Position numbers and translations under genes: made by a program
Virus record (IMG/VR): IMGVR_UViG_3300020473_000010
Span: 1-64,000 of that record
Direction: 5' to 3' (one strand)
DNA: 64,000 bases
Notes under the pieces: generated by a model
Told to the model about the DNA's origin: nothing
Seen by the model: the letters and a program-made list of their open reading frames with translations, nothing else
Databases searched by the model: none
Part shown: piece by piece, positions 1-64,000 of the stretch
How positions within the stretch are numbered: the stretch's first letter is position 1
Layout: each line of letters opens with the position of its first letter

Positions 1-2
1 AA

Positions 3-355
3 TGGTGGAGGCGGCGGGAGTCGAACCCGCGTCCGCAATAGTCTAAGTTTGAGTCATTCACAAGCTTGTCTGGTTATTTCTCTCCCAGTGAGATATCCAA
101 TGTGTTTTATACTCCATAGTCCATGGCGGAAGGAGTTCTACCTTAGTTTTATTTCTTGGCTGTTTTCCAGTAGATCAATCAGCTAAAGTCTCTCTTGGTT
201 AGATGGTTTGAGACGACCACCCGATTATGCCGCTAAGCGTTCAGAATCGTAAAAGTAATTGTTATTGGCAATTATAAAGTTTGAACAGTTAAGGTCGTAT
301 CTTACCTACTTGCACTCTCCCCCGGATTCTACTCCGTCGAAGCCGGTACGCCCCC
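3..355 (-). ncRNA. ssrA: tmRNA (SsrA); tag ANNNYFYDSERLAA*
   Basis: Minus strand starts GGGGGCGTACCGGCTTCGACGG and ends GGTTCGACTCCCGCCGCCTCCACCA (tRNA-Ala-like ends, T-loop, encoded CCA). Internal tag frame 269-225 ends LAA-TAA. Confidence 0.95.
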
Positions 356-375
356 TTGTTAATAAATACTAATAT

Positions 376-404
376 ATTATACGTTAGCATGCTAATTTGT
401 ACAT
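376..404 (-). promoter_or_regulatory. sigma70-like promoter for tmRNA
   Basis: ATGTAC-17 nt-TATAAT about 20 nt upstream of the tmRNA 5' end. Confidence 0.55.
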
Positions 405-415
405 AAGTACTAATA

Positions 416-1354
416 TTATGCTATTAACCAAACCAAAACTATACTCAGGGCTAATCCAACCATCATCTTCATAAAATCAGATACCAACATTGGAAACACA
501 ACTTTTATTCCATCTTCTGATTTGAAATGTCTATAGACCGCTAATTCACGACCACAGAGAAGACCTACAAAAACCCAAGTAGTAGACATTGGAATGTCGT
601 TATATTGTTTGAAATACCACAAAATAAGAGCATAAGCAAAATCGATTATCGTTGCTGATCTCATAAACCTAGTTCCAGACTTTGATAGTACTATCTCTTG
701 AATTTTACCACCCCTTGTGTAAAACAAATGAGCTAGGCCGGCAACTAATATACCCATAAAACTTATAAACATCCAAACTGGTAGTGCTTCTCCTCGAGGT
801 AAGAAAACGGCGACGTTTGCTATGTCATGGGCTAACCACTGGTGCCATAGAAAACAGGTCGCGACCCACTGTGCGATTCTCCACTTAGATTTATTTTCTT
901 CGGCTATTGGCGCTCTCTCATCTAAGAACTTAGAAAGCAAAGTCCAAAGAATATAAGCTGAGACTGCTGCCAAAGCATAACCGACAGCTGATTTTATCAA
1001 AATCTTTTCTAGTACAAAAGAAGAAGAGAAAACACTGAGTGTTAGTATTGTCGTGGATACTGGAACCCCAAATCTGGTAAGTCCCAACAACAAAGCCGGA
1101 GCAGCAAGATGATACCACTGAAACGTTTCTGGGAGAGGAATTGAATTTAATCTTCCATGTGCGATGTCTCCGGACATGTAGCCGTATGTAAGTGTTGCGA
1201 CCATAACAGAGGCCATCACTAGCCATTGATAGTGCCACTTTGTTTCTTTGTTTGATGCTATGAATGTCCCAAGTGTTTGGGCGCTATCATTCGCGATTAC
1301 GGAGTATGCAGCCAACAAGAAGCCGAGAACTCCAAATATTAATGTTAATTCCAT
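416..1354 (-). CDS. Polytopic membrane protein, PiT-like phosphate/anion permease
   Basis: About 10 hydrophobic segments; duplicated signature-like motifs ANDSAQTLG and AHDIANVA, and PMSTT. Confidence 0.65.
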   Translation of the reverse strand: MELTLIFGVLGFLLAAYSVIANDSAQTLGTFIASNKETKWHYQWLVMASVMVATLTYGYMSGDIAHGRLNSIPLPETFQWYHLAAPALLLGLTRFGVPVSTTILTLSVFSSSFVLEKILIKSAVGYALAAVSAYILWTLLSKFLDERAPIAEENKSKWRIAQWVATCFLWHQWLAHDIANVAVFLPRGEALPVWMFISFMGILVAGLAHLFYTRGGKIQEIVLSKSGTRFMRSATIIDFAYALILWYFKQYNDIPMSTTWVFVGLLCGRELAVYRHFKSEDGIKVVFPMLVSDFMKMMVGLALSIVLVWLIA

Positions 1355-1362
1355 TGTTTATC

Positions 1363-1662
1363 CTAATAAGTTAAATCGATTCGCATTGCTGGTCCGGGAG
1401 AGAATACCCAGTTGTCTTTTCGTTTATTGTCAATCTGTAAATGCGGATCGATTCGAATGTAATCATTGATCTTGTATCGGAAGCCCAACCTGAATTTATT
1501 TGCGTCAAAGGTCGTGGTGAATCCATCACTAACTAATTTTACCTCGTTTGCAACATAAGGTTTTATATCGGATCCAAAATCATACGTAATTCTAGTATTG
1601 TTGGCTATTATGATTTCGCCGGCATGGACTGTATTTAACAGCGATAACAATAACAAAATCAT
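1363..1662 (-). CDS. Small secreted protein
   Basis: Signal peptide (LLLLSLLNTVHA), beta-strand-rich, aromatic C-terminus RIDLTY. Confidence 0.6.
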   Translation of the reverse strand: MILLLLSLLNTVHAGEIIIANNTRITYDFGSDIKPYVANEVKLVSDGFTTTFDANKFRLGFRYKINDYIRIDPHLQIDNKRKDNWVFSPGPAMRIDLTY

Positions 1663-1756
1663 AACTAACTCCTATCACTGTTTAAAGCAGTTATAGATAT
1701 TCTATTATAATCTCGAGAGTACTAATTGTTTTGTAACGTTTCCATGACCTAAATTA

Positions 1757-1782
1757 AAAGAAGGGGCCAAGGGCCCCTTCTT
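1757..1782 (-). terminator. Rho-independent terminator
   Basis: Hairpin AAGAAGGGGCC/GGCCCCTTCTT followed by T-run on the minus strand, downstream of the lipoprotein gene. Confidence 0.75.
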
Positions 1783-1805
1783 AGCATGAGTATGTGAAGA
1801 TGAGG

Positions 1806-1967
1806 TTATTCTTCCTCTTCAGCCTCTTCTTCCTCTTCCTCTTCAACTGGTTGAGAGGTATCGGATTCTTCAACTTCTTCATCGACTGCAGTATCTGCAT
1901 CTTTATCTTCACAGGCAACCAAGCCTAGACCCATAAGCATAGATCCAAAAATTACCATGGTTCTCAT
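1806..1967 (-). CDS. Small acidic lipoprotein (53 aa, not in ORF track)
   Basis: MRTMVIFGSMLMGLGLVAC-EDKDADTAVDEEVEE...EEEE*; lipobox LVAC; RBS AAGGAG. Confidence 0.8.
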   Translation of the reverse strand: MRTMVIFGSMLMGLGLVACEDKDADTAVDEEVEESDTSQPVEEEEEEEAEEEE

Positions 1968-2096
1968 AACGTCTCCTTATTTTTAGTTATATTCTGAGAA
2001 ATCACAATATACAATGTCTCGCAAAAGTGTTAACTCAAAGCTTTTTAATTATAATAAATTAATTCGAAATTTATAAACGGTGACACGGTTGTCACA

Positions 2097-2663
2097 TTAA
2101 TTTTCTAGAAAATGCATTAAACATTTTGGTTGATACATTTCAGCGCCGCCAACCTCTATCTTATGATCAGATCTGCCACCGATTTTTTTAGTATAATAAG
2201 CATCGGCGCCACATGATGAACAAACCGCGGGGCAAACCTCTATTTTCGTTGCAAATGGAAGCATGCACTGTACTTCTTTATAACTGGTAAAATCGGACGA
2301 TAATTGTAGTGATGATACTAAAATAGGGTGGCCCTGCCGGAAAAGGTTAACTAAAACAGATCCTACGTCAGGAATCATAAAAGCTTCATCAACGGCGATG
2401 ACTGTATGAGACAATATTTCTCTGTTATGTCGAGGTGTTGATTCTAGAATTTCTAGAATATCGTTTCCGGAAGCAATTCTATTTGCATTTAATTTATGTC
2501 CCCAGTGTGTTACGATTTCTTCTTTTGAATATCTTTCATCAACGTTAGGTTTAAAGGCAATGATTTTTCTTCCTTGATATTTGTATCTGTCGATGGCGCT
2601 TAATAGTTTAGTTGTCTTGCCTCCAAACATAGGACCGACAAACATTACAAATTCATTTTTCAT
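2097..2663 (-). CDS. tdk: Thymidine kinase
   Basis: GPMFGGKTT P-loop, AVDEA, Zn-binding CSSC, GGAEMYQPKC; probable start MKNEFV. Confidence 0.92.
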   Translation of the reverse strand: MKNEFVMFVGPMFGGKTTKLLSAIDRYKYQGRKIIAFKPNVDERYSKEEIVTHWGHKLNANRIASGNDILEILESTPRHNREILSHTVIAVDEAFMIPDVGSVLVNLFRQGHPILVSSLQLSSDFTSYKEVQCMLPFATKIEVCPAVCSSCGADAYYTKKIGGRSDHKIEVGGAEMYQPKCLMHFLEN

Positions 2664-2715
2664 TTTTAACTCCGGTAACAAATAATTATATGCAGTTTAT
2701 AAGGAGATTTATAAC

Positions 2716-2952
2716 ATGTTAATGATTTTATTTTGCAGTTTAGCATTTGCGCAAGAACCAGAAGAAGAACCAAAAATTGTTTATAAACAGAAAACAGAGA
2801 TAGACTTCGAAGGGTTAGAAATAGAGGGACAACTATTAAAACCACAAGGGTCTTTAGTATTAGAGAGGAAGAAAGCAACGTTTAATCCTCTTATTCAGTT
2901 AAGAACAGATTTTAATCATGAAATGAAGATGTCTGTTGAAGAGATAAAATAA
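2716..2952 (+). CDS. cglF: Adventurous gliding motility protein CglF/GltF homologue
   Basis: Signal peptide, then KQKTEIDF..EG.L.KP.GS.VL.RKK..F..LI..R..F..E...S, matching the CglF family pattern as I recall it; RBS AAGGAG. Confidence 0.8.
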   Translation: MLMILFCSLAFAQEPEEEPKIVYKQKTEIDFEGLEIEGQLLKPQGSLVLERKKATFNPLIQLRTDFNHEMKMSVEEIK

Positions 2953-3058
2953 GATAAGAATATATATTAATTGATAAGAATATTATAATTGAGAGTGAAT
3001 TGTTGTAGGGGAAGCGGGAAGCTTAAGCTCAAAAAACCTCGAAAAAGGATAAAAATAT

Positions 3059-4594
3059 ATGCCTAAAATAAAGAACATGGGAACATCAAGAATGAGATTC
3101 AACGAGGGGATAATTGTCTCTGGATCTGAAGAAGGTGGTGTAGCACTTGCAGTAGCCCACGATATATCAAGTGAGTATGTTGTAACAATTGACAACGACC
3201 AGGGAAATCAGGGGCATGTACTAAAACTTTTTACAGATGGAAATGGTAGTAATACTCGAGTTTTAGAAATGGAAGATGGTGATGGGGACACTATCTTTCG
3301 AGCCCGAGCTGATGGTAGATTTGGCTTTGGGCCAGATGGCGTCAGCAGTATGGGTGCAGGAACCTTTGTTGTTGGAATCGATAATTCTGCTCATACATCA
3401 GATATAGCGATATCCCGAAGATTGCAGCATCTCGGAGATGCAAATACGTATCTAGATTTTCCTGTGGGTGACCAGATGCAGTTCCAGGTCGGTGGTGTTG
3501 ATATGATCCATATGACTGAAAACAATTCGCAAGATACAATTGTTTTTAATGGCGGTGAAGCGGATGTTGACTTTATAGTAAAAAGTAATAATAACAACAG
3601 TATGTTTTTTGTTGATGGTGGTAACAACAAAGTGGGTATAGGGATAAATACCCCGGGAACAGTCTTACATGTTGACGGAGGAACCGATGCCTCTAGGTCA
3701 ACAGCTAATAGTGGCCACTTAATTTTAGGACCTACGAATGGGACCAATATGGTGCTTGATGGAAATGAAATTATAGCAAGAAACAACGGGCAACCAAACA
3801 CACTATATTTAAATCACCAAAGCGGAGGAGTGCATATTGGAGATTACAACGGGGTTGTTATGGGATCAGAAACTTTTAGAGTTTCTGGGGACACTATAAT
3901 TTCCGGAAGCTTAACTGTCAACTTAGGAGGAAGTGGAGAAGTTGTAAAGATTGCCGGTGAATTAGATGAAAATGTCAGTCTAGTCTTCGAACAGCCCATG
4001 GGAACAAACAGGGCTTCAATTGGTCTAGATGGCGGAGATAATATGGATATTGCCAATTACTCAGCATGGGATGATATTAATATTATGACCACATCCGGGG
4101 CTGGGACTTTAACTGGCTTAGTTATAACAGCACAGCAAAGAGTTGGTGTCGGAAATTTTGGCTGGGAAGGGAAAGGTCCGGTTGGCGATCCAGCAACCGG
4201 ATATGGTTATAATGCACCATTCCCGTCTTGCGAGCTAGATGTTTCCGGATCGATGAAAGTATCTGAATCTGCTACTTTTAAAGGCTCGGTTTATAAAAAT
4301 ACGACCGTTGTAAACTCGTCTCCATATACTGTACAGCCCAGTGATTATATTTTGTTAGTAAATACATCAGCTACTAGAGTGATAAATCTTCCTGCTAAAG
4401 CCAATGAACTAGGCAGGATATTAATAATTAAAGATGCATCTGGGAATGCTGGTAACCAGACTATCACAATCAGCCCAAATGGAACCGAGCAAATTGATGG
4501 GGATGATCAAAAAAATATTACAAACAATTATAAAGGGTTAACAATTCTTTGTGGGCCAGATCAATGGCACAGAATTTCTGAATATGATATGTAG
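3059..4594 (+). CDS. Tail/head fibre-like virion protein
   Basis: Gly/Asn-rich beta repeats (VGIGINTP, VGVGNFG); C-terminal INLPA..GRILIIKDASG..TITI..NG.E.IDG module typical of phage fibres. Confidence 0.65.
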   Translation: MPKIKNMGTSRMRFNEGIIVSGSEEGGVALAVAHDISSEYVVTIDNDQGNQGHVLKLFTDGNGSNTRVLEMEDGDGDTIFRARADGRFGFGPDGVSSMGAGTFVVGIDNSAHTSDIAISRRLQHLGDANTYLDFPVGDQMQFQVGGVDMIHMTENNSQDTIVFNGGEADVDFIVKSNNNNSMFFVDGGNNKVGIGINTPGTVLHVDGGTDASRSTANSGHLILGPTNGTNMVLDGNEIIARNNGQPNTLYLNHQSGGVHIGDYNGVVMGSETFRVSGDTIISGSLTVNLGGSGEVVKIAGELDENVSLVFEQPMGTNRASIGLDGGDNMDIANYSAWDDINIMTTSGAGTLTGLVITAQQRVGVGNFGWEGKGPVGDPATGYGYNAPFPSCELDVSGSMKVSESATFKGSVYKNTTVVNSSPYTVQPSDYILLVNTSATRVINLPAKANELGRILIIKDASGNAGNQTITISPNGTEQIDGDDQKNITNNYKGLTILCGPDQWHRISEYDM

Positions 4595-4598
4595 TAGC

Positions 4599-5117
4599 TT
4601 AAGGGATCCAAAATTTTCCATCCATTTTGTGGAATAATGGATGCATGATATGACCTTCTTTTTCATAGTGTGCATATCCTAAGGCATGCCCTAATTCATG
4701 CTCGTTTATCCACTGTAGGTTTTGAGAACCCGGACGATAAGTTATTACAGCTCCTTTGATTTCGGTGAGCGAAGTCCATCTTCTAGTTTCTGCAAGGACA
4801 CCTGATTCGTGATCAAATCTGCCTCCTTTACGCAAGATAATAAATCCTTCTAAGTATGTATCTTCGCAAAGCATTGGCGGTGGATTATGTTCGTAAAAGC
4901 CAATATCATGACCTTTTTCTTCCCAATAAGTAACAGCACGCTGCATTTGAAGTTCTGAAAAATCATCACCATAACAATTTACTATTATTGGAGGCATATT
5001 ATCTTTCCATTCATACGGCTGAAAAGCTGTAGTTTCATAGACGTATTTTATGCCTGTGCCAAATAAGAACCCACTTAAAAAGCCGAACAATACTTTGATT
5101 ATAATTGATGGTTTCAC
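4599..5117 (-). CDS. Matrixin-like (metzincin) zinc metalloprotease, membrane-anchored
   Basis: HELGHALGYAH extended zinc motif plus Met-turn IMHP; N-terminal hydrophobic anchor. Confidence 0.8.
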   Translation of the reverse strand: MKPSIIIKVLFGFLSGFLFGTGIKYVYETTAFQPYEWKDNMPPIIVNCYGDDFSELQMQRAVTYWEEKGHDIGFYEHNPPPMLCEDTYLEGFIILRKGGRFDHESGVLAETRRWTSLTEIKGAVITYRPGSQNLQWINEHELGHALGYAHYEKEGHIMHPLFHKMDGKFWIP

Positions 5118-6670
5118 TCACCACATCCCCAAACTGCATAGTCAATATCGATTGTTTGTCCCTCGTCAGGAACATGGCCATCGTTAAAAATTATGGCATT
5201 AATGCTAGGGTCATATGTCCAATCAGTCGTAACTTGACCATTAACAGAAACTTCTATAGTTTCTTCTATGGGGTCAGGCTCATCTAAATAAAATGTTCTT
5301 CTTCCGGTAACTTCTCCAGCTAAATCTTGCAATTGTACTCCCCAATCAGCAGCACAAATCGAATACCAGGAGCCCCCATAATTGTCAATTAAGTCCCAAT
5401 ATCCAGCGCCAAAGGCTGCAGTTGGATACGAAGATCCGCACCCAGAAGGATAGTCTCCAATAACTCCGTACGGAATAAAGTCGCCTTCTGGCTTAATTCC
5501 ATCAAAAAACGATAAATAAGAACTCCATCCCCCAGAAGAATAATCAGGTTCATCAGAAACAAATATTACAACCAATTTTGCATCCTCTCGAAAGAAATTC
5601 CCGCCAGGGCCTGCAGCTGAACTTGTGCTAAGACTTCTTTGGGCCATCTCAATTCCTTTTTCCATTCCGGAACCATAGACTCCAGTCATTACTAAATTAC
5701 TTAGTTCTGTTTCAGGATCTGGGTGGGAAGGATCAACAATCGTTGAAAAGGTATATCGATCAGTCGTTATAACAGCCATTCTATAATCTGCTCCAGAAGA
5801 AATAAATGCGGTCATAAAAGAACCAATATTGGCTGACAAGTTTGTTTGATGCGGATTCATCGATCCGGAATTATCGATTACCCAAATAACATCTAAAACT
5901 GGAATTTCTTCTTGTTGATATTGTTGGTTAAACCATTGCTCAACATCGCCATCACCAAATTGTACAACATCAGCCTGTGGGTTTAGAGGATCATTCCCGA
6001 TAACGGTAATCAAGCTCTCATCATATCCAATATCGGTTGGTATATATGATACTAAAAAATCTATTTCTTGTCCAGGAATCAATACCCAGGGAGGTTCTGG
6101 AAGTGATCCGTATTCCATTAAGATATCAGCCGGCTGTGTAACCATCTGACTAATTGAACTTACAGTCAAATCCATATTTCCTTCGTTTCTGATCGTGACT
6201 CGCTCTTCATTATCACACCCGATACTAATGTCACCATAATCAAATTCCGAAGGACCTACAGCCATAACAGGGGCATCTCCGTATCCTTCAAGGGTAACTT
6301 TTAATACTGGCTCATCTTCATCATCTGAAAGTATTTCTATATATGCGCCATTTGATTCAAAAGTTTCCGGAACATATCCAACTTCAAACTCTATTAATTC
6401 TCCAGCGCCGATTATGTATTCACTCTGATCTGTCTGGAGTGAAAATCTAGTATTCCCGGAAACTAAAACGGGAGCAAAGATTGTTAAATCTGCGTCTCCC
6501 GTATTGATGACTGTGAATGTATCTAGCCCTGATTCAGCGCCGGCAACTAAATGGCCGAAGTTGATGTGTTCTGGGTGGACCAAAATTTCTTGTTGTCTTT
6601 TTTCGATCCCGGCAATCATGTGATCACTACACCCTGCCAGGAGAAGACTAAAAACTGTTAATAACCTCAT
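5114..6670 (-). CDS. Lipoprotein with two Ig-like (choice-of-anchor D/ASH-like) domains and a vWA domain
   Basis: Lipobox LAGC; repeated INTGDADLTI / IRNEGNMDLTV Ig modules; MIDAS DNSGSM, G.EKG, FVSDE. Confidence 0.8.
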   Translation of the reverse strand: MRLLTVFSLLLAGCSDHMIAGIEKRQQEILVHPEHINFGHLVAGAESGLDTFTVINTGDADLTIFAPVLVSGNTRFSLQTDQSEYIIGAGELIEFEVGYVPETFESNGAYIEILSDDEDEPVLKVTLEGYGDAPVMAVGPSEFDYGDISIGCDNEERVTIRNEGNMDLTVSSISQMVTQPADILMEYGSLPEPPWVLIPGQEIDFLVSYIPTDIGYDESLITVIGNDPLNPQADVVQFGDGDVEQWFNQQYQQEEIPVLDVIWVIDNSGSMNPHQTNLSANIGSFMTAFISSGADYRMAVITTDRYTFSTIVDPSHPDPETELSNLVMTGVYGSGMEKGIEMAQRSLSTSSAAGPGGNFFREDAKLVVIFVSDEPDYSSGGWSSYLSFFDGIKPEGDFIPYGVIGDYPSGCGSSYPTAAFGAGYWDLIDNYGGSWYSICAADWGVQLQDLAGEVTGRRTFYLDEPDPIEETIEVSVNGQVTTDWTYDPSINAIIFNDGHVPDEGQTIDIDYAVWGCGE

Positions 6671-6720
6671 TCATAAAACCCTCCTTAAAATTAAGTATGG
6701 TGTGGAATGATGTCCTGCCT

Positions 6721-8535
6721 CTAAAACCCGAAAAGATCTGCGAATTCTTCTTTAATTTTCCTATTAATTGCTGTCCACAACCTTACTCGATCGTTATAGT
6801 GAAGGGAAGATACTATCTGAGCGGATTGTTCAAATCCTTGTTTGGCCGCACTGGTTTCTTCGAAGACGTCTTCGACTTCTGGTGAATTTAATATGTCAAC
6901 AAGCTTTTCAGACAAAATATTAAATCTTTCTTCTGCTTTTTGCCGATAATTCCAATTAGGGTCATTGATAACGTCAGTATGAAATTTGTGGTCGCCTGAT
7001 TTAAACATATTTAAAACATTAGATTCATCAACTAAAATTTTAGATATTTCTTCAATATTGTCATCTATCATTTTGGCTAAAAGTTTGGATCTTATACCAG
7101 TTGGAATTCCAAATTCCCAGAACTTCTTTGCAATTTTTCGAAAACCAGCTCTGAATTCAGCATCAAATTCGGTTAATTGACGATTCCATTTATCTCCAGT
7201 GTTGGCCGAGGAACCTCCAGAATAACCTAGATTATAGTTTGCATCTGCTCGAGATATGCCGCGGTGGTCTTGAAAGTTATATTTATTGTGTCTTTTAGAT
7301 CTAGGTTGAAGTTGTACAGTTTTACGAGGGATATCTTTTCCGCCCCTAGATCGAAGATTTTTAGTTTTAGGTGTTCGAGACTTTCTACTTGTAGGTATTG
7401 AAGACTTAGGGCGTACAACAACGAAATAATAATCATCTGAAGGACCAGCTGCATCTTCTATAGCTTCTCTCATCACTTGTGTTCTATCTTTGCCAGGTAT
7501 GGAAGTAAAATCTAGATTGGACATAATTCTCCACCAGCTGGTTACTTTTACTTTCTGATCTGTATCATCTGCTGGAGGAACTCGATGATTTTGCTGTAGC
7601 TGACTTCTTAAAAAGTTTTTTACATTGTCCGGATGGTTATTTAAATCTAATATTTTACCTTGTCTTGAACCTGGATCATCTTCTAAAAAATAATCTTTCA
7701 CCAACTTTTCGAAATGCTTTTGAACTGCCCATCCTCCAAAACTGCTTGACTGAAAATGACCACTAGTTTTTTTAATAGCAAAAGCTGGATTTTCACCTAA
7801 TCTAGCAATTTTAATATTATCATCTTCGTCAGCTATAAGTTTTGCTAAATATTCAATCCATATTTTGTTCCCGGGAGAAAATTTTGTATTTGCTATTAAC
7901 GTAAGCGCCTCTGTTCTTTGTCCTGGTTTTCCTTTTCGGTTTTTCTTAATCTCTTTTGACGCTGGTGACATTGCATATAAAGCGGTTTGGACTCCATGGG
8001 CAAATTCATGGACAGCAGTCTTATTATTCTCTAGAGAACGAAGAGCTGCTGTAGCTGTCCGGTAAGCACTAGAATCATAAAACAAAAAAAGATTATCTAG
8101 TATTTTTCCTGTAACGTTACCCTCAGGATCCGGGCCTCCATGACCATAATATGTTCCATGGGCCCCGCGGGGATTCTTTTTTGCAACTCTTATTTCGAAT
8201 GTTGAAATAAAATTAAGTAAAAAATGATAAGTAGATCCCCAATCCTTTGGAATAATATCGGGATATCTTTCTTTTAAATAAAGGTAAAGTCTTTTAACTT
8301 CAGGTTCTGCGCGTGCTTTGTCAAACTTAAATATACCATATTTTTGCCCGGGTACTTTGTCCCACTTGCTTCCAGCTCCATATCCTGTTGTGCTAATAGG
8401 ATTTTGGTCTCCAGAAAAATTTCCTATTTTAGTTAGGTTTTTTATTATGAAACTCCAAATTTCGTTAAATATGAATTCACCTCTCCCTTCTAGGAGAATT
8501 AACCTAATATGATTTCGGAGAATATCTATTTTCAT
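6721..8535 (-). CDS. Large leader-bearing protein with HExxH motif
   Basis: N-terminus MKIDILRNHIRLILLE; HEFAHGVQ; ATGA overlap with upstream gene. Confidence 0.6.
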   Translation of the reverse strand: MKIDILRNHIRLILLEGRGEFIFNEIWSFIIKNLTKIGNFSGDQNPISTTGYGAGSKWDKVPGQKYGIFKFDKARAEPEVKRLYLYLKERYPDIIPKDWGSTYHFLLNFISTFEIRVAKKNPRGAHGTYYGHGGPDPEGNVTGKILDNLFLFYDSSAYRTATAALRSLENNKTAVHEFAHGVQTALYAMSPASKEIKKNRKGKPGQRTEALTLIANTKFSPGNKIWIEYLAKLIADEDDNIKIARLGENPAFAIKKTSGHFQSSSFGGWAVQKHFEKLVKDYFLEDDPGSRQGKILDLNNHPDNVKNFLRSQLQQNHRVPPADDTDQKVKVTSWWRIMSNLDFTSIPGKDRTQVMREAIEDAAGPSDDYYFVVVRPKSSIPTSRKSRTPKTKNLRSRGGKDIPRKTVQLQPRSKRHNKYNFQDHRGISRADANYNLGYSGGSSANTGDKWNRQLTEFDAEFRAGFRKIAKKFWEFGIPTGIRSKLLAKMIDDNIEEISKILVDESNVLNMFKSGDHKFHTDVINDPNWNYRQKAEERFNILSEKLVDILNSPEVEDVFEETSAAKQGFEQSAQIVSSLHYNDRVRLWTAINRKIKEEFADLFGF

Positions 8536-9908
8536 TTTTTTTCTCCGTATTTTTTCTCCCATTGAGATTTTGGAATTTTTGTTTCTTTAGGGATAATCTT
8601 AAAAAAATAATATTTTACATTGCCGCCATACTTTCTTTTCTTTTTTGTAAATTTGCTAGTGGCTAATTCTGCATGGACGTAGACAGCTAATTCGTCGTAA
8701 GTTTTTGTGGCTTCTTGTTCATAGCGGACAACACGAGCTTCAGGGCCTCCATATCTGGATTTTTTGGATTTTTCTCGCTTTCTAGCTTGAGCTGGAGTTA
8801 ATTGTTGAATTGATTGATTGGTTGTAAGATTTGACCGATTTGACTTTACAGGTTTTCCCCATTTATCTCCAACTGATGGTTTAGATTTAAATCTTACTTG
8901 CTTTCTTCCACCTTTTTGCCCTTGCATTACTTTTAGTTTTTCATCTGGAACTCTTGGGCGATATTCTTGTCGACCTTGTGCGATTTGTTTCCATTCTCCC
9001 CTGTTGACTATTTTTCTTGATGAAGTTTCAATCATCTCTATCACATTAGGAAGTTTTGAATCCGGATTTCTGAAATATGAATCACTTACCATCAAATGCT
9101 CAATATCATCTTCTATTTTAGCAGAGTTTTTGAGGTCAACATAATAATTCAAGGCTTCTGCGCCAGTAATTCTCCTTTCTATTTTTAGTCCTAGTTCTTG
9201 TACCAAGGTTGTTACAACGTCTTCCAATTCCTCCGGAGAAAGAATGTGCTTAGGAACCGCGACCATTTCCTCGGATGGTTTTGGGGGCTTTTTCGGCTTT
9301 GGTTTTTTGGGTTTTTTCTTTGGTGTTGGAGTTGAAGTGGTAGAACCGCCAGGCACAGCCATGGCTGGATCATCTGGACTACCGGGAATAGGATCAATTC
9401 CTAAAAAATGTTTATCGAAATAATCCGGATCAAATTTTTGCATATCCATATCATCGATAAACATTTCCCATAAAGTATCTCCCCCTCCAGAGTATGCAAA
9501 CCCAATTGGGTTAAAGATTGGATCTAAGGCTGCTAATTTATTTTCCAAAGAATCAATTAAAGGCCTCTGGGCTTTATAAAAAATCTTTTGAGCCTTATCT
9601 AACTCTGACCTAGTTTTACGATCTTCAATTGGGACTCTTCCAGTAAGAAGCTTAAGGAGATACGATCTAGAAGAAGAAACTCCTTGATAGTTTGGACCCA
9701 TATCTGAAATAACATCTTTTAATTTAGCTCCCTTGGGTTCAATTCTAAAAGTAAATCTCCACATACCGGATTCCATATTTAAAGAATCCGCCTTTGTTCT
9801 TTTGAGTCCCCAGCCTCCAACAACACCAACTTGTTGCATTAATGCCCAAATTTTTTGCTCTTCTGCTTCTCTTGATTCTATTAGGATTTTTTTTAATATT
9901 CCCTGCAT
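8532..9908 (-). CDS. Hypothetical leader-bearing protein with Pro/Lys-rich linker
   Basis: MQGILKKILIE N-terminus; PKKKPKKPKPKKPPKP linker. Confidence 0.6.
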   Translation of the reverse strand: MQGILKKILIESREAEEQKIWALMQQVGVVGGWGLKRTKADSLNMESGMWRFTFRIEPKGAKLKDVISDMGPNYQGVSSSRSYLLKLLTGRVPIEDRKTRSELDKAQKIFYKAQRPLIDSLENKLAALDPIFNPIGFAYSGGGDTLWEMFIDDMDMQKFDPDYFDKHFLGIDPIPGSPDDPAMAVPGGSTTSTPTPKKKPKKPKPKKPPKPSEEMVAVPKHILSPEELEDVVTTLVQELGLKIERRITGAEALNYYVDLKNSAKIEDDIEHLMVSDSYFRNPDSKLPNVIEMIETSSRKIVNRGEWKQIAQGRQEYRPRVPDEKLKVMQGQKGGRKQVRFKSKPSVGDKWGKPVKSNRSNLTTNQSIQQLTPAQARKREKSKKSRYGGPEARVVRYEQEATKTYDELAVYVHAELATSKFTKKKRKYGGNVKYYFFKIIPKETKIPKSQWEKKYGEKK

Positions 9909-9909
9909 T

Positions 9910-10227
9910 TTAACTTCCTAATAGTATTCTTCTAATTTTTGACCTTAGTATTTTTTCTGCATGTTCATCGATGTTGGTATTAAATTTTGCAGCATCTCTA
10001 AGTTTATCAATTACTGACATGTCTTTAAACCCAGCCTCTAAAACTAAATTATGCCCTAATGATTCTAGTAAATCAACAAGCTCGATCCGATTTAAATTGG
10101 GCGCTGCATCATATTGTTTATTTTCTAGAATGCAATCAAATATTTCATTAATCTCTAAATCATATGATTCTAGATCATAATCCGACATAGCAATTAAGCC
10201 TAGTTTGATATTATTCAATTTTTTCAT
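9910..10227 (-). CDS. Hypothetical protein with C-terminal leader-like helix
   Basis: Ends EKILRSKIRRILLGS. Confidence 0.55.
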   Translation of the reverse strand: MKKLNNIKLGLIAMSDYDLESYDLEINEIFDCILENKQYDAAPNLNRIELVDLLESLGHNLVLEAGFKDMSVIDKLRDAAKFNTNIDEHAEKILRSKIRRILLGS

Positions 10228-10294
10228 AGAGATATTCTCGAATATAAAGCAGTACTTATAAATATATTGTTCTGGGTGTTTTTGTCTTGTAAGT

Positions 10295-10691
10295 TTAAAT
10301 AATACTCTTTTCTATCAATATATTGGTAGAACATATTTCTTTAGTAGTAAAAATCATTGTAGATCCATCTTGCAAATAAATAGTAAGCATTGTCTCCGGA
10401 ATATGTTGACCCGGCCAGATATCAAGAATTATCCCTATTCCTTTTGTTGTCCATACTAAATCAACTATTTTCCATGGTATATCCGGATCTATCATTTTTT
10501 ACGTATGGCTTAGAAAAAATTGAAACCAATTTATCTGTAACAAGAATAATTTTTTTGCCATCAAATATCTCCAATTCCAATACACTCGAACGGCCTATAA
10601 TTATTCCTATTAATTCTTCTCCACCAATATAATTTTTATATTTAACGCAACTACCAATTGGATATTTTCTATATGATTTCATATTAGGCAT
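10295..10691 (-). CDS. Two SH3/KOW-like miniproteins (10295-10495, 10461-10691)
   Basis: KIVDLVW..GIGIIL and PIGSCV..IGIII patterns. Confidence 0.5.
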
Positions 10692-10697
10692 ATATTT

Positions 10698-11189
10698 TTA
10701 ACTATCAAATCCAACAACCATTCTCGCACACTCGTATAAATCTTTGGAAAACATCCATTTTTTTATTTCTAACATCCATGGTAAATCAAGGTCTTTATTG
10801 TTCCAACCGAATATTAAAGATTCTACAAATTCTGATTCATGTGGTATTTTAACTGGGATTACAGAATCGCGATCAAACGGTTCTATCTCTTTCCATCGAG
10901 TAATTTCATCTAGATGGAATTCTAAAGCTTGGTGAACTTCTTTAAGGGTTAACCAGGTTGTTGAATGAAGATCGTTTTGAGGATGGCCAGCATAATCTTT
11001 CCATGCCAGAGATGCATTTTGTGGTATACCACGATTCCATGGTGGAATTTTCCATAAGTCGGTTCCACCCCGAACTCCTCCAATAATACTGAACCACTCG
11101 TAATTTCTTTTTGATTGGACGTGTCTTATAGCAATCCATTCTCCATCTTTTGTTTTAATTTCCCAATATCCGTGAATGTCAGTTCCCAT
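10698..11189 (-). CDS. Conserved phage hypothetical protein
   Basis: MGTDIH...RNYEWFSIIGGVR...RGIP...HSTTWLTL pattern common in phage proteins. Confidence 0.65.
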   Translation of the reverse strand: MGTDIHGYWEIKTKDGEWIAIRHVQSKRNYEWFSIIGGVRGGTDLWKIPPWNRGIPQNASLAWKDYAGHPQNDLHSTTWLTLKEVHQALEFHLDEITRWKEIEPFDRDSVIPVKIPHESEFVESLIFGWNNKDLDLPWMLEIKKWMFSKDLYECARMVVGFDS

Positions 11190-11199
11190 CTTTTCATCC

Positions 11200-11421
11200 T
11201 TATTTCTTTGTTTCGTTAACTTTTGATAAATGGTTCTTGTTAACAACCATAATTCTTTCCCCAAAAATTACGGAGAAATTAGATCCATGATCCTCTATAA
11301 TAATTCCCGGAAGGCCACCAGAATATCTTTTCATTCTTTCAAAATATTTTACTGCTGTTAAAGATCCACCTTTAGGAAAACCACCATTAGGTTTAAAATA
11401 TACTAAATCCCCAATCTTCAT
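11200..11421 (-). CDS. SH3/KOW-like miniprotein
   Basis: MKIGDLVYF...GIII..FSVIFG. Confidence 0.65.
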   Translation of the reverse strand: MKIGDLVYFKPNGGFPKGGSLTAVKYFERMKRYSGGLPGIIIEDHGSNFSVIFGERIMVVNKNHLSKVNETKK

Positions 11422-11945
11422 TTTATTAATTCAACTAGAATTCCAAAAATAATCCAAATTGGGAAGTGGGCATAGCTTATAATTCCTTTCCAGTGATATT
11501 TCTCTGGAAGATAGGAATAATCCCATATCCAAATATTTTTTCTAGTAGTAAAAGAACCTATTAAAATTTCAACTCCCCATATCCAAAATGGATATGACAA
11601 CCATCTTAAAATATCCCATGGGATTAAAAACCTGATTAAATCAAACCCATGGGTTAACCCTAAAGCGTATATGGGGAACATTAAGATGCTAGTGTGACCA
11701 ATAAGCGCTAAATCTTTTTGGGCTATTAATCTTCGTGTTGCAGTAAAAAACAATTCCACCACAAGCCCAAAGCAGCCCCAAAATAAATAATAATTTATTA
11801 TCACTATTATCCTTTTATAGAAGCTATTCAGGATACCAAATAGCTTCCATTTCTGATGATTGACACTCAATATTGCCTTTAAGCGTTTCAACATCTGGAA
11901 TAACTGAGGAAATGAACGCGGCAGCGATTCCAAATGTAAAAACAA
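11418..11945 (-). CDS. Membrane protein, putative ABC-permease-like family (true start probably internal)
   Basis: GLVVELFFT..GHTSILMFPIYA..WDYS..GII..FPIW; hydrophobic. Confidence 0.55.
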   Translation of the reverse strand: MFLHLESLPRSFPQLFQMLKRLKAILSVNHQKWKLFGILNSFYKRIIVIINYYLFWGCFGLVVELFFTATRRLIAQKDLALIGHTSILMFPIYALGLTHGFDLIRFLIPWDILRWLSYPFWIWGVEILIGSFTTRKNIWIWDYSYLPEKYHWKGIISYAHFPIWIIFGILVELIK

Positions 11946-11963
11946 AAACCATGGTTTTATAAC

Positions 11964-12308
11964 TCATTTTTCTTCTCCTTTGTTGTAAAATATTTCTTTT
12001 TTGTTCCATTCTTTTGTATTGCGAGACATTGCTTCTGCCATCGCAATTAGCCCAGAAATATACTGATTATGAATATTTACGTAAAATCTTAATCCACCAA
12101 ATTTTGATTTTATTTGACAAGCTTCTACTTGTAAATTATTATGGTCGGAATAGTTTTGTATACAATGGCACAAGGTATCGATTATGTCATACCATCCATC
12201 ACCACACGTAATACCCCAGCACATACAGGTTTCTTGGGGAGTGAGGTCTTTTTGCCTAAAAATTTTCGGATACTTATCAAATAGTCTATCTTGCAATTCT
12301 TTTTTCAT
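11964..12308 (-). CDS. Conserved phage hypothetical protein
   Basis: CGDGWYDII...QIKSKFGGLRFY. Confidence 0.7.
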   Translation of the reverse strand: MKKELQDRLFDKYPKIFRQKDLTPQETCMCWGITCGDGWYDIIDTLCHCIQNYSDHNNLQVEACQIKSKFGGLRFYVNIHNQYISGLIAMAEAMSRNTKEWNKKEIFYNKGEEK

Positions 12309-12553
12309 ATATCGCCCCATGTTCTCCAAATATCGTCCGGATCTTCTGAAATTAAGCCATCAATATCATCTTCCCAATAGCAAACCGGGAGGGAAACTCC
12401 ATTGACTTCAAGCGAATAAGCTGGGCCGTATGTAGGTGTTTCTTGGATTTTGATTATTTTTGCAGCTTTGGGAGAGCAAGAAACCCATTTTCCATGGTCA
12501 GTTTTTGAGAATTCTTTTGAAACTGTAACATAGTCACCAATTTTATATTTCAT
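12305..12553 (-). CDS. SH3/KOW-like miniprotein
   Basis: MKYKIGDYV. Confidence 0.6.
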   Translation of the reverse strand: MKYKIGDYVTVSKEFSKTDHGKWVSCSPKAAKIIKIQETPTYGPAYSLEVNGVSLPVCYWEDDIDGLISEDPDDIWRTWGDI

Positions 12554-12567
12554 TATTTTCTTCCCCC

Positions 12568-13590
12568 CTAAACAAAAACTGTATTAAATTGCTGAGTACA
12601 CCTAATAAAAGTTGTGCATTTGCTTAATTGTTTTAATGTTGGCGCTCCAACATATGTACATGTTGATCTTAATCCACCTAGAATATTAGATACGGTATCT
12701 CCAATTTTTCCTTTAAAGGGAATAGAGACTGTTCTACCCTCAGAAGATCTATAGCTAGCTACTCCGCCAGAGTGTTTATTCATAGCAGTATCAGAACTCA
12801 TTCCGTAAAATTCTATTTTTATATCTCCATTTTCATCTAAAACTCTTCTGCCGCCACCTTCTTCGTGGCCGGCAAACATTCCTCCCAGCATAACGAAATC
12901 AGCACCAGCTGCGAAAGCTTTAGCAACATCACCCGGACTTGTGCATCCACCGTCAGCAATGACATGACCACCTAAACCATGGGCCGCATCTGCACACTCC
13001 ATGACAGCAGAGAGCTGGGGGTATCCAACACCGGTCTGAATTCTAGTTGTGCAGACAGAGCCTGGCCCTATACCGACTTTTACAACATCGGCGCCGGCCA
13101 AAATGAGTTCTTGTGTCATATCAGCGGTTACAACGTTTCCGGCAATGATGTTAATTTTTGGCCAATCGTTTCTTACAACCCGAACAAAATCAACGAAATG
13201 CTCAGAATACCCATTAGCAATATCAATACAAATCCACTTCAGGTTATGTTTAACTATAATTTTCTTTGCTTTCTCATATTCCTTATGATTTGTTCCAACA
13301 CTCACTGCTACATAATCTGTCTTGTGATCATATGCATCCCAGTCTTTTAGTGAATTCTGTTTTGTAATACAAGTAAATAGTTTTCGAAAACTAAGCTCAA
13401 ATGCCATTTCGAATGTGCCAACCCCATCCATATTAGCTGCCATGACTGGGATTCCACACCACTGTTGGTGGCTATTCCGGAATTTATATGTTCTTTCTAA
13501 ACTTACTTGCTTCCTAGAGCGCAAAGTAGATCTTTTAGGCCTAATCAAGACATCTTTATAATCTAATTTAATATCAGGTTCAATTCTCAT
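12568..13590 (-). CDS. guaC: GMP reductase (type 1)
   Basis: [61 protein letters not shown]. Confidence 0.95.
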
Positions 13591-13856
13591 TTTTTGTACT
13601 CGGGAAACAGAGGAAGCTGTTCAAAAAATTCATCATTAAAACTTTTTGGTGATTCATCCTTTTCGGGCAAGTTCATGCCGGTTACATTAGCCAATCTCAT
13701 GAGCCAAATCTGTAAAGACAAATAGGATTTTTTTAGTTCTTTTTCGCACTCTTCTTTCGAAATATCATTGATTTCATAAGCATCAATTTCCATATTTGCG
13801 CAGCGGGTTTGAAATTCTATTTTGCGCAAGATTTGTCTAACAAGAAAAAAATTCAT
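13587..13856 (-). CDS. Hypothetical protein
   Basis: RBS GGAG; ATGA overlap with guaC; promoter upstream. Confidence 0.6.
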
Positions 13857-13888
13857 TGTTTCTCCGTGGTTGTATTGTTTATATTTGT

Positions 13889-13917
13889 ATTATACTTAAA
13901 ATTTTATAGATTTACAA
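13889..13917 (-). promoter_or_regulatory. sigma70-like promoter
   Basis: TTGTAA-17-TATAAT. Confidence 0.6.
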
Positions 13918-14391
13918 TTAAATAAATCTTTCTCTTCCAGAAAAACGAGTAATTTTTCCAAGATAGCCGACTCTCCTCATTTCTTTTTTCCATTCTTTGC
14001 CATGACCGATTACTCTTCCGCCTCTACCGTTAGCTTGTCCATGACCGAACTTTTCGTGCACGGCATGATGACACATTTCATGCAGAAGTACACCTAGCAT
14101 CTCTTTGGGGCTCATTCCCTTGTTGTTCGATAGCTTTATATACCCTGCATGACCGAACCAGCCCAGACGTTGTTTTTTAGTCGACTCTGTAGTAACTGGA
14201 ATTTTCGGAAGAATACCAGACCAATATCTTTTATTAAGATGATCAAATGCATCATCCCAATCTGAAAAATTAAGCTCTGAAAGGAATTCAGAATCTTTAG
14301 CGGCATTAATTTGTGCTCTTGCTTTATCGGCAATTGCACGGCGGGCTTTACGAGAAGAACCAGAATAGCTCATGTGGAGGACCTCAGTCAC
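13918..14391 (-). CDS. SprT-like zinc metalloprotease
   Basis: LLHEMCHH...GHGKEWK. Confidence 0.8.
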   Translation of the reverse strand: MTEVLHMSYSGSSRKARRAIADKARAQINAAKDSEFLSELNFSDWDDAFDHLNKRYWSGILPKIPVTTESTKKQRLGWFGHAGYIKLSNNKGMSPKEMLGVLLHEMCHHAVHEKFGHGQANGRGGRVIGHGKEWKKEMRRVGYLGKITRFSGRERFI

Positions 14392-14409
14392 GTGTTTGAT
14401 TACATATGT

Positions 14410-14438
14410 AATTTAACCCATTCAACTTGGTTCTACAC
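14410..14438 (-). promoter_or_regulatory. Phage promoter, GTGTAR-17-TAAATT class
   Basis: GTGTAG-17-TAAATT. Confidence 0.6.
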
Positions 14439-14448
14439 TGGATTTTAG

Positions 14449-15201
14449 CTATTCTATAGAAATAATTTTTATTGGAGTGGCAATATATTCATTCCAAAGA
14501 CTTGTCCTAATTTCATCATCGCAGTCATCTAGATTATAGCAAATATTATTTAGGTCTTTCCCGGGATATTCGAGCCTGTATAAGTTAACAGCACGATTTC
14601 CGGAATCAATAACTAGACTCTTGACGTCGCTTCGGAAGCCTGCTTTGACATTTCCCAATAGTGTTATAACCCTACTTGAAGAAGTGTCAAAGAATCGCGA
14701 TTTAGAAACTGTAAAACAAGAAATATCAAATGGTCTTCCAGAACCTATTGATTTTTTTATTGCCTCTACACCTTCATTCGTTGTATAGTGCATAAGTCTT
14801 TTAGGGTTCCAGGAACCGCCGTATAATTGTTTTGTTAAATTTTGATCTAATAATATATAAGGCTCAATATCTCCGCGGGAATAGAAAAAAGATATTTTTA
14901 AATTTGAAGTATTAGGAAAATATCTTTTTAGTTCTTCTTCTAAAGACCAAAACCTATGATTAACAAAATCTTCTATAAAGTCTAAAACATTTTTTTTCGT
15001 AAGCAACTCATATCTATTCGAATCTACTTGTAACAAATATCCAAAAAAACGATCTACTAATTTGTTTAATTCTAAAGGTAATTTGCCGCCGCGGGTATTG
15101 TATCCTAAGTTTTGATAATCTAAAAACAAATTAACAACCCATTCCCAGTCTTGAAGGGTGAGAAAAGATGATTCAGGCTTTATGTATCCTCTAACTTTCA
15201 A
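14449..15201 (-). CDS. Hypothetical protein, possible ART-like C-terminal domain
   Basis: LMHYTT...DISCFT...NEYIA motif spacing. Confidence 0.5.
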   Translation of the reverse strand: MKVRGYIKPESSFLTLQDWEWVVNLFLDYQNLGYNTRGGKLPLELNKLVDRFFGYLLQVDSNRYELLTKKNVLDFIEDFVNHRFWSLEEELKRYFPNTSNLKISFFYSRGDIEPYILLDQNLTKQLYGGSWNPKRLMHYTTNEGVEAIKKSIGSGRPFDISCFTVSKSRFFDTSSSRVITLLGNVKAGFRSDVKSLVIDSGNRAVNLYRLEYPGKDLNNICYNLDDCDDEIRTSLWNEYIATPIKIISIE

Positions 15202-17047
15202 GAATAATTCTCCGAATAATAGTTCGAAGAGTTTGTTCTTCTAGCCCAGTTAATTCATTAGATATCTGGATTTGTTTTTCTAAAGTTTCTTTGTCTGCAA
15301 TTCCAGATCCCCAATCAGGCAAATCAGAAGATAAACAACTAGATAAATCCATAGCTTTTCCAGCAGAGGATGGAGAATCTTTGTGTTTTAATACGCGAAT
15401 ATGGTTTTTTCTGCCTTCAGATTCCCAATCGTCCGATTTAAATTTCCCGGGAACAACCCTAAGCTCAACCCCTGCTTCTTGCGCGATTTGGCAAACCTGC
15501 TTTACTGGAACAGCTCCATCGCCGGATGATGCAACTGCTGTTCCGGAAACAGAAGGAGCAGAAATACCTTTTGTTCCCCATTTATCTCTTTTTGCTGCCG
15601 GCGCAATATAGGTTATTTTAGGTAATTGTACATCTCGTTCTGCAGCTAATTTATGAAGTACTGCTGAGCCACGTGAATAAGCTACAATAGTGTCTGGTTC
15701 CCAATCCTTTAACCATTGTTCCGCATCGTTTAAATCGTCTTCTGTAACTGCCACTTCATCATCAAATTCCGGGCCTGGTAAACCAACCTTTTCCGGAGGC
15801 CATAAATTTCCATGGAAAGTATGGGTACCACCCTTTGAAGGCTGTGCTTTTTCGAAAAGAATATTTTTAAGTTTTCTCATTTTGGACCCTTTGCTTTCTG
15901 ATAAGTATCTTGAATACGAGCCTTTCCATCCATCTATTTCTTCAGCTAAGCCATCGAGTTCTTCTTGTAGTTGCTCAACACGTTCTTCATTAGATTCTGA
16001 TTCTTCTTGCGCTAATTTATCTTGCGCTACAGATTCTTCCGCATCAATTAAAAGTAATTTTGTATCAACAATCTCATCTTCTAATTTGGAATATTCTTCA
16101 GCAGCTTCAATAACATATTGAAGAGTATCAAATAATCCAGACATACTATACGAGAAATCACTAAGATCATCTAAGACACCGGCGTGGGTCATCCCATCTT
16201 GGTATCCCAAAAAATTTTCATCAAAGGATTTCTGAAGTTTATCATCCCATTCTATGTTTTCCAATACAGCCCAAACCTGAGTATTAAATTCTTCATCAAT
16301 AGTAAATAATGCCTGCCATATATCGTGATTAAATCCAGCCAATTCTTCTATTCTTGCTCCTGCAGCATCTCCTTTGTGAAAATTCAACCATCCATCATCG
16401 CGGAACATATTGTCGATTTTGTTTGCCATGGCTCCGCAGTCTGGAACAAATGACAAAGCCCTGCAAAGTGCTCCATAAAACGATAAATAATCTGCTACTA
16501 AAGTCTGTAATTCAATACTTGAGTTTTGGGTTTTTTGGATATAATTTTCATCATAAAGTGATGGGGACACGTCTTTAAGGGTTAATCCTGCAGTTTCTAA
16601 TTCTTGCCACCTTGAAGAAGCTTCTCGTTTTTCAATCATGATTAATTGAAACATAGCTTCAAAAAGTTTTGCTTCATTATCAAAAAATCCAAAACCATTT
16701 AGTTTTGATGCTACTGATCCCCAAGCTTTTTTATAATTTTTCATGCATTCTTGAGAATAAATCATCATTGAAATAACGTCGTCGCCCATAATATTTTCTG
16801 GGATTAAATCCGTAGGAGGTAAATCGAAAGGTTGCTCAAGGGATTTTCCATATTTTTCATTTACGACCTGAAGAAACCCGCGGATTCCGTCTGCTTTTGC
16901 AGCTGCAGCTGAAGCAACCGCTTCATCATTTGAGCGTGCAAATGCTTTAGCGTTTCCTAAAGTTGCGCCAATTAATTTAGCCAATCCTCCGAAAAGAGAA
17001 CTTAATAGACCTTCCTGTACCATCAATTTAATATGGCGTTCTTCCAT
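15191..17047 (-). CDS. Large protein: helical N-terminal region plus C-terminal alpha/beta hydrolase-like domain
   Basis: IVAYSRGS nucleophile elbow, GDGAVP, C-terminal His; internal KMRKLKNILFE and terminal LRTIIRRIILES leader-like helices. Confidence 0.6.
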   Translation of the reverse strand: MEERHIKLMVQEGLLSSLFGGLAKLIGATLGNAKAFARSNDEAVASAAAAKADGIRGFLQVVNEKYGKSLEQPFDLPPTDLIPENIMGDDVISMMIYSQECMKNYKKAWGSVASKLNGFGFFDNEAKLFEAMFQLIMIEKREASSRWQELETAGLTLKDVSPSLYDENYIQKTQNSSIELQTLVADYLSFYGALCRALSFVPDCGAMANKIDNMFRDDGWLNFHKGDAAGARIEELAGFNHDIWQALFTIDEEFNTQVWAVLENIEWDDKLQKSFDENFLGYQDGMTHAGVLDDLSDFSYSMSGLFDTLQYVIEAAEEYSKLEDEIVDTKLLLIDAEESVAQDKLAQEESESNEERVEQLQEELDGLAEEIDGWKGSYSRYLSESKGSKMRKLKNILFEKAQPSKGGTHTFHGNLWPPEKVGLPGPEFDDEVAVTEDDLNDAEQWLKDWEPDTIVAYSRGSAVLHKLAAERDVQLPKITYIAPAAKRDKWGTKGISAPSVSGTAVASSGDGAVPVKQVCQIAQEAGVELRVVPGKFKSDDWESEGRKNHIRVLKHKDSPSSAGKAMDLSSCLSSDLPDWGSGIADKETLEKQIQISNELTGLEEQTLRTIIRRIILES

Positions 17048-17056
17048 TATGGTACC

Positions 17057-18088
17057 CTATGACATTATATTGATTAAATGATTTCTTATTAATTCTCTTA
17101 AGAATGATTCATTTTTTAATTCATTCGGTAAAATATCACCAAAAGTTGAAACAGATCCGGTTTGACAAATTTTATTAGGAGAGGATGGTAACCCATTGTC
17201 GAAGTGCGCATTATAAACAGCTATAGTTGAATTTGGTTTTTCTCTTTCTAATTCTGGATCATTGCACAGTTTGTTAAATACCGCTTCTGTGTTAGAGCGA
17301 TCATCATCATAAAAAAATAAATCTTCAGCATCAGAATCTATAAATTCTGATTTTGCCAAATCAGCTTTTATCCCAGAAACTGCATTTCCTGTATCCGCAG
17401 CTCCATAAGCAAAATCCAAATTTACCCCTTGAGAATTCATAAATTTTTCAATGTCTTGTTTGTTGGTAGCTGAGACTGCATCCTTTTTTTGGAAATTATC
17501 TAATTTTGTTTCCCCCTTTCGGGCTGTTATAACACCGACGTCGTCTCCTTCTCGTTGCTGGGACCTTGCTAAATTAATTGTATCTCCTATAGGCTTCACA
17601 TTTCCTAATGTAAACGAAGGGGAAAAATCTGCGACATGTACCTCTGTTCCTTCTTCGTATTCATCACCAAGAGCCCTTTTTAGCGTGGATGTGTCATTTG
17701 CTTGCGTGACAGCTCTCATTCTAGATTTTCCGCTAGCGCCTATATACCTGTTTTTCCAATCAGCGTATGCTGCGGTATCCAAAACAACCGGTTGTGCACC
17801 ACGGATTCCGTCTGGACCCACTGTAAGATACTGATCTTTTGCTAGATAATCATTAAAGTCGCCTAACCCACCTTCTACTTCATGAGGCAATTTAGCGTTA
17901 ACTCCTTCTGCATCTAGACGATCAACAAGGTTTGTAATTGGGCGCATTTTTACTTCGCCATCGTCTCCTCTTCTCTTCTCTGAAGCTGCAACAACAGTTT
18001 GCGCATCCGTTACTCCTAGAGTATCATCAAAATCGAAGATATGCATATCTTTTTCTAGCAATATTTTTAAACTATATTTTTTACTCAT
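17057..18088 (-). CDS. HAD-superfamily hydrolase with leader
   Basis: MSKKYSLKILLE; IFDFDDTL (motif I), ITARK (II), K (III), FYDDD (IV). Confidence 0.75.
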   Translation of the reverse strand: MSKKYSLKILLEKDMHIFDFDDTLGVTDAQTVVAASEKRRGDDGEVKMRPITNLVDRLDAEGVNAKLPHEVEGGLGDFNDYLAKDQYLTVGPDGIRGAQPVVLDTAAYADWKNRYIGASGKSRMRAVTQANDTSTLKRALGDEYEEGTEVHVADFSPSFTLGNVKPIGDTINLARSQQREGDDVGVITARKGETKLDNFQKKDAVSATNKQDIEKFMNSQGVNLDFAYGAADTGNAVSGIKADLAKSEFIDSDAEDLFFYDDDRSNTEAVFNKLCNDPELEREKPNSTIAVYNAHFDNGLPSSPNKICQTGSVSTFGDILPNELKNESFLRELIRNHLINIMS

Positions 18089-18095
18089 TTATATC

Positions 18096-18497
18096 CTACC
18101 AAATATCTTCATAATCTAGATCTGATCCCGGAGTTAATTTACTAAATGACCTAACTCCGGTGGTTTTTTGAGAAGCCTTGTTTTCTTCGGCTGCTCTTTT
18201 GAGGTTTGGTTGCCGAATTTTTTCTTCATATTCTTTTTCAATATCTTTCATGTGGTTTTTGAGTTCACCATCTAGCGTTATAAAAGCTTCTCGTCTTTTT
18301 TCAATTGGCTGAAAATCCGCATCGATACCCGAAACTAATGTTTCTACTTGGTCAATAACAACCTTCGAAAAATCCTTTGCCGCACGGATGATTTTTCCTC
18401 TTTCAGCGCCTCGTTTTTTTAGGTTTTTATAGTACTCACTTTCTTCTAAAAGAATCGATCTAATTACTTTTCTTAGGTGGCTTTCTTTTAATCTCAT
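18096..18497 (-). CDS. Leader-bearing hypothetical protein
   Basis: MRLKESHLRKVIRSILLEE. Confidence 0.6.
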   Translation of the reverse strand: MRLKESHLRKVIRSILLEESEYYKNLKKRGAERGKIIRAAKDFSKVVIDQVETLVSGIDADFQPIEKRREAFITLDGELKNHMKDIEKEYEEKIRQPNLKRAAEENKASQKTTGVRSFSKLTPGSDLDYEDIW

Positions 18498-18565
18498 CTA
18501 GATATCTCCAGGCACAAATTTTAGCTATAATCAACTATTACAGATTAAGTTTACATATAATTATG

Positions 18566-18853
18566 CTATTTATTATCTTTCATCCGCAATATACGATCTT
18601 CAGCATATTTTTCTCTCATTGCCGCAAGACCACCATCAATTTTCTCAATAGCTTTTTCAAGCATCATTTCTTGCTTGAGTAATTTTTCAGCAATTTGTTC
18701 TTGATGATATTTTAGTGCTTCCGCAGCTCTTTGTTCATCTTCCTTGTTTTCCTTTCTTTGTTGCCAATTCATCCATAATAGACTTGCTGTCCACAAACCT
18801 AAAGGCCCATATTGAGCCAATCCTTCTATAATAGATTCCATTCTTATCTCCAA
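18566..18853 (-). CDS. Small membrane-anchored coiled-coil protein (holin-like possible)
   Basis: One TM segment (YGPLGLWTASLLW) plus charged coil. Confidence 0.45.
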   Translation of the reverse strand: MEIRMESIIEGLAQYGPLGLWTASLLWMNWQQRKENKEDEQRAAEALKYHQEQIAEKLLKQEMMLEKAIEKIDGGLAAMREKYAEDRILRMKDNK

Positions 18854-18899
18854 TTTTAGATTAAGACGGAACTCAAACTAAACCTCTTATATAGATATG

Positions 18900-18920
18900 A
18901 AAAAAGGGACTTTAGTCCCC
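18900..18920 (-). terminator. Rho-independent terminator
   Basis: GGGACT/AGTCCC hairpin plus T6 on the minus strand. Confidence 0.6.
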
Positions 18921-19131
18921 AATTCTTCCTATTCTCACCCAATATCCATTCCAGTCACCCCAACATTCGGTACCTTGGGTTACTTCTATCCACCAATCCC
19001 ATCTTGGAGGACCGGAAATATGGGTTAATTTATAAGATATACTGATAACCAAACATGGAGATTGTAAATCATCTTGACCACAGTTTCTTAGCCTGTGCTG
19101 TACCAAGTCTCCAGGTTGAATATCAGGTTTT

Positions 19132-19596
19132 TTAACTGTCTTCATCTAACAATTCTAATCCATCTAAATACATTCCACGGATCTTAATTATTTTCCCATC
19201 CCAAAGGAAAAAATTTTCTCCTATTTCGTTTCTAGAAGACCAGATTAATAATGAATTTTTTGGGAGACAATACCAATTACCAGATGCTTCAAAATAGCCA
19301 GTAACAAGATTTGCATACGTATATTTCCTAGTTGTTTGATATACTCCGGCAGCAAGATTTTGTGACCGACGATATCTAACTATTTTCCGGAAAGCAGTTA
19401 ATTGTTCTCCTAATCTACACCATTCTCTATATAAGTCTTTATATTTAGGATCTTTCCAGGCGTTGTTATGGTGGAATTGACCTAATTTAATCCGGATGTT
19501 ATTACGCTTTTTTGCAATCAGTGTTGCGTTTTCTAGTTCAGTTTCTGTTGCAAATTTTAAGATTCTTTTTGTAAGATTAAGCATTGACCACTCCAC
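19132..19596 (-). CDS. Hypothetical protein
   Basis: Open frame within the tightly packed operon. Confidence 0.5.
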   Translation of the reverse strand: MEWSMLNLTKRILKFATETELENATLIAKKRNNIRIKLGQFHHNNAWKDPKYKDLYREWCRLGEQLTAFRKIVRYRRSQNLAAGVYQTTRKYTYANLVTGYFEASGNWYCLPKNSLLIWSSRNEIGENFFLWDGKIIKIRGMYLDGLELLDEDS

Positions 19597-20038
19597 CTCT
19601 TGATTCTATTTTAATTTACCAAAACAAATTTAAATTTACAATTTTATAGAATGGTTTATATGCCATTTAGGCCAGCTCCATCCGGGTTTTATAGTTTCAT
19701 ATTGATCTTCGCGAATTAGGTCTTCGTAATAAAGAGTTTCGAAATTTAATAAATCTACCCAATAATTAGTTTTTCCGGAATCCCCTTGTACTTTAGAAAA
19801 ATCTAATACCAAAGCTATCTCGTTTGTCCCATAAATAAAAATTAAATCACCTATTTTCATTTTCCCACTTCACAAATATCAAAATCCATAAAAATTAATA
19901 TTGTTCCTTTGCAGAGCACGTGAACAAATTCTTTGCCCCCTTCGCCTTTTTGATTAAATCCAACCACCAAACCTATTTCTTTTTCAGATACTCCGGGTGA
20001 TCCAAACGGCCAGCACCACACAATATCTCCGATTCTCA

Positions 20039-20248
20039 TTACTCCCACCATTTCTCAAAAAAATAATGAACAATTGTCATTGTAAACCCAATCACGACAG
20101 TTAATTCGAGAGATCTTGTGATATTACCAAGGTAAAGGTACGTTATTCCCCAACCACAAAAAGTAGATAAGATTCTCCATACAATTACTTTTTTCATTTT
20201 ATCATTCATTATTTGTCCTTTGCATTTTTTTACAGAATTTCTTAATCC
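20039..20248 (-). CDS. DUF2061-like small membrane protein
   Basis: KVIVWRILST..ITYLYLG..TIVHYFFEKWW. Confidence 0.7.
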   Translation of the reverse strand, partial: GLRNSVKKCKGQIMNDKMKKVIVWRILSTFCGWGITYLYLGNITRSLELTVVIGFTMTIVHYFFEKWWE

Positions 20249-20513
20249 ACATTTCACAATTATCTTCTGTGAATACAATTACTTTTTCTATTTTTTTCGT
20301 ATACCCAGAGTTAAACTCAATATGAAATCCAACAATTAAACCAATCATGGGATTAATTTGCTCAGATCCGTATCCTTTATATTTAACAATTAGATCTCCG
20401 ATTTGCATATATGGATTCCTTCAAAATATTTGATTTATTTGTACAAAATGTTTTAGTATTAGTATAGTCGCGGCATATATAGTTAGACTTATTAAGCTGA
20501 AACGGAGGCTACA

Positions 20514-20714
20514 ATGGAAGATTATATCCCAGGCGAATTCGGACCAGATGATGATACTGAAGAATTACCACCCAGAGAATATCGAAAAGCTTATGAAGAG
20601 TCTAGAATAAAATTGGATTTAGATTTCCCAGATTCTGATTTATTTAAAGAAGATGAAATATCTTTGAGAGATATGTTTCCTATTACTTCTAAAGCAGAAG
20701 CTCTAGCATCATAA
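20514..20714 (+). CDS. Acidic hypothetical protein, lone plus-strand gene
   Basis: RBS GGAGG; upstream TGTACA-17-TATAGT promoter. Confidence 0.6.
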   Translation: MEDYIPGEFGPDDDTEELPPREYRKAYEESRIKLDLDFPDSDLFKEDEISLRDMFPITSKAEALAS

Positions 20715-21897
20715 TATCCAGCAGGAAATAAAACCTCATACCATGGGTTGTTTTTTTCCCATGGGGCTGGATCATAAATACCTACTATGGTACCAATTTG
20801 GTTGAAAAACCTGTTGTCTTTCGGGCCGGGGTTTTTAATAATTAAAGACATATCATTTTTGATAACTTTGACCAGGTCACCCAATTTCATCGAAAACTCC
20901 AGCGTGCCAAAAAGGCACTTCGAATATCTCTCCTTCACTAAAGACCAATATTCTATCAGACCATTCATCGGAAATGAGACCGATTATTAAACCCACATTT
21001 TCTTCATTGGGCCAGTGATATATCATGTCACCTATCTTCATCTTTTTTTCCTGCTTTTTGTATGCCGTCTGCTCTGACTCGAAATATTTTCCCTCGATAT
21101 AAAATCGTTCCTATCTTTTCCCACGTATGGTATTCTATTAAAAGACCTATCCTCCATTTTCCATCTTGAGAGTAAGGAGGATTATCTGTCTTGCCGGCGC
21201 CGATGTTTTTAAAACGAACTAAGTCACCTGTTTTCATGATGCAAGCCTTATTGCTGCAGAGGTATATTGACCTATTATTCCTCCTTGCATAAAGACTTTA
21301 TATCTTCGTAAGCCTATAGGGTGAGGATAAGGCGGGAGTTCTTCGATAATTATTCCATATATTGGTTTTAAATCTAAGCTTCCCAATACTTTAATTAAAT
21401 CGCCTACTTCCATTAACTACCTCAAAACGCCAATAAGGCTTATCAAATGTTACAATTTTTCCATTCCATAGAAATTCAAACAATTTAGGGTCCATTTTTC
21501 TAATTTTCCCTCTTGAACCAATTCCTAAATAAATTCCAAGCCCAATAGATTTTCCATCTTTGGGATAAAAAACATTGACAAGGTCACCGATTTTCATATG
21601 GTCACCCTAAAAGGCGGCCAATAAACAAAGTAAGCCATGTACATAGTGCCAGCATTGTTATAAAGCTACAACCAAAAATTAATAATCTTCTTTTTTCCAT
21701 CCTTTAAATACCCTCCATTGGTCTTTCCAGTCTTGTCTTCCATCAGTAAATAAAACCATCTCTCTATCTATGATTTCATGGCTGTATGGATTTAAAAAAT
21801 CAAGGCTAGAGATAAAGGCACATGCCATCCGGATTCTATATCCATTTGGTTTTGCACCTATATGTACGATTAAATCCCCTATATTCATTTGCATCTC

Positions 21898-22890
21898 CTA
21901 GATAGTCTGCGGATTATCGGAAAAGAATAAATCTATATTATGTTTTCTTTCGAAGATGTTTTTCAAATATATTTTGATATCGTCTTCACCATCAAATTCT
22001 ATTAAGTTATACTCGGGCTCAATAACTTTCCAAACTCCGACTTCTCTTAAAATATCCATTTTATTAAAAACTAGTTTATTAACCCCGTTTGCTACTACTG
22101 CTTTTTGGAGTTGCTGAATATCAATCCAATTACACTGTCGTGGGCGACCAGTTGTTGCTCCATACTCATTTCCAATAGCTTGAATTGTTTTAAATATTTT
22201 TTTAGGAGGTTGAAAATATTTGTTTCCAACATATGTTTCATAGATTTTAGACACACCCCAAATATCTCTAAGGTGCCGCGGGGAGATTCCGTTTTGAAGG
22301 ACAGCAGCTATACCGCAATTGCTTGAGGTAACATATGGATAATCACCCCAGTCAATATCCAAACTATAGCCTTGAGCACCTTCCATCAAAATAGTTGGAT
22401 TACAAAGATGAAATTCTTCCATAGTGTTTATTAAAAATGGCTGGAGTTTTGAAATATCTTCTGCACGTACTCCAGATCGATTATATTTTTTTCTATATGT
22501 TGGTCCATTGCCAGTCCGGGTTGTGCCAATTCTAGTATCAGTAGAGTCTTCTTCTAAACTTTCGCGAGTAATAATATGAGCATTATGAGCAATCTTAAGA
22601 TTTTTCCTTACTTCAACACCGGCGGATTCTAAATTGTTTATTTCTTTGAAAAGCTTATCAACATCAATAACACATCCTGAACCAATAATAGAAGTTATTC
22701 CATGGAAAACTCCGCTTGGAATAGAATGAGTAACATGCTTCTGTCCATTGTGGAATATCGTATGTCCTGCGTTACAACCTCCGTTGAATCTCATACAATG
22801 AGTATATTCTCCACTTTTCAATAGATGGTGTGTGATTTTTCCTTTTCCTTCATCACCATGCCCCATTCCTAATACTGCGTCAACAATCAT
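21898..22890 (-). CDS. purA: Adenylosuccinate synthetase (short form)
   Basis: GDEGKGK, GGCNAGHT, MEGAQG, YPYVTSS, EYGATTGRPR, NKMD. Confidence 0.93.
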   Translation of the reverse strand: MIVDAVLGMGHGDEGKGKITHHLLKSGEYTHCMRFNGGCNAGHTIFHNGQKHVTHSIPSGVFHGITSIIGSGCVIDVDKLFKEINNLESAGVEVRKNLKIAHNAHIITRESLEEDSTDTRIGTTRTGNGPTYRKKYNRSGVRAEDISKLQPFLINTMEEFHLCNPTILMEGAQGYSLDIDWGDYPYVTSSNCGIAAVLQNGISPRHLRDIWGVSKIYETYVGNKYFQPPKKIFKTIQAIGNEYGATTGRPRQCNWIDIQQLQKAVVANGVNKLVFNKMDILREVGVWKVIEPEYNLIEFDGEDDIKIYLKNIFERKHNIDLFFSDNPQTI

Positions 22891-25800
22891 TCGACTCTCC
22901 GATTTTATCAATGTTATGCAAGTTTTCTAATCTTATAAGTTTTATTCCAATATCTAAAAGAACATATGCGCCAACACAATGGTTGCCAGTCTGTACTTCG
23001 ATAACAACACCACTTCTACCATTATACACCCAATCATCACACTTTACAAGGTCGCCTACTTTCATTTTACGTAAAGGTTCCACCCCAGCGGAACAATATA
23101 TGATAGATTTAAGCCTTCATATTTTATTAGGTCTCCATTACCCCACTGAATCATTACTCCTCCTTCGGGTAAAAGAGTTGTTATTAATCCACGAGAACGT
23201 TGAGGATCTGTTGAGTGTTTAACCATATCACCGACTTTCATTGATTACCTCGAGGTTGTGAGTTTGCTGTGAGGGAGAAAAACAACAACCTGAATGCCAT
23301 ATTACTTCCACGCGATTGGTACTCAATATCTCAGAAATAATCCCTATTGCTTTTTTAGCATTCCAACGCCTTACTAAATCACCTACTTTCATTTACCACC
23401 TCAACAATAGTTTCTTGACTAATTTCAAACTCTCCGTCGACAAAGAGAACAAGTGGGTCTCCGTTCACTTCTCCGACGCCAGTCACAATGCCAATTTCTC
23501 CATCACACCATTTTATTAGGTCACCGACTTTCACTTATAATCTCCGCTTTGTCAAAATCAAAACCTTGGATGGTAATCCATTCTCCTTGGCCATAAGTAA
23601 TATACCCAGGGGATCCCGGCTTATATTTTGGATCAGTAGCGACAATAATACAGCTTATGGATTTTGGAGCCCAAAATTTTATGACTGTTGCTAGTCCATA
23701 TTCCGTTTTAATTAATTGGCCAATCTTTACATCAAGGGCTTTCATTTTGCCCCCATAAAGTAAATTGGTGGGGGGGAATGAATTCTAATCATTCCGTTAC
23801 CCCACAAAATTTCATACCAATCTTCACTTCTTCCAACAATTATCCCATGCAAACCAACAACGTCGGCGGCAAATCCAATTACCAAATCACCCAATTTCAT
23901 TTATTATCTCCAATTCACCAACTTCCAAAACCATACGTTCCCCATCACATGGCCAACATACTTCTACCTTTGCTACTTCGCCAGTTTCGTTCCAATCTAC
24001 AATAGCTACAACAAGCCCGATCGGGTCATGATCATAAAATTGTTCTTCATCAAGTTTTACCATATCACCGACTTTCATTGATTACCTCAAATCGATCAAC
24101 TCGTTGATCATAAACAATTGTTCCATCATGAAATAATACATCTATAGTTGCTACTCCTAAATCATAACATACAGCTAAAACTATCCCTCCCAGACATTCA
24201 TGACTCTCTCCGTGAAAACTTTTTACCAAATCACCTACTTTCATGGTATACCTCGAGATTACTTTTAAGCGCACTAATTGTTTTTCCATCATCCATAAAT
24301 ACAATCTTTACACAACCCAAATGCTCTGGAATATATACGATGGTTGCCCATCTATTTGAGTCTAAACAATGCTGTTTTAATCTACACAAATCACCGACTT
24401 TCATATAACACCACTAAATCAGAACCAAACTCCCATGACAGTTCTCCATTGTGTTGCAGTAGAATTAAGAACTCCGTATAGTTTTCACCCCAATCCGCAT
24501 GGTTCCCAGTCCAATGGCTCCTGGTTTCTAGAATAATCCCTGCCGGGCGCACAAAGTGCAGATCGTCATCTTCGTGATCTGCCCATACTACATAATCACC
24601 TACTTTCATTAATCACCATCAAATGTTCCTCGGGGACAAGATGTTCCCAGTCTACATCGACATATCCTCCGACAACTGAAGCATCGATGCGAGTCACTAA
24701 CCCTATTTCTCCTGTATATATATTTTGTACTAAATCGCCTATTTTCATTTTACTACTTCAAGTTTGTGAAAATAATACATTCTTGTTTTTTTGAGATGAT
24801 TCCAATAAACTATTGCTACATCCAATATTATCTCAACAATAAGCCCAGTAGCGGCTCTATCACAATGTTTTATTTTTACTAAATTACCGACTTTCACTTA
24901 CTACCTCCAAAGTTTCAGGATAAAGCCAGTTTCCAAAAGTACCATTTGGCCAAGATACATCATATCTATTTTTTCCACGAACTTCATGGATTTTAACAAT
25001 TATTCCTATACAACCATCAACACTTAGTTCTTTTCGAAATCCTTCAAATCCAATAAATTTAACAGCATCACCTACTTTCATTACAACCTCCTTAGTTCTA
25101 TCCAGCTCCAGATAAAACCACAAAATAAAACAGCCATTCCAAAAAGGGCCAAATCAGTAAAAACAATCATGAACACACCGGATCTACAACAGGAATAGCC
25201 TTAATGTTATCAGTAGAAGGAACATTAAAATAACGTTGATAGATTTCAACGGCCTCTTGACGAGTTTCAGCAAAGATATATTCGTTCCCTTCTCTATATC
25301 CATCTTTACTTAAAAAATATACCATCCATTTTTTCATTTTTTCTCCTTAGCCGAATTTTTTTCCAGCCGTTTTTTCGACCCATTTTTTTTCAGGGTGTTC
25401 ATTATTCATAGTATTTCAACCCCATCACGGATGATAACAAACTCATCTCTTAGGTTGTGTATGTTTGTTGGGGGATATCCATAGGTTTGGTTATAGTCTC
25501 GAGGGGGAGGGCCATGCCAGTGGATTTTCACACTGCTGTCGCAGTGCTCAACCACTAGCCCCATCCCCTCCTGTTTGCCAGACCTTGACCGCTTAATTAT
25601 TAGGTCACCCGTACAGGGAAGACGCTTACTTATAAGAGCCCAATATCCAAGATTACGATCGCTCACTTATCACCTCATACTGTTCTTCAGATACAATAAG
25701 TCTATCCATATCATTATTGTCTAACAATATCGATATTTCGTAAAGCATAGCACCAATGTCGGTATCAAAATCTATATTGTGAATTTCCATTATAGTTCCT

Positions 25801-26061
25801 CGAAGCTTATGATCATGCTTGTCATTCTTTGGAGGAAATGTCCAAAAGTTAATCTCAATCACATCCCCGGTATTCATTGGTTTCATTCTTTTTATAATCC
25901 TTAAATCTTTATAATCTATCCAGCGGCATTTAACGCCTTGATCATTACTCATATCAATGAGCACTCCGGAGTTTCTCTTGTGAAAGCCCACAACTTTCCC
26001 AGTCCAAAGCCTCCGGATGTGCTTAACCAGGTCACCAAGTTGCATGCCAAATCTAGCCAAA

Positions 26062-26310
26062 TCAGTCCCACCCCATAAGGTTACGAACTGCTTGAAAGAA
26101 ACGATCAGGATATCCGGGATAATGCTCACTCCGAATAGTACCTTCACCAGGGAGCCCAGAACCAGCTGTGCCTCCATCTCCGCCTTCAGCCATATCAGCA
26201 TATTGCCCTTTTACTTCGCGGAGCATGGAAGAATAAGGGTTTTGTTCCCTCATGATAATATAATACTCAACGGTATTCCGAATCTTTTCTTGTAGTATTT
26301 CTTCGTTCAT
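26062..26310 (-). CDS. Hypothetical protein
   Basis: RBS AAGGAG; ends R.HYPGYPD.FF. Confidence 0.6.
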   Translation of the reverse strand: MNEEILQEKIRNTVEYYIIMREQNPYSSMLREVKGQYADMAEGGDGGTAGSGLPGEGTIRSEHYPGYPDRFFQAVRNLMGWD

Positions 26311-26533
26311 TTTTTCTCCTTTGTTTCTTTAATATAAACAGCATGCATTGCCTCCAAAAAGACATAAACATAAAGACCGAGTATAAGAAGTCCTATAATA
26401 CCCATTTTTTATCCTATAAGATAGATTGTAAAGAGAGGACCGATTAGAAGGCCGGCAATAAGTCCGGCCATAATCACAAAAGCACGTTGTTCAGAGAGAG
26501 ACATTTTTTTTCCATGTTTAAGATTGTATATAC

Positions 26534-26562
26534 AATTTAACTAGTTGGTGGAGTTGTTGCAC
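26534..26562 (-). promoter_or_regulatory. Phage promoter, GTG-17-TAAATT class
   Basis: GTGCAA-17-TAAATT. Confidence 0.5.
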
Positions 26563-26652
26563 GCTTTTTAAGGTGATATTTAATAAGAGCAATTCTAAGT
26601 TCTTCAATCCACCATTTGTCAGCTTTAGGATTAACTAAACTATCATTAAGAC

Positions 26653-26964
26653 TCATGGAACACCACCATGGTCTTTAATGAACTTTACAAGGCCAACTTG
26701 ATTAGTTTGCTTTTTCTTAATAGTTGAAACAAAGACCTTAGCGCCATCCATACGATAGATGTACAGAGATGCTTGACAGGGCTTCTTGTTGCCCACTACG
26801 TTCACTGTACGATTACAATCAAATTGAATACGATAGAGGGGCGCAGAGGGGCCAAAAGACTTTGAAGCAATTGTTGCGGCAAGGCCAAGGCGACGGATTT
26901 GTTTTTGAGAAAGCTTCTCTTTTGACATTGCTTCGGTTACGTGTTCTGAAATGATTACTGGCAT
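26653..26964 (-). CDS. Hypothetical protein
   Basis: RBS AAGGAG upstream; in operon. Confidence 0.55.
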   Translation of the reverse strand: MPVIISEHVTEAMSKEKLSQKQIRRLGLAATIASKSFGPSAPLYRIQFDCNRTVNVVGNKKPCQASLYIYRMDGAKVFVSTIKKKQTNQVGLVKFIKDHGGVP

Positions 26965-27131
26965 GGTTCTTCTCCTTTAGTTTCTTTAATATATTTAAGC
27001 GCTTCTTCACGTGAATTCACGGGGATTGACATTCCTTCACCGACTACATAATAACCATCGGTGAGACGTAGAACACGAAGAGGTCCTGAAGTATCGATAG
27101 TAACACCATCACTAAATCTTAGTTTTGACAT
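26955..27131 (-). CDS. Small phage hypothetical protein (58 aa, not in track)
   Basis: MSKLRFSDGVTIDTSGPLRVLRLTDGYYVVGEG; RBS AGGAG. Confidence 0.6.
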   Translation of the reverse strand: MSKLRFSDGVTIDTSGPLRVLRLTDGYYVVGEGMSIPVNSREEALKYIKETKGEEPCQ

Positions 27132-27308
27132 TAGATTTCTCCTGTTTTTTTGATTTTTTTGATTTTTTGAATCAATGAGTTTGCAGATACAAAAGCATCT
27201 GTGTAGATAGGGGTTTTAAGACCAAATACATATAAGGCCAGCTTCCCTTTAAGGTTATTTGGGGTTTCTGCAATCATGATGATATGCTCAACATTAATAT
27301 ATTTTTCA

Positions 27309-27509
27309 TCAATCTTTAGATACATTATTGTCCTCCGGTCTAGTTACATAGCCATTCTCTATAAGAGACATTGCAGTGCGCCCATAGTGACCTTGCAGGG
27401 TCCAGGCCTGACCTGTATTTACGAGAGTCTGAAAGAAAACAATGACTTCTTCGAAGTTCATGTTGCCTTCTTCATATTTGATAATATCTTCAACAGATAC
27501 AATATTCAT
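27309..27509 (-). CDS. Conserved small phage protein
   Basis: YEEG..FQ.LV.TG.AW.LQGHYGRTA.LIE.G pattern. Confidence 0.7.
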   Translation of the reverse strand: MNIVSVEDIIKYEEGNMNFEEVIVFFQTLVNTGQAWTLQGHYGRTAMSLIENGYVTRPEDNNVSKD

Positions 27510-27726
27510 AGTTTTTTCCTTTATACCCATATTGAGAGTATTTGCCCTTTGGAATGAGAATTTTCCTCCGGGAATTTTTTGGTTTTTTGAGGCTTTGGTA
27601 GAGAAACGCGTTTACCTTTTTTGTGTTGTTCTGGATGTTCATAGGTGCCATCTGGAGATTTCTCTATAGGATAAACCTTGCGGGTTTTATTTAGGTGGTA
27701 CCACAAATGTCTAAAATATGCTGTAA

Positions 27727-27927
27727 TCATTGGTTAACTCTCCCGATGGCCCATTCTTGTACACGTGACGTTGTATTATCTTGCCAATAAACTGTATATT
27801 CTATCAATCCTTTCCAACCATCCTCTCCATCACTATGATTAATATCAATAATGACACCTCTGAGGGTTTCTCCTGGATCCCAATTTCCTTTGGTATACAC
27901 TAGGTCTCCCTTTATAAAAGATGGCAT
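27727..27927 (-). CDS. SH3/KOW-like miniprotein
   Basis: FIKGDLV..GVII..YTVYWQD. Confidence 0.6.
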   Translation of the reverse strand: MPSFIKGDLVYTKGNWDPGETLRGVIIDINHSDGEDGWKGLIEYTVYWQDNTTSRVQEWAIGRVNQ

Positions 27928-28319
27928 TATCCAACACTCGTAAAAAGACCACGTGTTGCGGTTGAGAGTGCTAGATAGTATCTGTCATTATCGTTAGTAG
28001 TCTTAAAGACTGGAAACTTATCTGTGCGATTAACCCAAAGGCTCATGTGGTCACCATTCCAAAGAGGGTTAGGGTGTGCATTGGCCATTGCCGCGGTTTT
28101 ATACGTGTGGCCCCAAATCCCTGTTGTTTCCCAATTGGGTGACATGTTTCCTTTAAATGCTTTTCGCGAAATGACATATTCTCCGGGTGGGTATACCCCA
28201 AGTTTAATCATGGCTTCCAAAGCACCTCTTGCTTCATGCACCTTTTCAAGTACATGGAGGGGGGCGTCTGATGATAGATTTTTGCAAATCTTAACGTTTG
28301 TTTCTGTTGTATGTGACAT
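27927..28319 (-). CDS. Hypothetical protein
   Basis: RBS AGGAG; in operon. Confidence 0.55.
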   Translation of the reverse strand: MSHTTETNVKICKNLSSDAPLHVLEKVHEARGALEAMIKLGVYPPGEYVISRKAFKGNMSPNWETTGIWGHTYKTAAMANAHPNPLWNGDHMSLWVNRTDKFPVFKTTNDNDRYYLALSTATRGLFTSVG

Positions 28320-28320
28320 G

Positions 28321-28596
28321 CTATGCTCCTTTTACAATGTATGTCTTGCCAATTGGCGTTAGTTTATATCCTGATTTTTTATTATTTGGATTTGTTTTCT
28401 TCCAAAGCATTGGATTATATGAAGGTCCATTTGAAGGGTATTGTGTGAAATATCTTGAGTATTGTCCTCCAATTCTGACAATCTCAAATGCGCTGAACCC
28501 TTTCCAAAGCATTAGATTTCTAATAATTTCTGAGTATTTTGCGCCTGGGTTTTTGTCTATATATGTTGCTATAAACTGTAGGTTATTCATGTTCAT
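28321..28596 (-). CDS. Hypothetical protein, possible winged-helix
   Basis: C-terminal GYKLTPIGKTYI wing-like motif. Confidence 0.5.
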   Translation of the reverse strand: MNMNNLQFIATYIDKNPGAKYSEIIRNLMLWKGFSAFEIVRIGGQYSRYFTQYPSNGPSYNPMLWKKTNPNNKKSGYKLTPIGKTYIVKGA

Positions 28597-28925
28597 TCCT
28601 ATTAATCATAGTGTAAAGTGAGTTGGTTTTGAAAAATTATTCCGGAAAAAAATTTAGAGGTTTGGCCGGCCGGGCTCCCAGAGGTTGCCTCTGAGTATGT
28701 CCTAGGGGGCACTGAGAGGGGCCTTTTTGGGTCATATTTGGGCCCTAATTGGGGGCCCCTCTGGATGGACTATAGGGCTAGGGGGCGCTGGTCCGTACTG
28801 ACACTTAGGCCTACTGGTGGGCCCCTCTCTACTGTAGTACTCTCTCACTGCTTACCTCCCTCTCTGCTTCTCTTACTTACCGCGAGTGAAACAATTTGTT
28901 TCTGTTTTTGTTTCATTGCCGGAAG

Positions 28926-28945
28926 TGAAACATTTGAAACATTCA
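28926..28945. repeat. 20-nt direct repeat copy 1, TGAAACATTTGAAACATTCA
   Basis: Exact copy at 30630-30649; lies in a cluster of GAAACA/TGTTTC motifs. Confidence 0.85.
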
Positions 28946-28995
28946 TGTTACTGTTTGTTTCACCGGCGCCGACTGTAACATTGTATGCACTCATG

Positions 28996-29265
28996 TTACA
29001 CCGGTTCAATCATAGTCATTGGTACAGTCCAGTTCCGGAAAGCTCCGGTGTCGACGATACAGCGAGTGCGGTTGATCTTCACAATGGTACCAGACCTACG
29101 GCCATGATCAAAGGTGACACGCATACCAATATGCAGGCTTCGCTTCTTCTCCGCGATAGTTTTCTTACGCTTGCCATTGAGGATACCATAAGCGGCTTGA
29201 TTGATCATGCGGACTTCGCTATCGCTCATTCCATATAGTGAGTTGATTATTTCTTTGGCAGTCAT
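28996..29265 (-). CDS. Small phage protein with C-terminal SH3/KOW-like domain
   Basis: LHIGMRVTF..GTIVKINRTRCIV; RBS AGGAG. Confidence 0.65.
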   Translation of the reverse strand: MTAKEIINSLYGMSDSEVRMINQAAYGILNGKRKKTIAEKKRSLHIGMRVTFDHGRRSGTIVKINRTRCIVDTGAFRNWTVPMTMIEPV

Positions 29266-29355
29266 TTGTGCTCCTAAGCTATTGATTTTATTAGACTTTT
29301 TAAAAGGGAGGCGGTTTTGTTTTTCCGGGTACCCGCCAAACCGGGAGTAATCGTT

Positions 29356-30102
29356 TTAGTTGGCAGAGACTTTGGCGACCTGACGGAAACCACGCTTACC
29401 AAGAGTGAGGAAGAAGATGTGACCACAGCCACCGAAGCGGTTCTTTTGAACCTCAAGCACTCGGCAACCGATAAGGTCTTGCTCTTTCTTCTCAACAGAG
29501 AGGTGCATGTGCGCATCAACCATATGCTTAAGCTTGTTAGAACCAGCCATCTTACCTTGCTTGTTAACCTGGTTGATGACAATACCGATTGCGGCATGCT
29601 CTTTGCAGAAGTCAGTGATTTGCTCAAGGCATCGAATGGCGGTACCAGAGGTCTTTACACCTGAAGAGTACTTACCATCATCAAGGCACTGAAGAGAGTC
29701 GACAATCAAGACAAACTGCTTACCAGGATTAGCTTCAATAAGTGCCTTGCTTTTCTCGAGCAGTTTACCTACATCATCAGTGTTGCCGCAAAGGAAACCA
29801 TTCTTAAGCTTCAGGCGCTTGGCAGTCATAGAGGTTTGAAAGAGAGACTCCTCAGCTGTATTGAAGAGAGCCACACCACCTTCTTTTGTAATGCTGTCAG
29901 CAATCTTAAGCATCATAGTGGTCTTACCAGCGCCGGGTTCGCCAGTGAAGAGAGTGACTGCAGAGGGAGTGAAACCTTCACCACCGATTGCACCGTCGAC
30001 ATAGGACAGGCCGGTCTTGAACTTCCGGGTGAGGATGTCTGGGACAGAGATGTCAAGAATGTTGGTGCCGAATTCGATGTCAGTGATATTTTTGAGGTTC
30101 AT
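29356..30102 (-). CDS. RadA/Sms-like RecA-family ATPase (ATPase domain only)
   Basis: GEPGAGKTT Walker A, TAEES, LIVDSLQ Walker B, LKHMVDA, KNRFG; no zinc finger or Lon-like domain. Confidence 0.85.
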   Translation of the reverse strand: MNLKNITDIEFGTNILDISVPDILTRKFKTGLSYVDGAIGGEGFTPSAVTLFTGEPGAGKTTMMLKIADSITKEGGVALFNTAEESLFQTSMTAKRLKLKNGFLCGNTDDVGKLLEKSKALIEANPGKQFVLIVDSLQCLDDGKYSSGVKTSGTAIRCLEQITDFCKEHAAIGIVINQVNKQGKMAGSNKLKHMVDAHMHLSVEKKEQDLIGCRVLEVQKNRFGGCGHIFFLTLGKRGFRQVAKVSAN

Positions 30103-30154
30103 GGAGTTTCCTTTTTTAAGGGTGGTTGTTGTAAACGTTGTTGATTATGTATAT

Positions 30155-30183
30155 AATTTAATTAGTTCTGGAGGTTTCTACAC
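30155..30183 (-). promoter_or_regulatory. Phage promoter
   Basis: GTGTAG-17-TAAATT. Confidence 0.6.
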
Positions 30184-30194
30184 GGATTTTTAGT

Positions 30195-30392
30195 TTATGA
30201 TGCAAACTTTTTTAGCTGCAGCTTGCTGGCTTTGCGGCATGCTTTGTTGTATGCCTTGCGCGCGAAGCGGGCAGAGCCACCACATGAGGTTTCCCCGTTG
30301 CGGCCGTAGCGAGACCAGCGGCGTTCGTCCTTTGCGTACTTAACTTCGGTGTTAAGGTTGGCAAGGGTGCGGCGGTGGTTAAGGTTGTTCAT
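30195..30392 (-). CDS. Small basic protein
   Basis: Arg/Lys-rich; RBS GGAG; own promoter. Confidence 0.6.
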   Translation of the reverse strand: MNNLNHRRTLANLNTEVKYAKDERRWSRYGRNGETSCGGSARFARKAYNKACRKASKLQLKKFAS

Positions 30393-30424
30393 AAAAGTAC
30401 TCCGTTGTTTTTTCTTACATATAT

Positions 30425-30453
30425 AATGTAACCCACCTAGATGAACTCTACAC
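30425..30453 (-). promoter_or_regulatory. Phage promoter
   Basis: GTGTAG-17-TACATT. Confidence 0.55.
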
Positions 30454-30629
30454 AGTTATTTAGATTTAAATTGTTTATTTTTTCACTCCGACCCCTACGA
30501 ATTCTTATCCCCTGCCGCGATTCATTCCTATGGCCACACAGAAGACCCGGACTTGCCAAACCTGACTGCTTTTGTAGGGCCCTGGAAACTTTTGACACAA
30601 AATGAAACATGAATTGTTTCACAAAGCGA

Positions 30630-30649
30630 TGAAACATTTGAAACATTCA
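30630..30649. repeat. 20-nt direct repeat copy 2, TGAAACATTTGAAACATTCA
   Basis: Exact copy of 28926-28945; next to inverted repeat TGAAACA..TGTTTCA at 30603-30621. Confidence 0.85.
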
Positions 30650-30891
30650 GTGTTACTTTACATCTTTTTTACAAAATAAATTGTACATTGGCCAGATCCC
30701 GGGCCAAACCTACTCTCTCCTCCCTTCCTCTCATTCTCATTCCGTACCATTCCGTACAATGAATAGTGCACCAGAGGGTACAAGGCTCTCCATGTCATTT
30801 CAGGCATGGTTGTTTGGACATTTAGCCATAGACAGAATCCCATAAGAATGAATGGTCTAATAATGGACGATTGGATGGGATTATTTGTGGG

Positions 30892-31257
30892 CTACATTTT
30901 ATAATAAAGCCAGCTGTAACGTTTTCTTTCTACCAAATAGTCTTCTATATGTTCTTTACAATAGGCTTCTTGTTCAAAAGGAATCAAAAGGTAAGCAATC
31001 CTAGCATCTCTATATATGAATAAACCTTTCAGCCAATAGAGAAGATAAAGGATAGGGAAACCTATAATAAAACAATCTAGATACTGTTGCCAGTGTATAG
31101 TCTCATGTCTCTTTATTTCTTTACTAAGAGGTCCGCTGGAGATTACTAGAGGTCCTAAGGTTATTGCGTTTATATTGATTGGTGCTATCTTGCTTAATAG
31201 CTTTGTTATTGTTGGTGACTCTATGAAGAATGGAGTTGTTTGTTTTAGATATTTCAT
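30892..31257 (-). CDS. HExxH-motif phage protein
   Basis: RHETIHWQQ...PFEQEAY. Confidence 0.65.
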   Translation of the reverse strand: MKYLKQTTPFFIESPTITKLLSKIAPININAITLGPLVISSGPLSKEIKRHETIHWQQYLDCFIIGFPILYLLYWLKGLFIYRDARIAYLLIPFEQEAYCKEHIEDYLVERKRYSWLYYKM

Positions 31258-31508
31258 TTTTTATTACCTGCCGGGCTTTTTATGTTGGTGGGGAAGTATC
31301 GTTCTCTCCATTCTCTTAGTTCCGGCCATCTTTCAAGTCCAACTTCAGAAGCCGAGTTAATTCCAATACTTCGTAATGCTTCAGCCAAGGTGAGGCCGAT
31401 TGTGAGGTTGGCATAAAAACTTACAGCATCTGCTTTTGATAATTCCAATATAGGTTGTAGTTCTTTTACTGCTAAGATTGCTGTGATATCTATAATGTTA
31501 GAAGTCAT
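31254..31508 (-). CDS. Hypothetical protein
   Basis: ATGA overlap with downstream gene. Confidence 0.45.
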   Translation of the reverse strand: MTSNIIDITAILAVKELQPILELSKADAVSFYANLTIGLTLAEALRSIGINSASEVGLERWPELREWRERYFPTNIKSPAGNKK

Positions 31509-31679
31509 TTACTTGCCGGGCTTTATTTTATGAAGAGCAAGGCAGGAGTGGGGACTTATCAAGTCAACACGGATGCATGCTCTCTTATAAATACCATGGT
31601 TATTTCTTTTCCATGGAAAAAATGAGGCTGTCGAACGACGGATGTCGTATATTAAAGGGAAAAGAGGCGCGCGGCGTTT

Positions 31680-31916
31680 TTATTCTTCTTCTCGAGACTT
31701 GGCTGACCACTTAGATTTTGGTAGTTGTTTTTCTATTTTAAACTTGAGAATGGACTTTCCGTTTATTGTTGGATGTCCATATTTGTCTTTGCCGATTTTC
31801 TTTACGATGGTTCTTTTATTCTTAAATCTGCCGGTCAAAATCACATCTCCGACTTTCACGTCGAGAGGAATCGATTCCAAAAGTATCTGCCTTATGTATT
31901 GTCGTAAGTGTTTCAT
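31680..31916 (-). CDS. Leader-bearing small basic protein
   Basis: MKHLRQYIRQILLE + VKVGDVILTGRFKN (KOW-like cargo). Confidence 0.7.
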   Translation of the reverse strand: MKHLRQYIRQILLESIPLDVKVGDVILTGRFKNKRTIVKKIGKDKYGHPTINGKSILKFKIEKQLPKSKWSAKSREEE

Positions 31917-32614
31917 AATCTAAAACTCGCTTTATAAAGATTGTATTCTTTTCCTGTAGAATCATATATCTCATCGAAGACTTTAACCATATCGTCGTAG
32001 TTTTCATCCGGAACAATAACACCGATAGCTTCCCAGTTATCGACCAATGCTTCGTTACCTAAGAAGTCGTCAGGATCCCAATCTTCTCTACTAAGGACTA
32101 TACTCTCATCATCGACAACACCAATACCTTTATTTGCTCCGGAGCTTTTCACTCTTTCCGGATCAGCTTTTTTATAGAATTCTGAATATCCGGTTTGCAG
32201 GGCATCCATATCATTTGCTAGCAATGTTATGTAACCGTTAATTATGAGACCATATTTTCCAAACGCACTAGTTCCAGGCATTTCGCCTGGAAGATAAGCT
32301 GCAGCACTTAATTCATCTCGGGCTGATGGAGACTTAAGCATTTTAATTATTTTAGATAAATCTTTTGACCAATGCACTAACTCTAGAGTATCAATGAATT
32401 TTCTATCTGCATGTTTTGCAAAAGCTTTCTTCATTATTCGACCCATCGCCGCTCGATCTTTATAACCCTGTAATACTTTTTCATCTGGATCAGAGTCTTC
32501 ATCACTGATATCTCGAAATGTGTCATCATAATTCGGGTTGTTTAATAGATCTAGAACGAAAGATTCTCTGTCTTCTAGGAGTATTTGTCTTATATATTGT
32601 CGCAATCGTTTCAT
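31913..32614 (-). CDS. Leader-bearing protein, paralog family KHAD...VHW...ELS...NEALVDNW
   Basis: MKRLRQYIRQILLE; aligns by eye with 33849, 39199, 44413. Confidence 0.7.
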   Translation of the reverse strand: MKRLRQYIRQILLEDRESFVLDLLNNPNYDDTFRDISDEDSDPDEKVLQGYKDRAAMGRIMKKAFAKHADRKFIDTLELVHWSKDLSKIIKMLKSPSARDELSAAAYLPGEMPGTSAFGKYGLIINGYITLLANDMDALQTGYSEFYKKADPERVKSSGANKGIGVVDDESIVLSREDWDPDDFLGNEALVDNWEAIGVIVPDENYDDMVKVFDEIYDSTGKEYNLYKASFRL

Positions 32615-33201
32615 AACATTACCAGTTTGCCATCAACTTTGAGAGAATTTATGGTTGTGGGTTCTTTTGTATATCTTTTGCTTAGCGGGGAGTCCATCCA
32701 CCCACGTGGACCTTCATGATCCATAGGAGTTGATTGGTCGCAATTGTCTTCTTCTTCCGGGGTAAAATAATTATCAAAATCATCCAATTGCGATGATTTG
32801 ACATCGCTTCTGCGCTCCATATAATATCTCCAAACATACTCGGCTTCTTCAGAGACCGATTCTCTATCCGCAATTAAGCCATTCGCTATCTGTGTTGCAA
32901 ATTCAATTGCAATATCATAAAGCAGAGGTCCCCAACCATGGCCGGCGTTCGCCATTCCAACCTTCATTGCGCCGCCGCAAGGACCATAATCAGTATCCCT
33001 CCCGATTGTTATTCTTCCCATGGGAGCGCCTGAGGGCAACGTTACAATTTGATTGGGATTATCTTTGTATCCATAATATATCATATAATATGCTTCGTTT
33101 GTCTGTTTAATAACAACTACAAACTGATCCGGAAGATCATCTGTTGTCATCATTCCTTCTGTGAGGAGGACTTGTCTTATATATTGTCGTAGTTGTTTCA
33201 T
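32611..33201 (-). CDS. Leader-bearing GNAT-like protein
   Basis: MKQLRQYIRQVLLTE; GHGWGPLLY...DRESVSEEA.YVW. Confidence 0.55.
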   Translation of the reverse strand: MKQLRQYIRQVLLTEGMMTTDDLPDQFVVVIKQTNEAYYMIYYGYKDNPNQIVTLPSGAPMGRITIGRDTDYGPCGGAMKVGMANAGHGWGPLLYDIAIEFATQIANGLIADRESVSEEAEYVWRYYMERRSDVKSSQLDDFDNYFTPEEEDNCDQSTPMDHEGPRGWMDSPLSKRYTKEPTTINSLKVDGKLVML

Positions 33202-33213
33202 CAAGAATTCTCT

Positions 33214-33852
33214 TTAATATATGTATTCCGGTATTTTATTAAATGATAAACCTTGAGCCGTTCCTAATATCAATACTTCTGCCATACATTCATCTTCATC
33301 ACCGCCAACAATGTCAGATCCGCTCCAGTCTGGAAGTTCTTCAGCTAAATCTGGAACGTGAAAACCGTAATCTTCAAGCTCATCAAAAAGCAAATCAGGA
33401 ACGCCAATCTCTTCAAACTGTTCTTCTGTAAGATCACCCAGCATTCTAACGTCGTTGCCAAGCATGTATTTAACTATCTTTATAATATGTTGACGTGGAT
33501 AACATCGATCGTCATCCATCAGATCCCGGAAGAAGCCATATCCCTTATCAAAGAATTCTGACTTCTGGCCGAATTCATAAACCATTTCGTCTGCTAGCTC
33601 ATAGTCTCCCAGATATTCTCCAAGCTTCTCAAAGTAAAAACTCATTAAACCTTGCTTATCGACAAAACCTAGATCCGGACCATTCCATAATACGAGGATT
33701 CTAGAATAATTTGTGTGAGCCCATTCTAACATTTCCCCAATATCAAAAGGAGTATTACTTTCGTAAGCAGGTTGAATGTCAACAATGACCAGAGTATCTG
33801 AGCTAACGCCTTCTTTTAGTACTTGTCTTATGTATTGCTTTAATTGATTCAT
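33214..33852 (-). CDS. Leader-bearing isochorismatase/cysteine-hydrolase-like protein
   Basis: MNQLKQYIRQVLKE; LVIVDIQ, DKGYG, GGDEDEC (D-K-C triad spacing). Confidence 0.6.
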   Translation of the reverse strand: MNQLKQYIRQVLKEGVSSDTLVIVDIQPAYESNTPFDIGEMLEWAHTNYSRILVLWNGPDLGFVDKQGLMSFYFEKLGEYLGDYELADEMVYEFGQKSEFFDKGYGFFRDLMDDDRCYPRQHIIKIVKYMLGNDVRMLGDLTEEQFEEIGVPDLLFDELEDYGFHVPDLAEELPDWSGSDIVGGDEDECMAEVLILGTAQGLSFNKIPEYIY

Positions 33853-34979
33853 GGCCATTCTCCATTCGGAGGTGCTTTTAATAATAGATTTCCGTTTATA
33901 TCATATAAAGGAATATTCCAGTATTCTTGCGCTATAAATAACCGCTTCCATCTTAGCCCTAAGTGTTTCCCAGGCCGTTCTAGTTTTCCAACATTTTCTT
34001 TCACCCATTCATCTGTTATTATTAATCCGATAGGTTTCCAATTATCGACCAAGGCTTCATTAGTGGTTCGATTTGTTGGGTTAAAAGTTTTTGCATCTAG
34101 AATATAAGGAAATCTTTCTAAAAACCTTGGAGAATATTGGGATCGTTCCAATGCAAAATCAAAATTATACGGTGCTTTTCGTGGTACTTTGTTTATTCCA
34201 GAACTTCGTTTTCTTTGTTTTGCCTTTTCTAATTCTTCTTCTGAAAAATATTTTTCTTCACTACGGTATAAAGGAAAATAATCACCTCTATGGCCCGAGT
34301 GGATATGGTCCATATTATTTGCAGCATAAGTAATTTTCCCTTTTATCCAGAGTCCATAGCTTACACGTCGCGGTTTACTAAATGGATGACCTGGCGCCGA
34401 TATAGTTGCTGATAATTCATCTTTGTTTGTTACTGCCATTAAATATTTTAAATCATATTCATCACCTGTCCAATGGACTGTATTAAGCTTTTTTAAAAAT
34501 TCATGATCAGCATGTTTTGCGAACAATTGTTTAAGTTTTCTTCCGATCCACATTTCAGATTTAGGAAGAATTTCATCTTGTTTTGTAACTGGCAGTGTTC
34601 CTAATCTTTGGAGTTTAGCACCATCTTCAACAAAAGAATATGCATCCTCTAAAAGTATTTTCTTTATATATTTCCGCAATTTTTGTTCATTTGTTTGACT
34701 ATATTTTTCAGCCCACATTCTATCATTTTCTTCTTCTCGTCTGCGAAGTTCAGCTCTCCACTTTTCTATAGACCAGCCCGTAGGTTCTAAAAGTATATTG
34801 TAGTGTTGTCCCCATCCTCCATCCGGAAACAATCTTTCCCCTTCCTCGTCAACAAATTTGTTTACTGCATCTAAAGTCCATGGCAAGTCTTGGGATGGAA
34901 TGCTCATGCTTTTGGCCAACTCTATTGCTTGGATTATTCCTTCATAACCAGAGTTCATTAGTGATTTGAGGTTTTTCAT
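33849..34979 (-). CDS. Two-module protein: QDLPW module + internal leader + NEALVDNW family domain
   Basis: Internal QKLRKYIKKILLE. Confidence 0.65.
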   Translation of the reverse strand: MKNLKSLMNSGYEGIIQAIELAKSMSIPSQDLPWTLDAVNKFVDEEGERLFPDGGWGQHYNILLEPTGWSIEKWRAELRRREEENDRMWAEKYSQTNEQKLRKYIKKILLEDAYSFVEDGAKLQRLGTLPVTKQDEILPKSEMWIGRKLKQLFAKHADHEFLKKLNTVHWTGDEYDLKYLMAVTNKDELSATISAPGHPFSKPRRVSYGLWIKGKITYAANNMDHIHSGHRGDYFPLYRSEEKYFSEEELEKAKQRKRSSGINKVPRKAPYNFDFALERSQYSPRFLERFPYILDAKTFNPTNRTTNEALVDNWKPIGLIITDEWVKENVGKLERPGKHLGLRWKRLFIAQEYWNIPLYDINGNLLLKAPPNGEWP

Positions 34980-34981
34980 AG

Positions 34982-35437
34982 TTACACCAATATATTATTA
35001 AAAACTAAATCGCCAATAAATGTAGCCACAAACTCGTCAATATCTAAATATATTTGAACGCCACTGTACAGCATAATGCCATCGTCCTGAAGTTTGATGC
35101 CTTCATCATCAACCCAAACGGTCGCATAGCTTTCGTCACTAGATAAATCACCCCAGCTAAAAAAGAATTCTATTCTAGGTGTTTCTTCATATAGTTCCAT
35201 ATTGAAGTTTCCATCGGATCCGGTTGTTCGATTCATTATCGGTTGTATGCTTTTCTCGATTTTTTTTAATACTTCTAATTCTAAGTTTATATCTAACCCT
35301 AAAGACAGTGCAAGTTCTTTTGCATGCAGGAAATTATCATGGTGTCCGGCAGTTGCCATAGATTTAATCTTGGAAACATGATCTCCTGGAGTAGATTCTA
35401 AAACTAGTTTTCTTATATATCGCCGCAAGTGTTTCAT
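34982..35437 (-). CDS. Leader-bearing hypothetical protein
   Basis: MKHLRRYIRKLVLE. Confidence 0.65.
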   Translation of the reverse strand: MKHLRRYIRKLVLESTPGDHVSKIKSMATAGHHDNFLHAKELALSLGLDINLELEVLKKIEKSIQPIMNRTTGSDGNFNMELYEETPRIEFFFSWGDLSSDESYATVWVDDEGIKLQDDGIMLYSGVQIYLDIDEFVATFIGDLVFNNILV

Positions 35438-36219
35438 TACCAATTACCATCCTGTAATCTATCATAAGGGTCTATATTTACATATACTTCGAAGCTTTCT
35501 TCGTCAATACCGGTGATCTCTATATTTGATTTTTCCCAATTAAGAATTTGTTCAGCTTCATCGAAATCATCCTGATCCGGTGGAGTTATAGATGCATCAG
35601 CACCATGATTCATTTGGCCATCCTCGGGATCAATGGCCTGGAATCCGCCTTCAAGTCCAGCGAATGCTTGGTATTTTGGATCCATTGCTTGATCGTAGTT
35701 AAGTCCTTGTATGGCAACATCGCCGTGATATTCTGGGTTAGTACTTATGATGTTCCAAATTTTTAAGTCTGGATGTCTACTTACTTCCGGTCCTAACATG
35801 TACGCCAATTCACTTGCTTGTTCCCATTCGTCAGCATCAACAAGTTGCATTATCTTAGCAACTTCTTCTTTTGATTCTTTAATCAGTTGGCCTATGTATT
35901 GCCGCAAGTGTTCATCTAACCAACCACTTTTGGCCAATTGGTACTCAATCGACTTGGCTGCATCAGCTCTGTCGAATGCATGTTTGTATTCTTTCCAAGT
36001 CCAGCCTGTGGGTTCTAGAATCTGCTCGACTTCTTCGTCCCAGGACATCCCAGAAGATCTGCGACCGAAGACTGTCATATGATGGTAATCAACATACATG
36101 AGCACTAATTCTGCGGTCCATGGCAAGTCTTGGGTTGGGATACCCATATCTTCAGCTAATGTAATTGCCTGAATCATTCCTTTATATCCAGAATCCATTA
36201 ATGCTTCAAGTTGTTTCAT
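35437..36219 (-). CDS. Two-module protein: QDLPW module + internal leader + acidic domain
   Basis: N-terminal module paralogous to 33849; internal HLRQYIGQLIKE. Confidence 0.65.
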   Translation of the reverse strand: MKQLEALMDSGYKGMIQAITLAEDMGIPTQDLPWTAELVLMYVDYHHMTVFGRRSSGMSWDEEVEQILEPTGWTWKEYKHAFDRADAAKSIEYQLAKSGWLDEHLRQYIGQLIKESKEEVAKIMQLVDADEWEQASELAYMLGPEVSRHPDLKIWNIISTNPEYHGDVAIQGLNYDQAMDPKYQAFAGLEGGFQAIDPEDGQMNHGADASITPPDQDDFDEAEQILNWEKSNIEITGIDEESFEVYVNIDPYDRLQDGNW

Positions 36220-36755
36220 AAATCTCCTCCTACCCAGTCGATCCATTCCTGTTGTTTTTCTTCTGACAGGTCTTTAAACCAGTTGTTTGTAAAGTCCTTG
36301 TATGCATCTGATCTAAATTTTACCATCACCTTTGCTGATTCTTTTGGGTTGGGCATCCAATTTTCCCAGCCAGCCATATGAAAGATTTGCCACCCAGATA
36401 ATTCTTCAAGGACATAATCCAAGAGTTCGTGTTGTTTTAAGCCCGGGTGTGGGTTTACGCCTGTGTCGTCTTCTGCCTGCATTAACTTCTTTATATCGTC
36501 TCTAAGAGTAGTAAAGATGTCACCCAAAACACTGGCTGTTTCTTTATCTGGGTGATATTGTATTAGCTCGATTCCTTGGTTGGCACTTTGAAGGAATGTA
36601 AGGATAATCTTTTCTGCAAGCTCAAAGTTTTCTAAAGCTTCTTCGTCTTCTGGGTTCTGTGGTCCGTCTTGGATTTGAGGGCTTCCAGGTTCCCCAGGTG
36701 GAAGAACCACTTCTTCGGCCAAAAGTTTTCTTATGTATCTGCGCAAGTGTTTCAT
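36216..36755 (-). CDS. Leader-bearing hypothetical protein
   Basis: MKHLRRYIRKLLAEE. Confidence 0.65.
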   Translation of the reverse strand: MKHLRRYIRKLLAEEVVLPPGEPGSPQIQDGPQNPEDEEALENFELAEKIILTFLQSANQGIELIQYHPDKETASVLGDIFTTLRDDIKKLMQAEDDTGVNPHPGLKQHELLDYVLEELSGWQIFHMAGWENWMPNPKESAKVMVKFRSDAYKDFTNNWFKDLSEEKQQEWIDWVGGDL

Positions 36756-37153
36756 TATATAACTATCGCTACCTTTTCTGATAAAAATTCAGCAACTCCA
36801 TGGAGTTCGTCAAATAGCCGGTCGTATCCTCCACCTTCAACATTCCAACCACCAAAATAACTTTTTGTTATAGTGTATGTATCACCAGATCGAAGATCTG
36901 TTCTTTTAACTTTAATAGGTGCATCTGTCGACATGCCTATTTCATAAACATTACCTTCAATATCGATAAGCTTATCCCGCCCTTCAGATGACCAAAACGG
37001 CCTTTCTTGTTTTGCAAAACGGCGTTGCCAAGCTTTCTGGGTTTTCCTTGCTGGCAACGATCCAGGCCAGCCATTTCCACCCCAGCCATAAGTTGGCGTA
37101 GCTTGTTTCATTTCTTTTAAAACTTTTCTTATGTATCGTCTTAAATCTTTCAT
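36755..37153 (-). CDS. Leader-bearing hypothetical protein
   Basis: MKDLRRYIRKVLKE. Confidence 0.65.
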   Translation of the reverse strand: MKDLRRYIRKVLKEMKQATPTYGWGGNGWPGSLPARKTQKAWQRRFAKQERPFWSSEGRDKLIDIEGNVYEIGMSTDAPIKVKRTDLRSGDTYTITKSYFGGWNVEGGGYDRLFDELHGVAEFLSEKVAIVI

Positions 37154-37154
37154 A

Positions 37155-37946
37155 TCATAATCCTATAAAAATAACCATACCAGAAGAATTATAATCTCTT
37201 CCTAATGATTTCCAAACACGTTGCGCATCTTCAGAGGTGCCACCGCTGAAAGGGCTAGAACCACCACCCATTGTGCATGCATGGGCGCCAACAAAGACTC
37301 CGCCATATCTTTTTGAATATTCCACAGCTTGATCAATAAAAGCCTTATAAATCTCTTTGCCGTAACCTTTCCCTCTATTTTCAGGATTTGAAATCCAAGC
37401 ATTATTTACTTCATAGAATCTAGGCCTGAACTTTGCTGGTCTTTCTTTCATGCTATATCCATGGGGAGAATCCGGATCTTCAATCATATCTTTTGTTGTA
37501 TTGTTTGCTTCAAATTTTTCCTTGGCTGCAATATATTCTGGTGTTTGTTTTAAAATATCGACATCTGATTGACATTCTTTAAACCTTAGTTGTTCTCCAC
37601 CTTCTGCATATCCAATTCCGGATAACTCTACTCGAAAGTAATCTGGGCCTCCTTTGTGTATAAAATTTGATCTTTCCAAAAGATGTATTTTTGATTCTAT
37701 TTTTATACCATTTGCAAAATCATGATTTAATCCCCATAAGAAATTCTTCATTTCTTTATGTGAAACATTTCCTATAGCATCTTGGACGGCATCTACGACG
37801 GTATTGAGTTTTGGGTGTCTTAATTTTCTGGGGTTAACTTTCTCATTACCCCATTGGTTTGTATCGATATAATGACCAACCTTATCAAGGAATCCCATCT
37901 CTTTTTCTAACAAAATTTGTCTTATGTATTGACGTAAATACTTCAT
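37155..37946 (-). CDS. Leader-bearing GNAT acetyltransferase-like protein
   Basis: MKYLRQYIRQILLE; acetyl-CoA motif A PENRGKGYGKEIY; SEDAQRVW. Confidence 0.65.
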   Translation of the reverse strand: MKYLRQYIRQILLEKEMGFLDKVGHYIDTNQWGNEKVNPRKLRHPKLNTVVDAVQDAIGNVSHKEMKNFLWGLNHDFANGIKIESKIHLLERSNFIHKGGPDYFRVELSGIGYAEGGEQLRFKECQSDVDILKQTPEYIAAKEKFEANNTTKDMIEDPDSPHGYSMKERPAKFRPRFYEVNNAWISNPENRGKGYGKEIYKAFIDQAVEYSKRYGGVFVGAHACTMGGGSSPFSGGTSEDAQRVWKSLGRDYNSSGMVIFIGL

Positions 37947-38060
37947 TTTTTCACCAGGATTTGCAAGACCAATAACGGGCTTTATCTTTGGGCCCAGGAT
38001 TATCACAATTGTGACGAGCTCTGAAAGATTTTCTTGCTTTAGGGTTTGATTTTCTTATTT

Positions 38061-38459
38061 TCATATTTGGGTCACCAAATTGAACTTTTTTGCTTTGTTT
38101 TGTCCTTTGCATGATCCGGATTTATATTTACCATCGCCAGAAACATATACTTTTGATTTTTTGTTTTTGTTCTCAGGGTTAGACATTTTTTTATTTAATG
38201 TTACTTTTCTACCATCATAGCATGCTTCAAGGATTCGGCTTATTAATATCCGTAATTTAGATTCATTTAATTCGTCAACCTTCTCTTCTGATTCGTCTAA
38301 TTCTGATATTTTCTCACAATTGTTTACTCTTTTTCCTGTTTTTGAAGAGATTTTAGTTTTCTTGCCCGACTTGGCTCCTGGGGAATAACCATCCCAACAT
38401 TTTTTTTCGTTGAGAGATTCGCGAATGATTTGTTTGAGTTGTCTTTTTGTAATTTTCAT
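38061..38459 (-). CDS. Leader-bearing basic protein
   Basis: MKITKRQLKQIIRE; KCWDGY...NNCEK; internal LRILISRILE. Confidence 0.65.
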   Translation of the reverse strand: MKITKRQLKQIIRESLNEKKCWDGYSPGAKSGKKTKISSKTGKRVNNCEKISELDESEEKVDELNESKLRILISRILEACYDGRKVTLNKKMSNPENKNKKSKVYVSGDGKYKSGSCKGQNKAKKFNLVTQI

Positions 38460-38682
38460 TGGATACACCTGAGGGTTTTTTTATTATTAATAATTATTTC
38501 TTCTTTTTTAAGTTCCCTATTTATTATTTTATATTTTCTATTTCCGATTTGTTCTTTTTGTTTCAGTATTAACAAATCGTTTCTTTGTTTTTTTATTAAG
38601 GTGCTTTTATTATATAAATTTTCGCAATGTTGATGATTAAAATTAACACAAGATGAAAAACAAACAATGATAAATAACGTTA

Positions 38683-39186
38683 TTAACATTTCTTTTTAAG
38701 GTTTTTGATTCCATCTGGATGCCAAATGCACCCTGATGCAACATCCCAACTATAATACCAAAAATGTCTTTGGCGTTTTGAAGGAAGGTATGGGCATATT
38801 TCTATTCCTGCATATTTTTTCGAAACCAAGTTCCAATCGATTACTAACTCAAATTTTCCTTTTCTTCCATATTCAGTTTCAAATTGGTCAAATTCTGAAT
38901 CATTAGTAATAAATAATATTTTCTCTTCATTGAGAAATACTTCGTAAACAGAATCATATCCTCTGTGACTATAGCCTCCAAGTTCAATATTACAAAATTC
39001 TTGCCATACATTTCCGCAGTCATACCATAAGCCTGTGGGTTTTTTAGGGCCTATTTGATCAGATGCCGATGGTTGTGATTGTGGCTGCAACAATTTTAAG
39101 ATTTCATCGTCTCGAGAATGATGAAGTCTTTGAACTTGGATTCCTTCCAACAAAACGGTTCTTATATATTGTCTTAATTGTTTCAT
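38683..39186 (-). CDS. Leader-bearing conserved phage protein
   Basis: MKQLRQYIRTVLLE; KPTGLWY...YAGIEI...WDVASGCIW. Confidence 0.65.
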   Translation of the reverse strand: MKQLRQYIRTVLLEGIQVQRLHHSRDDEILKLLQPQSQPSASDQIGPKKPTGLWYDCGNVWQEFCNIELGGYSHRGYDSVYEVFLNEEKILFITNDSEFDQFETEYGRKGKFELVIDWNLVSKKYAGIEICPYLPSKRQRHFWYYSWDVASGCIWHPDGIKNLKKKC

Positions 39187-39198
39187 AAACTTTTCTCT

Positions 39199-40317
39199 TT
39201 AATATCTTTCTTTTTTGAAGATGTTAAGAAGAAATTTAACATCATTTTTATTTTGGGGATTAATAACTTTTTGAGAATTGTCTCCCATATAACTGTTTTC
39301 TAAAAGATATATTGGTTTTTTAATAGATCCATCTTTTAAAGCTTTTTCGAAAAAGTTTTTTGCTCTATAGACATCAGCAATATACCATGCTGAAATTTTC
39401 CAGTTATCTAATATTACCTCTTCTAAACCTGTAGCTTCTCGATCTTTAATATCTTTTTCGTTTAGAGCAACTGCATTAGCTCTTATCTTAAAATAATTTT
39501 CTATTTCTTTTGTAGATTTTCCTTTTCTTTCCATTTTGCGTTTTATCCATTTTTTCTTTTTTTCTGGAAATTTTGTACTAGATACTGCTGTCATAGCCGC
39601 TCTTTTAGGAAGGCCTGAAGATTTATAATATTCTCTTGCTTTATCTGAGGCCATTCTTTGGGTTTGACTAGCTAAATCTGTAAAAGCTGCAAATATTGGC
39701 CAACCCTCAATTAAAAATCCCCACCCTTTAGACATCATAGATTGGCTTCCCACAAGAGGGTTTCCAGACGGGGTATACGTAGCTGAAACGGAAATCGCGT
39801 TTTTTTGTGGGGTTTCTTGAGCTTCAATCCATTGTGATTTTAAAGGTTTGGTGATTTTAATCCCGAAAGATCCCATTGCTCGGGCGGCGGATTTATAGGT
39901 AACATCATGAGTATATGTCATTTTATTAGATTTGAAGAAATCTATATCAGCTTTTTCTTGCCATAATCTCATCATCGCTCGTTCAATATCAATTTCTTTT
40001 AAAGTTTGTCCGTGTTTTACTCTTCTTTCAGATGGGTGTCGATTATCGTAATGTTCCGGATTTTCATCGGTATAAGGAGGCTTTTTTTCATCTTTTGTTA
40101 CTTGATAAATCACTTCTATATCGCGCCAATCTTGTTCATGTTCTTGGGTTTCTTCGTTCCAGTAATATCCATAATGAGGTTCTATAGATGTTTCAGTAGG
40201 AATATTTTCTTGGACAGAAACCCAGTCACCCCAAAGGTCTTCAGCTGCTGATAGAAATTCAGGATCTGTAGTTTCTTTTAAGAGTAAAAACCTTATATAT
40301 TCTCTCAAAACTTTCAT
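39199..40317 (-). CDS. Leader-bearing protein, EEVILDNW family
   Basis: MKVLREYIRFLLLKE; family motifs. Confidence 0.65.
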   Translation of the reverse strand: MKVLREYIRFLLLKETTDPEFLSAAEDLWGDWVSVQENIPTETSIEPHYGYYWNEETQEHEQDWRDIEVIYQVTKDEKKPPYTDENPEHYDNRHPSERRVKHGQTLKEIDIERAMMRLWQEKADIDFFKSNKMTYTHDVTYKSAARAMGSFGIKITKPLKSQWIEAQETPQKNAISVSATYTPSGNPLVGSQSMMSKGWGFLIEGWPIFAAFTDLASQTQRMASDKAREYYKSSGLPKRAAMTAVSSTKFPEKKKKWIKRKMERKGKSTKEIENYFKIRANAVALNEKDIKDREATGLEEVILDNWKISAWYIADVYRAKNFFEKALKDGSIKKPIYLLENSYMGDNSQKVINPQNKNDVKFLLNIFKKERY

Positions 40318-41502
40318 TTAGTTTCTTCCTTGAAAAAAATCTCTAACAGCCCAATGAGGTCCTTCATAATCTTCAGCAAAAGATTCTGGATCTAACCCTA
40401 ATTCACTTGCATATTCTAAAAATTCATTATGATTATCCATCATTGCATAGAAGTCTGAATCTGCATAATCTGTATTATAAGAAACATTTAGATCTGCTGC
40501 AACGTTTTCGCTTGGCGGGTAATCATCATATAAGTCGGCTTCACTATTTATTTTATGGTCATACCATTCTTCTCTTAAAGTTTGAATAATATCTTCATAT
40601 GGTTCACCATAATCTTCTTCTATTTCTTCTTCGTTATCTGCCATATATCCTTCTAGATCATTTAAGATCTCATCTGGATCTAGAGTTTCCCATTCTCCAT
40701 TATCCATTACTTTTCCAAATTCATGCCATTCTTGGTAGTTGTTAATAAACCAATCCATAAATAATTGTTTCATTGCGTTTTTTATTCCATCAGATGCTCT
40801 TTGTCCCTGAAGTAAACAATCATCATCTTCAAATTCTGTTATTTGAATATCTTCGTCATCTAAATATCTTTTATCAATATCATTACGAGCTGTTGCGTAT
40901 TTATTCCAAACATGGCGGGCTGATGAGGAAACAGAAGATCTATCTGAAGTTAATCCCTCTGGAGCAATAGACATTATCATGTCATATAAGGTTGGTCCTA
41001 AGCCATCATCTGCGGCGGATCTTATAACTTCCCAAGCACCGTTGCAGTTCCCGTATCTTCCCGGGGTTCTTATTCGCATCACAGCTTTTGTTGTTTCAGT
41101 AATTGCAGAAGAGATAAGATCTGATGATGCTTCAAATAATTCGGATTCTAAATCTGTATCAGCATCTATATCTTTTTCTATAAAACGTGCGTCGGTTTCT
41201 AATATTTGTTTTGCAAGTTGAGCATCATAAAGAACAAAATCTATTTCAGTTGATTCCGGAATTTCCATTCCTTCTCCATAAAACGTTGTCCAAATAGCAA
41301 ATTTTGAGGAAACAGAGGATGGATTTATCATTGCTTCAAATAAAATTTTGTGAATATATATTCGTAAATTTTCTATTTGAAGATCTTTAGAATTTAATGG
41401 TACTTCTTTTTCTCCAACTTCATCAAAAGTCATATCAAACGGATTTTCTTTAATAGCCACTTTCAGTCTCCAGTTCCCATGGTCCCCAATGTTCAGTTTC
41501 AT
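40318..41502 (-). CDS. GNAT-like protein with internal leader and acidic tail
   Basis: IENLRIYIHKILFE; DGLGPTLY...DRSSVSSSARHVW; paralogous to 32611. Confidence 0.55.
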   Translation of the reverse strand: MKLNIGDHGNWRLKVAIKENPFDMTFDEVGEKEVPLNSKDLQIENLRIYIHKILFEAMINPSSVSSKFAIWTTFYGEGMEIPESTEIDFVLYDAQLAKQILETDARFIEKDIDADTDLESELFEASSDLISSAITETTKAVMRIRTPGRYGNCNGAWEVIRSAADDGLGPTLYDMIMSIAPEGLTSDRSSVSSSARHVWNKYATARNDIDKRYLDDEDIQITEFEDDDCLLQGQRASDGIKNAMKQLFMDWFINNYQEWHEFGKVMDNGEWETLDPDEILNDLEGYMADNEEEIEEDYGEPYEDIIQTLREEWYDHKINSEADLYDDYPPSENVAADLNVSYNTDYADSDFYAMMDNHNEFLEYASELGLDPESFAEDYEGPHWAVRDFFQGRN

Positions 41503-41821
41503 TTATCCAATGTAACAGGTCATCATAACTATATTCATAAACCTGTGGTTGTCTTTCTTTCCAGCCATCTTTGCTCTCAACAAATGTTTGCTCAATTTTA
41601 CCTAAAGTATAATATAAAAATTTAGGGTATACGATATTTCTCCCATTGGAATAATCGTGTACCATATCTGAAGCTTTGTGAATTAAGAAAGCATGCCCAA
41701 AAGGTGTGCTTTCTAATTCACCTTGCCCAATAACTTCAGCATGGACAAGAATCCATTCACCAGATCGGCCATGGTCCATCATATATTTTCCAGCTATTTC
41801 ATAGCAATCTCCAAGCATCAA
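41450..41821 (-). CDS. Small Cys/His protein, possible transglutaminase/papain-like fold
   Basis: GDCYEIA...LVHA...GHAF. Confidence 0.5.
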   Translation of the reverse strand: MMLGDCYEIAGKYMMDHGRSGEWILVHAEVIGQGELESTPFGHAFLIHKASDMVHDYSNGRNIVYPKFLYYTLGKIEQTFVESKDGWKERQPQVYEYSYDDLLHWINETEHWGPWELETESGY

Positions 41822-42363
41822 ATATCTTCCTCTGTTAATACCTGCCTAATATATCTCCGGAGATTTTCCATAGCCGGTTCTCTTGTTTTCAACCACCCTG
41901 CTTTTCCTGAACCTCTTGGAGGCGATGATAGAAATTTATATGTTTCTTCATCTGTTATCCACAAAAGTTCCGGATGGTCTTTTGTGTTAAGGTGATTGTT
42001 AAAATTATCAGAAGCTACTGACATTTCCCCATCCCCTCTTTGATCTTTTGCCAACATTATAAGATCGTCTAATCTTCCCCAATTTTTATCTTTTGTCATA
42101 TCATATTTGCTAGCAAATCTTTTATACAATTCAGGACTATGTTTATCTTTTCCAAATATTTGAATCAATCTGTTTTTAATGTCTTCTATTTCTATTTCCG
42201 GAATAGCTGAAGCTTGTTCTATTTCAGTATTTTTCTTTCGTTTCTCTGCTTGGGTCTGGTGCTTTTTATCAATTTCAGCATCAAAGTCTTCTATTTCTTT
42301 TTCAGCAGCTTTTTTTGCAGCATCTAAATCTTCAAAAATAATGTGTTTAAGGTATTTTCTCAT
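41818..42363 (-). CDS. Hypothetical protein with N- and C-terminal leader-like helices
   Basis: MRKYLKHIIFE ... ENLRRYIRQVLTEE. Confidence 0.6.
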   Translation of the reverse strand: MRKYLKHIIFEDLDAAKKAAEKEIEDFDAEIDKKHQTQAEKRKKNTEIEQASAIPEIEIEDIKNRLIQIFGKDKHSPELYKRFASKYDMTKDKNWGRLDDLIMLAKDQRGDGEMSVASDNFNNHLNTKDHPELLWITDEETYKFLSSPPRGSGKAGWLKTREPAMENLRRYIRQVLTEEDI

Positions 42364-43107
42364 TTATTCTTCATCCCTATATTCTAAAGGCCAGTCTTGA
42401 TCAGGCCAGCGAGTCATAAGATAGAATTGGTATACTTCTCGTATCCGATTCATAAAAGAGACCATCTCTTCTTGAGTGTATCCGAAATGGAGACCTGTAG
42501 CATAAATATTGTTTAATTCTCTATCTATTAAATCTGCAGCGGGAATTCCTTCTCTTTTTGACTGTAAAACCCAATCAGCTACATGGGCTGGAGTTTCAGA
42601 TTGGTTAATATAGTATTTTTCAGCATTCTCTAGTGATATCCAAATATCTTCTTCGGACTTAATGGTTTCCCTAACACTCATAAGGTGTTCAGTTGGTTGC
42701 CCAGAATGTTCTAATTCATGGCGAATACTTCCTTCATATTTTATTTCAAAACGCTTAAGCTCTTCTTCTGTATAGTCGGACGGCATTTTAAGATATATAA
42801 TTAAATCGGAATTTTTCCTTTGTTCGTCTGTAGCATCTAAATCAAATTCATAAGCAGCGTGAGTATTAAAAGTATTTGAATCTTCTACAGAAACTATAAT
42901 ATCTCTCAGCCAAATAAGTTTTTTCGGTTTTTCGAAATCAATTCGAAATTTAATTGACTTTCTTTGTACAAATGCCTGCTTAAGACCGTTATCAAGTAAA
43001 GCGCTGGTGATTTCCTTTGCAATTTTTTTTGCGGCTCTTTCTAAATTTCTTCCAGAAAGAGATTTTTCTAATAATAAAGTTTTTATATATTTTCTAAGGA
43101 GTTCCAT
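42364..43107 (-). CDS. Leader-bearing HExxH protein
   Basis: MELLRKYIKTLLLE; IRHELEHSGQ. Confidence 0.65.
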   Translation of the reverse strand: MELLRKYIKTLLLEKSLSGRNLERAAKKIAKEITSALLDNGLKQAFVQRKSIKFRIDFEKPKKLIWLRDIIVSVEDSNTFNTHAAYEFDLDATDEQRKNSDLIIYLKMPSDYTEEELKRFEIKYEGSIRHELEHSGQPTEHLMSVRETIKSEEDIWISLENAEKYYINQSETPAHVADWVLQSKREGIPAADLIDRELNNIYATGLHFGYTQEEMVSFMNRIREVYQFYLMTRWPDQDWPLEYRDEE

Positions 43108-43663
43108 GTCTTTCTCTCAATATCTCGTGTAGTTCTTTCATATGTTCTTTTTTGATATAACCCGGGATATAAACGTTTTTCAAAGCAGAAGAATATTTTA
43201 TAATCTGTTTAGGTGAAGGAGAATGAGAAAGATTATGGATTAAATCCGAAATTTTTACTATTCCAGATAAAGGGTTATTTAAAGTAGCTTGAAGATATTC
43301 CGGATAAGGAATTGATTTTTCGTGAGTTAAAAGCATTAATGCATCAAGTAGTTGGCTTAAAATCTCTTCATCATGTATTGAAGATTTTATCATATTAAAG
43401 GCTTCTTGTTTAGATACATTTCCAACTTTTTCTGCGTCTTCCAAGGAATCATGAAGCAGAGCTAACATTTGGGCCGGCTTATTATTTGGATAATATTTTT
43501 TCGTAATATTATAAACCCCTAATGGATGAGAAAAACCTGTTGTTCCATCTCTTCTCGTTTGCCCTAAATGTACTAATTCTGCTGTTTGTCTAACATCTTC
43601 AAGGTCTTGACGAGAAAGATATTCTTTTAATAAGGTTTTTATATATTTTCGCAAAAATGTCAT
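43094..43663 (-). CDS. Leader-bearing RelA/SpoT-type HD hydrolase (Mesh1/SAH-like)
   Basis: H.GQTRRDG...HP, ALLHDSLED, LLTH, VKISDLIHNL. Confidence 0.85.
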   Translation of the reverse strand: MTFLRKYIKTLLKEYLSRQDLEDVRQTAELVHLGQTRRDGTTGFSHPLGVYNITKKYYPNNKPAQMLALLHDSLEDAEKVGNVSKQEAFNMIKSSIHDEEILSQLLDALMLLTHEKSIPYPEYLQATLNNPLSGIVKISDLIHNLSHSPSPKQIIKYSSALKNVYIPGYIKKEHMKELHEILRERHGTP

Positions 43664-43678
43664 GATTATAACCCAGTT

Positions 43679-44416
43679 TTATAATAAAAATGTTTCCATA
43701 TTGGATCTTATAGATTCTATATTTTCTTGAAAATCTTCAAAAGACGACGAATTATCAACAAAAAAGAACGAATTTCCAAACAAAAGTTTATATGGTTCAA
43801 GGTTCTTATCCACAGAATCCCAGCTACGAGCCGCAGCGTCTGAATGGATTCTTCTTTTTCCTTTTTCACCTCTTTGCCAGTTTCTTTCAATGGAAGTTGT
43901 TTTTGGTACAGAAATATAAATCATTCCCGTATCATATCCCATATGCTTATAAACCGTATTTAACTTTGATATTTCTTTATAATTTCCCCCTGTGCCATCA
44001 ATAATAAAATCAATTCCTTGTGAACTTAATTCACTAGCTTTTTCTTTTGCTAATTTTCTAGCTCTAGCAAATAATTTCATATTTTCAGACATTGTTGGCC
44101 TTAGAGCTTCTCTTTCTGATTGAAGTTCAGTAACATCTAAACCCTCTGCTTTTCCTGCTTTTATAGCACTCATAATGTCGAAATACTTTTGGGTAAATGT
44201 ATGGATATCTAAAGAAATTCCTGCTTCTTCTAAAAACGGTTCATACCAATCGTCGGGATTTACAATTTCAAATTGGTTGATTAACCCGAGTTGTTTTAAA
44301 ACCGTGGATTTTCCTGCACCAGGTGCGCCGGCCATGAAAATAACTTTTCTTCCAGGAGAAATATCTCCAGCCATTTCCAAAATTAAATTTCTTATATATT
44401 TTCTGAGAGTAATCAT
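43679..44416 (-). CDS. Leader-bearing zeta-toxin-like P-loop kinase
   Basis: FMAGAPGAGKST, VNPDD, IIDGTG, SIERN..R. Confidence 0.8.
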   Translation of the reverse strand: MITLRKYIRNLILEMAGDISPGRKVIFMAGAPGAGKSTVLKQLGLINQFEIVNPDDWYEPFLEEAGISLDIHTFTQKYFDIMSAIKAGKAEGLDVTELQSEREALRPTMSENMKLFARARKLAKEKASELSSQGIDFIIDGTGGNYKEISKLNTVYKHMGYDTGMIYISVPKTTSIERNWQRGEKGKRRIHSDAAARSWDSVDKNLEPYKLLFGNSFFFVDNSSSFEDFQENIESIRSNMETFLL

Positions 44417-45264
44417 AGTTTTTGGAATTTCCTTTTAAGTTTTTTAATATCTTTGTCTGTGTATGTATATTCCTCGAAGTCTTCATCAACTACTTTGATG
44501 CCTTTTGCATTGAGCGCTAATACTTCTTGATGTATATCTTCAAACGGATTATATGGCCAAATTAAAGTATTCCATCGCCAATTATCGACAATCACTTCTT
44601 CTATATAAAATTGATTATATTTCCCTAAAACGGAAAGGACATCTTGTTGATCAAATAAAACCCCTTCTCCTGAAGTGTTACTCAATCCGGGTCGTTTTGG
44701 CAAACCAGATCCTTGATGACGTTGTAAATCCTTTGCTGATGCAGACCCTCGAGATTCCGAAAAAGCATCTGTAAGACCTGCCCAGGTGATTCTTCCTGAG
44801 AGGATAATACCTTTACCTTTTATGTTATAACTACTTTCTAGTATTCCATAACAAGACATTTCATCTTTATGGACTTTGTTTGGCTTGTACTTTTCAATAA
44901 AAGCAGAAACAGAAAGATCTATTTCGCCTCTTGATACATCTCCACCCATTAAATTATAATAATTTAAACTATGTACGCACTTTACTGTTTTCCAATAATC
45001 ATGGTCTGCATGTTTATTCCAGAAACCTTTCATTTCTCTTTTAAGGTTAATATATTCTGTTGCTTTCTTTTTTCCTAGTTTCTTTGTGAGTTCATCATGG
45101 TGCCAGGTACCGACACTCATGTTATCTCCGGAATCTGGATCTGGATCTTCGGGAACTGTTGTCATTTCTCCTTCTTGTCGATTCCACCTGAATTCACTAA
45201 ATGCATCTTGAAGTTCTGGAGACTCAAGTAAAAGCGCTCGAATATATTTCCGTAAGTATTTCAT
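44413..45264 (-). CDS. Leader-bearing protein, EEVIVDNW family
   Basis: MKYLRKYIRALLLE; family motifs. Confidence 0.65.
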   Translation of the reverse strand: MKYLRKYIRALLLESPELQDAFSEFRWNRQEGEMTTVPEDPDPDSGDNMSVGTWHHDELTKKLGKKKATEYINLKREMKGFWNKHADHDYWKTVKCVHSLNYYNLMGGDVSRGEIDLSVSAFIEKYKPNKVHKDEMSCYGILESSYNIKGKGIILSGRITWAGLTDAFSESRGSASAKDLQRHQGSGLPKRPGLSNTSGEGVLFDQQDVLSVLGKYNQFYIEEVIVDNWRWNTLIWPYNPFEDIHQEVLALNAKGIKVVDEDFEEYTYTDKDIKKLKRKFQKL

Positions 45265-45824
45265 TATTGCTCTTCTATTATTTTTTCAATTCCGTCGACA
45301 ACAGCTTCTTTAGAATATCCTCGAAGATAACCTTGAATCTTCATATCTTTATTAATGAAATAAAATGTTGGCCAACCACCTAAAAACCAGCCTGATGTTT
45401 CTCCATTGTTAAGAAGAGATCGATCGGATCCTAAAACTGGAGATTCTATAATTCCCCATTCTTCTAACCACCATTTGATGTCATCAGAGGTTGGAGGTTG
45501 GCCTTGTCTATTTTCTATTAAAACCGTTAAATATACTAAATCCTCTTTTTCGTAAAGCCTGTATAATTCCTCAACTTCGGAAGCTGCTTGATTACATGGG
45601 CCACACCACATTGCAGAAAAATCTAAAACAATTGGTTTTTTATAAAACTCATACAACGATTGTTTTTCATTTAAGCTATTAATTCCGGTAAAATCGCAAG
45701 CTGTGCTTTCTAAGGTGTTTTCACAATCCTCAAAGACAGGATAAAAATCTGATGGAGCGGAGTCTATAGAAGCAGTTTCAATTAAAGGCTTCGATAAAAA
45801 ACAGCTCAACAATAACCATATCAT
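45264..45824 (-). CDS. TlpA/thioredoxin-like protein, exported
   Basis: LDFSAMWCGPC, GWPTFYFI; N-terminal LLLSC. Confidence 0.85.
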   Translation of the reverse strand: MIWLLLSCFLSKPLIETASIDSAPSDFYPVFEDCENTLESTACDFTGINSLNEKQSLYEFYKKPIVLDFSAMWCGPCNQAASEVEELYRLYEKEDLVYLTVLIENRQGQPPTSDDIKWWLEEWGIIESPVLGSDRSLLNNGETSGWFLGGWPTFYFINKDMKIQGYLRGYSKEAVVDGIEKIIEEQ

Positions 45825-45893
45825 AATTGAACTCCCAACAAGTAATCATAATTATGCTCTTTTATTCAATATTCCTATTGTTTATTTGAATAC

Positions 45894-45918
45894 AAAAAAG
45901 GTGGGGATATCCCACCTT
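45894..45918 (-). terminator. Rho-independent terminator
   Basis: AAGGTGGG/CCCACCTT hairpin plus T-run. Confidence 0.75.
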
Positions 45919-45943
45919 GTATTAAAGTAAATTATGTAAGAAT

Positions 45944-46753
45944 TTAAACCATGTCGTTTTTTGTAGCAAGCCAAGAAGGAATACTCAGGTTTCCTCCTAC
46001 GTTTTTAATTTGAGATGTAGGAAGCCAGATTCTGCGACTGTCCCAAAGCAATTGAGTTCCCCCACCTTTGACTTGCAAAACTTTAGCCCCTGTAAGAGAT
46101 ACCCAGTTTTTAGAAGGTTTTCTGAGAGTTTTTTTATCTGCTTTTGGGAGAAGCAAACCTTGAAAACCAGGCTCTAGAATATGTTCAAGCTGGCGCCAGT
46201 GAAATCCAGCGACATATTTTGCCAATTCAGCCGCAGTATTAAAGTCATCATAATTATTTAGCTGTTTAGAAAATGCTGCATTAGCGCGAGGGTGAGATAA
46301 ACACTTAGGATCCCAGCGAACCTCCATTGTTTTAGGGTCTTTACCGGTTGCCCACATCCAAAGGCGTCGGCCAGTTCTAGAAAACGCGGCTGAAAAGCCT
46401 GCTCCATTTAGGTGGGATGTTTCTCCACTGACTAGTTCATCTTCTGTTTGAAGATCTCCCAAATGAGAAATAGCAGCATTTAAAATATTTATATTATTCA
46501 AAGCATTAAGAATATTTTCTTTCGAATGCTCTATTGAAAAGACAGCATTTTCAATATCTTTGTCGACGGCTGCTGAGGCATCAATGTCTTCCATATAGAA
46601 TTCTTCCAGGTCATCTTGGTTTTCAGAAGGAATATCTTGTGGCGCAGAAGTTCCTGTTGGGATATATCCTTCCATCATATATTCTGTTAATTCTGAAACA
46701 GGGATTGAAAAGGTTTCAGACGTGGTCGGGTTTTGAACTATGATTGATTTCAT
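45944..46753 (-). CDS. Hypothetical early protein
   Basis: Own promoter, RBS GGAG and terminator; NGAGFS motif. Confidence 0.65.
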   Translation of the reverse strand: MKSIIVQNPTTSETFSIPVSELTEYMMEGYIPTGTSAPQDIPSENQDDLEEFYMEDIDASAAVDKDIENAVFSIEHSKENILNALNNINILNAAISHLGDLQTEDELVSGETSHLNGAGFSAAFSRTGRRLWMWATGKDPKTMEVRWDPKCLSHPRANAAFSKQLNNYDDFNTAAELAKYVAGFHWRQLEHILEPGFQGLLLPKADKKTLRKPSKNWVSLTGAKVLQVKGGGTQLLWDSRRIWLPTSQIKNVGGNLSIPSWLATKNDMV

Positions 46754-46787
46754 TGTTTCTCCATGGTTGGTTAGTTGTTATATATAT

Positions 46788-46816
46788 AATTTAACTTATC
46801 TATAAAGTTTCTACAC
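46788..46816 (-). promoter_or_regulatory. Phage promoter
   Basis: GTGTAG-17-TAAATT. Confidence 0.6.
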
Positions 46817-47077
46817 AGGTTTTAAGATATCGTATACACAATATTTGACAATGTTTGGATATTTAATATCATAACCGGTAGTTGCATCTAAATGTGATTT
46901 TGTAATGAGGCTTTTATGAGGATGGTCAATTTCATCCCACTTATCTTTTAGAATTTGGGTCATTTCATCAAATTCTTCGTCGAGCATAATAGGTGACAAA
47001 AGTTCATAATATGCATAACTGGCCATAAGCCACCAAGAAAGTACAGAATTTGGATTTGAATAATCAGGTTTGTTCAT
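46811..47077 (-). CDS. Small protein resembling the N-terminal Ia subdomain of NAD-dependent DNA ligase
   Basis: SYAYYE..P.M.DEEFD. Confidence 0.65.
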   Translation of the reverse strand: MNKPDYSNPNSVLSWWLMASYAYYELLSPIMLDEEFDEMTQILKDKWDEIDHPHKSLITKSHLDATTGYDIKYPNIVKYCVYDILKPV

Positions 47078-47439
47078 TTTCTTTGAGCCTCTTTGATTGC
47101 GTTTATAGTACGGTTTACAATATTTTTAAATTCTCCAGTTCTGTTTACTTTTTTTCTATACAGTGGAAGATTTTCATCATTGTTTCGTAGCCTTAGAGCC
47201 ACAATCCGGATTGCATCTGAGCCCATTGGGCGGATTGACCCTGAAGTTTTATCAATACTAGTATAAACAATTATTTTTTTCGTAATGTCATATTTGTCCC
47301 ATTTTGATAGGACAAATTCCCATGATTCAATTGAATCATCGTTGTCAATTTCGAAACCCCATTTTTCCAAAACAGACAAGAGGTTTTGGGCTAGCCAAAG
47401 TCGATGTTGTATATTTTTATTGTTATATTTTGCAGGCAT
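47074..47439 (-). CDS. Conserved phage hypothetical protein
   Basis: G.DAIRIV...KVNRT. Confidence 0.6.
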   Translation of the reverse strand: MPAKYNNKNIQHRLWLAQNLLSVLEKWGFEIDNDDSIESWEFVLSKWDKYDITKKIIVYTSIDKTSGSIRPMGSDAIRIVALRLRNNDENLPLYRKKVNRTGEFKNIVNRTINAIKEAQRK

Positions 47440-47466
47440 TTTTTTCCTTGGTGAAGTTCTTTATAT

Positions 47467-47495
47467 AATATAATTTCTTTATTATTAGATTACAC
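47467..47495 (-). promoter_or_regulatory. Phage promoter
   Basis: GTGTAA-17-TATATT. Confidence 0.55.
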
Positions 47496-47499
47496 GGTT

Positions 47500-48533
47500 T
47501 TTCAGATAATATTAATATCATCGATTAAGGACATTAGCACTATGGTATATGTTTCATCATTCCAGAAAACCAGATACCCATGATGAACTTTTTTAACAAC
47601 CAAACCATATTCTTTTTCCTGGTTTAAGTTAACCCAATGGTTAGACCACATTACTAAATCACCGACTTTCATTTACTACCTCTAAATCGCGATCCCAAAT
47701 ACTGTCACTAATTCCATCAGGCCATAGAACTCTAAAAACTTGATTATGACGGGTACCCGGGATGTCCACCTTCTCGACGATGACACCTATTTCAAAGTCT
47801 TTTTCTGTGTGCATCCATGGATTATGTTTGACCCAATCTCCCCATTTGGGTTTTCTTTTTACCAAATCACCTATATTCACTTCAATACCTTGAGTAATCT
47901 TATACTAATTGGCTTAGGTTTATTAGACCCCCAATAAACGTAAAGTATTTCACCTTTAATCTCGGTAACTACCCCATGTCCTTTAGGATATTGTATGGAT
48001 CCCCATGGCGATTGTACAGATTTTACTAAATCACCTATATTTATTTTGCTAGATTTAACCCATTTCATTTAACTACCTCAAACCAAGCTCCAAGCTTATG
48101 CCAGGCGTACTCACCGGATACTGGAGTGTCATGAATATAAGGCCCATTTCTTTCTTGTTCTCTGCGAGGCATAAGGTCTCCAATAATGCACCATTGAACT
48201 AAGATAATTTTCTCCGAGGCCATGGCCCATGAAAGTTCCTCTTTAATCTGCAAGACTAGTCCTAATGTTTTGTTTTTTTGCCCGGCGGCATTATAGCATA
48301 TTAAATCACCGGGCTTCATTACAAACCTCAAAATCACCAGCACTAAAATCAGAGTATTTAGAAAACCCATCAAAATATTTTACAGGTTGCAACCAGACTA
48401 CTCTACAATGCCTCGTAAACCCATGAACATGCTGCTTTTCTGAATAGCTTTTCACAATTCCAAATTGACCAAAAAACCATTTTGCATATTTGCTCTTTGG
48501 ATTATTAAACATTACTAAATCTCCTACTTGCAT
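47500..48533 (-). repeat. Second cluster of SH3/KOW-like miniprotein genes (5)
   Basis: 48306 MQVGDLV, 48065 MKPGDLI, 47877 NIGDLV, 47659 MNIGDLV, plus unlisted gene starting at 47672 (MKVGDLVMW). Confidence 0.75.
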
Positions 48534-48757
48534 TTTTTCACCGTCATTTCAACAGTTTGTTTAGCTTCAATAAGATATCCGTTATGTTGATACACAAATC
48601 TTTTAACAACTTCTTGTTTATTTACGCTGGCATAATTTGGGGTACGTTCCAGACAATCATGGGTTGTTTTTATCATGTTTTCTGTTACACCAATTTCAGA
48701 TAGTTCTAAAGCAAATCTTTTCATGAGTCTTTCATATTGTTCTTTGTTCATTTCCAT
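48524..48757 (-). CDS. Hypothetical protein
   Basis: Short ORF in operon. Confidence 0.5.
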   Translation of the reverse strand: MEMNKEQYERLMKRFALELSEIGVTENMIKTTHDCLERTPNYASVNKQEVVKRFVYQHNGYLIEAKQTVEMTVKKCK

Positions 48758-49485
48758 TATTTTTTCTCCATAACTGGCTTAAGCCAAATACTAGAGTTTT
48801 CACCTAGTAAAATATCCAGTGCTTTCTGAGTACAAGAATTACTAAAGAAACGAATGGCTTCGATTCCATGGTTCTTGAACATTTTTTGCAACTCTTCTCT
48901 TATACGCTCTGTTGAAACAGTATCATCCATCCAGAGCCATGGCAACGGAGATTTAAGTTCAGCATCCAAATCCGGATGTGGAAAAAGTCCTTTGGTTATA
49001 ATAAATCTCGCGGCCCGAAGTATCCGCAAACCGTCCTCATGAATTCTTTCCTTTGTATCTCCAACACACCGGATTATACGATGCTCCAAGTCGAATGAGC
49101 CATCGAAAGGGTCGATAATATCACCTATAGGCTCAAGGGTCTTGGGGTCGACTTCACGAGCCATAGCATTGACTGTAAAATCTCGTCGAGCCAAATCATC
49201 TAGCAGAGTCCCAGGTTCAACGTGGTCTGGATGACGTCCGTCAGAGCTCGAACCGTCCTTGCGACACATAACAACATCAATAGCTGTACCATTTGGCATC
49301 ATGCCGCGGATTGTAAAAAACTGAGGTGTGACAACAAACACTCGCTCCATAGTGTCGTTACACCAGGCAAGCAAACCTCCCCACCCATTTGGTGACTCAG
49401 CACAAAAGTCTCGATCGGGAGGATTATCAATCCCCATTAATTCGTCGCGGATTGAGCCGCCTACTTCAAATAGTCTAATTGTCAT
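48757..49485 (-). CDS. cca: tRNA nucleotidyltransferase (CCA/poly(A) polymerase family, class II, short)
   Basis: VGGSIRD, DRDF, DDLARRDFTVNAMA, EDGLRILRAARF, VSTERIREEL. Confidence 0.85.
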   Translation of the reverse strand: MTIRLFEVGGSIRDELMGIDNPPDRDFCAESPNGWGGLLAWCNDTMERVFVVTPQFFTIRGMMPNGTAIDVVMCRKDGSSSDGRHPDHVEPGTLLDDLARRDFTVNAMAREVDPKTLEPIGDIIDPFDGSFDLEHRIIRCVGDTKERIHEDGLRILRAARFIITKGLFPHPDLDAELKSPLPWLWMDDTVSTERIREELQKMFKNHGIEAIRFFSNSCTQKALDILLGENSSIWLKPVMEKK

Positions 49486-49637
49486 GTTTTTTACCTTTGT
49501 GCTTGAGTTTTCGTGTATAAGATTTTTTAGATTTATGTTTGCCAGCTCCAGAACGCTGAAATGCATAAACTGCAATCCAATTTCTAGATTTAGGAAGTTT
49601 AATTTTAATTGGTTTTTGAGATTTCTTCATGTTTTCC

Positions 49638-49955
49638 TTATGCGGATATACCAAATTTTTCTTCTAGATTGTCTGCCAAAGCAATTATTGCTTGTTCAGC
49701 AATATAAGAGTCTATTGTTGCTTGGTCAATAATTTCTTGCTCTTCACTATTCGGAGAAGAGGAAGCTGAATTGATCTGAATATTGCATTCTTCGCAGACA
49801 TCGATTATGTCTTTTATTGCAATAAGAACCCCTGTAATAATTGCTTGGTTTTTAAGGCCTTCATTCATTTTTTCAAACGGGGTTAAATGATTATTCATGT
49901 TTTCTCCATGTAGGTTGATTTTTTTCTTATGTATATAATTTAACTTGTTTATCAA
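49638..49955 (-). CDS. Hypothetical protein (probable start about 49898)
   Basis: RBS GGAG before MNNHL; own promoter. Confidence 0.5.
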   Translation of the reverse strand: MINKLNYIHKKKINLHGENMNNHLTPFEKMNEGLKNQAIITGVLIAIKDIIDVCEECNIQINSASSSPNSEEQEIIDQATIDSYIAEQAIIALADNLEEKFGISA

Positions 49956-49965
49956 GTCATTACAC
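49937..49965 (-). promoter_or_regulatory. Phage promoter
   Basis: GTGTAA-17-TAAATT. Confidence 0.6.
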
Positions 49966-49998
49966 AGGTTTTAAAATAAAAAATAATATAAATTCTAC

Positions 49999-50027
49999 TT
50001 GTAAAACTAAACCGTTTACAATATAAT
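49999..50027 (+). promoter_or_regulatory. sigma70-like promoter for the methyltransferase
   Basis: TTGTAA-17-TATAAT. Confidence 0.7.
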
Positions 50028-50054
50028 AATAATGACTGTTCAAAAGGAGAAAAT

Positions 50055-50990
50055 ATGACAATCAAAACCAAGACTATTGATAAAGAAGAACTAAAACGAT
50101 ATCGCGAGGAATTTAATCGCACACACCTTTCAGTGGAGACAGCAATGCAAAGAATTCAATTACATAGAGATTATATTGCTCATGCAGCACGCTATTCCCA
50201 TGTTGTTGGAAAACACCTTAATTCAACAGCCGTTCGTAAATTAAACGAAGGAAAAGGTCCAACTATTCTTGATATTGGTTGTGGGCCGGAACTTCAGCTT
50301 CTTAATTCTATCCATTGTAATCGAGTAAAGTGTTCAGAATATCTTGGTTTAGAAGCAGCAGATAAATTTAAACAAAAAGGAACTGAACGTCTTGAAAAAA
50401 CCGTTTTGACTGGGAAGTCAAATTCAGTTAGAAACGTTTCTCTTCATGCACGGGCAGATTTTCTGACCCATGTTTTTCCGGAAAATAAAACCTTTGATAC
50501 TATAGTTTGTCTTGAAGTAATTGAGCACGTACAGCCACATCAGGCGAATCATTTTTTGAGACGAGCTAAAACTTTGATGCATGAAGATTCAGTATTTTGG
50601 GTTTCGACACCTTGTTATGATGAAAAAATGGGGGCAGCAGATAATCACCCAAATGAGATGACATACGAAGCTTTAGGAGCACTCATGGAAGATCTGGGTT
50701 TTGCTGTTGAGGAAGTTTGGGGTACCTTTGCTTCTAGAAAAGATTATAAACACCTAATTGGAACAACTATTCCACAGGATTTGTTTGATAAACTTTCTGC
50801 TTATTATGATTCTACTTTGGTAAGTAACATTATGGCACCTTTGGTTGGAGCGGAAAACAGCAGAAATGCACTTTGGAAACTTCGAAAACGACAGCCTGAA
50901 AATTACGAAAGAAAGTTTGATGGTCTGCCTTTTGTTGAAGGGCCATGGAGTAATAACGAAAACTGGAAAGAGCTAATGGGTAAAATGTAA
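50055..50990 (+). CDS. Class I SAM-dependent methyltransferase
   Basis: ILDIGCG, FDTIVCLEVIEHV, VSTP; RBS AAGGAG. Confidence 0.85.
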   Translation: MTIKTKTIDKEELKRYREEFNRTHLSVETAMQRIQLHRDYIAHAARYSHVVGKHLNSTAVRKLNEGKGPTILDIGCGPELQLLNSIHCNRVKCSEYLGLEAADKFKQKGTERLEKTVLTGKSNSVRNVSLHARADFLTHVFPENKTFDTIVCLEVIEHVQPHQANHFLRRAKTLMHEDSVFWVSTPCYDEKMGAADNHPNEMTYEALGALMEDLGFAVEEVWGTFASRKDYKHLIGTTIPQDLFDKLSAYYDSTLVSNIMAPLVGAENSRNALWKLRKRQPENYERKFDGLPFVEGPWSNNENWKELMGKM

Positions 50991-51008
50991 ATTAATATTT
51001 ATATCATT

Positions 51009-51043
51009 AAAAAAATTAAGCCGCTTTCAGCGGCTTTCTTTTT
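51009..51043. terminator. Bidirectional terminator
   Basis: AAGCCGC/GCGGCTT hairpin flanked by A- and T-runs between convergent genes. Confidence 0.75.
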
Positions 51044-51629
51044 ATATACCAAAAGATATATGGGCGGATATTCCTGATTGAGGTTCGGCTCGATGCCAAT
51101 AATGTCTTGGAATGTATAACCCAGTATTTTGATAAGTTAATTTCGAATCAAGCAATCGATTTGGTGGGTTTGGATGATCTTTCCAATATGGTGGAGAATC
51201 TTTTAAGTTGTTTTTATGTAACCACCATTTCTTTTTTCCAAATATTTGGAAAATTAAAACATGATGATCATCATAGTGTCTAGGCAACCCTTTTATATCA
51301 AAGTTGTTTAAATAAAAATTTGCAGTAATATTGGACTGAAAATAATCTTGAAGTTTCTGTTTAAAGTTTTTGATTTCTTTTGATATTAAATCGATATTCA
51401 ATATTTGAAAAAAACAATCATTGACCATCTTTTCTGATGGAGTATCTTTGCACAAAGGTAGAGAATCTAAGTTTTTTAATGAGTTGTTTCTATATCTTAC
51501 TTCTAAACCGTTTTCGTAAGCAAGTATAGGTATTTTTAAACACGTTTGTAAGGAAGCAGAAAAAATATTTGTATTAAAATTAAAGGGCTCGTTATTCCAA
51601 TATGGTTTTATAGAATTTATAAATTCCAT
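51042..51629 (-). CDS. JmjC/cupin 2OG-Fe(II) oxygenase (RoxA/YcfD-like)
   Basis: ANFYL...GLPRHYD.HHV...Q..GKK.W...LYIPR..WH. Confidence 0.8.
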   Translation of the reverse strand: MEFINSIKPYWNNEPFNFNTNIFSASLQTCLKIPILAYENGLEVRYRNNSLKNLDSLPLCKDTPSEKMVNDCFFQILNIDLISKEIKNFKQKLQDYFQSNITANFYLNNFDIKGLPRHYDDHHVLIFQIFGKKKWWLHKNNLKDSPPYWKDHPNPPNRLLDSKLTYQNTGLYIPRHYWHRAEPQSGISAHISFGI

Positions 51630-51630
51630 T

Positions 51631-51816
51631 TTACCTCTTTTTGTCTTGCTTTTTTCCTAGAGATTTTTTGATTTTCTTATCTTGTTCTTCAAGTTCAATA
51701 ATTTTATTTTCTATATGATCCAACCTATGTTGGGTAGTATAATAAAATCCAGCTAATGCTACAATAACACCTATAATTGGAATAAGTGCTTTGATGTTTT
51801 CTATTGTTTTTTCCAT
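51631..51816 (-). CDS. Small membrane-anchored protein
   Basis: One TM segment plus coiled coil. Confidence 0.5.
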   Translation of the reverse strand: MEKTIENIKALIPIIGVIVALAGFYYTTQHRLDHIENKIIELEEQDKKIKKSLGKKQDKKR

Positions 51817-51835
51817 AAAGGTTCCCCCCTTTATT

Positions 51836-52312
51836 TTATACACAAGCGACGAATATTTCTAGATCAACTGCTGATGTATCTGCGATCGCATTAATTGAAG
51901 CTAAGTTTGCCAAACTAGAGTGCGGGTTTGTGATTGCGGTATTGTCAGCTATCATAACACTAGCCAAGCCACCAGACAAATCCCCGTTGATAATCATCGA
52001 CTGACCATAATCTAATTTTAGAGCCGCTTCACCTTCTATAGAATTTACCAATGTTATAACAACGTGATTAGCATCATCTAAATTTGTTATCCTTATGTAT
52101 TTAACATTTCCTAAAACATATGTTCCATTAGCAACAGCTGAACCAAAAGCTAATATTTGGGCTTCTGTAGTAGTAACACTCACGATTCTTTTAGAAATTT
52201 CTGCTATGAGAGGAATTGATAAAACATTAGAAGACTTATAATTTGAACCATTCAAAACTATCTCTTCTGTAAGAGTAACTTTAAGAGTTTGTGTTTTTAC
52301 TGTTGATGCCAT
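51836..52312 (-). CDS. Putative virion structural protein
   Basis: Beta-rich; YIRITNLDD.N.V; ends DLEIFVA. Confidence 0.55.
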   Translation of the reverse strand: MASTVKTQTLKVTLTEEIVLNGSNYKSSNVLSIPLIAEISKRIVSVTTTEAQILAFGSAVANGTYVLGNVKYIRITNLDDANHVVITLVNSIEGEAALKLDYGQSMIINGDLSGGLASVMIADNTAITNPHSSLANLASINAIADTSAVDLEIFVACV

Positions 52313-52331
52313 TGTAAATTACCTTTATAGA

Positions 52332-55300
52332 TTATCGTCTCGTATATCGATCCACTGCGCCTTTTAGGCCGGCAGATGGTTTGGATCCAGAAGCGTAAAC
52401 TATCCCTTCTTGATCGTCTAACCAAACTATTCCTTCTTCAGTTAGTTCATCGATAATATCAAACCCAGCGGCGCCGAACAAACTGTTGATTTCATCTAAA
52501 GATACTCCGTCTGGCCTAGATGCTAAATCCAAAATATCTGCGTATGGATGTACGTGGTCTTCTGCTAAAATTCTTTTATATTCTTCTCTAATAATTCTTT
52601 TGAGTTGTCTTTTCGTAATTTTCACTTTGTTTTCCTTGTTTGTTAGCTTGTTAGATTCGGTCATTCCCATTGCTTGAGCAGCTCGAGCATTAGCTTTAAC
52701 GTTTATTTGTTCGCGACTATTTACGGCGTCGTATGCTCTTAGTTTACCAAGTTCACCTTTGGTAGAAACACCCGAATCAACATATCGCCCTTCTACTTCA
52801 TCCATTACAACCCAGCCGCCATTCCAGCCTGCATCATCATCCCAACCACCATCAAAATAGTCATCTAAGTCCGGATATAATTTGCGAAGTTGGCGAAGTT
52901 CATCTCCACCAGTTAAATCGTCTAGCAATCGGTTTCTAGCTGCTCTTCGACCGTGGGCTGTTTCGTTAATAATTTGTTTAAGGTGTTGCTTTGAAATTTT
53001 CATATTATTATTGTCTTTCCATATCAACCATCGGATGTAATGCGTCCATATATCTTCTTAGATCATCGATTAATTCAATCAGCCAATCGTCATCTATGTC
53101 AGCATTTGCATCATCATACATTTTTGCTTCTTCCAGTGAAGCTAAAGCAGCTTCAATAAACCCAAGCTTTTTACTATATGAATATTGTTTTCCTCCCATT
53201 GCACTTTCGAAAGATTTGGTATAATCATCAATATTTTCATTTACTGGGCTAGTCGGGAAATTTGACGGATTTCCTTTTAAGCTTTCTCGAATGATTCTTC
53301 TTAATTTATTTTTTGTTAATCTCATTTTTGTTATCTCCTAGAAGTCTCTTTTGCTTCTTGTTTGCCATCTTTCCAATTGAACATATAATATTCGTTATCC
53401 GGATGTTGGGGTTCGACATTATTAAGTCCATCCATATATCCTAATTCCATCATGTCTTCCATTTTTCCTTCATCTCCACCAAGTTCTTCATATGTAGAAG
53501 ACATTGAATAGTTTCTACTGGCCATGCCATGCGCAGATGGGTCAACGCGAGCAAGGATTCCATTATACCAATATCCTCGAGCATGTTCAGGTCTTCCAGA
53601 AACTTCCCAAGCTTCTTCTACGAGTTCAGCTATTTCTTCCATAATTTCCTTAAACCTTGGAGCATCTCCTTGGAGCCTGGATTCTTTAAGAAGTTTTTGC
53701 TTTTCTTCTTTGATAATTCTTTTTAACTGTCGTTTTGTAAGTTTCATCAGTCTCGCCACCCAGGAGCCGCGCGGCTTTGTCTTATTTGGGATTTTGCATA
53801 TCTTCTCATATCTTTTCTGCCAGCTTTTGTAGCTTCTCTATCTAGCTCTTTGTTTCTTCGGTATCTTTCTTTTCGCTTAAGTTCCGTTTGGAATTTATCG
53901 CGGGCATCATCCAGGTAACTAGTCAACCTCTGATCTCTTTGATCATGCACATAATCGCCTCGAGGCCATAATCCAGTAGCATCTAAAGCTTGAAATATAA
54001 TATCAGTCTTTTGATAGTGGTGACCTAATCGATCAGATAGATTATCGATTACTAACTGGTTAAGATTGGCTTTCTGTTCGGGGGATAACTTTCTTGTATT
54101 TATTCTAAGATATTTTAAGAGTTTATTGGTTTCAGTATGCAAGCGAACTCGACCTTCTGAAAGGATGATTTGCTTTCTAATTACTTTTCTTAGTTGGCGT
54201 TCTGTGATTTTCATTATACATTTCCTCCCCAACCATAAGACGCATCTAAAGCATCGAAAACATCGGTTTCTGAGGCTTCATTAATTTCATACATATGCTC
54301 AGCTAATTCCTCTGCTTCATCCTGTGATAATCCTCGAGGAGACATTGCAGCATCCATTGTTGCAAAATCTTTATACCTCATCATGAAAGCTAGTTCATCT
54401 AAATCTAATACTCCAATATCCATTGCTTTGGCAAAACTATACCAGTTTGATTCTTGTGGAGGAAGACGGTTGCCCTTACGTGCATCGATTAAACGCTGAC
54501 CATATGTTGCGACTGGTTTTCTTTGATGAGATCGCCCACCAAAGGTTTCTTTATCCCAATCTTCTTTTAGGAGTTTAGTGAATTCTTCTCGGATAATTCT
54601 CTTCAATTGTCTTTTAGTAATTTTCATTCCATCTTCCTTTTAAAGTGTTACTCTTGATCCCAAGAACGACCTTTTGGTTTCCACGATTTCGAAGGTTTTT
54701 CTTGTGCTCCCATAAGATCTGATTTTAATTTATCAAGGGCTACATGAGCTGCATCAATATATTCAAGTTTGTTATACCAATTACGATCCATTCCTCCTAA
54801 AAGTCCTTCAAGTTCTCTTTTAACACTCCACATGAAATCATCAAGTTCTTGAATTTGGCGAGGCCCAATTTTATAAGAGGTATTTTCGGTGAGAAGTTTC
54901 TCTTTTTCTTCTCTAATAATTCTCTTGAGTTGTCTTTTTGTAAGCTTCATGTTCATTCTCCGGAATAATTTTGATCATACATGTTATCTAACCAACTTTC
55001 AAACCATTCTCTTAAATTTTCAGCAGCCATATCGAATGCTGCATTTGCTTCTTCAGCAGAAATACCGCCAGAGCTTTGATGGTTAATATTTTCATTGACA
55101 AAAGAATCCAATAAAGCCTCTAGAGCAAAAGAAGCGTCTTCACTTTGTCTTCCATGCATTTCCGAAAGAAGTTTTTGCTTTTCTTCTTTGATTATATTCT
55201 TCAATTGTCTTTTGGTAAGCTTCATGTACAACAGCCTTTTTCACAATTGCAACACCCACAGCAGCAGCAACAGTGTTTGTCATTAAATAAATTTGCAAGT

Positions 55301-58201
55301 CGGTGTAATATCTTTTTCATTTTTAATATCCTTTTCTATCTGGCGGAAGTGTCATTTCGGAGAACCAACCCATTTCCCAGGCATCTGCTAAATGTTTGTT
55401 ATGTGGTTCTACCTTTGGGTTTGTGACTATATTCTCTCCTGCTAAAGCTGCAGCGGATCCTTCTTCGTAAGCACTTTGTTCTTCAAAACTTAAATTTAAA
55501 AACTCTTGTTCTCTTTGAAGAGAATCCCATTTTTTATCTGGGGGCTTATGTGGTTGGTATCCATGAGAATCTTCGAAACTTTCTAAACTATCATAAACAT
55601 CCGTTTCACGAGAATCCGGAACAAAATTGCCCCAGCGCTGGAAATCTTTTTTCATTTCCTTTTGAACTAAATATGGAACTTCTTCTAATGTTTCCCGTAT
55701 AATTCTTCTTAGCTGTTTTCTTGTGAATTTCATTTTAATTTCTCTCAGAGGCCTGAATACATGTCCATAGCAGCTTCGAAGGCTTCAGCAACTGAAAGGT
55801 CTCCAATGCCAATTCCATCGATATCTTCTACAACAGCATCAGCTGGCATAGGATGTCCATGGTCATCCTCGAATTGAGAGAGAAAATCGCCAATATTCAT
55901 ATTATTGTGGTAATACTCTCCAAGGTTATAAGAAGTATCAGATTCATTAACAAAAATCTCAAGGTCCTGGCCATTAGAGGTTGGTTGTATCCAAAGGGTT
56001 AACCTCATGTGTCGGCTTTCACTAAGAATACGGTTGTATTCTTCTCTAATAATTCTTTTTAGTTGTCTTTTTGTGATTCTCATTATTTCGCCTTATTGTT
56101 AAATAAAATTTATTATCTGGAAGCTATCCAAGCAATCATAGGTGTGTAAGAAGATTCAGGAAAACGGGGATGCATTGGGAATTTGCCGCGTTTATATTTT
56201 CTTATTCCAGCAGCTATTTCCTTTACAGCCGGTAAGTCTCGGACAAAGAGTGCGCTGTCTTCATGGTTCAAGATGGCTTCCATTGCGTCATTAACCCCAA
56301 CAGAATTTAATTCTTCTGCAGCTACATCGACCAACTCAAGTGAGATGAGACCTTCAGCTAAGGCAGATTCACAAAACCCTGGAATATCATACCAATCTTT
56401 ATGATATATTCCAGCCTCTTCTGCTTGGGCTGCCAAGTCTTCACTGTGAAACGCAGATTCTCTAATAAAGCCTTTCCGCTTGAGCTTATTATACTCTTCT
56501 TTAATAATTCTCTTAAGTTGTCTTTTTGAAATTTTCATTTTGTTTTATCCTAAAAATCTGAACCGGACTCTCTTTGTTCGGCAGCCGCAGCATTCCATTC
56601 ATTTTCTATTGCTTGATAAATCTCGTCACCAAAATACTTGGTGTCTATTCCAGGAAACTGTCGAGCAAAAACCTGTAGTATTTGGTTGAAAAGATCCATT
56701 ATTTCTGGGCTATCTTCCATATATTGAGGGGCTTCCTTGATAAGCTTCTGCTTTTCTTCGCGTATAATTCTTTTCAATTGTCTTTTTGAAATTTTCATTG
56801 TTGGATTTACCTCACGCATGGGAAAATGGTTACTTGTTAAATCATTTGAACGAATTCATCAAAATCATCTGCCGCGAATGAATCTCCTTCCATGTACATG
56901 TTAACATACCAGTCTTTAAGTTCGTCTAGTGGACCGGTAACTTCCACTTCTGGAAAACCGTTTGGTCCCTCTCCATAGACTTGTACTTCAAGATCTGGGT
57001 ACCTGCCTTGAATCGCAGTTGCTGGATCAACTTCTGCTCCCCAATCTACCATAATCCCAGCTTGTGGCCCATATGATTCACGGATTAATCCTCGTCGTTT
57101 TAATCTAGAATATTCTTCTCTAATAATTCTCTTAAGTTGTCTTTTTGTGATTTTCATTTTTGTTTTCCTTAAATAGCTATTTGTGCTTGTTATCGTCGAC
57201 GTTTATACGAATAATCGCTAGCACTGGCTCTACCGCCAATAAAATCATCGTGGTCTTGTGGTCCAACAGAATCAGCAAGGTCCATCCAAGCGGAAGCTGG
57301 TAATCCTATAAAAGATTCTAGCTGTTGAACAGAACCTCCAATCCAGTCATCGCCATAGCCGCCGCCTTCAAAAAACTCTATTCCGCCCAACCCTTGTTCG
57401 GCATCCCCAAGTAAATCTCTGCTGCTATCACCGGTAAGCTGTGCAATATCTCCAAGAGTAATCCACTGAAGCCCTTGAGCAGATTCGCGAAGCAAACCCT
57501 GTTTTTTTAATCTAGAATACTCTTCTCTAATAATTCTCTTAAGTTGTCTTTTTGTAAGTCTCATTTTGTTTTCCTATTGTTGTAACATTGCTTGCAAGTT
57601 TGCAATGATATGTGGGATTTCGCTTTTCGGAAATTCTAGGAGTGTTCTTCCGAGCTCCATATAAACCGTACCGTTGACGAACATAGTCATATGTATCCCG
57701 CCAGGTGTTTCACCCATCCATGCTTGTTCATGCCCTGGATCATCTTCAAAATCAGGGTGGGAATCTTGCCACTCAGTAAGAATCTTTTGCTTCTCTTCTC
57801 TGATAATTCTTTTGAGTTGTCTTTTTGTAATTTTCATCAATAAACCCCTATTAATCGATTGGTAGACCAGCTACGTAATCATCCCATACCTGTGATAATT
57901 CTCCAGTAGACCCTCGAGAATCATATGCTAATCTCCAAAGATAATCTTCAAGCATAGGATCTGGATATTCAACGCCAGCAGCTGCAGCTAATTGGCTTAA
58001 TAATTCCTCTGCTTGATCATCCTTTCTGTTTTGAACCAATTGCTGAAAGTGATCCAAACTTCCCACTTGTGGTGGAACTCCGCTTTTTTTCGCATGAGAA
58101 GCATACGGCTCATCGAAGGTTTCTCTAATCAAGCCTTGTCGCTTCAGCCTAGAGTATTCTTCTCTAATAATTCTTCTTAATTGTCTTTTTGTCAGTCTCA
58201 T
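52332..58201 (-). repeat. Tandem array of 15 genes with MK(I/L)TKRQLKRIIREE leaders and unrelated, mostly acidic cargo
   Basis: ORFs 52332, 53008, 53331, 53747, 54214, 54648, 54953, 55323, 55745, 56113, 56550, 56837, 57190, 57574, 57851; identical 35-nt DNA at 57114-57148 and 57521-57555. Confidence 0.9.
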
Positions 58202-58255
58202 TTGTTTTTCTCCTAAACGTAAATTTACGGGGGGCTCAGACTATAAATCCCCCAA

Positions 58256-58498
58256 TTAAAGATATACCTTAATGTATCCAGTATTAAATATGTCGTTGGA
58301 TTGTATTTTCTCGAAAGAATATCTATCCAAGACAGCAAGAACCAATGTTTTCATTCGATATGATTTTCCTGTGATAATCATAGCCCAACCAGAATATTCT
58401 CTATGATTATAGATAAATCTATCTACTGTGTTTTCTACGTCCGCATGTTTTACTCCGTGAAGATCTAGTGTTGGGTTTTTTCTTTCTTTTTTTCCCAC
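58256..58498 (-). CDS. Smr/MutS2-domain protein
   Basis: LDLHG...IITGKS. Confidence 0.8.
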   Translation of the reverse strand: MGKKERKNPTLDLHGVKHADVENTVDRFIYNHREYSGWAMIITGKSYRMKTLVLAVLDRYSFEKIQSNDIFNTGYIKVYL

Positions 58499-58787
58499 GG
58501 CGTTTCCTTCGAATTGGTTTGAATTTAGATATATCCGGTGTTGCAGAAGTTATAAGCTTTCTCTTATCTGTCGGACTTAATTTCTTAACTACAGATTCTT
58601 CTGAAAGCGCAACACCTCGGCTATCTCCAACTTCGTAAAATCCAATCAACTTTACTGGCCTTCTGACCTTTGTATACTTCGCTCCAGCAGCCGTATGGTT
58701 GTGCTCATAGACGCGTCTCTGGACATCTTTGGTAATGCCTGTATATAAAGTGCCATCTTTACACTCTACTATGTATAGATACCAAAT
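58419..58787 (-). CDS. GIY-YIG nuclease family protein (UPF0213-like), non-ATG start
   Basis: Frame reads IWYLYIVECKDGTLYTGITKDVQRRVYEHN..GAKYT..RRPVKL...E..VKKL; starts ATT, 6 nt after AGGAG. Confidence 0.8.
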   Translation of the reverse strand: MWYLYIVECKDGTLYTGITKDVQRRVYEHNHTAAGAKYTKVRRPVKLIGFYEVGDSRGVALSEESVVKKLSPTDKRKLITSATPDISKFKPIRRKRRGKKRKKKPNTRSSRSKTCGRRKHSR

Positions 58788-58796
58788 ACGGATCTC

Positions 58797-59753
58797 CTAA
58801 AAGTGTATCTGGACCATCCATCCACGATTTTTGCTGGGTTTATAAAAGGATGTAATAAGTTTTCGACCATCTTCAAAAATAAGATTATATTTTTGTCTTT
58901 CGTTTTCACTATAATCTATAAACTTTTGTCCTTCTTCTATTTCGAAAGAAGAGTTTTTAAACAAGTTTGGTGGTGCTTCAAATAAATCCCATTGGTCACC
59001 GGTTGACCAAGTGTCTCCATTTTTAGTAATATGCGGTCTCATTACAACGTGAACATTTGAAAACCGACTTTCTAAATATTTTCCTAGGATTTTTTTATTT
59101 TTGTTAAGCCATTCAATATTTTTACCAGGAGAATATTCACAATATTTTTCTTCAAGTTGTTCCATCCAATGTGTAATATGACTAGGATCACTTGGAATTA
59201 GATGTTTAACTGAAAAATATGGATTGGTTGTTAAAGAACAAAAACAGCCTTTTCCTGGTTTTGTAGCTCCTCTGGATTTTATATGAAGTTCAATAGTAAT
59301 AGTTTCCCCGGGCATCCAATGACCTTTAGGTAAACCGGTGAATGAGGGCGGATATGATATAGGAATTGTAGAGTTATTTTCTATAGTCCAGATGACATCT
59401 GTATTTGCGTATTGGTTTTCTGGATATATTATTTCCTTTGTTGTCCAATAACTTCCTAGCTCAACTTCCGGAGCATATATTGTACGACTTGGCATTTCTT
59501 CAAAATAGTACATTGTAAGAACATTGTCTTCTTTATCTTTAAAAGCCCAGAATTCTTTTGTTTGAACTATTTTATATTTTGTATTTGGTAATGAAGCTAA
59601 AGCCATCCCTTCGTAAAAGTTTCCAATCATATGATTACGACCGGAACCCTGAGTCCGAGGGTTAACTTTGTTTTTACGATGCCATTGGGGGGATTTAAAT
59701 ATTATATCCTGGCCTTGCCATTGGATACGAACTGTTTTTGAAGAATTAGACAT
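58797..59753 (-). CDS. Hypothetical protein
   Basis: 318-aa ORF downstream of a phage promoter. Confidence 0.6.
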   Translation of the reverse strand: MSNSSKTVRIQWQGQDIIFKSPQWHRKNKVNPRTQGSGRNHMIGNFYEGMALASLPNTKYKIVQTKEFWAFKDKEDNVLTMYYFEEMPSRTIYAPEVELGSYWTTKEIIYPENQYANTDVIWTIENNSTIPISYPPSFTGLPKGHWMPGETITIELHIKSRGATKPGKGCFCSLTTNPYFSVKHLIPSDPSHITHWMEQLEEKYCEYSPGKNIEWLNKNKKILGKYLESRFSNVHVVMRPHITKNGDTWSTGDQWDLFEAPPNLFKNSSFEIEEGQKFIDYSENERQKYNLIFEDGRKLITSFYKPSKNRGWMVQIHF

Positions 59754-59795
59754 AAAATGATTATCCGCGGTTATAAAAAATTTATTTATATAATA

Positions 59796-59824
59796 AATTT
59801 AATTCATTTTGCGGAGTTTTACAC
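59796..59824 (-). promoter_or_regulatory. Phage promoter
   Basis: GTGTAA-17-TAAATT. Confidence 0.6.
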
Positions 59825-59826
59825 AG

Positions 59827-60210
59827 TTATTTCAATATTTTTATAAATTTTTCTGCGATTTGGTTTTCTATAGATTCTGTAAGAGGATTACCTTCTGTTT
59901 TGAGGCGGTGTAATTTATAATCCATATATTCAAAGGCAGATCTTAATCTATCTTCAGCCGTAGTAATTTTGTCTTGAACCCATCCGGGTAAATCATCTCC
60001 ATCCTGTAACCGGTCATGCAAAGATTGAGACCATTTTCCCATTCTGAAAAGTTTTGCTTTTGACATTCTACCTTCATGAGAATCTGATTTTACTTGGCCA
60101 TAGTCAAACATACGGCCATCTTCACTAGTATGCTCATATGGATATGAATCTATAGAGGCAGAACAAGCTTCTCTAATAATTTTTCTTAATTGACTTTTAG
60201 TAACCTTCAT
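59827..60210 (-). CDS. Leader-bearing protein with a conserved large-phage helical domain
   Basis: MKVTKSQLRKIIRE; HEGRM.K..L...LHD...D.DDLP.WVQ.KIT.A.D.L.SA..Y. Confidence 0.65.
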   Translation of the reverse strand: MKVTKSQLRKIIREACSASIDSYPYEHTSEDGRMFDYGQVKSDSHEGRMSKAKLFRMGKWSQSLHDRLQDGDDLPGWVQDKITTAEDRLRSAFEYMDYKLHRLKTEGNPLTESIENQIAEKFIKILK

Positions 60211-60493
60211 TCCAATCTACCCCTTTAGCTTTATCCTGGCCGGATTCATATCCTTCCATATAATCCTTACGATCTGGATATTCTGGTGAAAGGCCGTCGA
60301 CGGCATCTTCATATCCAAAACGAACCATCTCTTCATCCCAAGTTCCCTTCCAGTCATCTTTAAAGAATCCTCTTTTGACAACTCCACCCGGGCCATAAGG
60401 GTTTTCTCTATATGCTCCTCGGCTTCTGCCGGTATCGACATCTGATATAATTTCAGAAATAATTTTTTTAAGATTTCTTCTACTTATTTTCAT
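60197..60493 (-). CDS. Leader-bearing hypothetical protein
   Basis: MKISRRNLKKIISE; GY.DA..G...YM.GY motif also in 53331. Confidence 0.6.
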   Translation of the reverse strand: MKISRRNLKKIISEIISDVDTGRSRGAYRENPYGPGGVVKRGFFKDDWKGTWDEEMVRFGYEDAVDGLSPEYPDRKDYMEGYESGQDKAKGVDWNEGY

Positions 60494-60508
60494 TAATGTT
60501 AATTCCTT

Positions 60509-61426
60509 TTATGAAACTTGGGTTGTTATTCCGTGACCTTGATATTCTCTTTGAGAAGGAATCCATTTTTCTAATGCGGAATCAATATCTAAGTCTTTGA
60601 TTTTTATATTTCTAGCATTTTTTCCTAGAAACTGTTTATACCATTCAATAAACTTTACTTGCAATTCGTCATCTAGCATTTTTACATATTCATCATCAAT
60701 ATTAAAAAGTTCCAAAAATGGGGCGGTTCTAAACTTTACATCTGGTCTTTGGGCAACTAAATCAACCATATTATCAATTGCTTTGGCTGGTTTTTCTTCT
60801 TTCCCCATTAACCATTCGACTCCTTTTTTTGCCCATTTTAATACTTTGTTAACATCTTTGCCGAAACCGGCAATAGTACCCATGCCTGGAATATCTCCTA
60901 TTTTGGCAAACCAAGTGTCAGACCATTCCAGAATATTTTCCCATCCATCCAAATCTAAATCTGCGACAATTGTCCTAGCGTTTTTAATGATTCCTTCTGT
61001 CCAATCATCCAGAATTTCTGCAGTTTGTTCTGCCAATTCCATCATTGTTGTTTCTTTGTCGTTTAAAGAGTTTTTAAATACTCTTATATTTGAAGCTATA
61101 ACCTCTAAAGAAGCTTCGAATTCAGCCAGCCTTTTTCTTTCGTTTTCATCTTTTGTCGAAGTACCATCTTTTTTAACGACTTTTATCCATTTTGTAACTA
61201 TGCCTTCTAATTTCGAAATTTCTTCGAATAAAGGTTTTCTTTCAAGTTGGATTTTTTCTAATTCTTCTATTTTATCTAACATTTCTCCAACAGTTATATC
61301 TGCAGGAGGTATTCCTTCACCACCTTCTTTTAGAATTTTTACAGTATGCATACAATATATTGGAAGAACTTCTTCTACTAATATTGACGCTTTAAAATAT
61401 TGCCATCTTCTTTTTGATTCGTTCAT
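60509..61426 (-). CDS. Helical hypothetical protein
   Basis: Coiled-coil N-half; acidic. Confidence 0.55.
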   Translation of the reverse strand: MNESKRRWQYFKASILVEEVLPIYCMHTVKILKEGGEGIPPADITVGEMLDKIEELEKIQLERKPLFEEISKLEGIVTKWIKVVKKDGTSTKDENERKRLAEFEASLEVIASNIRVFKNSLNDKETTMMELAEQTAEILDDWTEGIIKNARTIVADLDLDGWENILEWSDTWFAKIGDIPGMGTIAGFGKDVNKVLKWAKKGVEWLMGKEEKPAKAIDNMVDLVAQRPDVKFRTAPFLELFNIDDEYVKMLDDELQVKFIEWYKQFLGKNARNIKIKDLDIDSALEKWIPSQREYQGHGITTQVS

Positions 61427-61437
61427 TTGATATAACC

Positions 61438-63096
61438 CTATTTCTTTTTGCCTGTTATAGCCCATTCCATAAATCGATTATGACGATCTTGTTCCAAGAC
61501 CAGAAGTTGAGCTGAATAAACAATGTGTTCTGGAAATAAATTTAATAATTCAGTTTTATCTATTTTTCCGGAAGCTAATGCTTTTTGGACTCTTTTAATT
61601 AATCTTTGATCTTTTGGATCCATTTGTGAAAGACTATCTAAAAACCTTCTGTGTTCTACGGAAGATGCTACCGCAATATCTCTTTCTTTTTCATCAGCAA
61701 ATTCTGAAGTTTTATAATCTTCATCTCTAAGATTTGAGTCATATGAACTAGCATCGGCCATTTGTCTTAAATCTGGCCTTGAAGAGTCTACAGGAGGTAA
61801 CAATCTAAATTCAACCGAATCAGTATACCCACCAAAAGTTGCGCTCATGGCCGCACTCATGAAACAAGGAGATTTTTGAGCAATAGTAATACCATAATCT
61901 GCACTCATTGATGCTTCTTTTCTTTTATATTTGCGAACGGCGGCGGCGCCAAAAGTTTTCTTTGCTATAGTGTGGGAGAGTTTGGTGAAAAACATGTCTT
62001 TTTGATGACTGGTAATTGATGCCGCGGCATCAAATTTACTTCCAAATATTTGAGCAGCAGGTATAAATTCTGTACCTTTATCTGCCCAAATCATCCAACC
62101 TTTTCCCCCAAGTCTTACAGCATAAAATTTAGCCCCTTTATACTCATCTGGGATTTTTTCATCATTTATTACAGGAATTTCTTCCCAAATACATGGGACT
62201 GTGCCGGTCTTTTTTATTGTAAATCTTCTTGTACTGGCAAAATCTCCAACTATTTGACCAGAAATACAACCTACTAAAACACCTGAAGCTCTTTGTTTTT
62301 TAATGCACAACCCTAATAAAGGACCTAAAAACACTGGGGATGAATCAACGCCGTGATTTTGGGTTAAAGAACCCTTAACGGAATAAAATTGATTACCGCC
62401 AATAAGGCCGTCGGCAAACATTGCATCCGGTGCATTTCCACCGCCTGTTGGGACAAGATTAACATTTATAGCATCAAATACATTCTGAGCTAAATCTTCA
62501 AATAAATCTCCGGTTGCGCCTTTATTTCCGACGAAACTATAAACCATATTTGAAAAAGATTGTAGATCATCTCTTAATTTTGTGTCTGTTTTCCCAGTGT
62601 TTTTATTGACTGAAGTTCCATCCCAACTAGGGGATATTCCAATTAAATTTCCTTGTTTAGGAAGATAAAAAGCTTCTTTTCCAATTTTGATTACCGCATG
62701 AGTTCTTTTACCAGATTTACCTGATCGAGCAGGAGTTGATCTTGAAGAAGATCCAGTACTTGCTGAAAAATCTGCAAATTGGTTTTTGAATGTTTCTAAT
62801 GAATTTAAATCAGAATCTGAAAAAACATGGTTTCCTGATTTTTTTAATTTTCCGATTTTTGATCTAGATCTACTAACTCCATTTTTGGCCATAGATTTGA
62901 GATCTTTAATATCAAATTTGGTTACGCCAGGTTCAATTCTAGATAACTTAGTTCTTTTTGGCAGGTCTTTAAACCCTAGTTGGTCAAGCTTGTCTCTTAA
63001 ATCATCGTTTTCTAACGAAGATAAACCTTCTGGATCAGATCGAAAATCATACTCTGATAACAAACGTTTTAAACTATATTTTTTCTGTTTAGACAT
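61438..63096 (-). CDS. Leader-bearing protein with possible PD-(D/E)xK nuclease domain
   Basis: MSKQKKYSLKRLLSE; GDLFEDLA...APDA..AD...YSVK. Confidence 0.5.
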   Translation of the reverse strand: MSKQKKYSLKRLLSEYDFRSDPEGLSSLENDDLRDKLDQLGFKDLPKRTKLSRIEPGVTKFDIKDLKSMAKNGVSRSRSKIGKLKKSGNHVFSDSDLNSLETFKNQFADFSASTGSSSRSTPARSGKSGKRTHAVIKIGKEAFYLPKQGNLIGISPSWDGTSVNKNTGKTDTKLRDDLQSFSNMVYSFVGNKGATGDLFEDLAQNVFDAINVNLVPTGGGNAPDAMFADGLIGGNQFYSVKGSLTQNHGVDSSPVFLGPLLGLCIKKQRASGVLVGCISGQIVGDFASTRRFTIKKTGTVPCIWEEIPVINDEKIPDEYKGAKFYAVRLGGKGWMIWADKGTEFIPAAQIFGSKFDAAASITSHQKDMFFTKLSHTIAKKTFGAAAVRKYKRKEASMSADYGITIAQKSPCFMSAAMSATFGGYTDSVEFRLLPPVDSSRPDLRQMADASSYDSNLRDEDYKTSEFADEKERDIAVASSVEHRRFLDSLSQMDPKDQRLIKRVQKALASGKIDKTELLNLFPEHIVYSAQLLVLEQDRHNRFMEWAITGKKK

Positions 63097-63912
63097 CTAA
63101 TTCTCCTTGAGAGGCCATATCATTTCCGAAGATATGCGTTGTAGTTTTCCATTCACAAGAATAATCCATTCTTCAGCTCCCCAGCCAAACCCATAAACAC
63201 ATTGAATAATTATACCAATCGCAACATTATTCCTGGGTAAATCTAATACTGAACCAATTCTAACTAAATCACCAGTATCTAGTATCATACAGGCTTGGAT
63301 AATTTTTTTACCATTGTACGCAAACATTCTTGTAGTATTCCATTAGATAATACTATATATTTCTTTTTTGTTTTGTGTCCTATGATAACCCCAATCTTCC
63401 ATAAATTACCAGCATCTTCTGGTTTCATCAGAAGCGCAATAGGAACTTCTGTCCAGTAAATTAATTCTCCTATTTCATGGCAGGCTGGATCCATTCTCCC
63501 TCCTTGTCACAAATTGGGTTTATAACTTGGATGTGTATCGACTGTAGGATACCATCAAACATGATATCCCACCATGCACCTTTAAATTCAGAATGAGGAC
63601 TTTCCCGGATTACTAATCCGTAGCTACAATTTGCACGAACTCCTGGACCTCTAACTTTCATTGCTGGTACTGCGACTAAGTCACCCTCCCTTGGAAACCA
63701 TCTAGACATAAGTGTTTGTTATACCATTTAAGTTGTTTAAGATGCGATGCATCAACTTCAACTAACTTTCCTCGTAACAAAACTGACCAAGAGACCATGA
63801 CGCTGTCATCCAAATTTGTTTTTTCCATGCAAACTACTAAACCAAAACCCGGCGATACATTTTGCATAAACAAGCCCCTTTTAACCCAAACTAATTCACC
63901 AACCGAAAACAC
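63097..63912 (-). repeat. Third cluster of SH3/KOW-like miniprotein genes (4)
   Basis: TGDLVRI, IGELIYW, EGDLVAV, VGELVWV ORFs. Confidence 0.7.
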
Positions 63913-64000
63913 ACAGCAAACCTCTTAAAATGACGTTAAATCAAAATAAATGATTCACGTATTAACGAAACTGTGGAACCGCCAATGAGAGCCTTGTATA

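What the first reader, a model, noticed from the sequence alone, without database searches (positions are those of the whole stretch)
31913..45264. Four-member paralog family among the leader cargoes with ADP-ribosyltransferase-like motif spacing
Seen: 31913, 33849, 39199 and 44413 share (K/E)(H/K)AD..F...(V/T)H(W/D/S), (E/A)(L/I/M)S, G....G and (N/E)E(A/V)(L/I)(V/L)DNW. Known: ART folds use a beta1 His/Arg, a beta2 Ser/Tyr and a beta5 Glu, and T4 Alt is a head-packaged, injected ART. Inference: these may be diversified virion-delivered ARTs or NADases. The fold call comes from motif order only. ORFs 38683 and 14449 show weaker similar spacing.
Basis: inference. Interest (0 to 1): 0.65.

Follow-up and report, generated by a model that had tools for sequence, protein, structure and literature searches.

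The report
Phage-packaged ADP-ribosyltransferase-like paralog family
Four related genes in an uncultured 289-kb marine T4-like phage encode an unnamed protein family whose predicted structure is an ADP-ribosyltransferase fold, with invariant His, Ser and Glu in the order and strand positions of the catalytic slots, each behind a short leader that probably loads the protein into the phage head for injection into the host.

Summary
The four minus-strand ORFs (31913, 33849, 39199, 44413) are real paralogs: BLASTP gives 5e-28, 6e-9 and 2e-9. A core HMM finds exactly these four in the 288.7-kb genome. ORFs 38683 and 14449 are not members.

No Pfam, PHROG or NCBIfam model matches them, and no GenBank phage carries a homolog. 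An exhaustive profile search still finds 642 cluster representatives; those with a stated source are marine metagenomes.

AlphaFold models of two paralogs (pLDDT 91.8 and 88.7) match only ADP-ribosyltransferase folds at the top: CteC (Z 6.4-6.8), SopF, DarT and the Tpt1 NAD lobe. The conserved His falls on CteC R65 and DarT H13, if beta1 aligns without gaps. His, Ser and Glu sit on beta1, beta2 and beta5 and are kept in 98-100% of 244 sequences. That is an H-S-E triad, as in DarT1.

The genome encodes a T4-type prohead protease and capsid protein. The 14-residue leader (MKxLRxYIRxxLLE) occurs on 13 clustered ORFs of several unrelated families. Its final Glu is kept in 217 of 218 sequences. Another phage uses a different leader on the same kind of gene cluster.

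Best reading: a new ART-fold family delivered like T4 Alt and the internal proteins. Enzyme activity, target and packaging are untested.

The parts
31913..32614 (-). Paralog 1 (P0001, 233 aa). After the inferred cleavage it would be about 24.7 kDa with pI 4.5. Conserved residues: H81, S103, G122, G127, S158-G159-K162, E188, D192-N193-W194.
31916..32392 (-). ART-fold core of P0001 (residues 75-233): beta1 78-83, beta2 102-107, beta3/4 121-133, a 54-residue insertion at 134-187 in the ARTT-loop position, then beta5/6 188-201.
   Evidence: Model pLDDT 91.8. CteC Z 6.4-6.8 over 141-142 residues, DarT Z 5.7-5.8, Tpt1 NAD lobe Z 5.5.
32573..32614 (-). Leader of P0001 (residues 1-14, MKRLRQYIRQILLE). 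Putative capsid-targeting and protease-cleavage module.
33849..34979 (-). Paralog 2 (P0002, 376 aa): a 97-residue N-terminal extension, an internal leader and the ART-like domain. Conserved residues: H169, S190, E308.
   Evidence: Independent contigs cover it without indels.
34647..34688 (-). Internal leader of P0002 (residues 98-111, ending LLE). It has no Met, so the protein looks like a polyprotein.
39199..40317 (-). Paralog 3 (P0003, 372 aa). Conserved residues: H137, S176, S234-G235-K238, E300. It has an extra N-terminal beta-hairpin domain (41-72) and an 83-residue basic insertion (217-299, pI 10.1).
39256..39930 (-). ART-fold core of P0003 (residues 130-354).
   Evidence: Model pLDDT 88.7. 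CteC Z 5.6 over 167 residues; the next five hits are DarT x3, Tpt1 and SopF.
40273..40317 (-). Leader of P0003 (residues 1-15, MKVLREYIRFLLLKE).
44413..45264 (-). Paralog 4 (P0004, 283 aa). Conserved residues: H98, S137, S186-G187-K190, E223. It is the most divergent member, on a long branch.
45223..45264 (-). Leader of P0004 (residues 1-14, MKYLRKYIRALLLE).

Best explanation
The four genes encode diverged members of a previously unnamed family of the ADP-ribosyltransferase (ART) fold superfamily, with an H-S-E catalytic triad.

Inferred mechanism, step by step:
1. The proteins are made during head assembly.
2. The N-terminal 14-residue amphipathic leader (MKxLRxYIRxxLLE) docks them on the scaffolding core of a T4-type prohead.
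3. The T4 gp21-type prohead protease (genome 178317-178931) cuts after the leader's final Glu.
4. The mature 25-42 kDa enzymes stay in the head and enter the host with the DNA.
5. There they use host NAD+ to ADP-ribosylate host targets.

The four differ most in the insertion at the ARTT-loop position (54-87 residues, pI 4.1-10.1). In CteC, an insertion domain (F157-R194) recruits the substrate; equivalence of position with the insertion here is inferred from topology, not from a residue-level alignment. They therefore probably act on different targets.

Shown here: paralogy, family-wide residue conservation, the ART fold, the register of the His, the presence of a T4-type protease and capsid protein, and that the leader is portable and differs between phages.

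Inferred: NAD use, transfer activity, targets, packaging, cleavage and injection.
For: Paralogy.

Fold:
- P0001 model, pLDDT 91.8. In a search of 48,161 PDB representatives, all seven hits with Z>=4.5 are ART folds, and by my reading of the entry titles so are all ten with Z>=3.0. They include CteC Z 6.4 (142 aa, 3.6 A), SopF 6.0, DarT 5.8, Tpt1 NAD lobe 5.5, further DarTs, Scabin, TreX and Tre1. CteC reaches Z 6.8 on a second look.
- The ESM Atlas also returns halovibrin HvnA, TM 0.46.
- The independent P0003 model, pLDDT 88.7, gives the same six proteins as its top six hits.

Register:
- CteC alignment 75..233 vs 59..272 puts H81 on R65, assuming no gap in beta1. The P0003 alignment 130.. 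vs 58.. puts H137 on R65.
- Thermus DarT alignment 72.. vs 4.. puts H81 on H13.
- R65 and E220 are catalytic in CteC (PMC10810742). H13 binds the adenosine ribose in DarT (PMC9967889).
- DarT1 naturally has Ser in the Tyr slot, so it is H-S-E (PMC11543638).
- H81 ends beta1, S103 starts beta2 and E188 starts beta5.

Conservation in 244 sequences (non-gap counts): H 235/238, S 237/243, E 238/238, G127 244/244, SG..K about 98%.

Delivery:
- The genome has Peptidase_S77 (2.2e-26) and Gp23 (7.9e-64).
- The leader's final Glu is kept in 217 of 218 sequences.
- T4 IPII and IPIII begin MKTYQEFIAE. The first ten residues target IPIII into the head, and gp21 cuts after Glu (PMC9026906, PMC3012670).
- 13 ORFs of several unrelated families share the leader. 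All lie at 31.7-45.3 kb of a 288.7-kb genome.
- In another phage (L004), the family member and six neighbouring ORFs share a different leader, MKITRRQLRxxIxxE.
- Many homologs are fusions with the leader placed internally between two domains.
Against: - Structural Z scores (5.6-6.8) lie below the level (about 8) that the tool's own notes call safe. Foldseek's best E is only 0.03, and Foldseek found no ART for P0003.
- No sequence profile links the family to any known ART. Pfam, PHROGs and NCBIfam give nothing, a PDB profile search gives nothing, hhalign against T4 Alt gives 0.3%, and the DarT HMM has no hit.
- Model coordinates are not exposed, so the 3D proximity of H, S and E and the NAD pocket were not measured. 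The register rests on aligned ranges.
- There is no canonical ExE/QxE motif, and no second aromatic residue was identified.
- No virion proteome, no RNA evidence and no enrichment of T4-type late promoters.
- No macrodomain, ARH or NADAR gene in the genome.
Confidence: 0.5

Rival explanations
1. These are ART-fold enzymes that act on nucleic acids rather than proteins. They would ADP-ribosylate DNA or RNA bases or ends as DarT does, or work in an RNA-end repair or modification kit as Tpt1 does. They would be co-delivered with kinase, phosphatase and CCA-adding enzymes.
For: - Half of the best structural matches act on nucleic acids: DarT1/DarT2, Tpt1, Scabin and pierisin.
- The H-S-E triad equals that of DarT1 (PMC11543638).
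- The insertions of P0002 and P0003 are strongly basic, pI 9.5 and 10.1. The P0003 insertion weakly resembles small DNA-binding helical domains.
- Fusion partners and neighbours include HAD_SAK_1 (an RNA-repair HAD), an AAA_33/Zeta (PNK-like) kinase and a PolyA_pol/CCA head domain.
Against: - The fusions carry an internal leader. They may therefore only reflect co-packaging of unrelated cargo, not a shared pathway.
- CteC and SopF, which modify proteins, score highest.
- The Tpt1 RNA lobe and its R-H-R-R tetrad are absent, and Tpt1 lacks the catalytic Glu that is invariant here.
- P0001 and its insertion are acidic, pI 4.5 and 4.1.
Confidence: 0.2
2. These are active ART-fold or NAD-consuming enzymes that are not packaged. 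On this reading the shared leader is an N-terminal helix with another role, such as membrane or complex association, or co-regulation. The proteins would act inside the infected cell, as T4 ModA and ModB do.
For: There is no direct evidence of packaging. No T4 late-promoter enrichment was found. The leader is predicted as part of a longer helix (residues 2-24) that continues into the fold.
Against: - The leader's terminal Glu is invariant (217/218). The hydrophobic-x-Glu ending fits cleavage by T4-type proteases, and such a protease is encoded.
- The leader is portable across several unrelated families and differs between the two phages compared.
- Its internal position between domains in fusions looks like a processing site.
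- Positions 1, 2, 7 and 8 match the T4 IPIII targeting sequence (PMC9026906).
Confidence: 0.15
3. These are NAD+ glycohydrolases (NADases) rather than transferases. Once injected they would lower host NAD+, or destroy NAD-derived signals.
For: The ART fold with a catalytic Glu supports NAD hydrolysis in many toxins. Halovibrin, described as an ADP-ribosyltransferase (background knowledge), is among the structural neighbours.
Against: Four paralogs that differ mainly in the substrate-side insertion fit target diversification better than hydrolysis does. Depleting NAD+ at the start of infection would hurt a phage that encodes many nucleotide-metabolism genes.
Confidence: 0.08
4. These are non-catalytic internal head proteins, with structural, DNA-condensing or inhibitor roles like T4 IPI-III, that merely derive from an ART fold. 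Alternatively, the ART resemblance is a chance similarity of topology.
For: Z scores are under 8 and no sequence link to ARTs exists. T4 internal proteins include non-enzymes (PMC3012670).
Against: Polar residues His, Ser, Glu and Ser-Gly..Lys are kept at about 98-100% across sequences that share only 17-25% identity. That pattern indicates an active site. Two separate models give the same exclusive ART hit list.
Confidence: 0.07

Closest known systems
T4 Alt (head-packaged, injected mono-ADP-ribosyltransferase)
   Same: A phage ART carried in a T4-type head. Alt is about 40 copies per head, is trimmed by the gp21 protease after Glu, is ejected with the DNA and modifies host RNA polymerase (PMC9026906). 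Here there is a T4-type protease and capsid protein in the genome, and a leader ending in Glu.
   Different: - No detectable sequence relationship (hhalign probability 0.3%).
- Alt belongs to the R-S-E class (background knowledge); this family is H-S-E.
- Alt is 682 aa and a single gene. These are 233-376 aa, in four paralogs.
- Their leader resembles the IPII/IPIII targeting sequence rather than Alt's N-terminus.
T4 internal proteins IPI/IPII/IPIII and their capsid targeting sequence
   Same: A short N-terminal leader (T4: MKTYQEFIAE) shared by otherwise unrelated, fast-evolving cargo proteins and removed by the prohead protease after Glu (PMC9026906, PMC3012670). Here the leader is MKxLRxYIRxxLLE. 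It has the same Met-Lys start, an aromatic-Ile pair at positions 7-8 and a terminal Glu, and it sits on 13 clustered ORFs.
   Different: - The leader is 14 residues, not 10.
- The cargoes are larger and mostly enzyme-like: ART-like, GNAT-like and Zeta/PNK-like kinase.
- Some cargoes are polyprotein-like, with internal leaders.
- Packaging is not demonstrated.
DarT1/DarT2 (DNA ADP-ribosyltransferase toxins of DarTG)
   Same: ART fold, Z 4.5-5.8 over about 125 residues. The beta1 His aligns with DarT H13, with an H-x-[ST] context (HWS/HWT here, H-I-T in DarT). DarT1 has the same H-S-E triad (PMC11543638).
   Different: - No match to the DarT Pfam model.
- No DarG/NADAR or macrodomain partner.
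- A different insertion that carries the SSGxxK motif.
- An N-terminal helical hairpin and a leader.
CteC (Chromobacterium ubiquitin-Thr66 mono-ART)
   Same: The best structural match: Z 6.4-6.8 over 141-142 residues for P0001 and Z 5.6 over 167 residues for P0003. Both CteC and this family carry an insertion domain before beta5; in CteC it recruits the substrate (PMC10810742).
   Different: CteC is R-S-E (R65, S97, E220) and a type III secretion effector acting on eukaryotic ubiquitin. Identity is only 7-13%, and the insertion domains are unrelated.
Tpt1/KptA RNA 2'-phosphotransferase
   Same: The NAD-binding lobe matches at Z 5.5 over 103 residues. Some family members are fused to RNA-repair-type domains.
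   Different: Only the NAD lobe matches. No PTS_2-RNA Pfam hit. Tpt1's RNA lobe and Arg-His-Arg-Arg tetrad are absent. Tpt1 has no catalytic Glu, which is invariant here.

Membership tests
ADP-ribosyltransferase fold superfamily | Split beta-sheet ART core (beta1-beta2 ... beta3/4 ... beta5/6) | tested here: met
   Two AlphaFold models (pLDDT 91.8 and 88.7) have only ART folds as top VIA matches: CteC Z 6.4-6.8 and 5.6, plus DarT, SopF and Tpt1. The Z scores are moderate.
ADP-ribosyltransferase fold superfamily | Catalytic triad in order: beta1 His/Arg, beta2 Ser/Tyr, beta5 Glu | tested here: met
   H81 ends beta1, S103 starts beta2 and E188 starts beta5. Assuming no gap in beta1, H81 and H137 map to CteC R65, and H81 maps to DarT H13, by aligned ranges. 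Conserved at 98-100% in 244 sequences.
ADP-ribosyltransferase fold superfamily | The three residues line one NAD+ cleft in 3D | not testable with these tools
   Model coordinates are not exposed, so no distances or ligand docking could be computed.
ADP-ribosyltransferase fold superfamily | NAD+ binding and ADP-ribosyl transfer or NAD hydrolysis | not testable with these tools
   Needs biochemistry.
ADP-ribosyltransferase fold superfamily | Sequence-profile match to a curated ART family | tested here: not met
   No ART model matched in Pfam at E<=1, PHROGs, NCBIfam or the PDB profile search.
T4 Alt/ModA/ModB-type phage ARTs (R-S-E) | Sequence homology to Alt | tested here: not met
   hhalign of the family profile against T4 Alt: probability 0.3%.
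T4 Alt/ModA/ModB-type phage ARTs (R-S-E) | Arg on beta1 and an ExE/QxE motif on beta5 | tested here: not met
   His is invariant in the beta1 slot. The beta5 context is N-E-A or E-E-V, with no E/Q two residues upstream.
DarT (PF14487) | Match to the DarT profile | tested here: not met
   No hit in the genome even at E<=10, and none in the Pfam scan.
DarT (PF14487) | Cognate DarG macrodomain or NADAR antitoxin | tested here: not met
   No Macro, ARH or NADAR family match in the 288.7-kb genome.
Tpt1/KptA | Two-lobe enzyme with an N-terminal RNA lobe and a PTS_2-RNA profile match | tested here: not met
   No Pfam hit. The structural match covers only the NAD lobe, chain residues 101-230. The N-terminus here is a helical hairpin.
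T4-type capsid-targeted internal proteins | Short N-terminal leader ending in hydrophobic-x-Glu, shared by unrelated proteins | tested here: met
   13 ORFs carry it. The terminal Glu is kept in 217/218 sequences. It resembles T4 IPII/IPIII MKTYQEFIAE. A different leader type is shared within another phage's cluster.
T4-type capsid-targeted internal proteins | T4-type prohead protease and gp23-type capsid protein in the same genome | tested here: met
   Peptidase_S77 2.2e-26 and Gp23 7.9e-64. The capsid protein N-terminus has LLE and LRE sites.
T4-type capsid-targeted internal proteins | Presence in virions, with the leader removed | not testable with these tools
   The phage is uncultured and no proteome is available. 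No RNA runs hold the sequence.

The most novel reading that the evidence does not exclude
The 31.7-45.3 kb array is an injected effector arsenal. It holds a dozen or more proteins, partly made as polyproteins that the prohead protease cuts at internal leaders. They carry enzyme folds typical of bacterial toxins: four H-S-E ART-like enzymes, two GNAT-like proteins and a Zeta/PNK-like kinase. The ART-like family would be a new clade that modifies host nucleic acids or the translation machinery within seconds of DNA entry. This system appears widespread in uncultured marine T4-like jumbo phages, and each lineage may use its own leader 'address code'.
Probability: 0.25. Interest if true: 0.8.

Novelty: new variant of a known kind. 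Interest (0 to 1): 0.62.

Why it matters
T4 Alt and the small internal proteins are the textbook case of proteins that a phage injects with its DNA. Little is known about such cargo outside coliphages.

The evidence here points to a large family that no database names: 642 cluster representatives at 50% identity. It has an ART fold and an H-S-E triad. It occurs in up to four diverged copies per genome in marine T4-like jumbo phages. It sits behind a leader that differs between the two phages compared and is also attached to other toxin-like enzymes.

If the inference holds, three things follow:
- A new ART clade with unknown, probably several, host targets.
- A simple sequence rule (leader plus terminal Glu) for predicting virion-delivered effectors in metagenomic phage genomes.
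- Natural examples of polyprotein cargo processed inside the capsid.

The leader could also serve as a packaging tag in engineered relatives.

Tried and rejected
- Sequence-family scans of the four proteins (Pfam at E<=1, PHROGs, NCBIfam): no meaningful hit.
- Profile search against PDB sequences: only a chance hit at E 0.38.
- megablast of the region, and tblastn of P0002, P0004 and the consensus-like member P0117, against 50,697 GenBank phages: nothing.
- ESM Atlas feature search for P0001: no usable hit.
- Foldseek against PDB: only sub-threshold ART hits for P0001 (best E 0.03) and no ART hits for P0003. Foldseek against BFVD: uncharacterised giant-virus proteins only.
- ORFs 38683 and 14449 as extra members: rejected.
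- T4 late promoter TATAAATA: 6 matches against 7.7 expected, so no signal. The sigma-70 and terminator scan was at chance level apart from one good hairpin at 45898-45918.
- Homology to T4 Alt: rejected. DarT HMM: no hit.
- Reversal or immunity enzymes (Macro, ARH, NADAR): none.
- A fixed gene pair of GNAT-like plus ART-like genes: rejected. The two families are often neighbours, but in variable order and number. No complex prediction was run.
- A reading of the domain fusions (HAD_SAK_1, Zeta kinase, CCA head) as functional linkage was weakened once the internal leaders were seen.
- The search for related loci with the full alignment failed because it had no conserved 7-10-column stretch. It worked with the short-clade alignment.
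- A literature search for Swiss-Army-Knife RNA repair with KptA found nothing.
- The careful maximum-likelihood tree did not finish, so the quick tree is reported.

Full report
CONTEXT

The window is the first 64 kb of a single-contig virus record of 288,697 bp. CheckV estimates it 96% complete. GC content is about 36%.

The genome encodes a T4-type prohead protease (Peptidase_S77, 2.2e-26, at 178317-178931) and a gp23-type major capsid protein (7.9e-64). The closest cultured capsid protein, at 43.5% identity, is from a Flavobacterium phage. Microcystis, Rhodothermus and metagenomic 'huge' phages follow.

Near-identical DNA occurs in five marine metagenome runs from two studies. Contigs from three samples other than the likely sources cover 31600-36000 (P0001 and P0002) with no indels and only two adjacent substitutions in one contig. 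This is an uncultured marine T4-like jumbo phage.

THE OBSERVATION

All four ORFs exist at the stated coordinates on the minus strand. They are tightly packed, with overlapping or abutting stop and start codons relative to their neighbours.

Pairwise BLASTP gives 5e-28 (P0001/P0002), 6e-9 (P0001/P0004) and 2e-9 (P0003/P0004). P0001 and P0003 are linked only through the others.

An HMM of the family core, with the leader removed, retrieves exactly these four among 710 ORFs of the whole genome. The next hit has E 0.27.

There is also an unlisted, strictly conserved SSGxxK motif.

The two 'weaker' candidates fail. ORF 38683-39186 shares only the leader, and ORF 14449-15201 shares nothing.

THE FAMILY ELSEWHERE

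- No Pfam, PHROG or NCBIfam model matches the four proteins.
- No GenBank phage holds a homolog by tblastn.
- The word-indexed search found 112 homologs. All are unnamed or 'hypothetical'; the sources named include TARA and other metagenome collections. Contigs reach 186 kb.
- The exhaustive profile search found 642 cluster representatives at E<=1e-3, of which 463 are at E<=1e-10.
- IMG/VR loci show one to four copies per 20 kb, in contigs of up to 293 kb.
- On a quick maximum-likelihood tree, the four window copies fall in four separate places within two deep groups. P0001 and P0002 have the NEALVDNW/SSGANKG signature. P0003 and P0004 have EEVIxDNW/SSGLPKR. Three of the four have closer relatives in other contigs than in this genome, so the paralogy is old rather than a recent local expansion; P0004 sits alone on a long branch, so its placement is unsure.
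- Across 244 sequences, the non-gap conservation is: His 235/238, Ser 237/243, Glu 238/238, second Gly 244/244, Ser-Gly..Lys about 98%. Overall identity in the 56-sequence alignment falls as low as 16-25%.

FOLD

With a 56-sequence alignment, AlphaFold2 models P0001 at mean pLDDT 91.8 and pTM 0.87.

A Foldseek-independent comparison with 48,161 PDB representatives returns only ART folds at the top:
- CteC: Z 6.4, 142 residues, 3.6 A
- SopF: Z 6.0
- Thermus DarT: Z 5.8
- Yeast Tpt1 NAD lobe: Z 5.5
- Three more DarTs: Z 4.5-4.8
- Scabin, TreX and Tre1: Z 3.0-3.3

Re-alignment of Foldseek's candidates gives CteC Z 6.8. Foldseek's own best hits are also CteC, but below threshold at E 0.03. The ESM Atlas shape search includes halovibrin, described as an ADP-ribosyltransferase (background knowledge), at TM 0.46.

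P0003 is the most different paralog in length and sequence. Modelled separately, it reaches pLDDT 88.7 and gives the same six proteins as its six best hits (CteC Z 5.6 over 167 residues).

The tool's notes warn that Z under 8 can reflect a common arrangement. The argument here rests on the hit list being exclusive to ARTs and reproducible, not on any single score.

ACTIVE-SITE REGISTER

In the P0001 model, H81 ends beta1 (78-83), S103 begins beta2 (102-107) and E188 begins beta5 (188-). This is the canonical order of the ART triad.

- The CteC alignment (75..233 vs 59..272) puts H81 on R65, if beta1 aligns without gaps. The P0003 alignment (130.. vs 58..) puts H137 on R65.
- The Thermus DarT alignment (72.. 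vs 4..) puts H81 on H13.
- R65 and E220 are essential in CteC (PMC10810742). H13 binds the adenosine ribose, and the next residue's backbone binds nicotinamide, in DarT (PMC9967889).
- The local context H-W-[ST] parallels DarT's H-I-T.
- DarT1 has Ser in the Tyr slot (PMC11543638), so an H-S-E triad has precedent.

Coordinates of the models are not available to me, so I could not measure 3D distances or the NAD cleft.

The segment between beta4 and beta5 is where ARTs carry the substrate-determining ARTT loop. CteC carries its ubiquitin-recruiting insertion domain at F157-R194, between S97 and E220 (PMC10810742); I infer from topology, not from a residue-level alignment, that this is the equivalent position. 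That segment is the most variable part of the four paralogs: 54, 87, 83 and 54 residues, with pI 4.1, 9.5, 10.1 and 6.5. It also holds the conserved SSGxxK motif.

THE LEADER AND DELIVERY

Thirteen ORFs, all on the minus strand at 31.7-45.3 kb, carry MKxLRxYIRxxLLE or a close variant. The only other regex matches in 288.7 kb are three doubtful ones (30634, 115401, 247887), none ending in hydrophobic-x-Glu. Eleven carry it at the N-terminus.

P0002 and the 394-aa ORF 40318-41502 carry it internally.

The leader-bearing ORFs include:
- the four ART-like proteins;
- two GNAT-like paralogs (3e-13 to each other; the Atlas leads point to Acetyltransf_1);
- a Zeta-toxin/AAA_33 P-loop kinase;
- several proteins without any match.

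The leader's last Glu is kept in 217 of 218 family sequences.

T4 IPII and IPIII begin MKTYQEFIAE. The first ten residues suffice to target IPIII to the prohead core. Residues 4 and 7 matter for targeting, and residues 8 and 10 for cleavage by gp21, which cuts after Glu. Alt is likewise packaged, trimmed and ejected (PMC9026906, PMC3012670).

The leader here shares Met-Lys at positions 1-2, an aromatic-Ile pair at 7-8 and a terminal hydrophobic-x-Glu. The capsid protein's N-terminal region contains LLE and LRE sites.

The most telling test comes from a different phage contig (L004, 186 kb). There the family member starts MKLSRRQLRKLIQE, and six neighbouring ORFs start with the same MK/RITRRQLRxxIxxE type. 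The leader follows the phage, not the cargo.

Many homologs are fusions of the form [other domain]-[leader without Met]-[ART-like domain]. The other domains include HAD_SAK_1, a Zeta/AAA_33 kinase, a PolyA_pol head and DUF192. That is what one expects if the leader is also an internal processing site.

None of this proves packaging. No proteome or RNA evidence exists, and T4-type late promoters are not enriched.

INTERPRETATION

Best reading, confidence about 0.5 for the whole chain: a new H-S-E family of the ART fold, loaded into the head through a capsid-targeting leader, trimmed after Glu, injected, and acting on several host targets.

My separate estimates:
- ART fold: about 0.85.
- An NAD-using active enzyme: about 0.65.
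- Packaging through the leader: about 0.65-0.7.

Rivals:
- Nucleic-acid-directed activity (DarT-like or Tpt1-like). Basic insertions, an RNA-repair-type co-cargo and the DarT1-type triad favour it.
- Unpackaged intracellular enzymes.
- NADases.
- Non-catalytic internal proteins.

MEMBERSHIP AND NOVELTY

The family is not a sequence member of the following:
- Alt: hhalign probability 0.3%.
- DarT: no profile hit and no DarG/NADAR partner.
- Tpt1: only the NAD lobe matches.

It works like Alt in its presumed delivery, and like DarT1 in its triad. I rate it a new variant of a known kind: a new ART-fold family inside a known concept, phage-injected enzymes with a targeting leader.

Noticed in passing
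window 31680-45264, minus strand: An array of 13 ORFs carries the MKxLRxYIRxxLLE leader. The motif starts at 31907, 32605, 33192, 34679, 35428, 37937, 39177, 40308, 41367, 42363, 43098, 44407 and 45255. The only other regex matches in the 288.7-kb genome are three doubtful ones (30634, 115401, 247887), none ending in hydrophobic-x-Glu. The leader DNA averages 58% identity between copies, up to 78%.
   Followed up: partly
window 32611-33204 and 40318-41502, minus strand: A second paralog family among the leader cargoes (BLASTP 3e-13), with the shared motif YG.C.GA..V...A..G.GP.LYD. ESM Atlas leads point to GNAT acetyltransferases (feature score 0.92-0.93, structure TM 0.62). The first ORF has the leader at its N-terminus (MKQLRQYIRQVLLTE); the second has it internally at about residues 45-57. 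This family is present in 13 of 25 related IMG/VR loci, with nine copies in L006. It often sits next to ART-like genes, but in no fixed order.
   Followed up: partly
window 43679-44416 and 43094-43663, minus strand: Immediately downstream of paralog 4 (4-nt overlap) lies a leader-bearing P-loop kinase (Pfam Zeta_toxin 4.9e-14, AAA_33 5.4e-14; PHROG polynucleotide kinase 5e-8). After it comes an HD-type metal-dependent phosphohydrolase (phrog_990, 6e-20) without a clear leader. A homolog elsewhere (P0177) fuses such a kinase to the ART-like domain.
   Followed up: partly
window 33849-34979 (P0002); proteins P0175, P0177, P0195, P0205 and locus L022:9257-10786: Polyprotein-like architecture: an N-terminal domain, then an internal leader without Met, then the ART-like domain. 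The N-terminal part is an unknown 97-aa stretch in P0002. Elsewhere it is HAD_SAK_1, a Zeta kinase, DUF192 or a PolyA_pol head. This suggests processing at internal leader sites.
   Followed up: partly
L004:7817-13723: In a different 186-kb phage contig, seven adjacent ORFs, including the ART-family member at 10001-11143, share another leader type (MKITRRQLRxxIxxE). The leader type may be lineage-specific.
   Followed up: partly
window 45264-45824, minus strand: A thioredoxin/AhpC-like ORF (Pfam 4e-8) lies directly upstream of paralog 4 and shares its stop/start junction. It has no leader. A good terminator-like hairpin at 45898-45918 (minus strand) lies just upstream of it and may mark the start of this transcription unit.
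   Followed up: no
window 3-355; 12568-13590; 21898-22911; 48757-49575: Auxiliary genes typical of large phages: a tmRNA with tag ANNNYFYDSERLAA, a GMP reductase/IMPDH-family gene (1.4e-76), adenylosuccinate synthetase (2.2e-80) and a PolyA_pol/CCA-adding head domain (3.4e-18).
   Followed up: no
protein P0142 (409 aa, family homolog from the profile search): Its C-terminal extension gives a weak hit to Pfam ART-PolyVal (E 0.0014, below the cut-off). This could be a second, unrelated ART module fused to a family member.
   Followed up: no
window 38683-39186, minus strand: A leader-bearing 167-aa ORF matches phrog_8582 (unknown function, 4e-14). This is the only leader cargo, besides the kinase, with a PHROG family.
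   Followed up: no

What the first reader, a model, noticed from the sequence alone, without database searches (positions are those of the whole stretch)
52332..58201. Fifteen-gene leader array with near-identical 5' DNA and a fused cassette
Seen: each gene starts with nearly the same 45-60 nt. An identical 35-mer occurs at 57114-57148 and 57521-57555, with a shared upstream AGGAAAACAAA RBS, and cargoes are unrelated. ORF 52332-53027 contains, in frame, the same AAGGAAAACAAA-GTG plus a second full leader at 52625, so two cassettes appear fused or have two starts. Two subtypes follow the leader: KQKLL(K/T/S)E and Y(S/N)(R/K)LKRxGLIRE. Inference: recombination at the leader DNA captures and swaps new cargo.
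Basis: partly seen in the sequence, partly recalled or inferred. Interest (0 to 1): 0.7.

Follow-up and report, generated by a model that had tools for sequence, protein, structure and literature searches.

The report
Shared capsid-targeting-like leader on swapped phage genes
An uncultured 289-kb marine T4-like phage puts the same 14-residue N-terminal tag, ending in the cut site of its head protease, on dozens of unrelated small proteins, so these are probably proteins packed into the capsid, as with phage T4's internal proteins but far more numerous.

Summary
Fifteen ORFs on the minus strand (52332-58201), plus two at 59827-60493, start with MKITKRQLKRIIRE. One ORF carries a second in-frame copy, and the cargoes are unrelated.

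The window is the start of a 288,697-bp marine virus record. That genome encodes a T4-type prohead protease (Peptidase_S77), portal and Gp23 capsid protein.

About 28 genes genome-wide carry this leader. A second 14-residue leader class (MKxLRxYIRxxLxE) heads about 14 more genes at 31.7-45.3 kb.

In 92% of 145 unique leader proteins an [LI]-x-E, the T4 gp21 cleavage motif, ends at residue 14. Both "subtypes" end in a second [LI]-x-E, and conservation stops there.

My best reading (about 0.55) is a capsid-targeting propeptide that loads varied, mostly acidic cargo into the prohead and is then cut off.

Leader DNA identity is 81%, against 74% expected from the peptide and codon bias. The peptide, not the DNA, is the main constraint.

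Cargo turnover is nonetheless real. One closely related scaffold has a different cassette order and a hybrid gene whose breakpoint lies inside the leader. Only 3 of 28 cargoes recur in a relative with 72% capsid-protein identity.

No packaging or cleavage has been shown. The leader occurs in at least 6,803 protein clusters and has no Pfam or PHROG match.

The parts
52332..53003 (-). Fused two-leader ORF of 223 aa from ATG 53003. The first, divergent leader is MKISKQHLKQIINE (codons at 52962-53003). A second full leader, VKITKRQLKRIIRE, starts at GTG 52625.
   Evidence: The 12 nt before 52625 match the junction upstream of 57564, with AAG where that junction has the stop TAG, and GTG in place of ATG. 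The same 223-aa ORF is called in independent assemblies. The cargo of the second half has a leaderless 73-aa homolog in G001.
53008..53325 (-). Leader gene, 105 aa, MRLTKNKLRRIIRE
53331..53747 (-). Leader gene, 138 aa, KQKLLKE subtype. The C-terminus shares a motif with the gene at 60197-60493.
53747..54214 (-). Leader gene, 155 aa, divergent leader MKITERQLRKVIRK. It lacks E14 but has ILSE ending at residue 20. The cargo is basic.
54214..54627 (-). Leader gene, 137 aa. Its cargo homolog in G001 lies inside a two-leader fusion ORF.
54648..54950 (-). Leader gene, 100 aa, KEKLLTE subtype
54953..55225 (-). Leader gene, 90 aa, KQKLLSE subtype
55323..55733 (-). Leader gene, 136 aa. The cargo has a weak RMF-like match.
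   Evidence: PF04957, E 1e-4, below the cut-off
55745..56083 (-). Leader gene, 112 aa, YNRILSE extension
56113..56538 (-). Leader gene, 141 aa, YNKLKRKGFIRE subtype. Its homolog in L064 sits in a different position in the array.
56550..56798 (-). Leader gene, 82 aa, KQKLIKE subtype. In L064 its 5' region and leader are joined to a different cargo.
56837..57157 (-). Leader gene, 106 aa, YSRLKRRGLIRE subtype. Holds one copy of the 35-mer (57114-57148).
   Evidence: AF2 model: helix 5-21, flexible linker 22-31, folded domain 32-106.
57190..57564 (-). Leader gene, 124 aa, YSRLKKQGLLRE subtype. Holds the second copy of the 35-mer (57521-57555).
57574..57837 (-). Leader gene, 87 aa, KQKILTE subtype. 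Its stop TAG lies inside the ribosome-binding site of the next gene.
57851..58201 (-). Leader gene, 116 aa, YSRLKRQGLIRE subtype
58256..59753 (-). Interruption of the array: an 80-aa Smr-like ORF (58256-58498) and a 318-aa ORF of unknown function (58797-59753). Neither has a leader.
59827..60210 (-). Leader gene, 127 aa, MKVTKSQLRKIIRE. Its cargo domain recurs inside a protein of about 950 aa in G001.
60197..60493 (-). Leader gene, 98 aa, MKISRRNLKKIISE
38061..38459 (-). Solitary class-1 leader gene, 132 aa, basic cargo, located inside the class-2 array
31683..45264 (-). Second array: about 14 genes with a class-2 leader, MK-x-LR-x-YIR-x-[ILV]L-x-E. The register is the same 14 residues, with L-x-E at 12-14. 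Cargoes are 78-372 aa and include an HD domain and a Zeta-toxin/AAA_33-type kinase.
51018..51036 (.). Bidirectional terminator-like hairpin. It probably ends the minus-strand transcription unit that runs through the array and the genes at 51042-52312.
   Evidence: pattern match only

Best explanation
The leader is a protein-level module. It is a basic amphipathic N-terminal helix of 14 residues, often extended to 22 or 27, that ends in the L/I-x-E motif cut by T4-type prohead proteases.

By analogy with the capsid targeting sequence (CTS) of T4 internal proteins, it would tether each cargo to the scaffolding core of the prohead. The phage's gp21-like protease would then cut it off, leaving the small, mostly acidic cargo inside the head to enter the host with the DNA.

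The cargoes are a fast-turning set of such proteins. The shared leader DNA, together with the ribosome-binding site, also gives short patches of homology at which cassettes are occasionally exchanged or fused in frame.

Shown here: the architecture, the motif register, the protease and other head genes, and the turnover between relatives. Inferred only: packaging into the capsid, cleavage, and injection.
For: 1. Genome context. The genome has a Peptidase_S77 protease (E 2e-26) that aligns with T4 gp21 structure 5JBL and keeps His and Ser at two motifs that I take, from memory, to be the catalytic ones. It also has a Gp23 capsid protein (E 8e-64) and a portal.

2. Protease specificity. The capsid protein's L57-R58-E59|A60 aligns with T4 gp23 L-T-E65|A66, which I recall, again from memory, as the T4 maturation cut; L-R-E is kept in all five related phages. 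This argues for T4-like L/I-x-E specificity, the motif given in PMC9026906.

3. Motif register. In 145 unique leader proteins, [LI]xE ends at residue 14 in 92%. A second one ends at residue 18, 21, 22 or 27 in 62%, against 20% expected from cargo background.

4. Conservation boundary. Among 131 metagenome proteins of one subtype, residues 1-27 are almost invariant and conservation stops right after E27.

5. Exceptions. Two of the three leaders that lack E14 have an [LI]xE within six residues (ILSE-20, LKE-15). The third (89801) has one only if LIE-19 is counted; one search lists its last motif as SVSE-27.

6. A second leader. An unrelated class-2 leader shares the 14-residue register and ends in L-x-E.

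7. Structure. AF2 gives helix 5-21, a low-confidence linker holding LIRE27|S, then a separate folded domain.

8. Domain boundary. A leaderless homolog of one cargo in G001 begins about five residues after the predicted cut.

9. Other head proteins. The N-termini of this phage's head proteins have the same design: protease MKKTMKLLTE, capsid protein MSFTLDKLTE, the 576-aa scaffold-like protein MGSNIYQEAIAE, and a 135-aa protein near the protease gene that begins with a leader-like MPKKVTRSLLKEIVKE. Head-module proteins are enriched in [LI]xE. T4 head proteins look the same: IPII and IPIII MKTYQEFIAE, gp22 MLKEQLIAE, gp21 MNEPQLLIE, gp24 MAKINELLRE.

10. Precedent. T4 internal proteins are described as diverse proteins that share only a CTS (PMC3012670). 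Multiple cut sites within propeptides are known in giant phages (PMC5694885, PMC9026906).

11. Co-occurrence. All four relatives with leader arrays have the S77 protease. In G001 four leader genes directly follow the capsid gene.

12. Peptide, not DNA. Synonymous variation and internal copies without start codons show that selection acts on the peptide.
Against: - There is no proteomic, structural or expression evidence. The phage is uncultured.
- The complex prediction for protease plus leader gave no answer.
- The leader has no sequence similarity to the T4 CTS beyond the MK start and the I-x-E end.
- T4 internal proteins are basic by my recollection. Here 24 of 28 cargoes are acidic, with median pI 4.5.
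- [LI]xE is a short motif that fits any amphipathic helix. The leader proteins are related, so the counts are not independent.
- About 40 or more packaged proteins would be many for a T4-type head.
- Leader genes sit next to head genes in only one of five genomes.
- The T4 late-promoter motif is not enriched, so expression timing is unknown.
- Internal leaders would leave a 14-residue tail on the upstream product, and this is unexplained.
Confidence: 0.55

Rival explanations
1. The leader is a functional part of the mature proteins and is never cleaved. It would be a basic amphipathic helix that docks many different small acidic proteins onto one common partner, such as DNA or RNA, a membrane, a host hub protein or a phage hub protein, during infection.
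For: The leader carries a net charge of about +4.8 over 14 residues and is predicted helical. Strict conservation of T4, Q7, L8, I11 and I12 suggests a specific partner. Internal copies are tolerated. No cleavage has been shown.
Against: This does not explain why conservation ends exactly at a Glu preceded by L/I-x in three different length classes, or in a second unrelated leader class. It also does not explain why the head proteins share this N-terminal design.
Confidence: 0.2
2. The leader is conserved mainly as DNA. It would be a recombination site that captures and swaps cargoes, comparable to integron cassettes or to the promoter-stem-loop (PeSL) cassettes of T4-type phages.
For: There is a hybrid gene with its breakpoint inside the leader, and a different cassette order, in L064. 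Codon identity is in excess: 0.645 against 0.483. An identical 35-mer exists. Cargo turnover is high against G001. T4-type recombination is said to need under 50 bp of homology (PMC2839356).
Against: 74 of the 81 percentage points of identity follow from the peptide and codon bias. Positions L8, K9 and E15 are more codon-diverse than expected. There is no adjacency effect. The peptide is kept in distant phages with other codons and compositions. No promoter or stem-loop signal stands above chance, and intergenic spacers of 10-30 nt leave no room for attC-like sites. The strain is collinear across many samples.
Confidence: 0.1
3. This is an ordinary family of tandem paralogs. The N-terminal helix is under purifying selection and the C-terminal parts have simply diverged beyond recognition, with no targeting role and no cargo exchange.
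For: The genes are arranged in tandem, the leader shows position-specific codon choices consistent with common descent (CTC/CTT at L8, AGA at R10), and the proteins are small and of unknown function.
Against: Cargoes differ in length and in predicted fold class. One cargo exists without a leader and another sits inside a large protein in G001. The L064 hybrid combines a 96%-identical leader region with a cargo from another locus. Leader codons 4-20 of 57157 and 57564 differ at one synonymous site while their cargoes are unrelated.
Confidence: 0.1
4. The conserved 5' end acts as an mRNA element: a shared translation-initiation region or an operator for a translational repressor.
For: The ribosome-binding site with an A-rich start region is shared. 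AGA and ACA codons are in excess.
Against: Synonymous variation is frequent. Internal leaders lack a ribosome-binding site or a start codon; CGA, GCT, CAC, CGG, GTA, CGT and TCT occur at position 1. Conservation extends 66-81 nt into the coding region and follows codon phase.
Confidence: 0.05

Closest known systems
Capsid targeting sequence (CTS) of phage T4 internal proteins IPI, IPII, IPIII and Alt, processed by prohead protease gp21
   Same: A short N-terminal propeptide is shared by otherwise unrelated small proteins. It ends in L/I-x-E. The genome encodes a gp21-type protease, a portal and a gp23-type capsid protein. The cargo set is diverse and turns over quickly between relatives. The genes are clustered. 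(PMC3012670, PMC9026906.)
   Different: - The leader sequence is unrelated: 14-27 residues and strongly basic, against 10 residues and near neutral in T4.
- There are two leader classes.
- About 40 genes per genome carry a leader, against 3-4 in T4.
- Cargoes are mostly acidic.
- In-frame multi-leader fusions are frequent.
- Nothing has been shown experimentally.
Ejection and inner-body proteins of giant phages (phiKZ, 201phi2-1, SPN3US), with propeptides removed by a gp21-like protease
   Same: Many head-internal proteins, some in paralog families with identical N-termini. Cleavage follows Glu at a three-residue motif. Propeptides hold several cut sites. (PMC5694885, PMC9026906.)
   Different: Those motifs are S/A-x-E and the propeptides are often longer than 100 residues. 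Those phages are a different lineage with their own RNA polymerases. Here the head genes are T4-type by sequence.
PeSL-mediated modular shuffling in the hyperplastic regions of T4-type genomes (PMC2839356)
   Same: Short conserved repeats flank orphan genes. Insertion, deletion and replacement of cassettes occur between close relatives, presumably by homologous recombination at the repeats.
   Different: PeSLs are intergenic promoter plus stem-loop units. Here the repeat is the ribosome-binding site plus the first 45-80 coding nucleotides, there is no promoter or stem-loop signal, and the repeat is maintained as a peptide.
Polymorphic effector families with a conserved N-terminal delivery domain and variable C-terminal cargo (my own knowledge, e.g. 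CDI and Rhs toxins, MIX-effectors)
   Same: The logic is the same: a constant delivery handle with swappable cargo.
   Different: The machinery, scale and organisms differ. There is no sequence relation, and this was not tested here.

Membership tests
T4-type CTS / internal-protein system | The genome encodes a gp21-type prohead serine protease | tested here: met
   PF03420, E 2e-26. It aligns with 5JBL and keeps His (GELDHP) and Ser (SSRG) at two motifs that I take, from memory, to be the catalytic ones. The protease is also present in four relatives.
T4-type CTS / internal-protein system | A short N-terminal peptide shared by otherwise unrelated proteins | tested here: met
   About 28 genes carry it. 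Cargoes are unrelated by blastp.
T4-type CTS / internal-protein system | The propeptide ends in the L/I-x-E cleavage motif | tested here: met
   92% of 145 unique leader proteins have it ending at residue 14, with further motifs ending at 18, 21, 22 or 27. The capsid-protein residues L-R-E|A align with T4 gp23 L-T-E65|A66, which I recall from memory as the T4 maturation cut.
T4-type CTS / internal-protein system | The leader is homologous in sequence to the T4 CTS (MKTYQEFIAE) | tested here: not met
   Comparison with the T4 IPI, IPII and IPIII N-termini shows only the MK start and the I-x-E end in common.
T4-type CTS / internal-protein system | The proteins are found inside the capsid, with the leader removed, and are ejected with the DNA | not testable with these tools
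   The phage is uncultured. The complex prediction gave no answer.
T4-type CTS / internal-protein system | An acidic scaffolding core to which the leader binds | tested here: inconclusive
   A 576-aa protein with long acidic blocks lies between the protease and capsid genes and is enriched in [LI]xE (20 against 11.9 expected). It has no family match.
PeSL cassettes of T4-type hyperplastic regions | An intergenic sigma-70-like promoter plus stem-loop flanking each orphan gene | tested here: not met
   Promoter-like sites: 40 against 42.8 in shuffles. No minus-strand terminators lie between cassettes, and spacers are 10-30 nt.
PeSL cassettes of T4-type hyperplastic regions | Cassette gain, loss or replacement between close relatives, with breakpoints in the repeat | tested here: met
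   L064 against the window. This is a single short metagenomic scaffold, seen in two samples.
Integron-like gene cassette array | An integrase and attC recombination sites | tested here: not met
   No integrase was found among the flanking genes scanned. The intergenic spacers are too short for attC sites.

The most novel reading that the evidence does not exclude
A clade of marine jumbo T4-like phages uses two short 14-residue 'address tags', each ending in the protease cut site, to load more than 40 different proteins into the capsid. That is about a tenth of their genes, and includes enzymes and multi-cargo polyproteins. The tag DNA doubles as the crossover point that lets cassettes move between phages. 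This would be a leader-based exchange system for injected effectors, spread over thousands of protein clusters.
Probability: 0.3. Interest if true: 0.8.

Novelty: new variant of a known kind. Interest (0 to 1): 0.6.

Why it matters
If the leader is a capsid-targeting propeptide, one short motif would mark thousands of unannotated marine phage proteins as virion-delivered. Proteins that enter the host with the DNA are the likeliest first-minute counter-defence or takeover factors.

It would also extend the T4 internal-protein idea from three proteins in one model phage to a large, fast-evolving repertoire in abundant uncultured ocean phages. The recurring in-frame fusions would be explained as polyproteins. 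And it would give a testable packaging tag for these phages.

The leader has no Pfam or PHROG match, yet it occurs in at least 6,803 clusters at 50% identity.

Tried and rejected
- Megablast of 12 kb against cultured phages found no match. tblastn of the 28-aa leader against the same set also found none, though the low-complexity filter may mask it.
- Pfam and PHROGs on 20 class-1 proteins gave nothing above the cut-offs.
- A literature search for the motif found nothing relevant.
- The T4 late promoter TATAAATA is not enriched: 13-16 copies against 24-36 expected. The sigma-70 and terminator scan was uninformative, apart from a hairpin at 51018-51036.
- Complex prediction with the protease and leader residues 1-45 scored 0.01. 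The tool's verdict was 'no answer', so this is not evidence either way.
- Foldseek of the 57157 model against the PDB found only generic alpha/beta matches, best E 0.026. The protein atlas returned only unnamed clusters.
- I laid contigs of four marine runs on the array. They are identical and collinear and break at the leader repeats. The listed 'joints' have short sides or a different depth, so they are cross-matches from other leaders or organisms. Contigs cannot show rare variants.
- I looked for synteny through the neighbouring 158-aa gene. It led to unrelated smaller phages where the gene sits among structural genes, with no leader arrays. The flanking 552-aa protein is absent from four relatives.
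- Cargo-based searches in IMG/VR and JGI contigs found only the same strain.
- I rejected a stop-codon reassignment artefact as the cause of multi-leader proteins. The junctions read E-G-K, E-S-K or E-N-K from ribosome-binding-site codons, with no recoded stop, and the window's own fusion has none.

Full report
**What is there.** The window is the first 64 kb of a single-contig virus record of 288,697 bp (36% G+C, CheckV completeness 96%). Both ends of the record share the 3' part of a tmRNA gene.

Between 52332 and 58201 the minus strand carries 15 tightly packed ORFs. Their 5' ends form a repeat family. A profile built from the leader finds 16 copies in that stretch, one of them internal at 52625. 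It finds two more at 60210 and 60493, beyond a 1.6-kb gap that holds an Smr-like ORF and a 318-aa ORF. It finds one at 38459, and ten more elsewhere in the genome at 88.5-89.8, 105.1 and 108.7-109.4 kb. All are on the minus strand, about 28 in total.

Cargoes beyond residue 28 show no blastp similarity, except one short motif shared by two genes. None has a Pfam or PHROG family above threshold.

**How much of the DNA identity is more than peptide constraint.** Over the first 45 nt the 13 canonical leaders are 81.4% identical on average, with a maximum of 93%. Keeping each peptide and redrawing codons from the genome's usage gives 74.0 +/- 1.3%.

At positions where two leaders encode the same residue, the codon is identical in 64.5% of pairs, against 48.3 +/- 2.3% expected. 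Some positions (L8, K9, E15) are more codon-diverse than expected. Others (R10 always AGA, CTC/CTT at L8) point to common descent.

Neighbouring genes are no more alike at synonymous sites than genes in different clusters. The leader is therefore held mainly as a peptide, with a modest DNA-level excess. Locally, codons 4-20 of the 57157 and 57564 genes differ at only one synonymous site although the cargoes are unrelated. That pattern needs recombination or a very recent duplication of that tract.

**What the genome is.** It encodes a T4-type prohead protease: Peptidase_S77, E 2e-26. The protease aligns with the T4 gp21 structure 5JBL and keeps His and Ser at two motifs that I take, from memory, to be the catalytic ones. 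It also encodes a Gp23-family major capsid protein (E 8e-64) and a portal, in a T4-like order.

The nearest cultured capsid proteins, from a Flavobacterium phage and a Microcystis phage, are only 43-47% identical. The sequence is found in marine metagenomes, including TARA samples.

**Why I read the leader as a capsid-targeting propeptide.** T4 gp21 cuts after Glu in L/I-x-E. The T4 internal proteins share a 10-residue N-terminal capsid targeting sequence that is sufficient for packaging and is then removed (PMC9026906, PMC3012670). I confirmed from the T4 record that IPII and IPIII both begin MKTYQEFIAE. I also confirmed that gp22, gp21 and gp24 begin with short peptides ending in I-A-E, L-I-E and L-R-E.

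Here the evidence is as follows.

- In 145 unique leader proteins from this genome, a relative and 27 IMG/VR stretches, [LI]xE ends exactly at residue 14 in 92%. A second such motif ends at residue 18, 21, 22 or 27 in 62%, against 20% expected from the cargo background.
- In 131 metagenome proteins of the latter subtype, residues 1-27 are nearly invariant and conservation stops immediately after E27.
- Two of the three leaders that lack E14 have an [LI]xE within six residues. The third (89801) has one only if LIE-19 is counted; one search lists its last motif as SVSE-27.
- An AF2 model shows a helix at 5-21, a low-confidence linker containing LIRE27|S, and a separate folded domain.
- A leaderless homolog of one cargo in a related phage starts about five residues after the predicted cut.
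- The capsid protein's L-R-E59|A60 aligns with T4 gp23 L-T-E65|A66, which I recall from memory as the T4 maturation cut, and is conserved in five related phages. The protease specificity has therefore probably been kept.
- This phage's own head proteins start with peptides of the same design. A 135-aa protein near the protease gene begins with a leader-like MPKKVTRSLLKEIVKE, and this is conserved in the relative G001.
- A 576-aa protein between the protease and capsid genes has long acidic blocks and many [LI]xE. It is a plausible partner for a leader with net charge +4.8. This last point is inference.

**A second leader class.** While checking other clusters I found that about 14 genes at 31.7-45.3 kb start with a different peptide, MK-x-LR-x-YIR-x-[ILV]L-x-E. 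It has the same 14-residue register and ends in L-x-E. The relative G001 has at least nine such genes.

These cargoes are larger, 78-372 aa. They include an HD domain and a Zeta-toxin/AAA_33-type P-loop kinase. Two unrelated leaders sharing register and end motif is hard to explain except by a common processing or recognition step.

**The fused cassette.** ORF 52332-53003 (223 aa from ATG 53003) has a divergent first leader and a full second one at 52625. The 12 nt before 52625 match the junction upstream of the 57564 gene. That junction has the stop TAG of the preceding gene where the fused ORF has AAG, and the start is GTG instead of ATG. The fusion therefore looks like a lost stop codon. 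Independent assemblies call the same ORF.

Such fusions are common:

- About 15 of 150 unique leader hits are internal. Several have non-start codons at position 1.
- The genome has another case outside the window, a 477-aa ORF at 89454-90887 that reads into a leader gene.
- G001 has a two-leader ORF whose internal leader has no start codon.
- All 150 best hits in a 1.84-billion-protein library contain 2-4 leader copies. That list is biased towards multi-copy proteins because scores add up.

Under the protease model these are polyproteins, and fusion costs nothing. Whether GTG 52625 also starts translation cannot be decided here.

**Is cargo swapped at the leader?** Within the strain the answer is no, as far as the data reach. 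At least 17 contigs that encode the identical proteins, from several assemblies, are collinear wherever shown. Contigs from four runs match the window without differences. These are contigs, however, and they hide rare variants.

Between relatives the answer is yes.

- G001 has 72% capsid-protein identity and 24 leader genes. It shares only 3 of 28 cargoes, each in a different architecture.
- TARA scaffold L064 was seen in two samples and is 95.8% identical over the 57157 cassette. It places the 56538 homolog upstream of the 57157 homolog and carries three cargoes unknown in this genome.
- L064 also has a hybrid gene. It follows the 5' region and leader of the 56798 gene up to about codon 11, then continues with the cargo type of the 89441 gene, at 86% identity. 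The switch lies in leader codons 10-14, where the two parental leaders share only 8 nt. This argues against a k-mer assembly chimera, but it is a single short metagenomic scaffold.

It is not the main reason the leader is conserved.

**Spread.** The exact core KRQLKRIIRE occurs in 27 IMG/VR stretches, with 116 leader ORFs. A word-based search found 778 proteins. A profile of the first 30 residues finds 6,803 cluster representatives at E <= 0.001. None has a name or a family. All four large relatives tested carry the S77 protease and this capsid protein type.

**Weak points.** Nothing shows packaging or cleavage. The complex prediction gave no answer. The leader is not homologous to the T4 CTS. 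Twenty-four of 28 cargoes are acidic, unlike the T4 internal proteins as I recall them. The motif is short, and the sequences are related, so the counts are not independent. Expression timing is unknown. Adjacency to head genes is seen in only one of five genomes.

**Verdict.** The most likely function is a T4-CTS-like targeting and cleavage leader on a large, fast-turning set of capsid-delivered proteins (confidence about 0.55). This is a new variant of a known kind of system, on an unusually large scale and so far unannotated.

Noticed in passing
window 31683-45264 (minus strand): A second array of about 14 genes has a different 14-residue leader, MK-x-LR-x-YIR-x-[ILV]L-x-E. Its cargoes include an HD domain (43094-43663) and a Zeta-toxin/AAA_33-type kinase (43679-44416). 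The relative G001 also has this leader class, at 249-263 kb.
   Followed up: partly
window 3-355 (minus strand) and the last ~50 bases of the 288,697-bp record: The phage encodes a tmRNA (tag ANNNYFYDSERLAA). Its 3' part is repeated at the other end of the contig, which suggests a terminal overlap or repeat.
   Followed up: no
window 55323-55733; also 53331-53747 and 60197-60493: One cargo has a weak match to ribosome modulation factor (PF04957, E 1e-4, below the cut-off). Two other cargoes share a short motif with each other (blastp E 7e-6), which by eye resembles the G-Y-x-D-G...W-x-x-G motif of that factor. The atlas lists a viral cluster of similar proteins in which 41% carry the RMF family.
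   Followed up: partly
G000 89454-90887 (outside the window; locus L060): A 477-aa ORF whose N-terminus, by eye, resembles a HAD-type phosphatase motif (FDFDDTL) reads in frame into a leader gene. This is a second fused cassette in the same genome.
   Followed up: partly
window 58256-58498 and 58797-59753: An 80-aa Smr-like ORF (PF01713, E 1e-3, below the cut-off) and a 318-aa ORF of unknown function interrupt the leader array.
   Followed up: no
window 51836-52312: The 158-aa protein just downstream of the array has homologs (42-55% identity) in unrelated smaller phage contigs. There it sits among structural genes, once as a tandem pair, so it is probably a virion protein.
   Followed up: partly
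window 48757-51629: This stretch holds a CCA-adding (tRNA nucleotidyltransferase) gene at 48757-49575, a class-I methyltransferase at 50055-50990 and a JmjC-domain protein at 51042-51629 (E 9e-15).
   Followed up: no
G002 (IMG/VR relative) 176278-180147: This relative carries two tandem capsid-protein paralogs, each 63-64% identical to the window phage's capsid protein.
   Followed up: no
protein P0003 (metagenome homolog of the 57157 gene): The segment holding the second putative cut site is duplicated in tandem (RQGLIRES twice).
   Followed up: no
G001 240527-243400: The cargo domain of the window gene 59827-60210 recurs at 70% identity as an internal domain of a protein of about 950 aa in the relative G001.
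   Followed up: no
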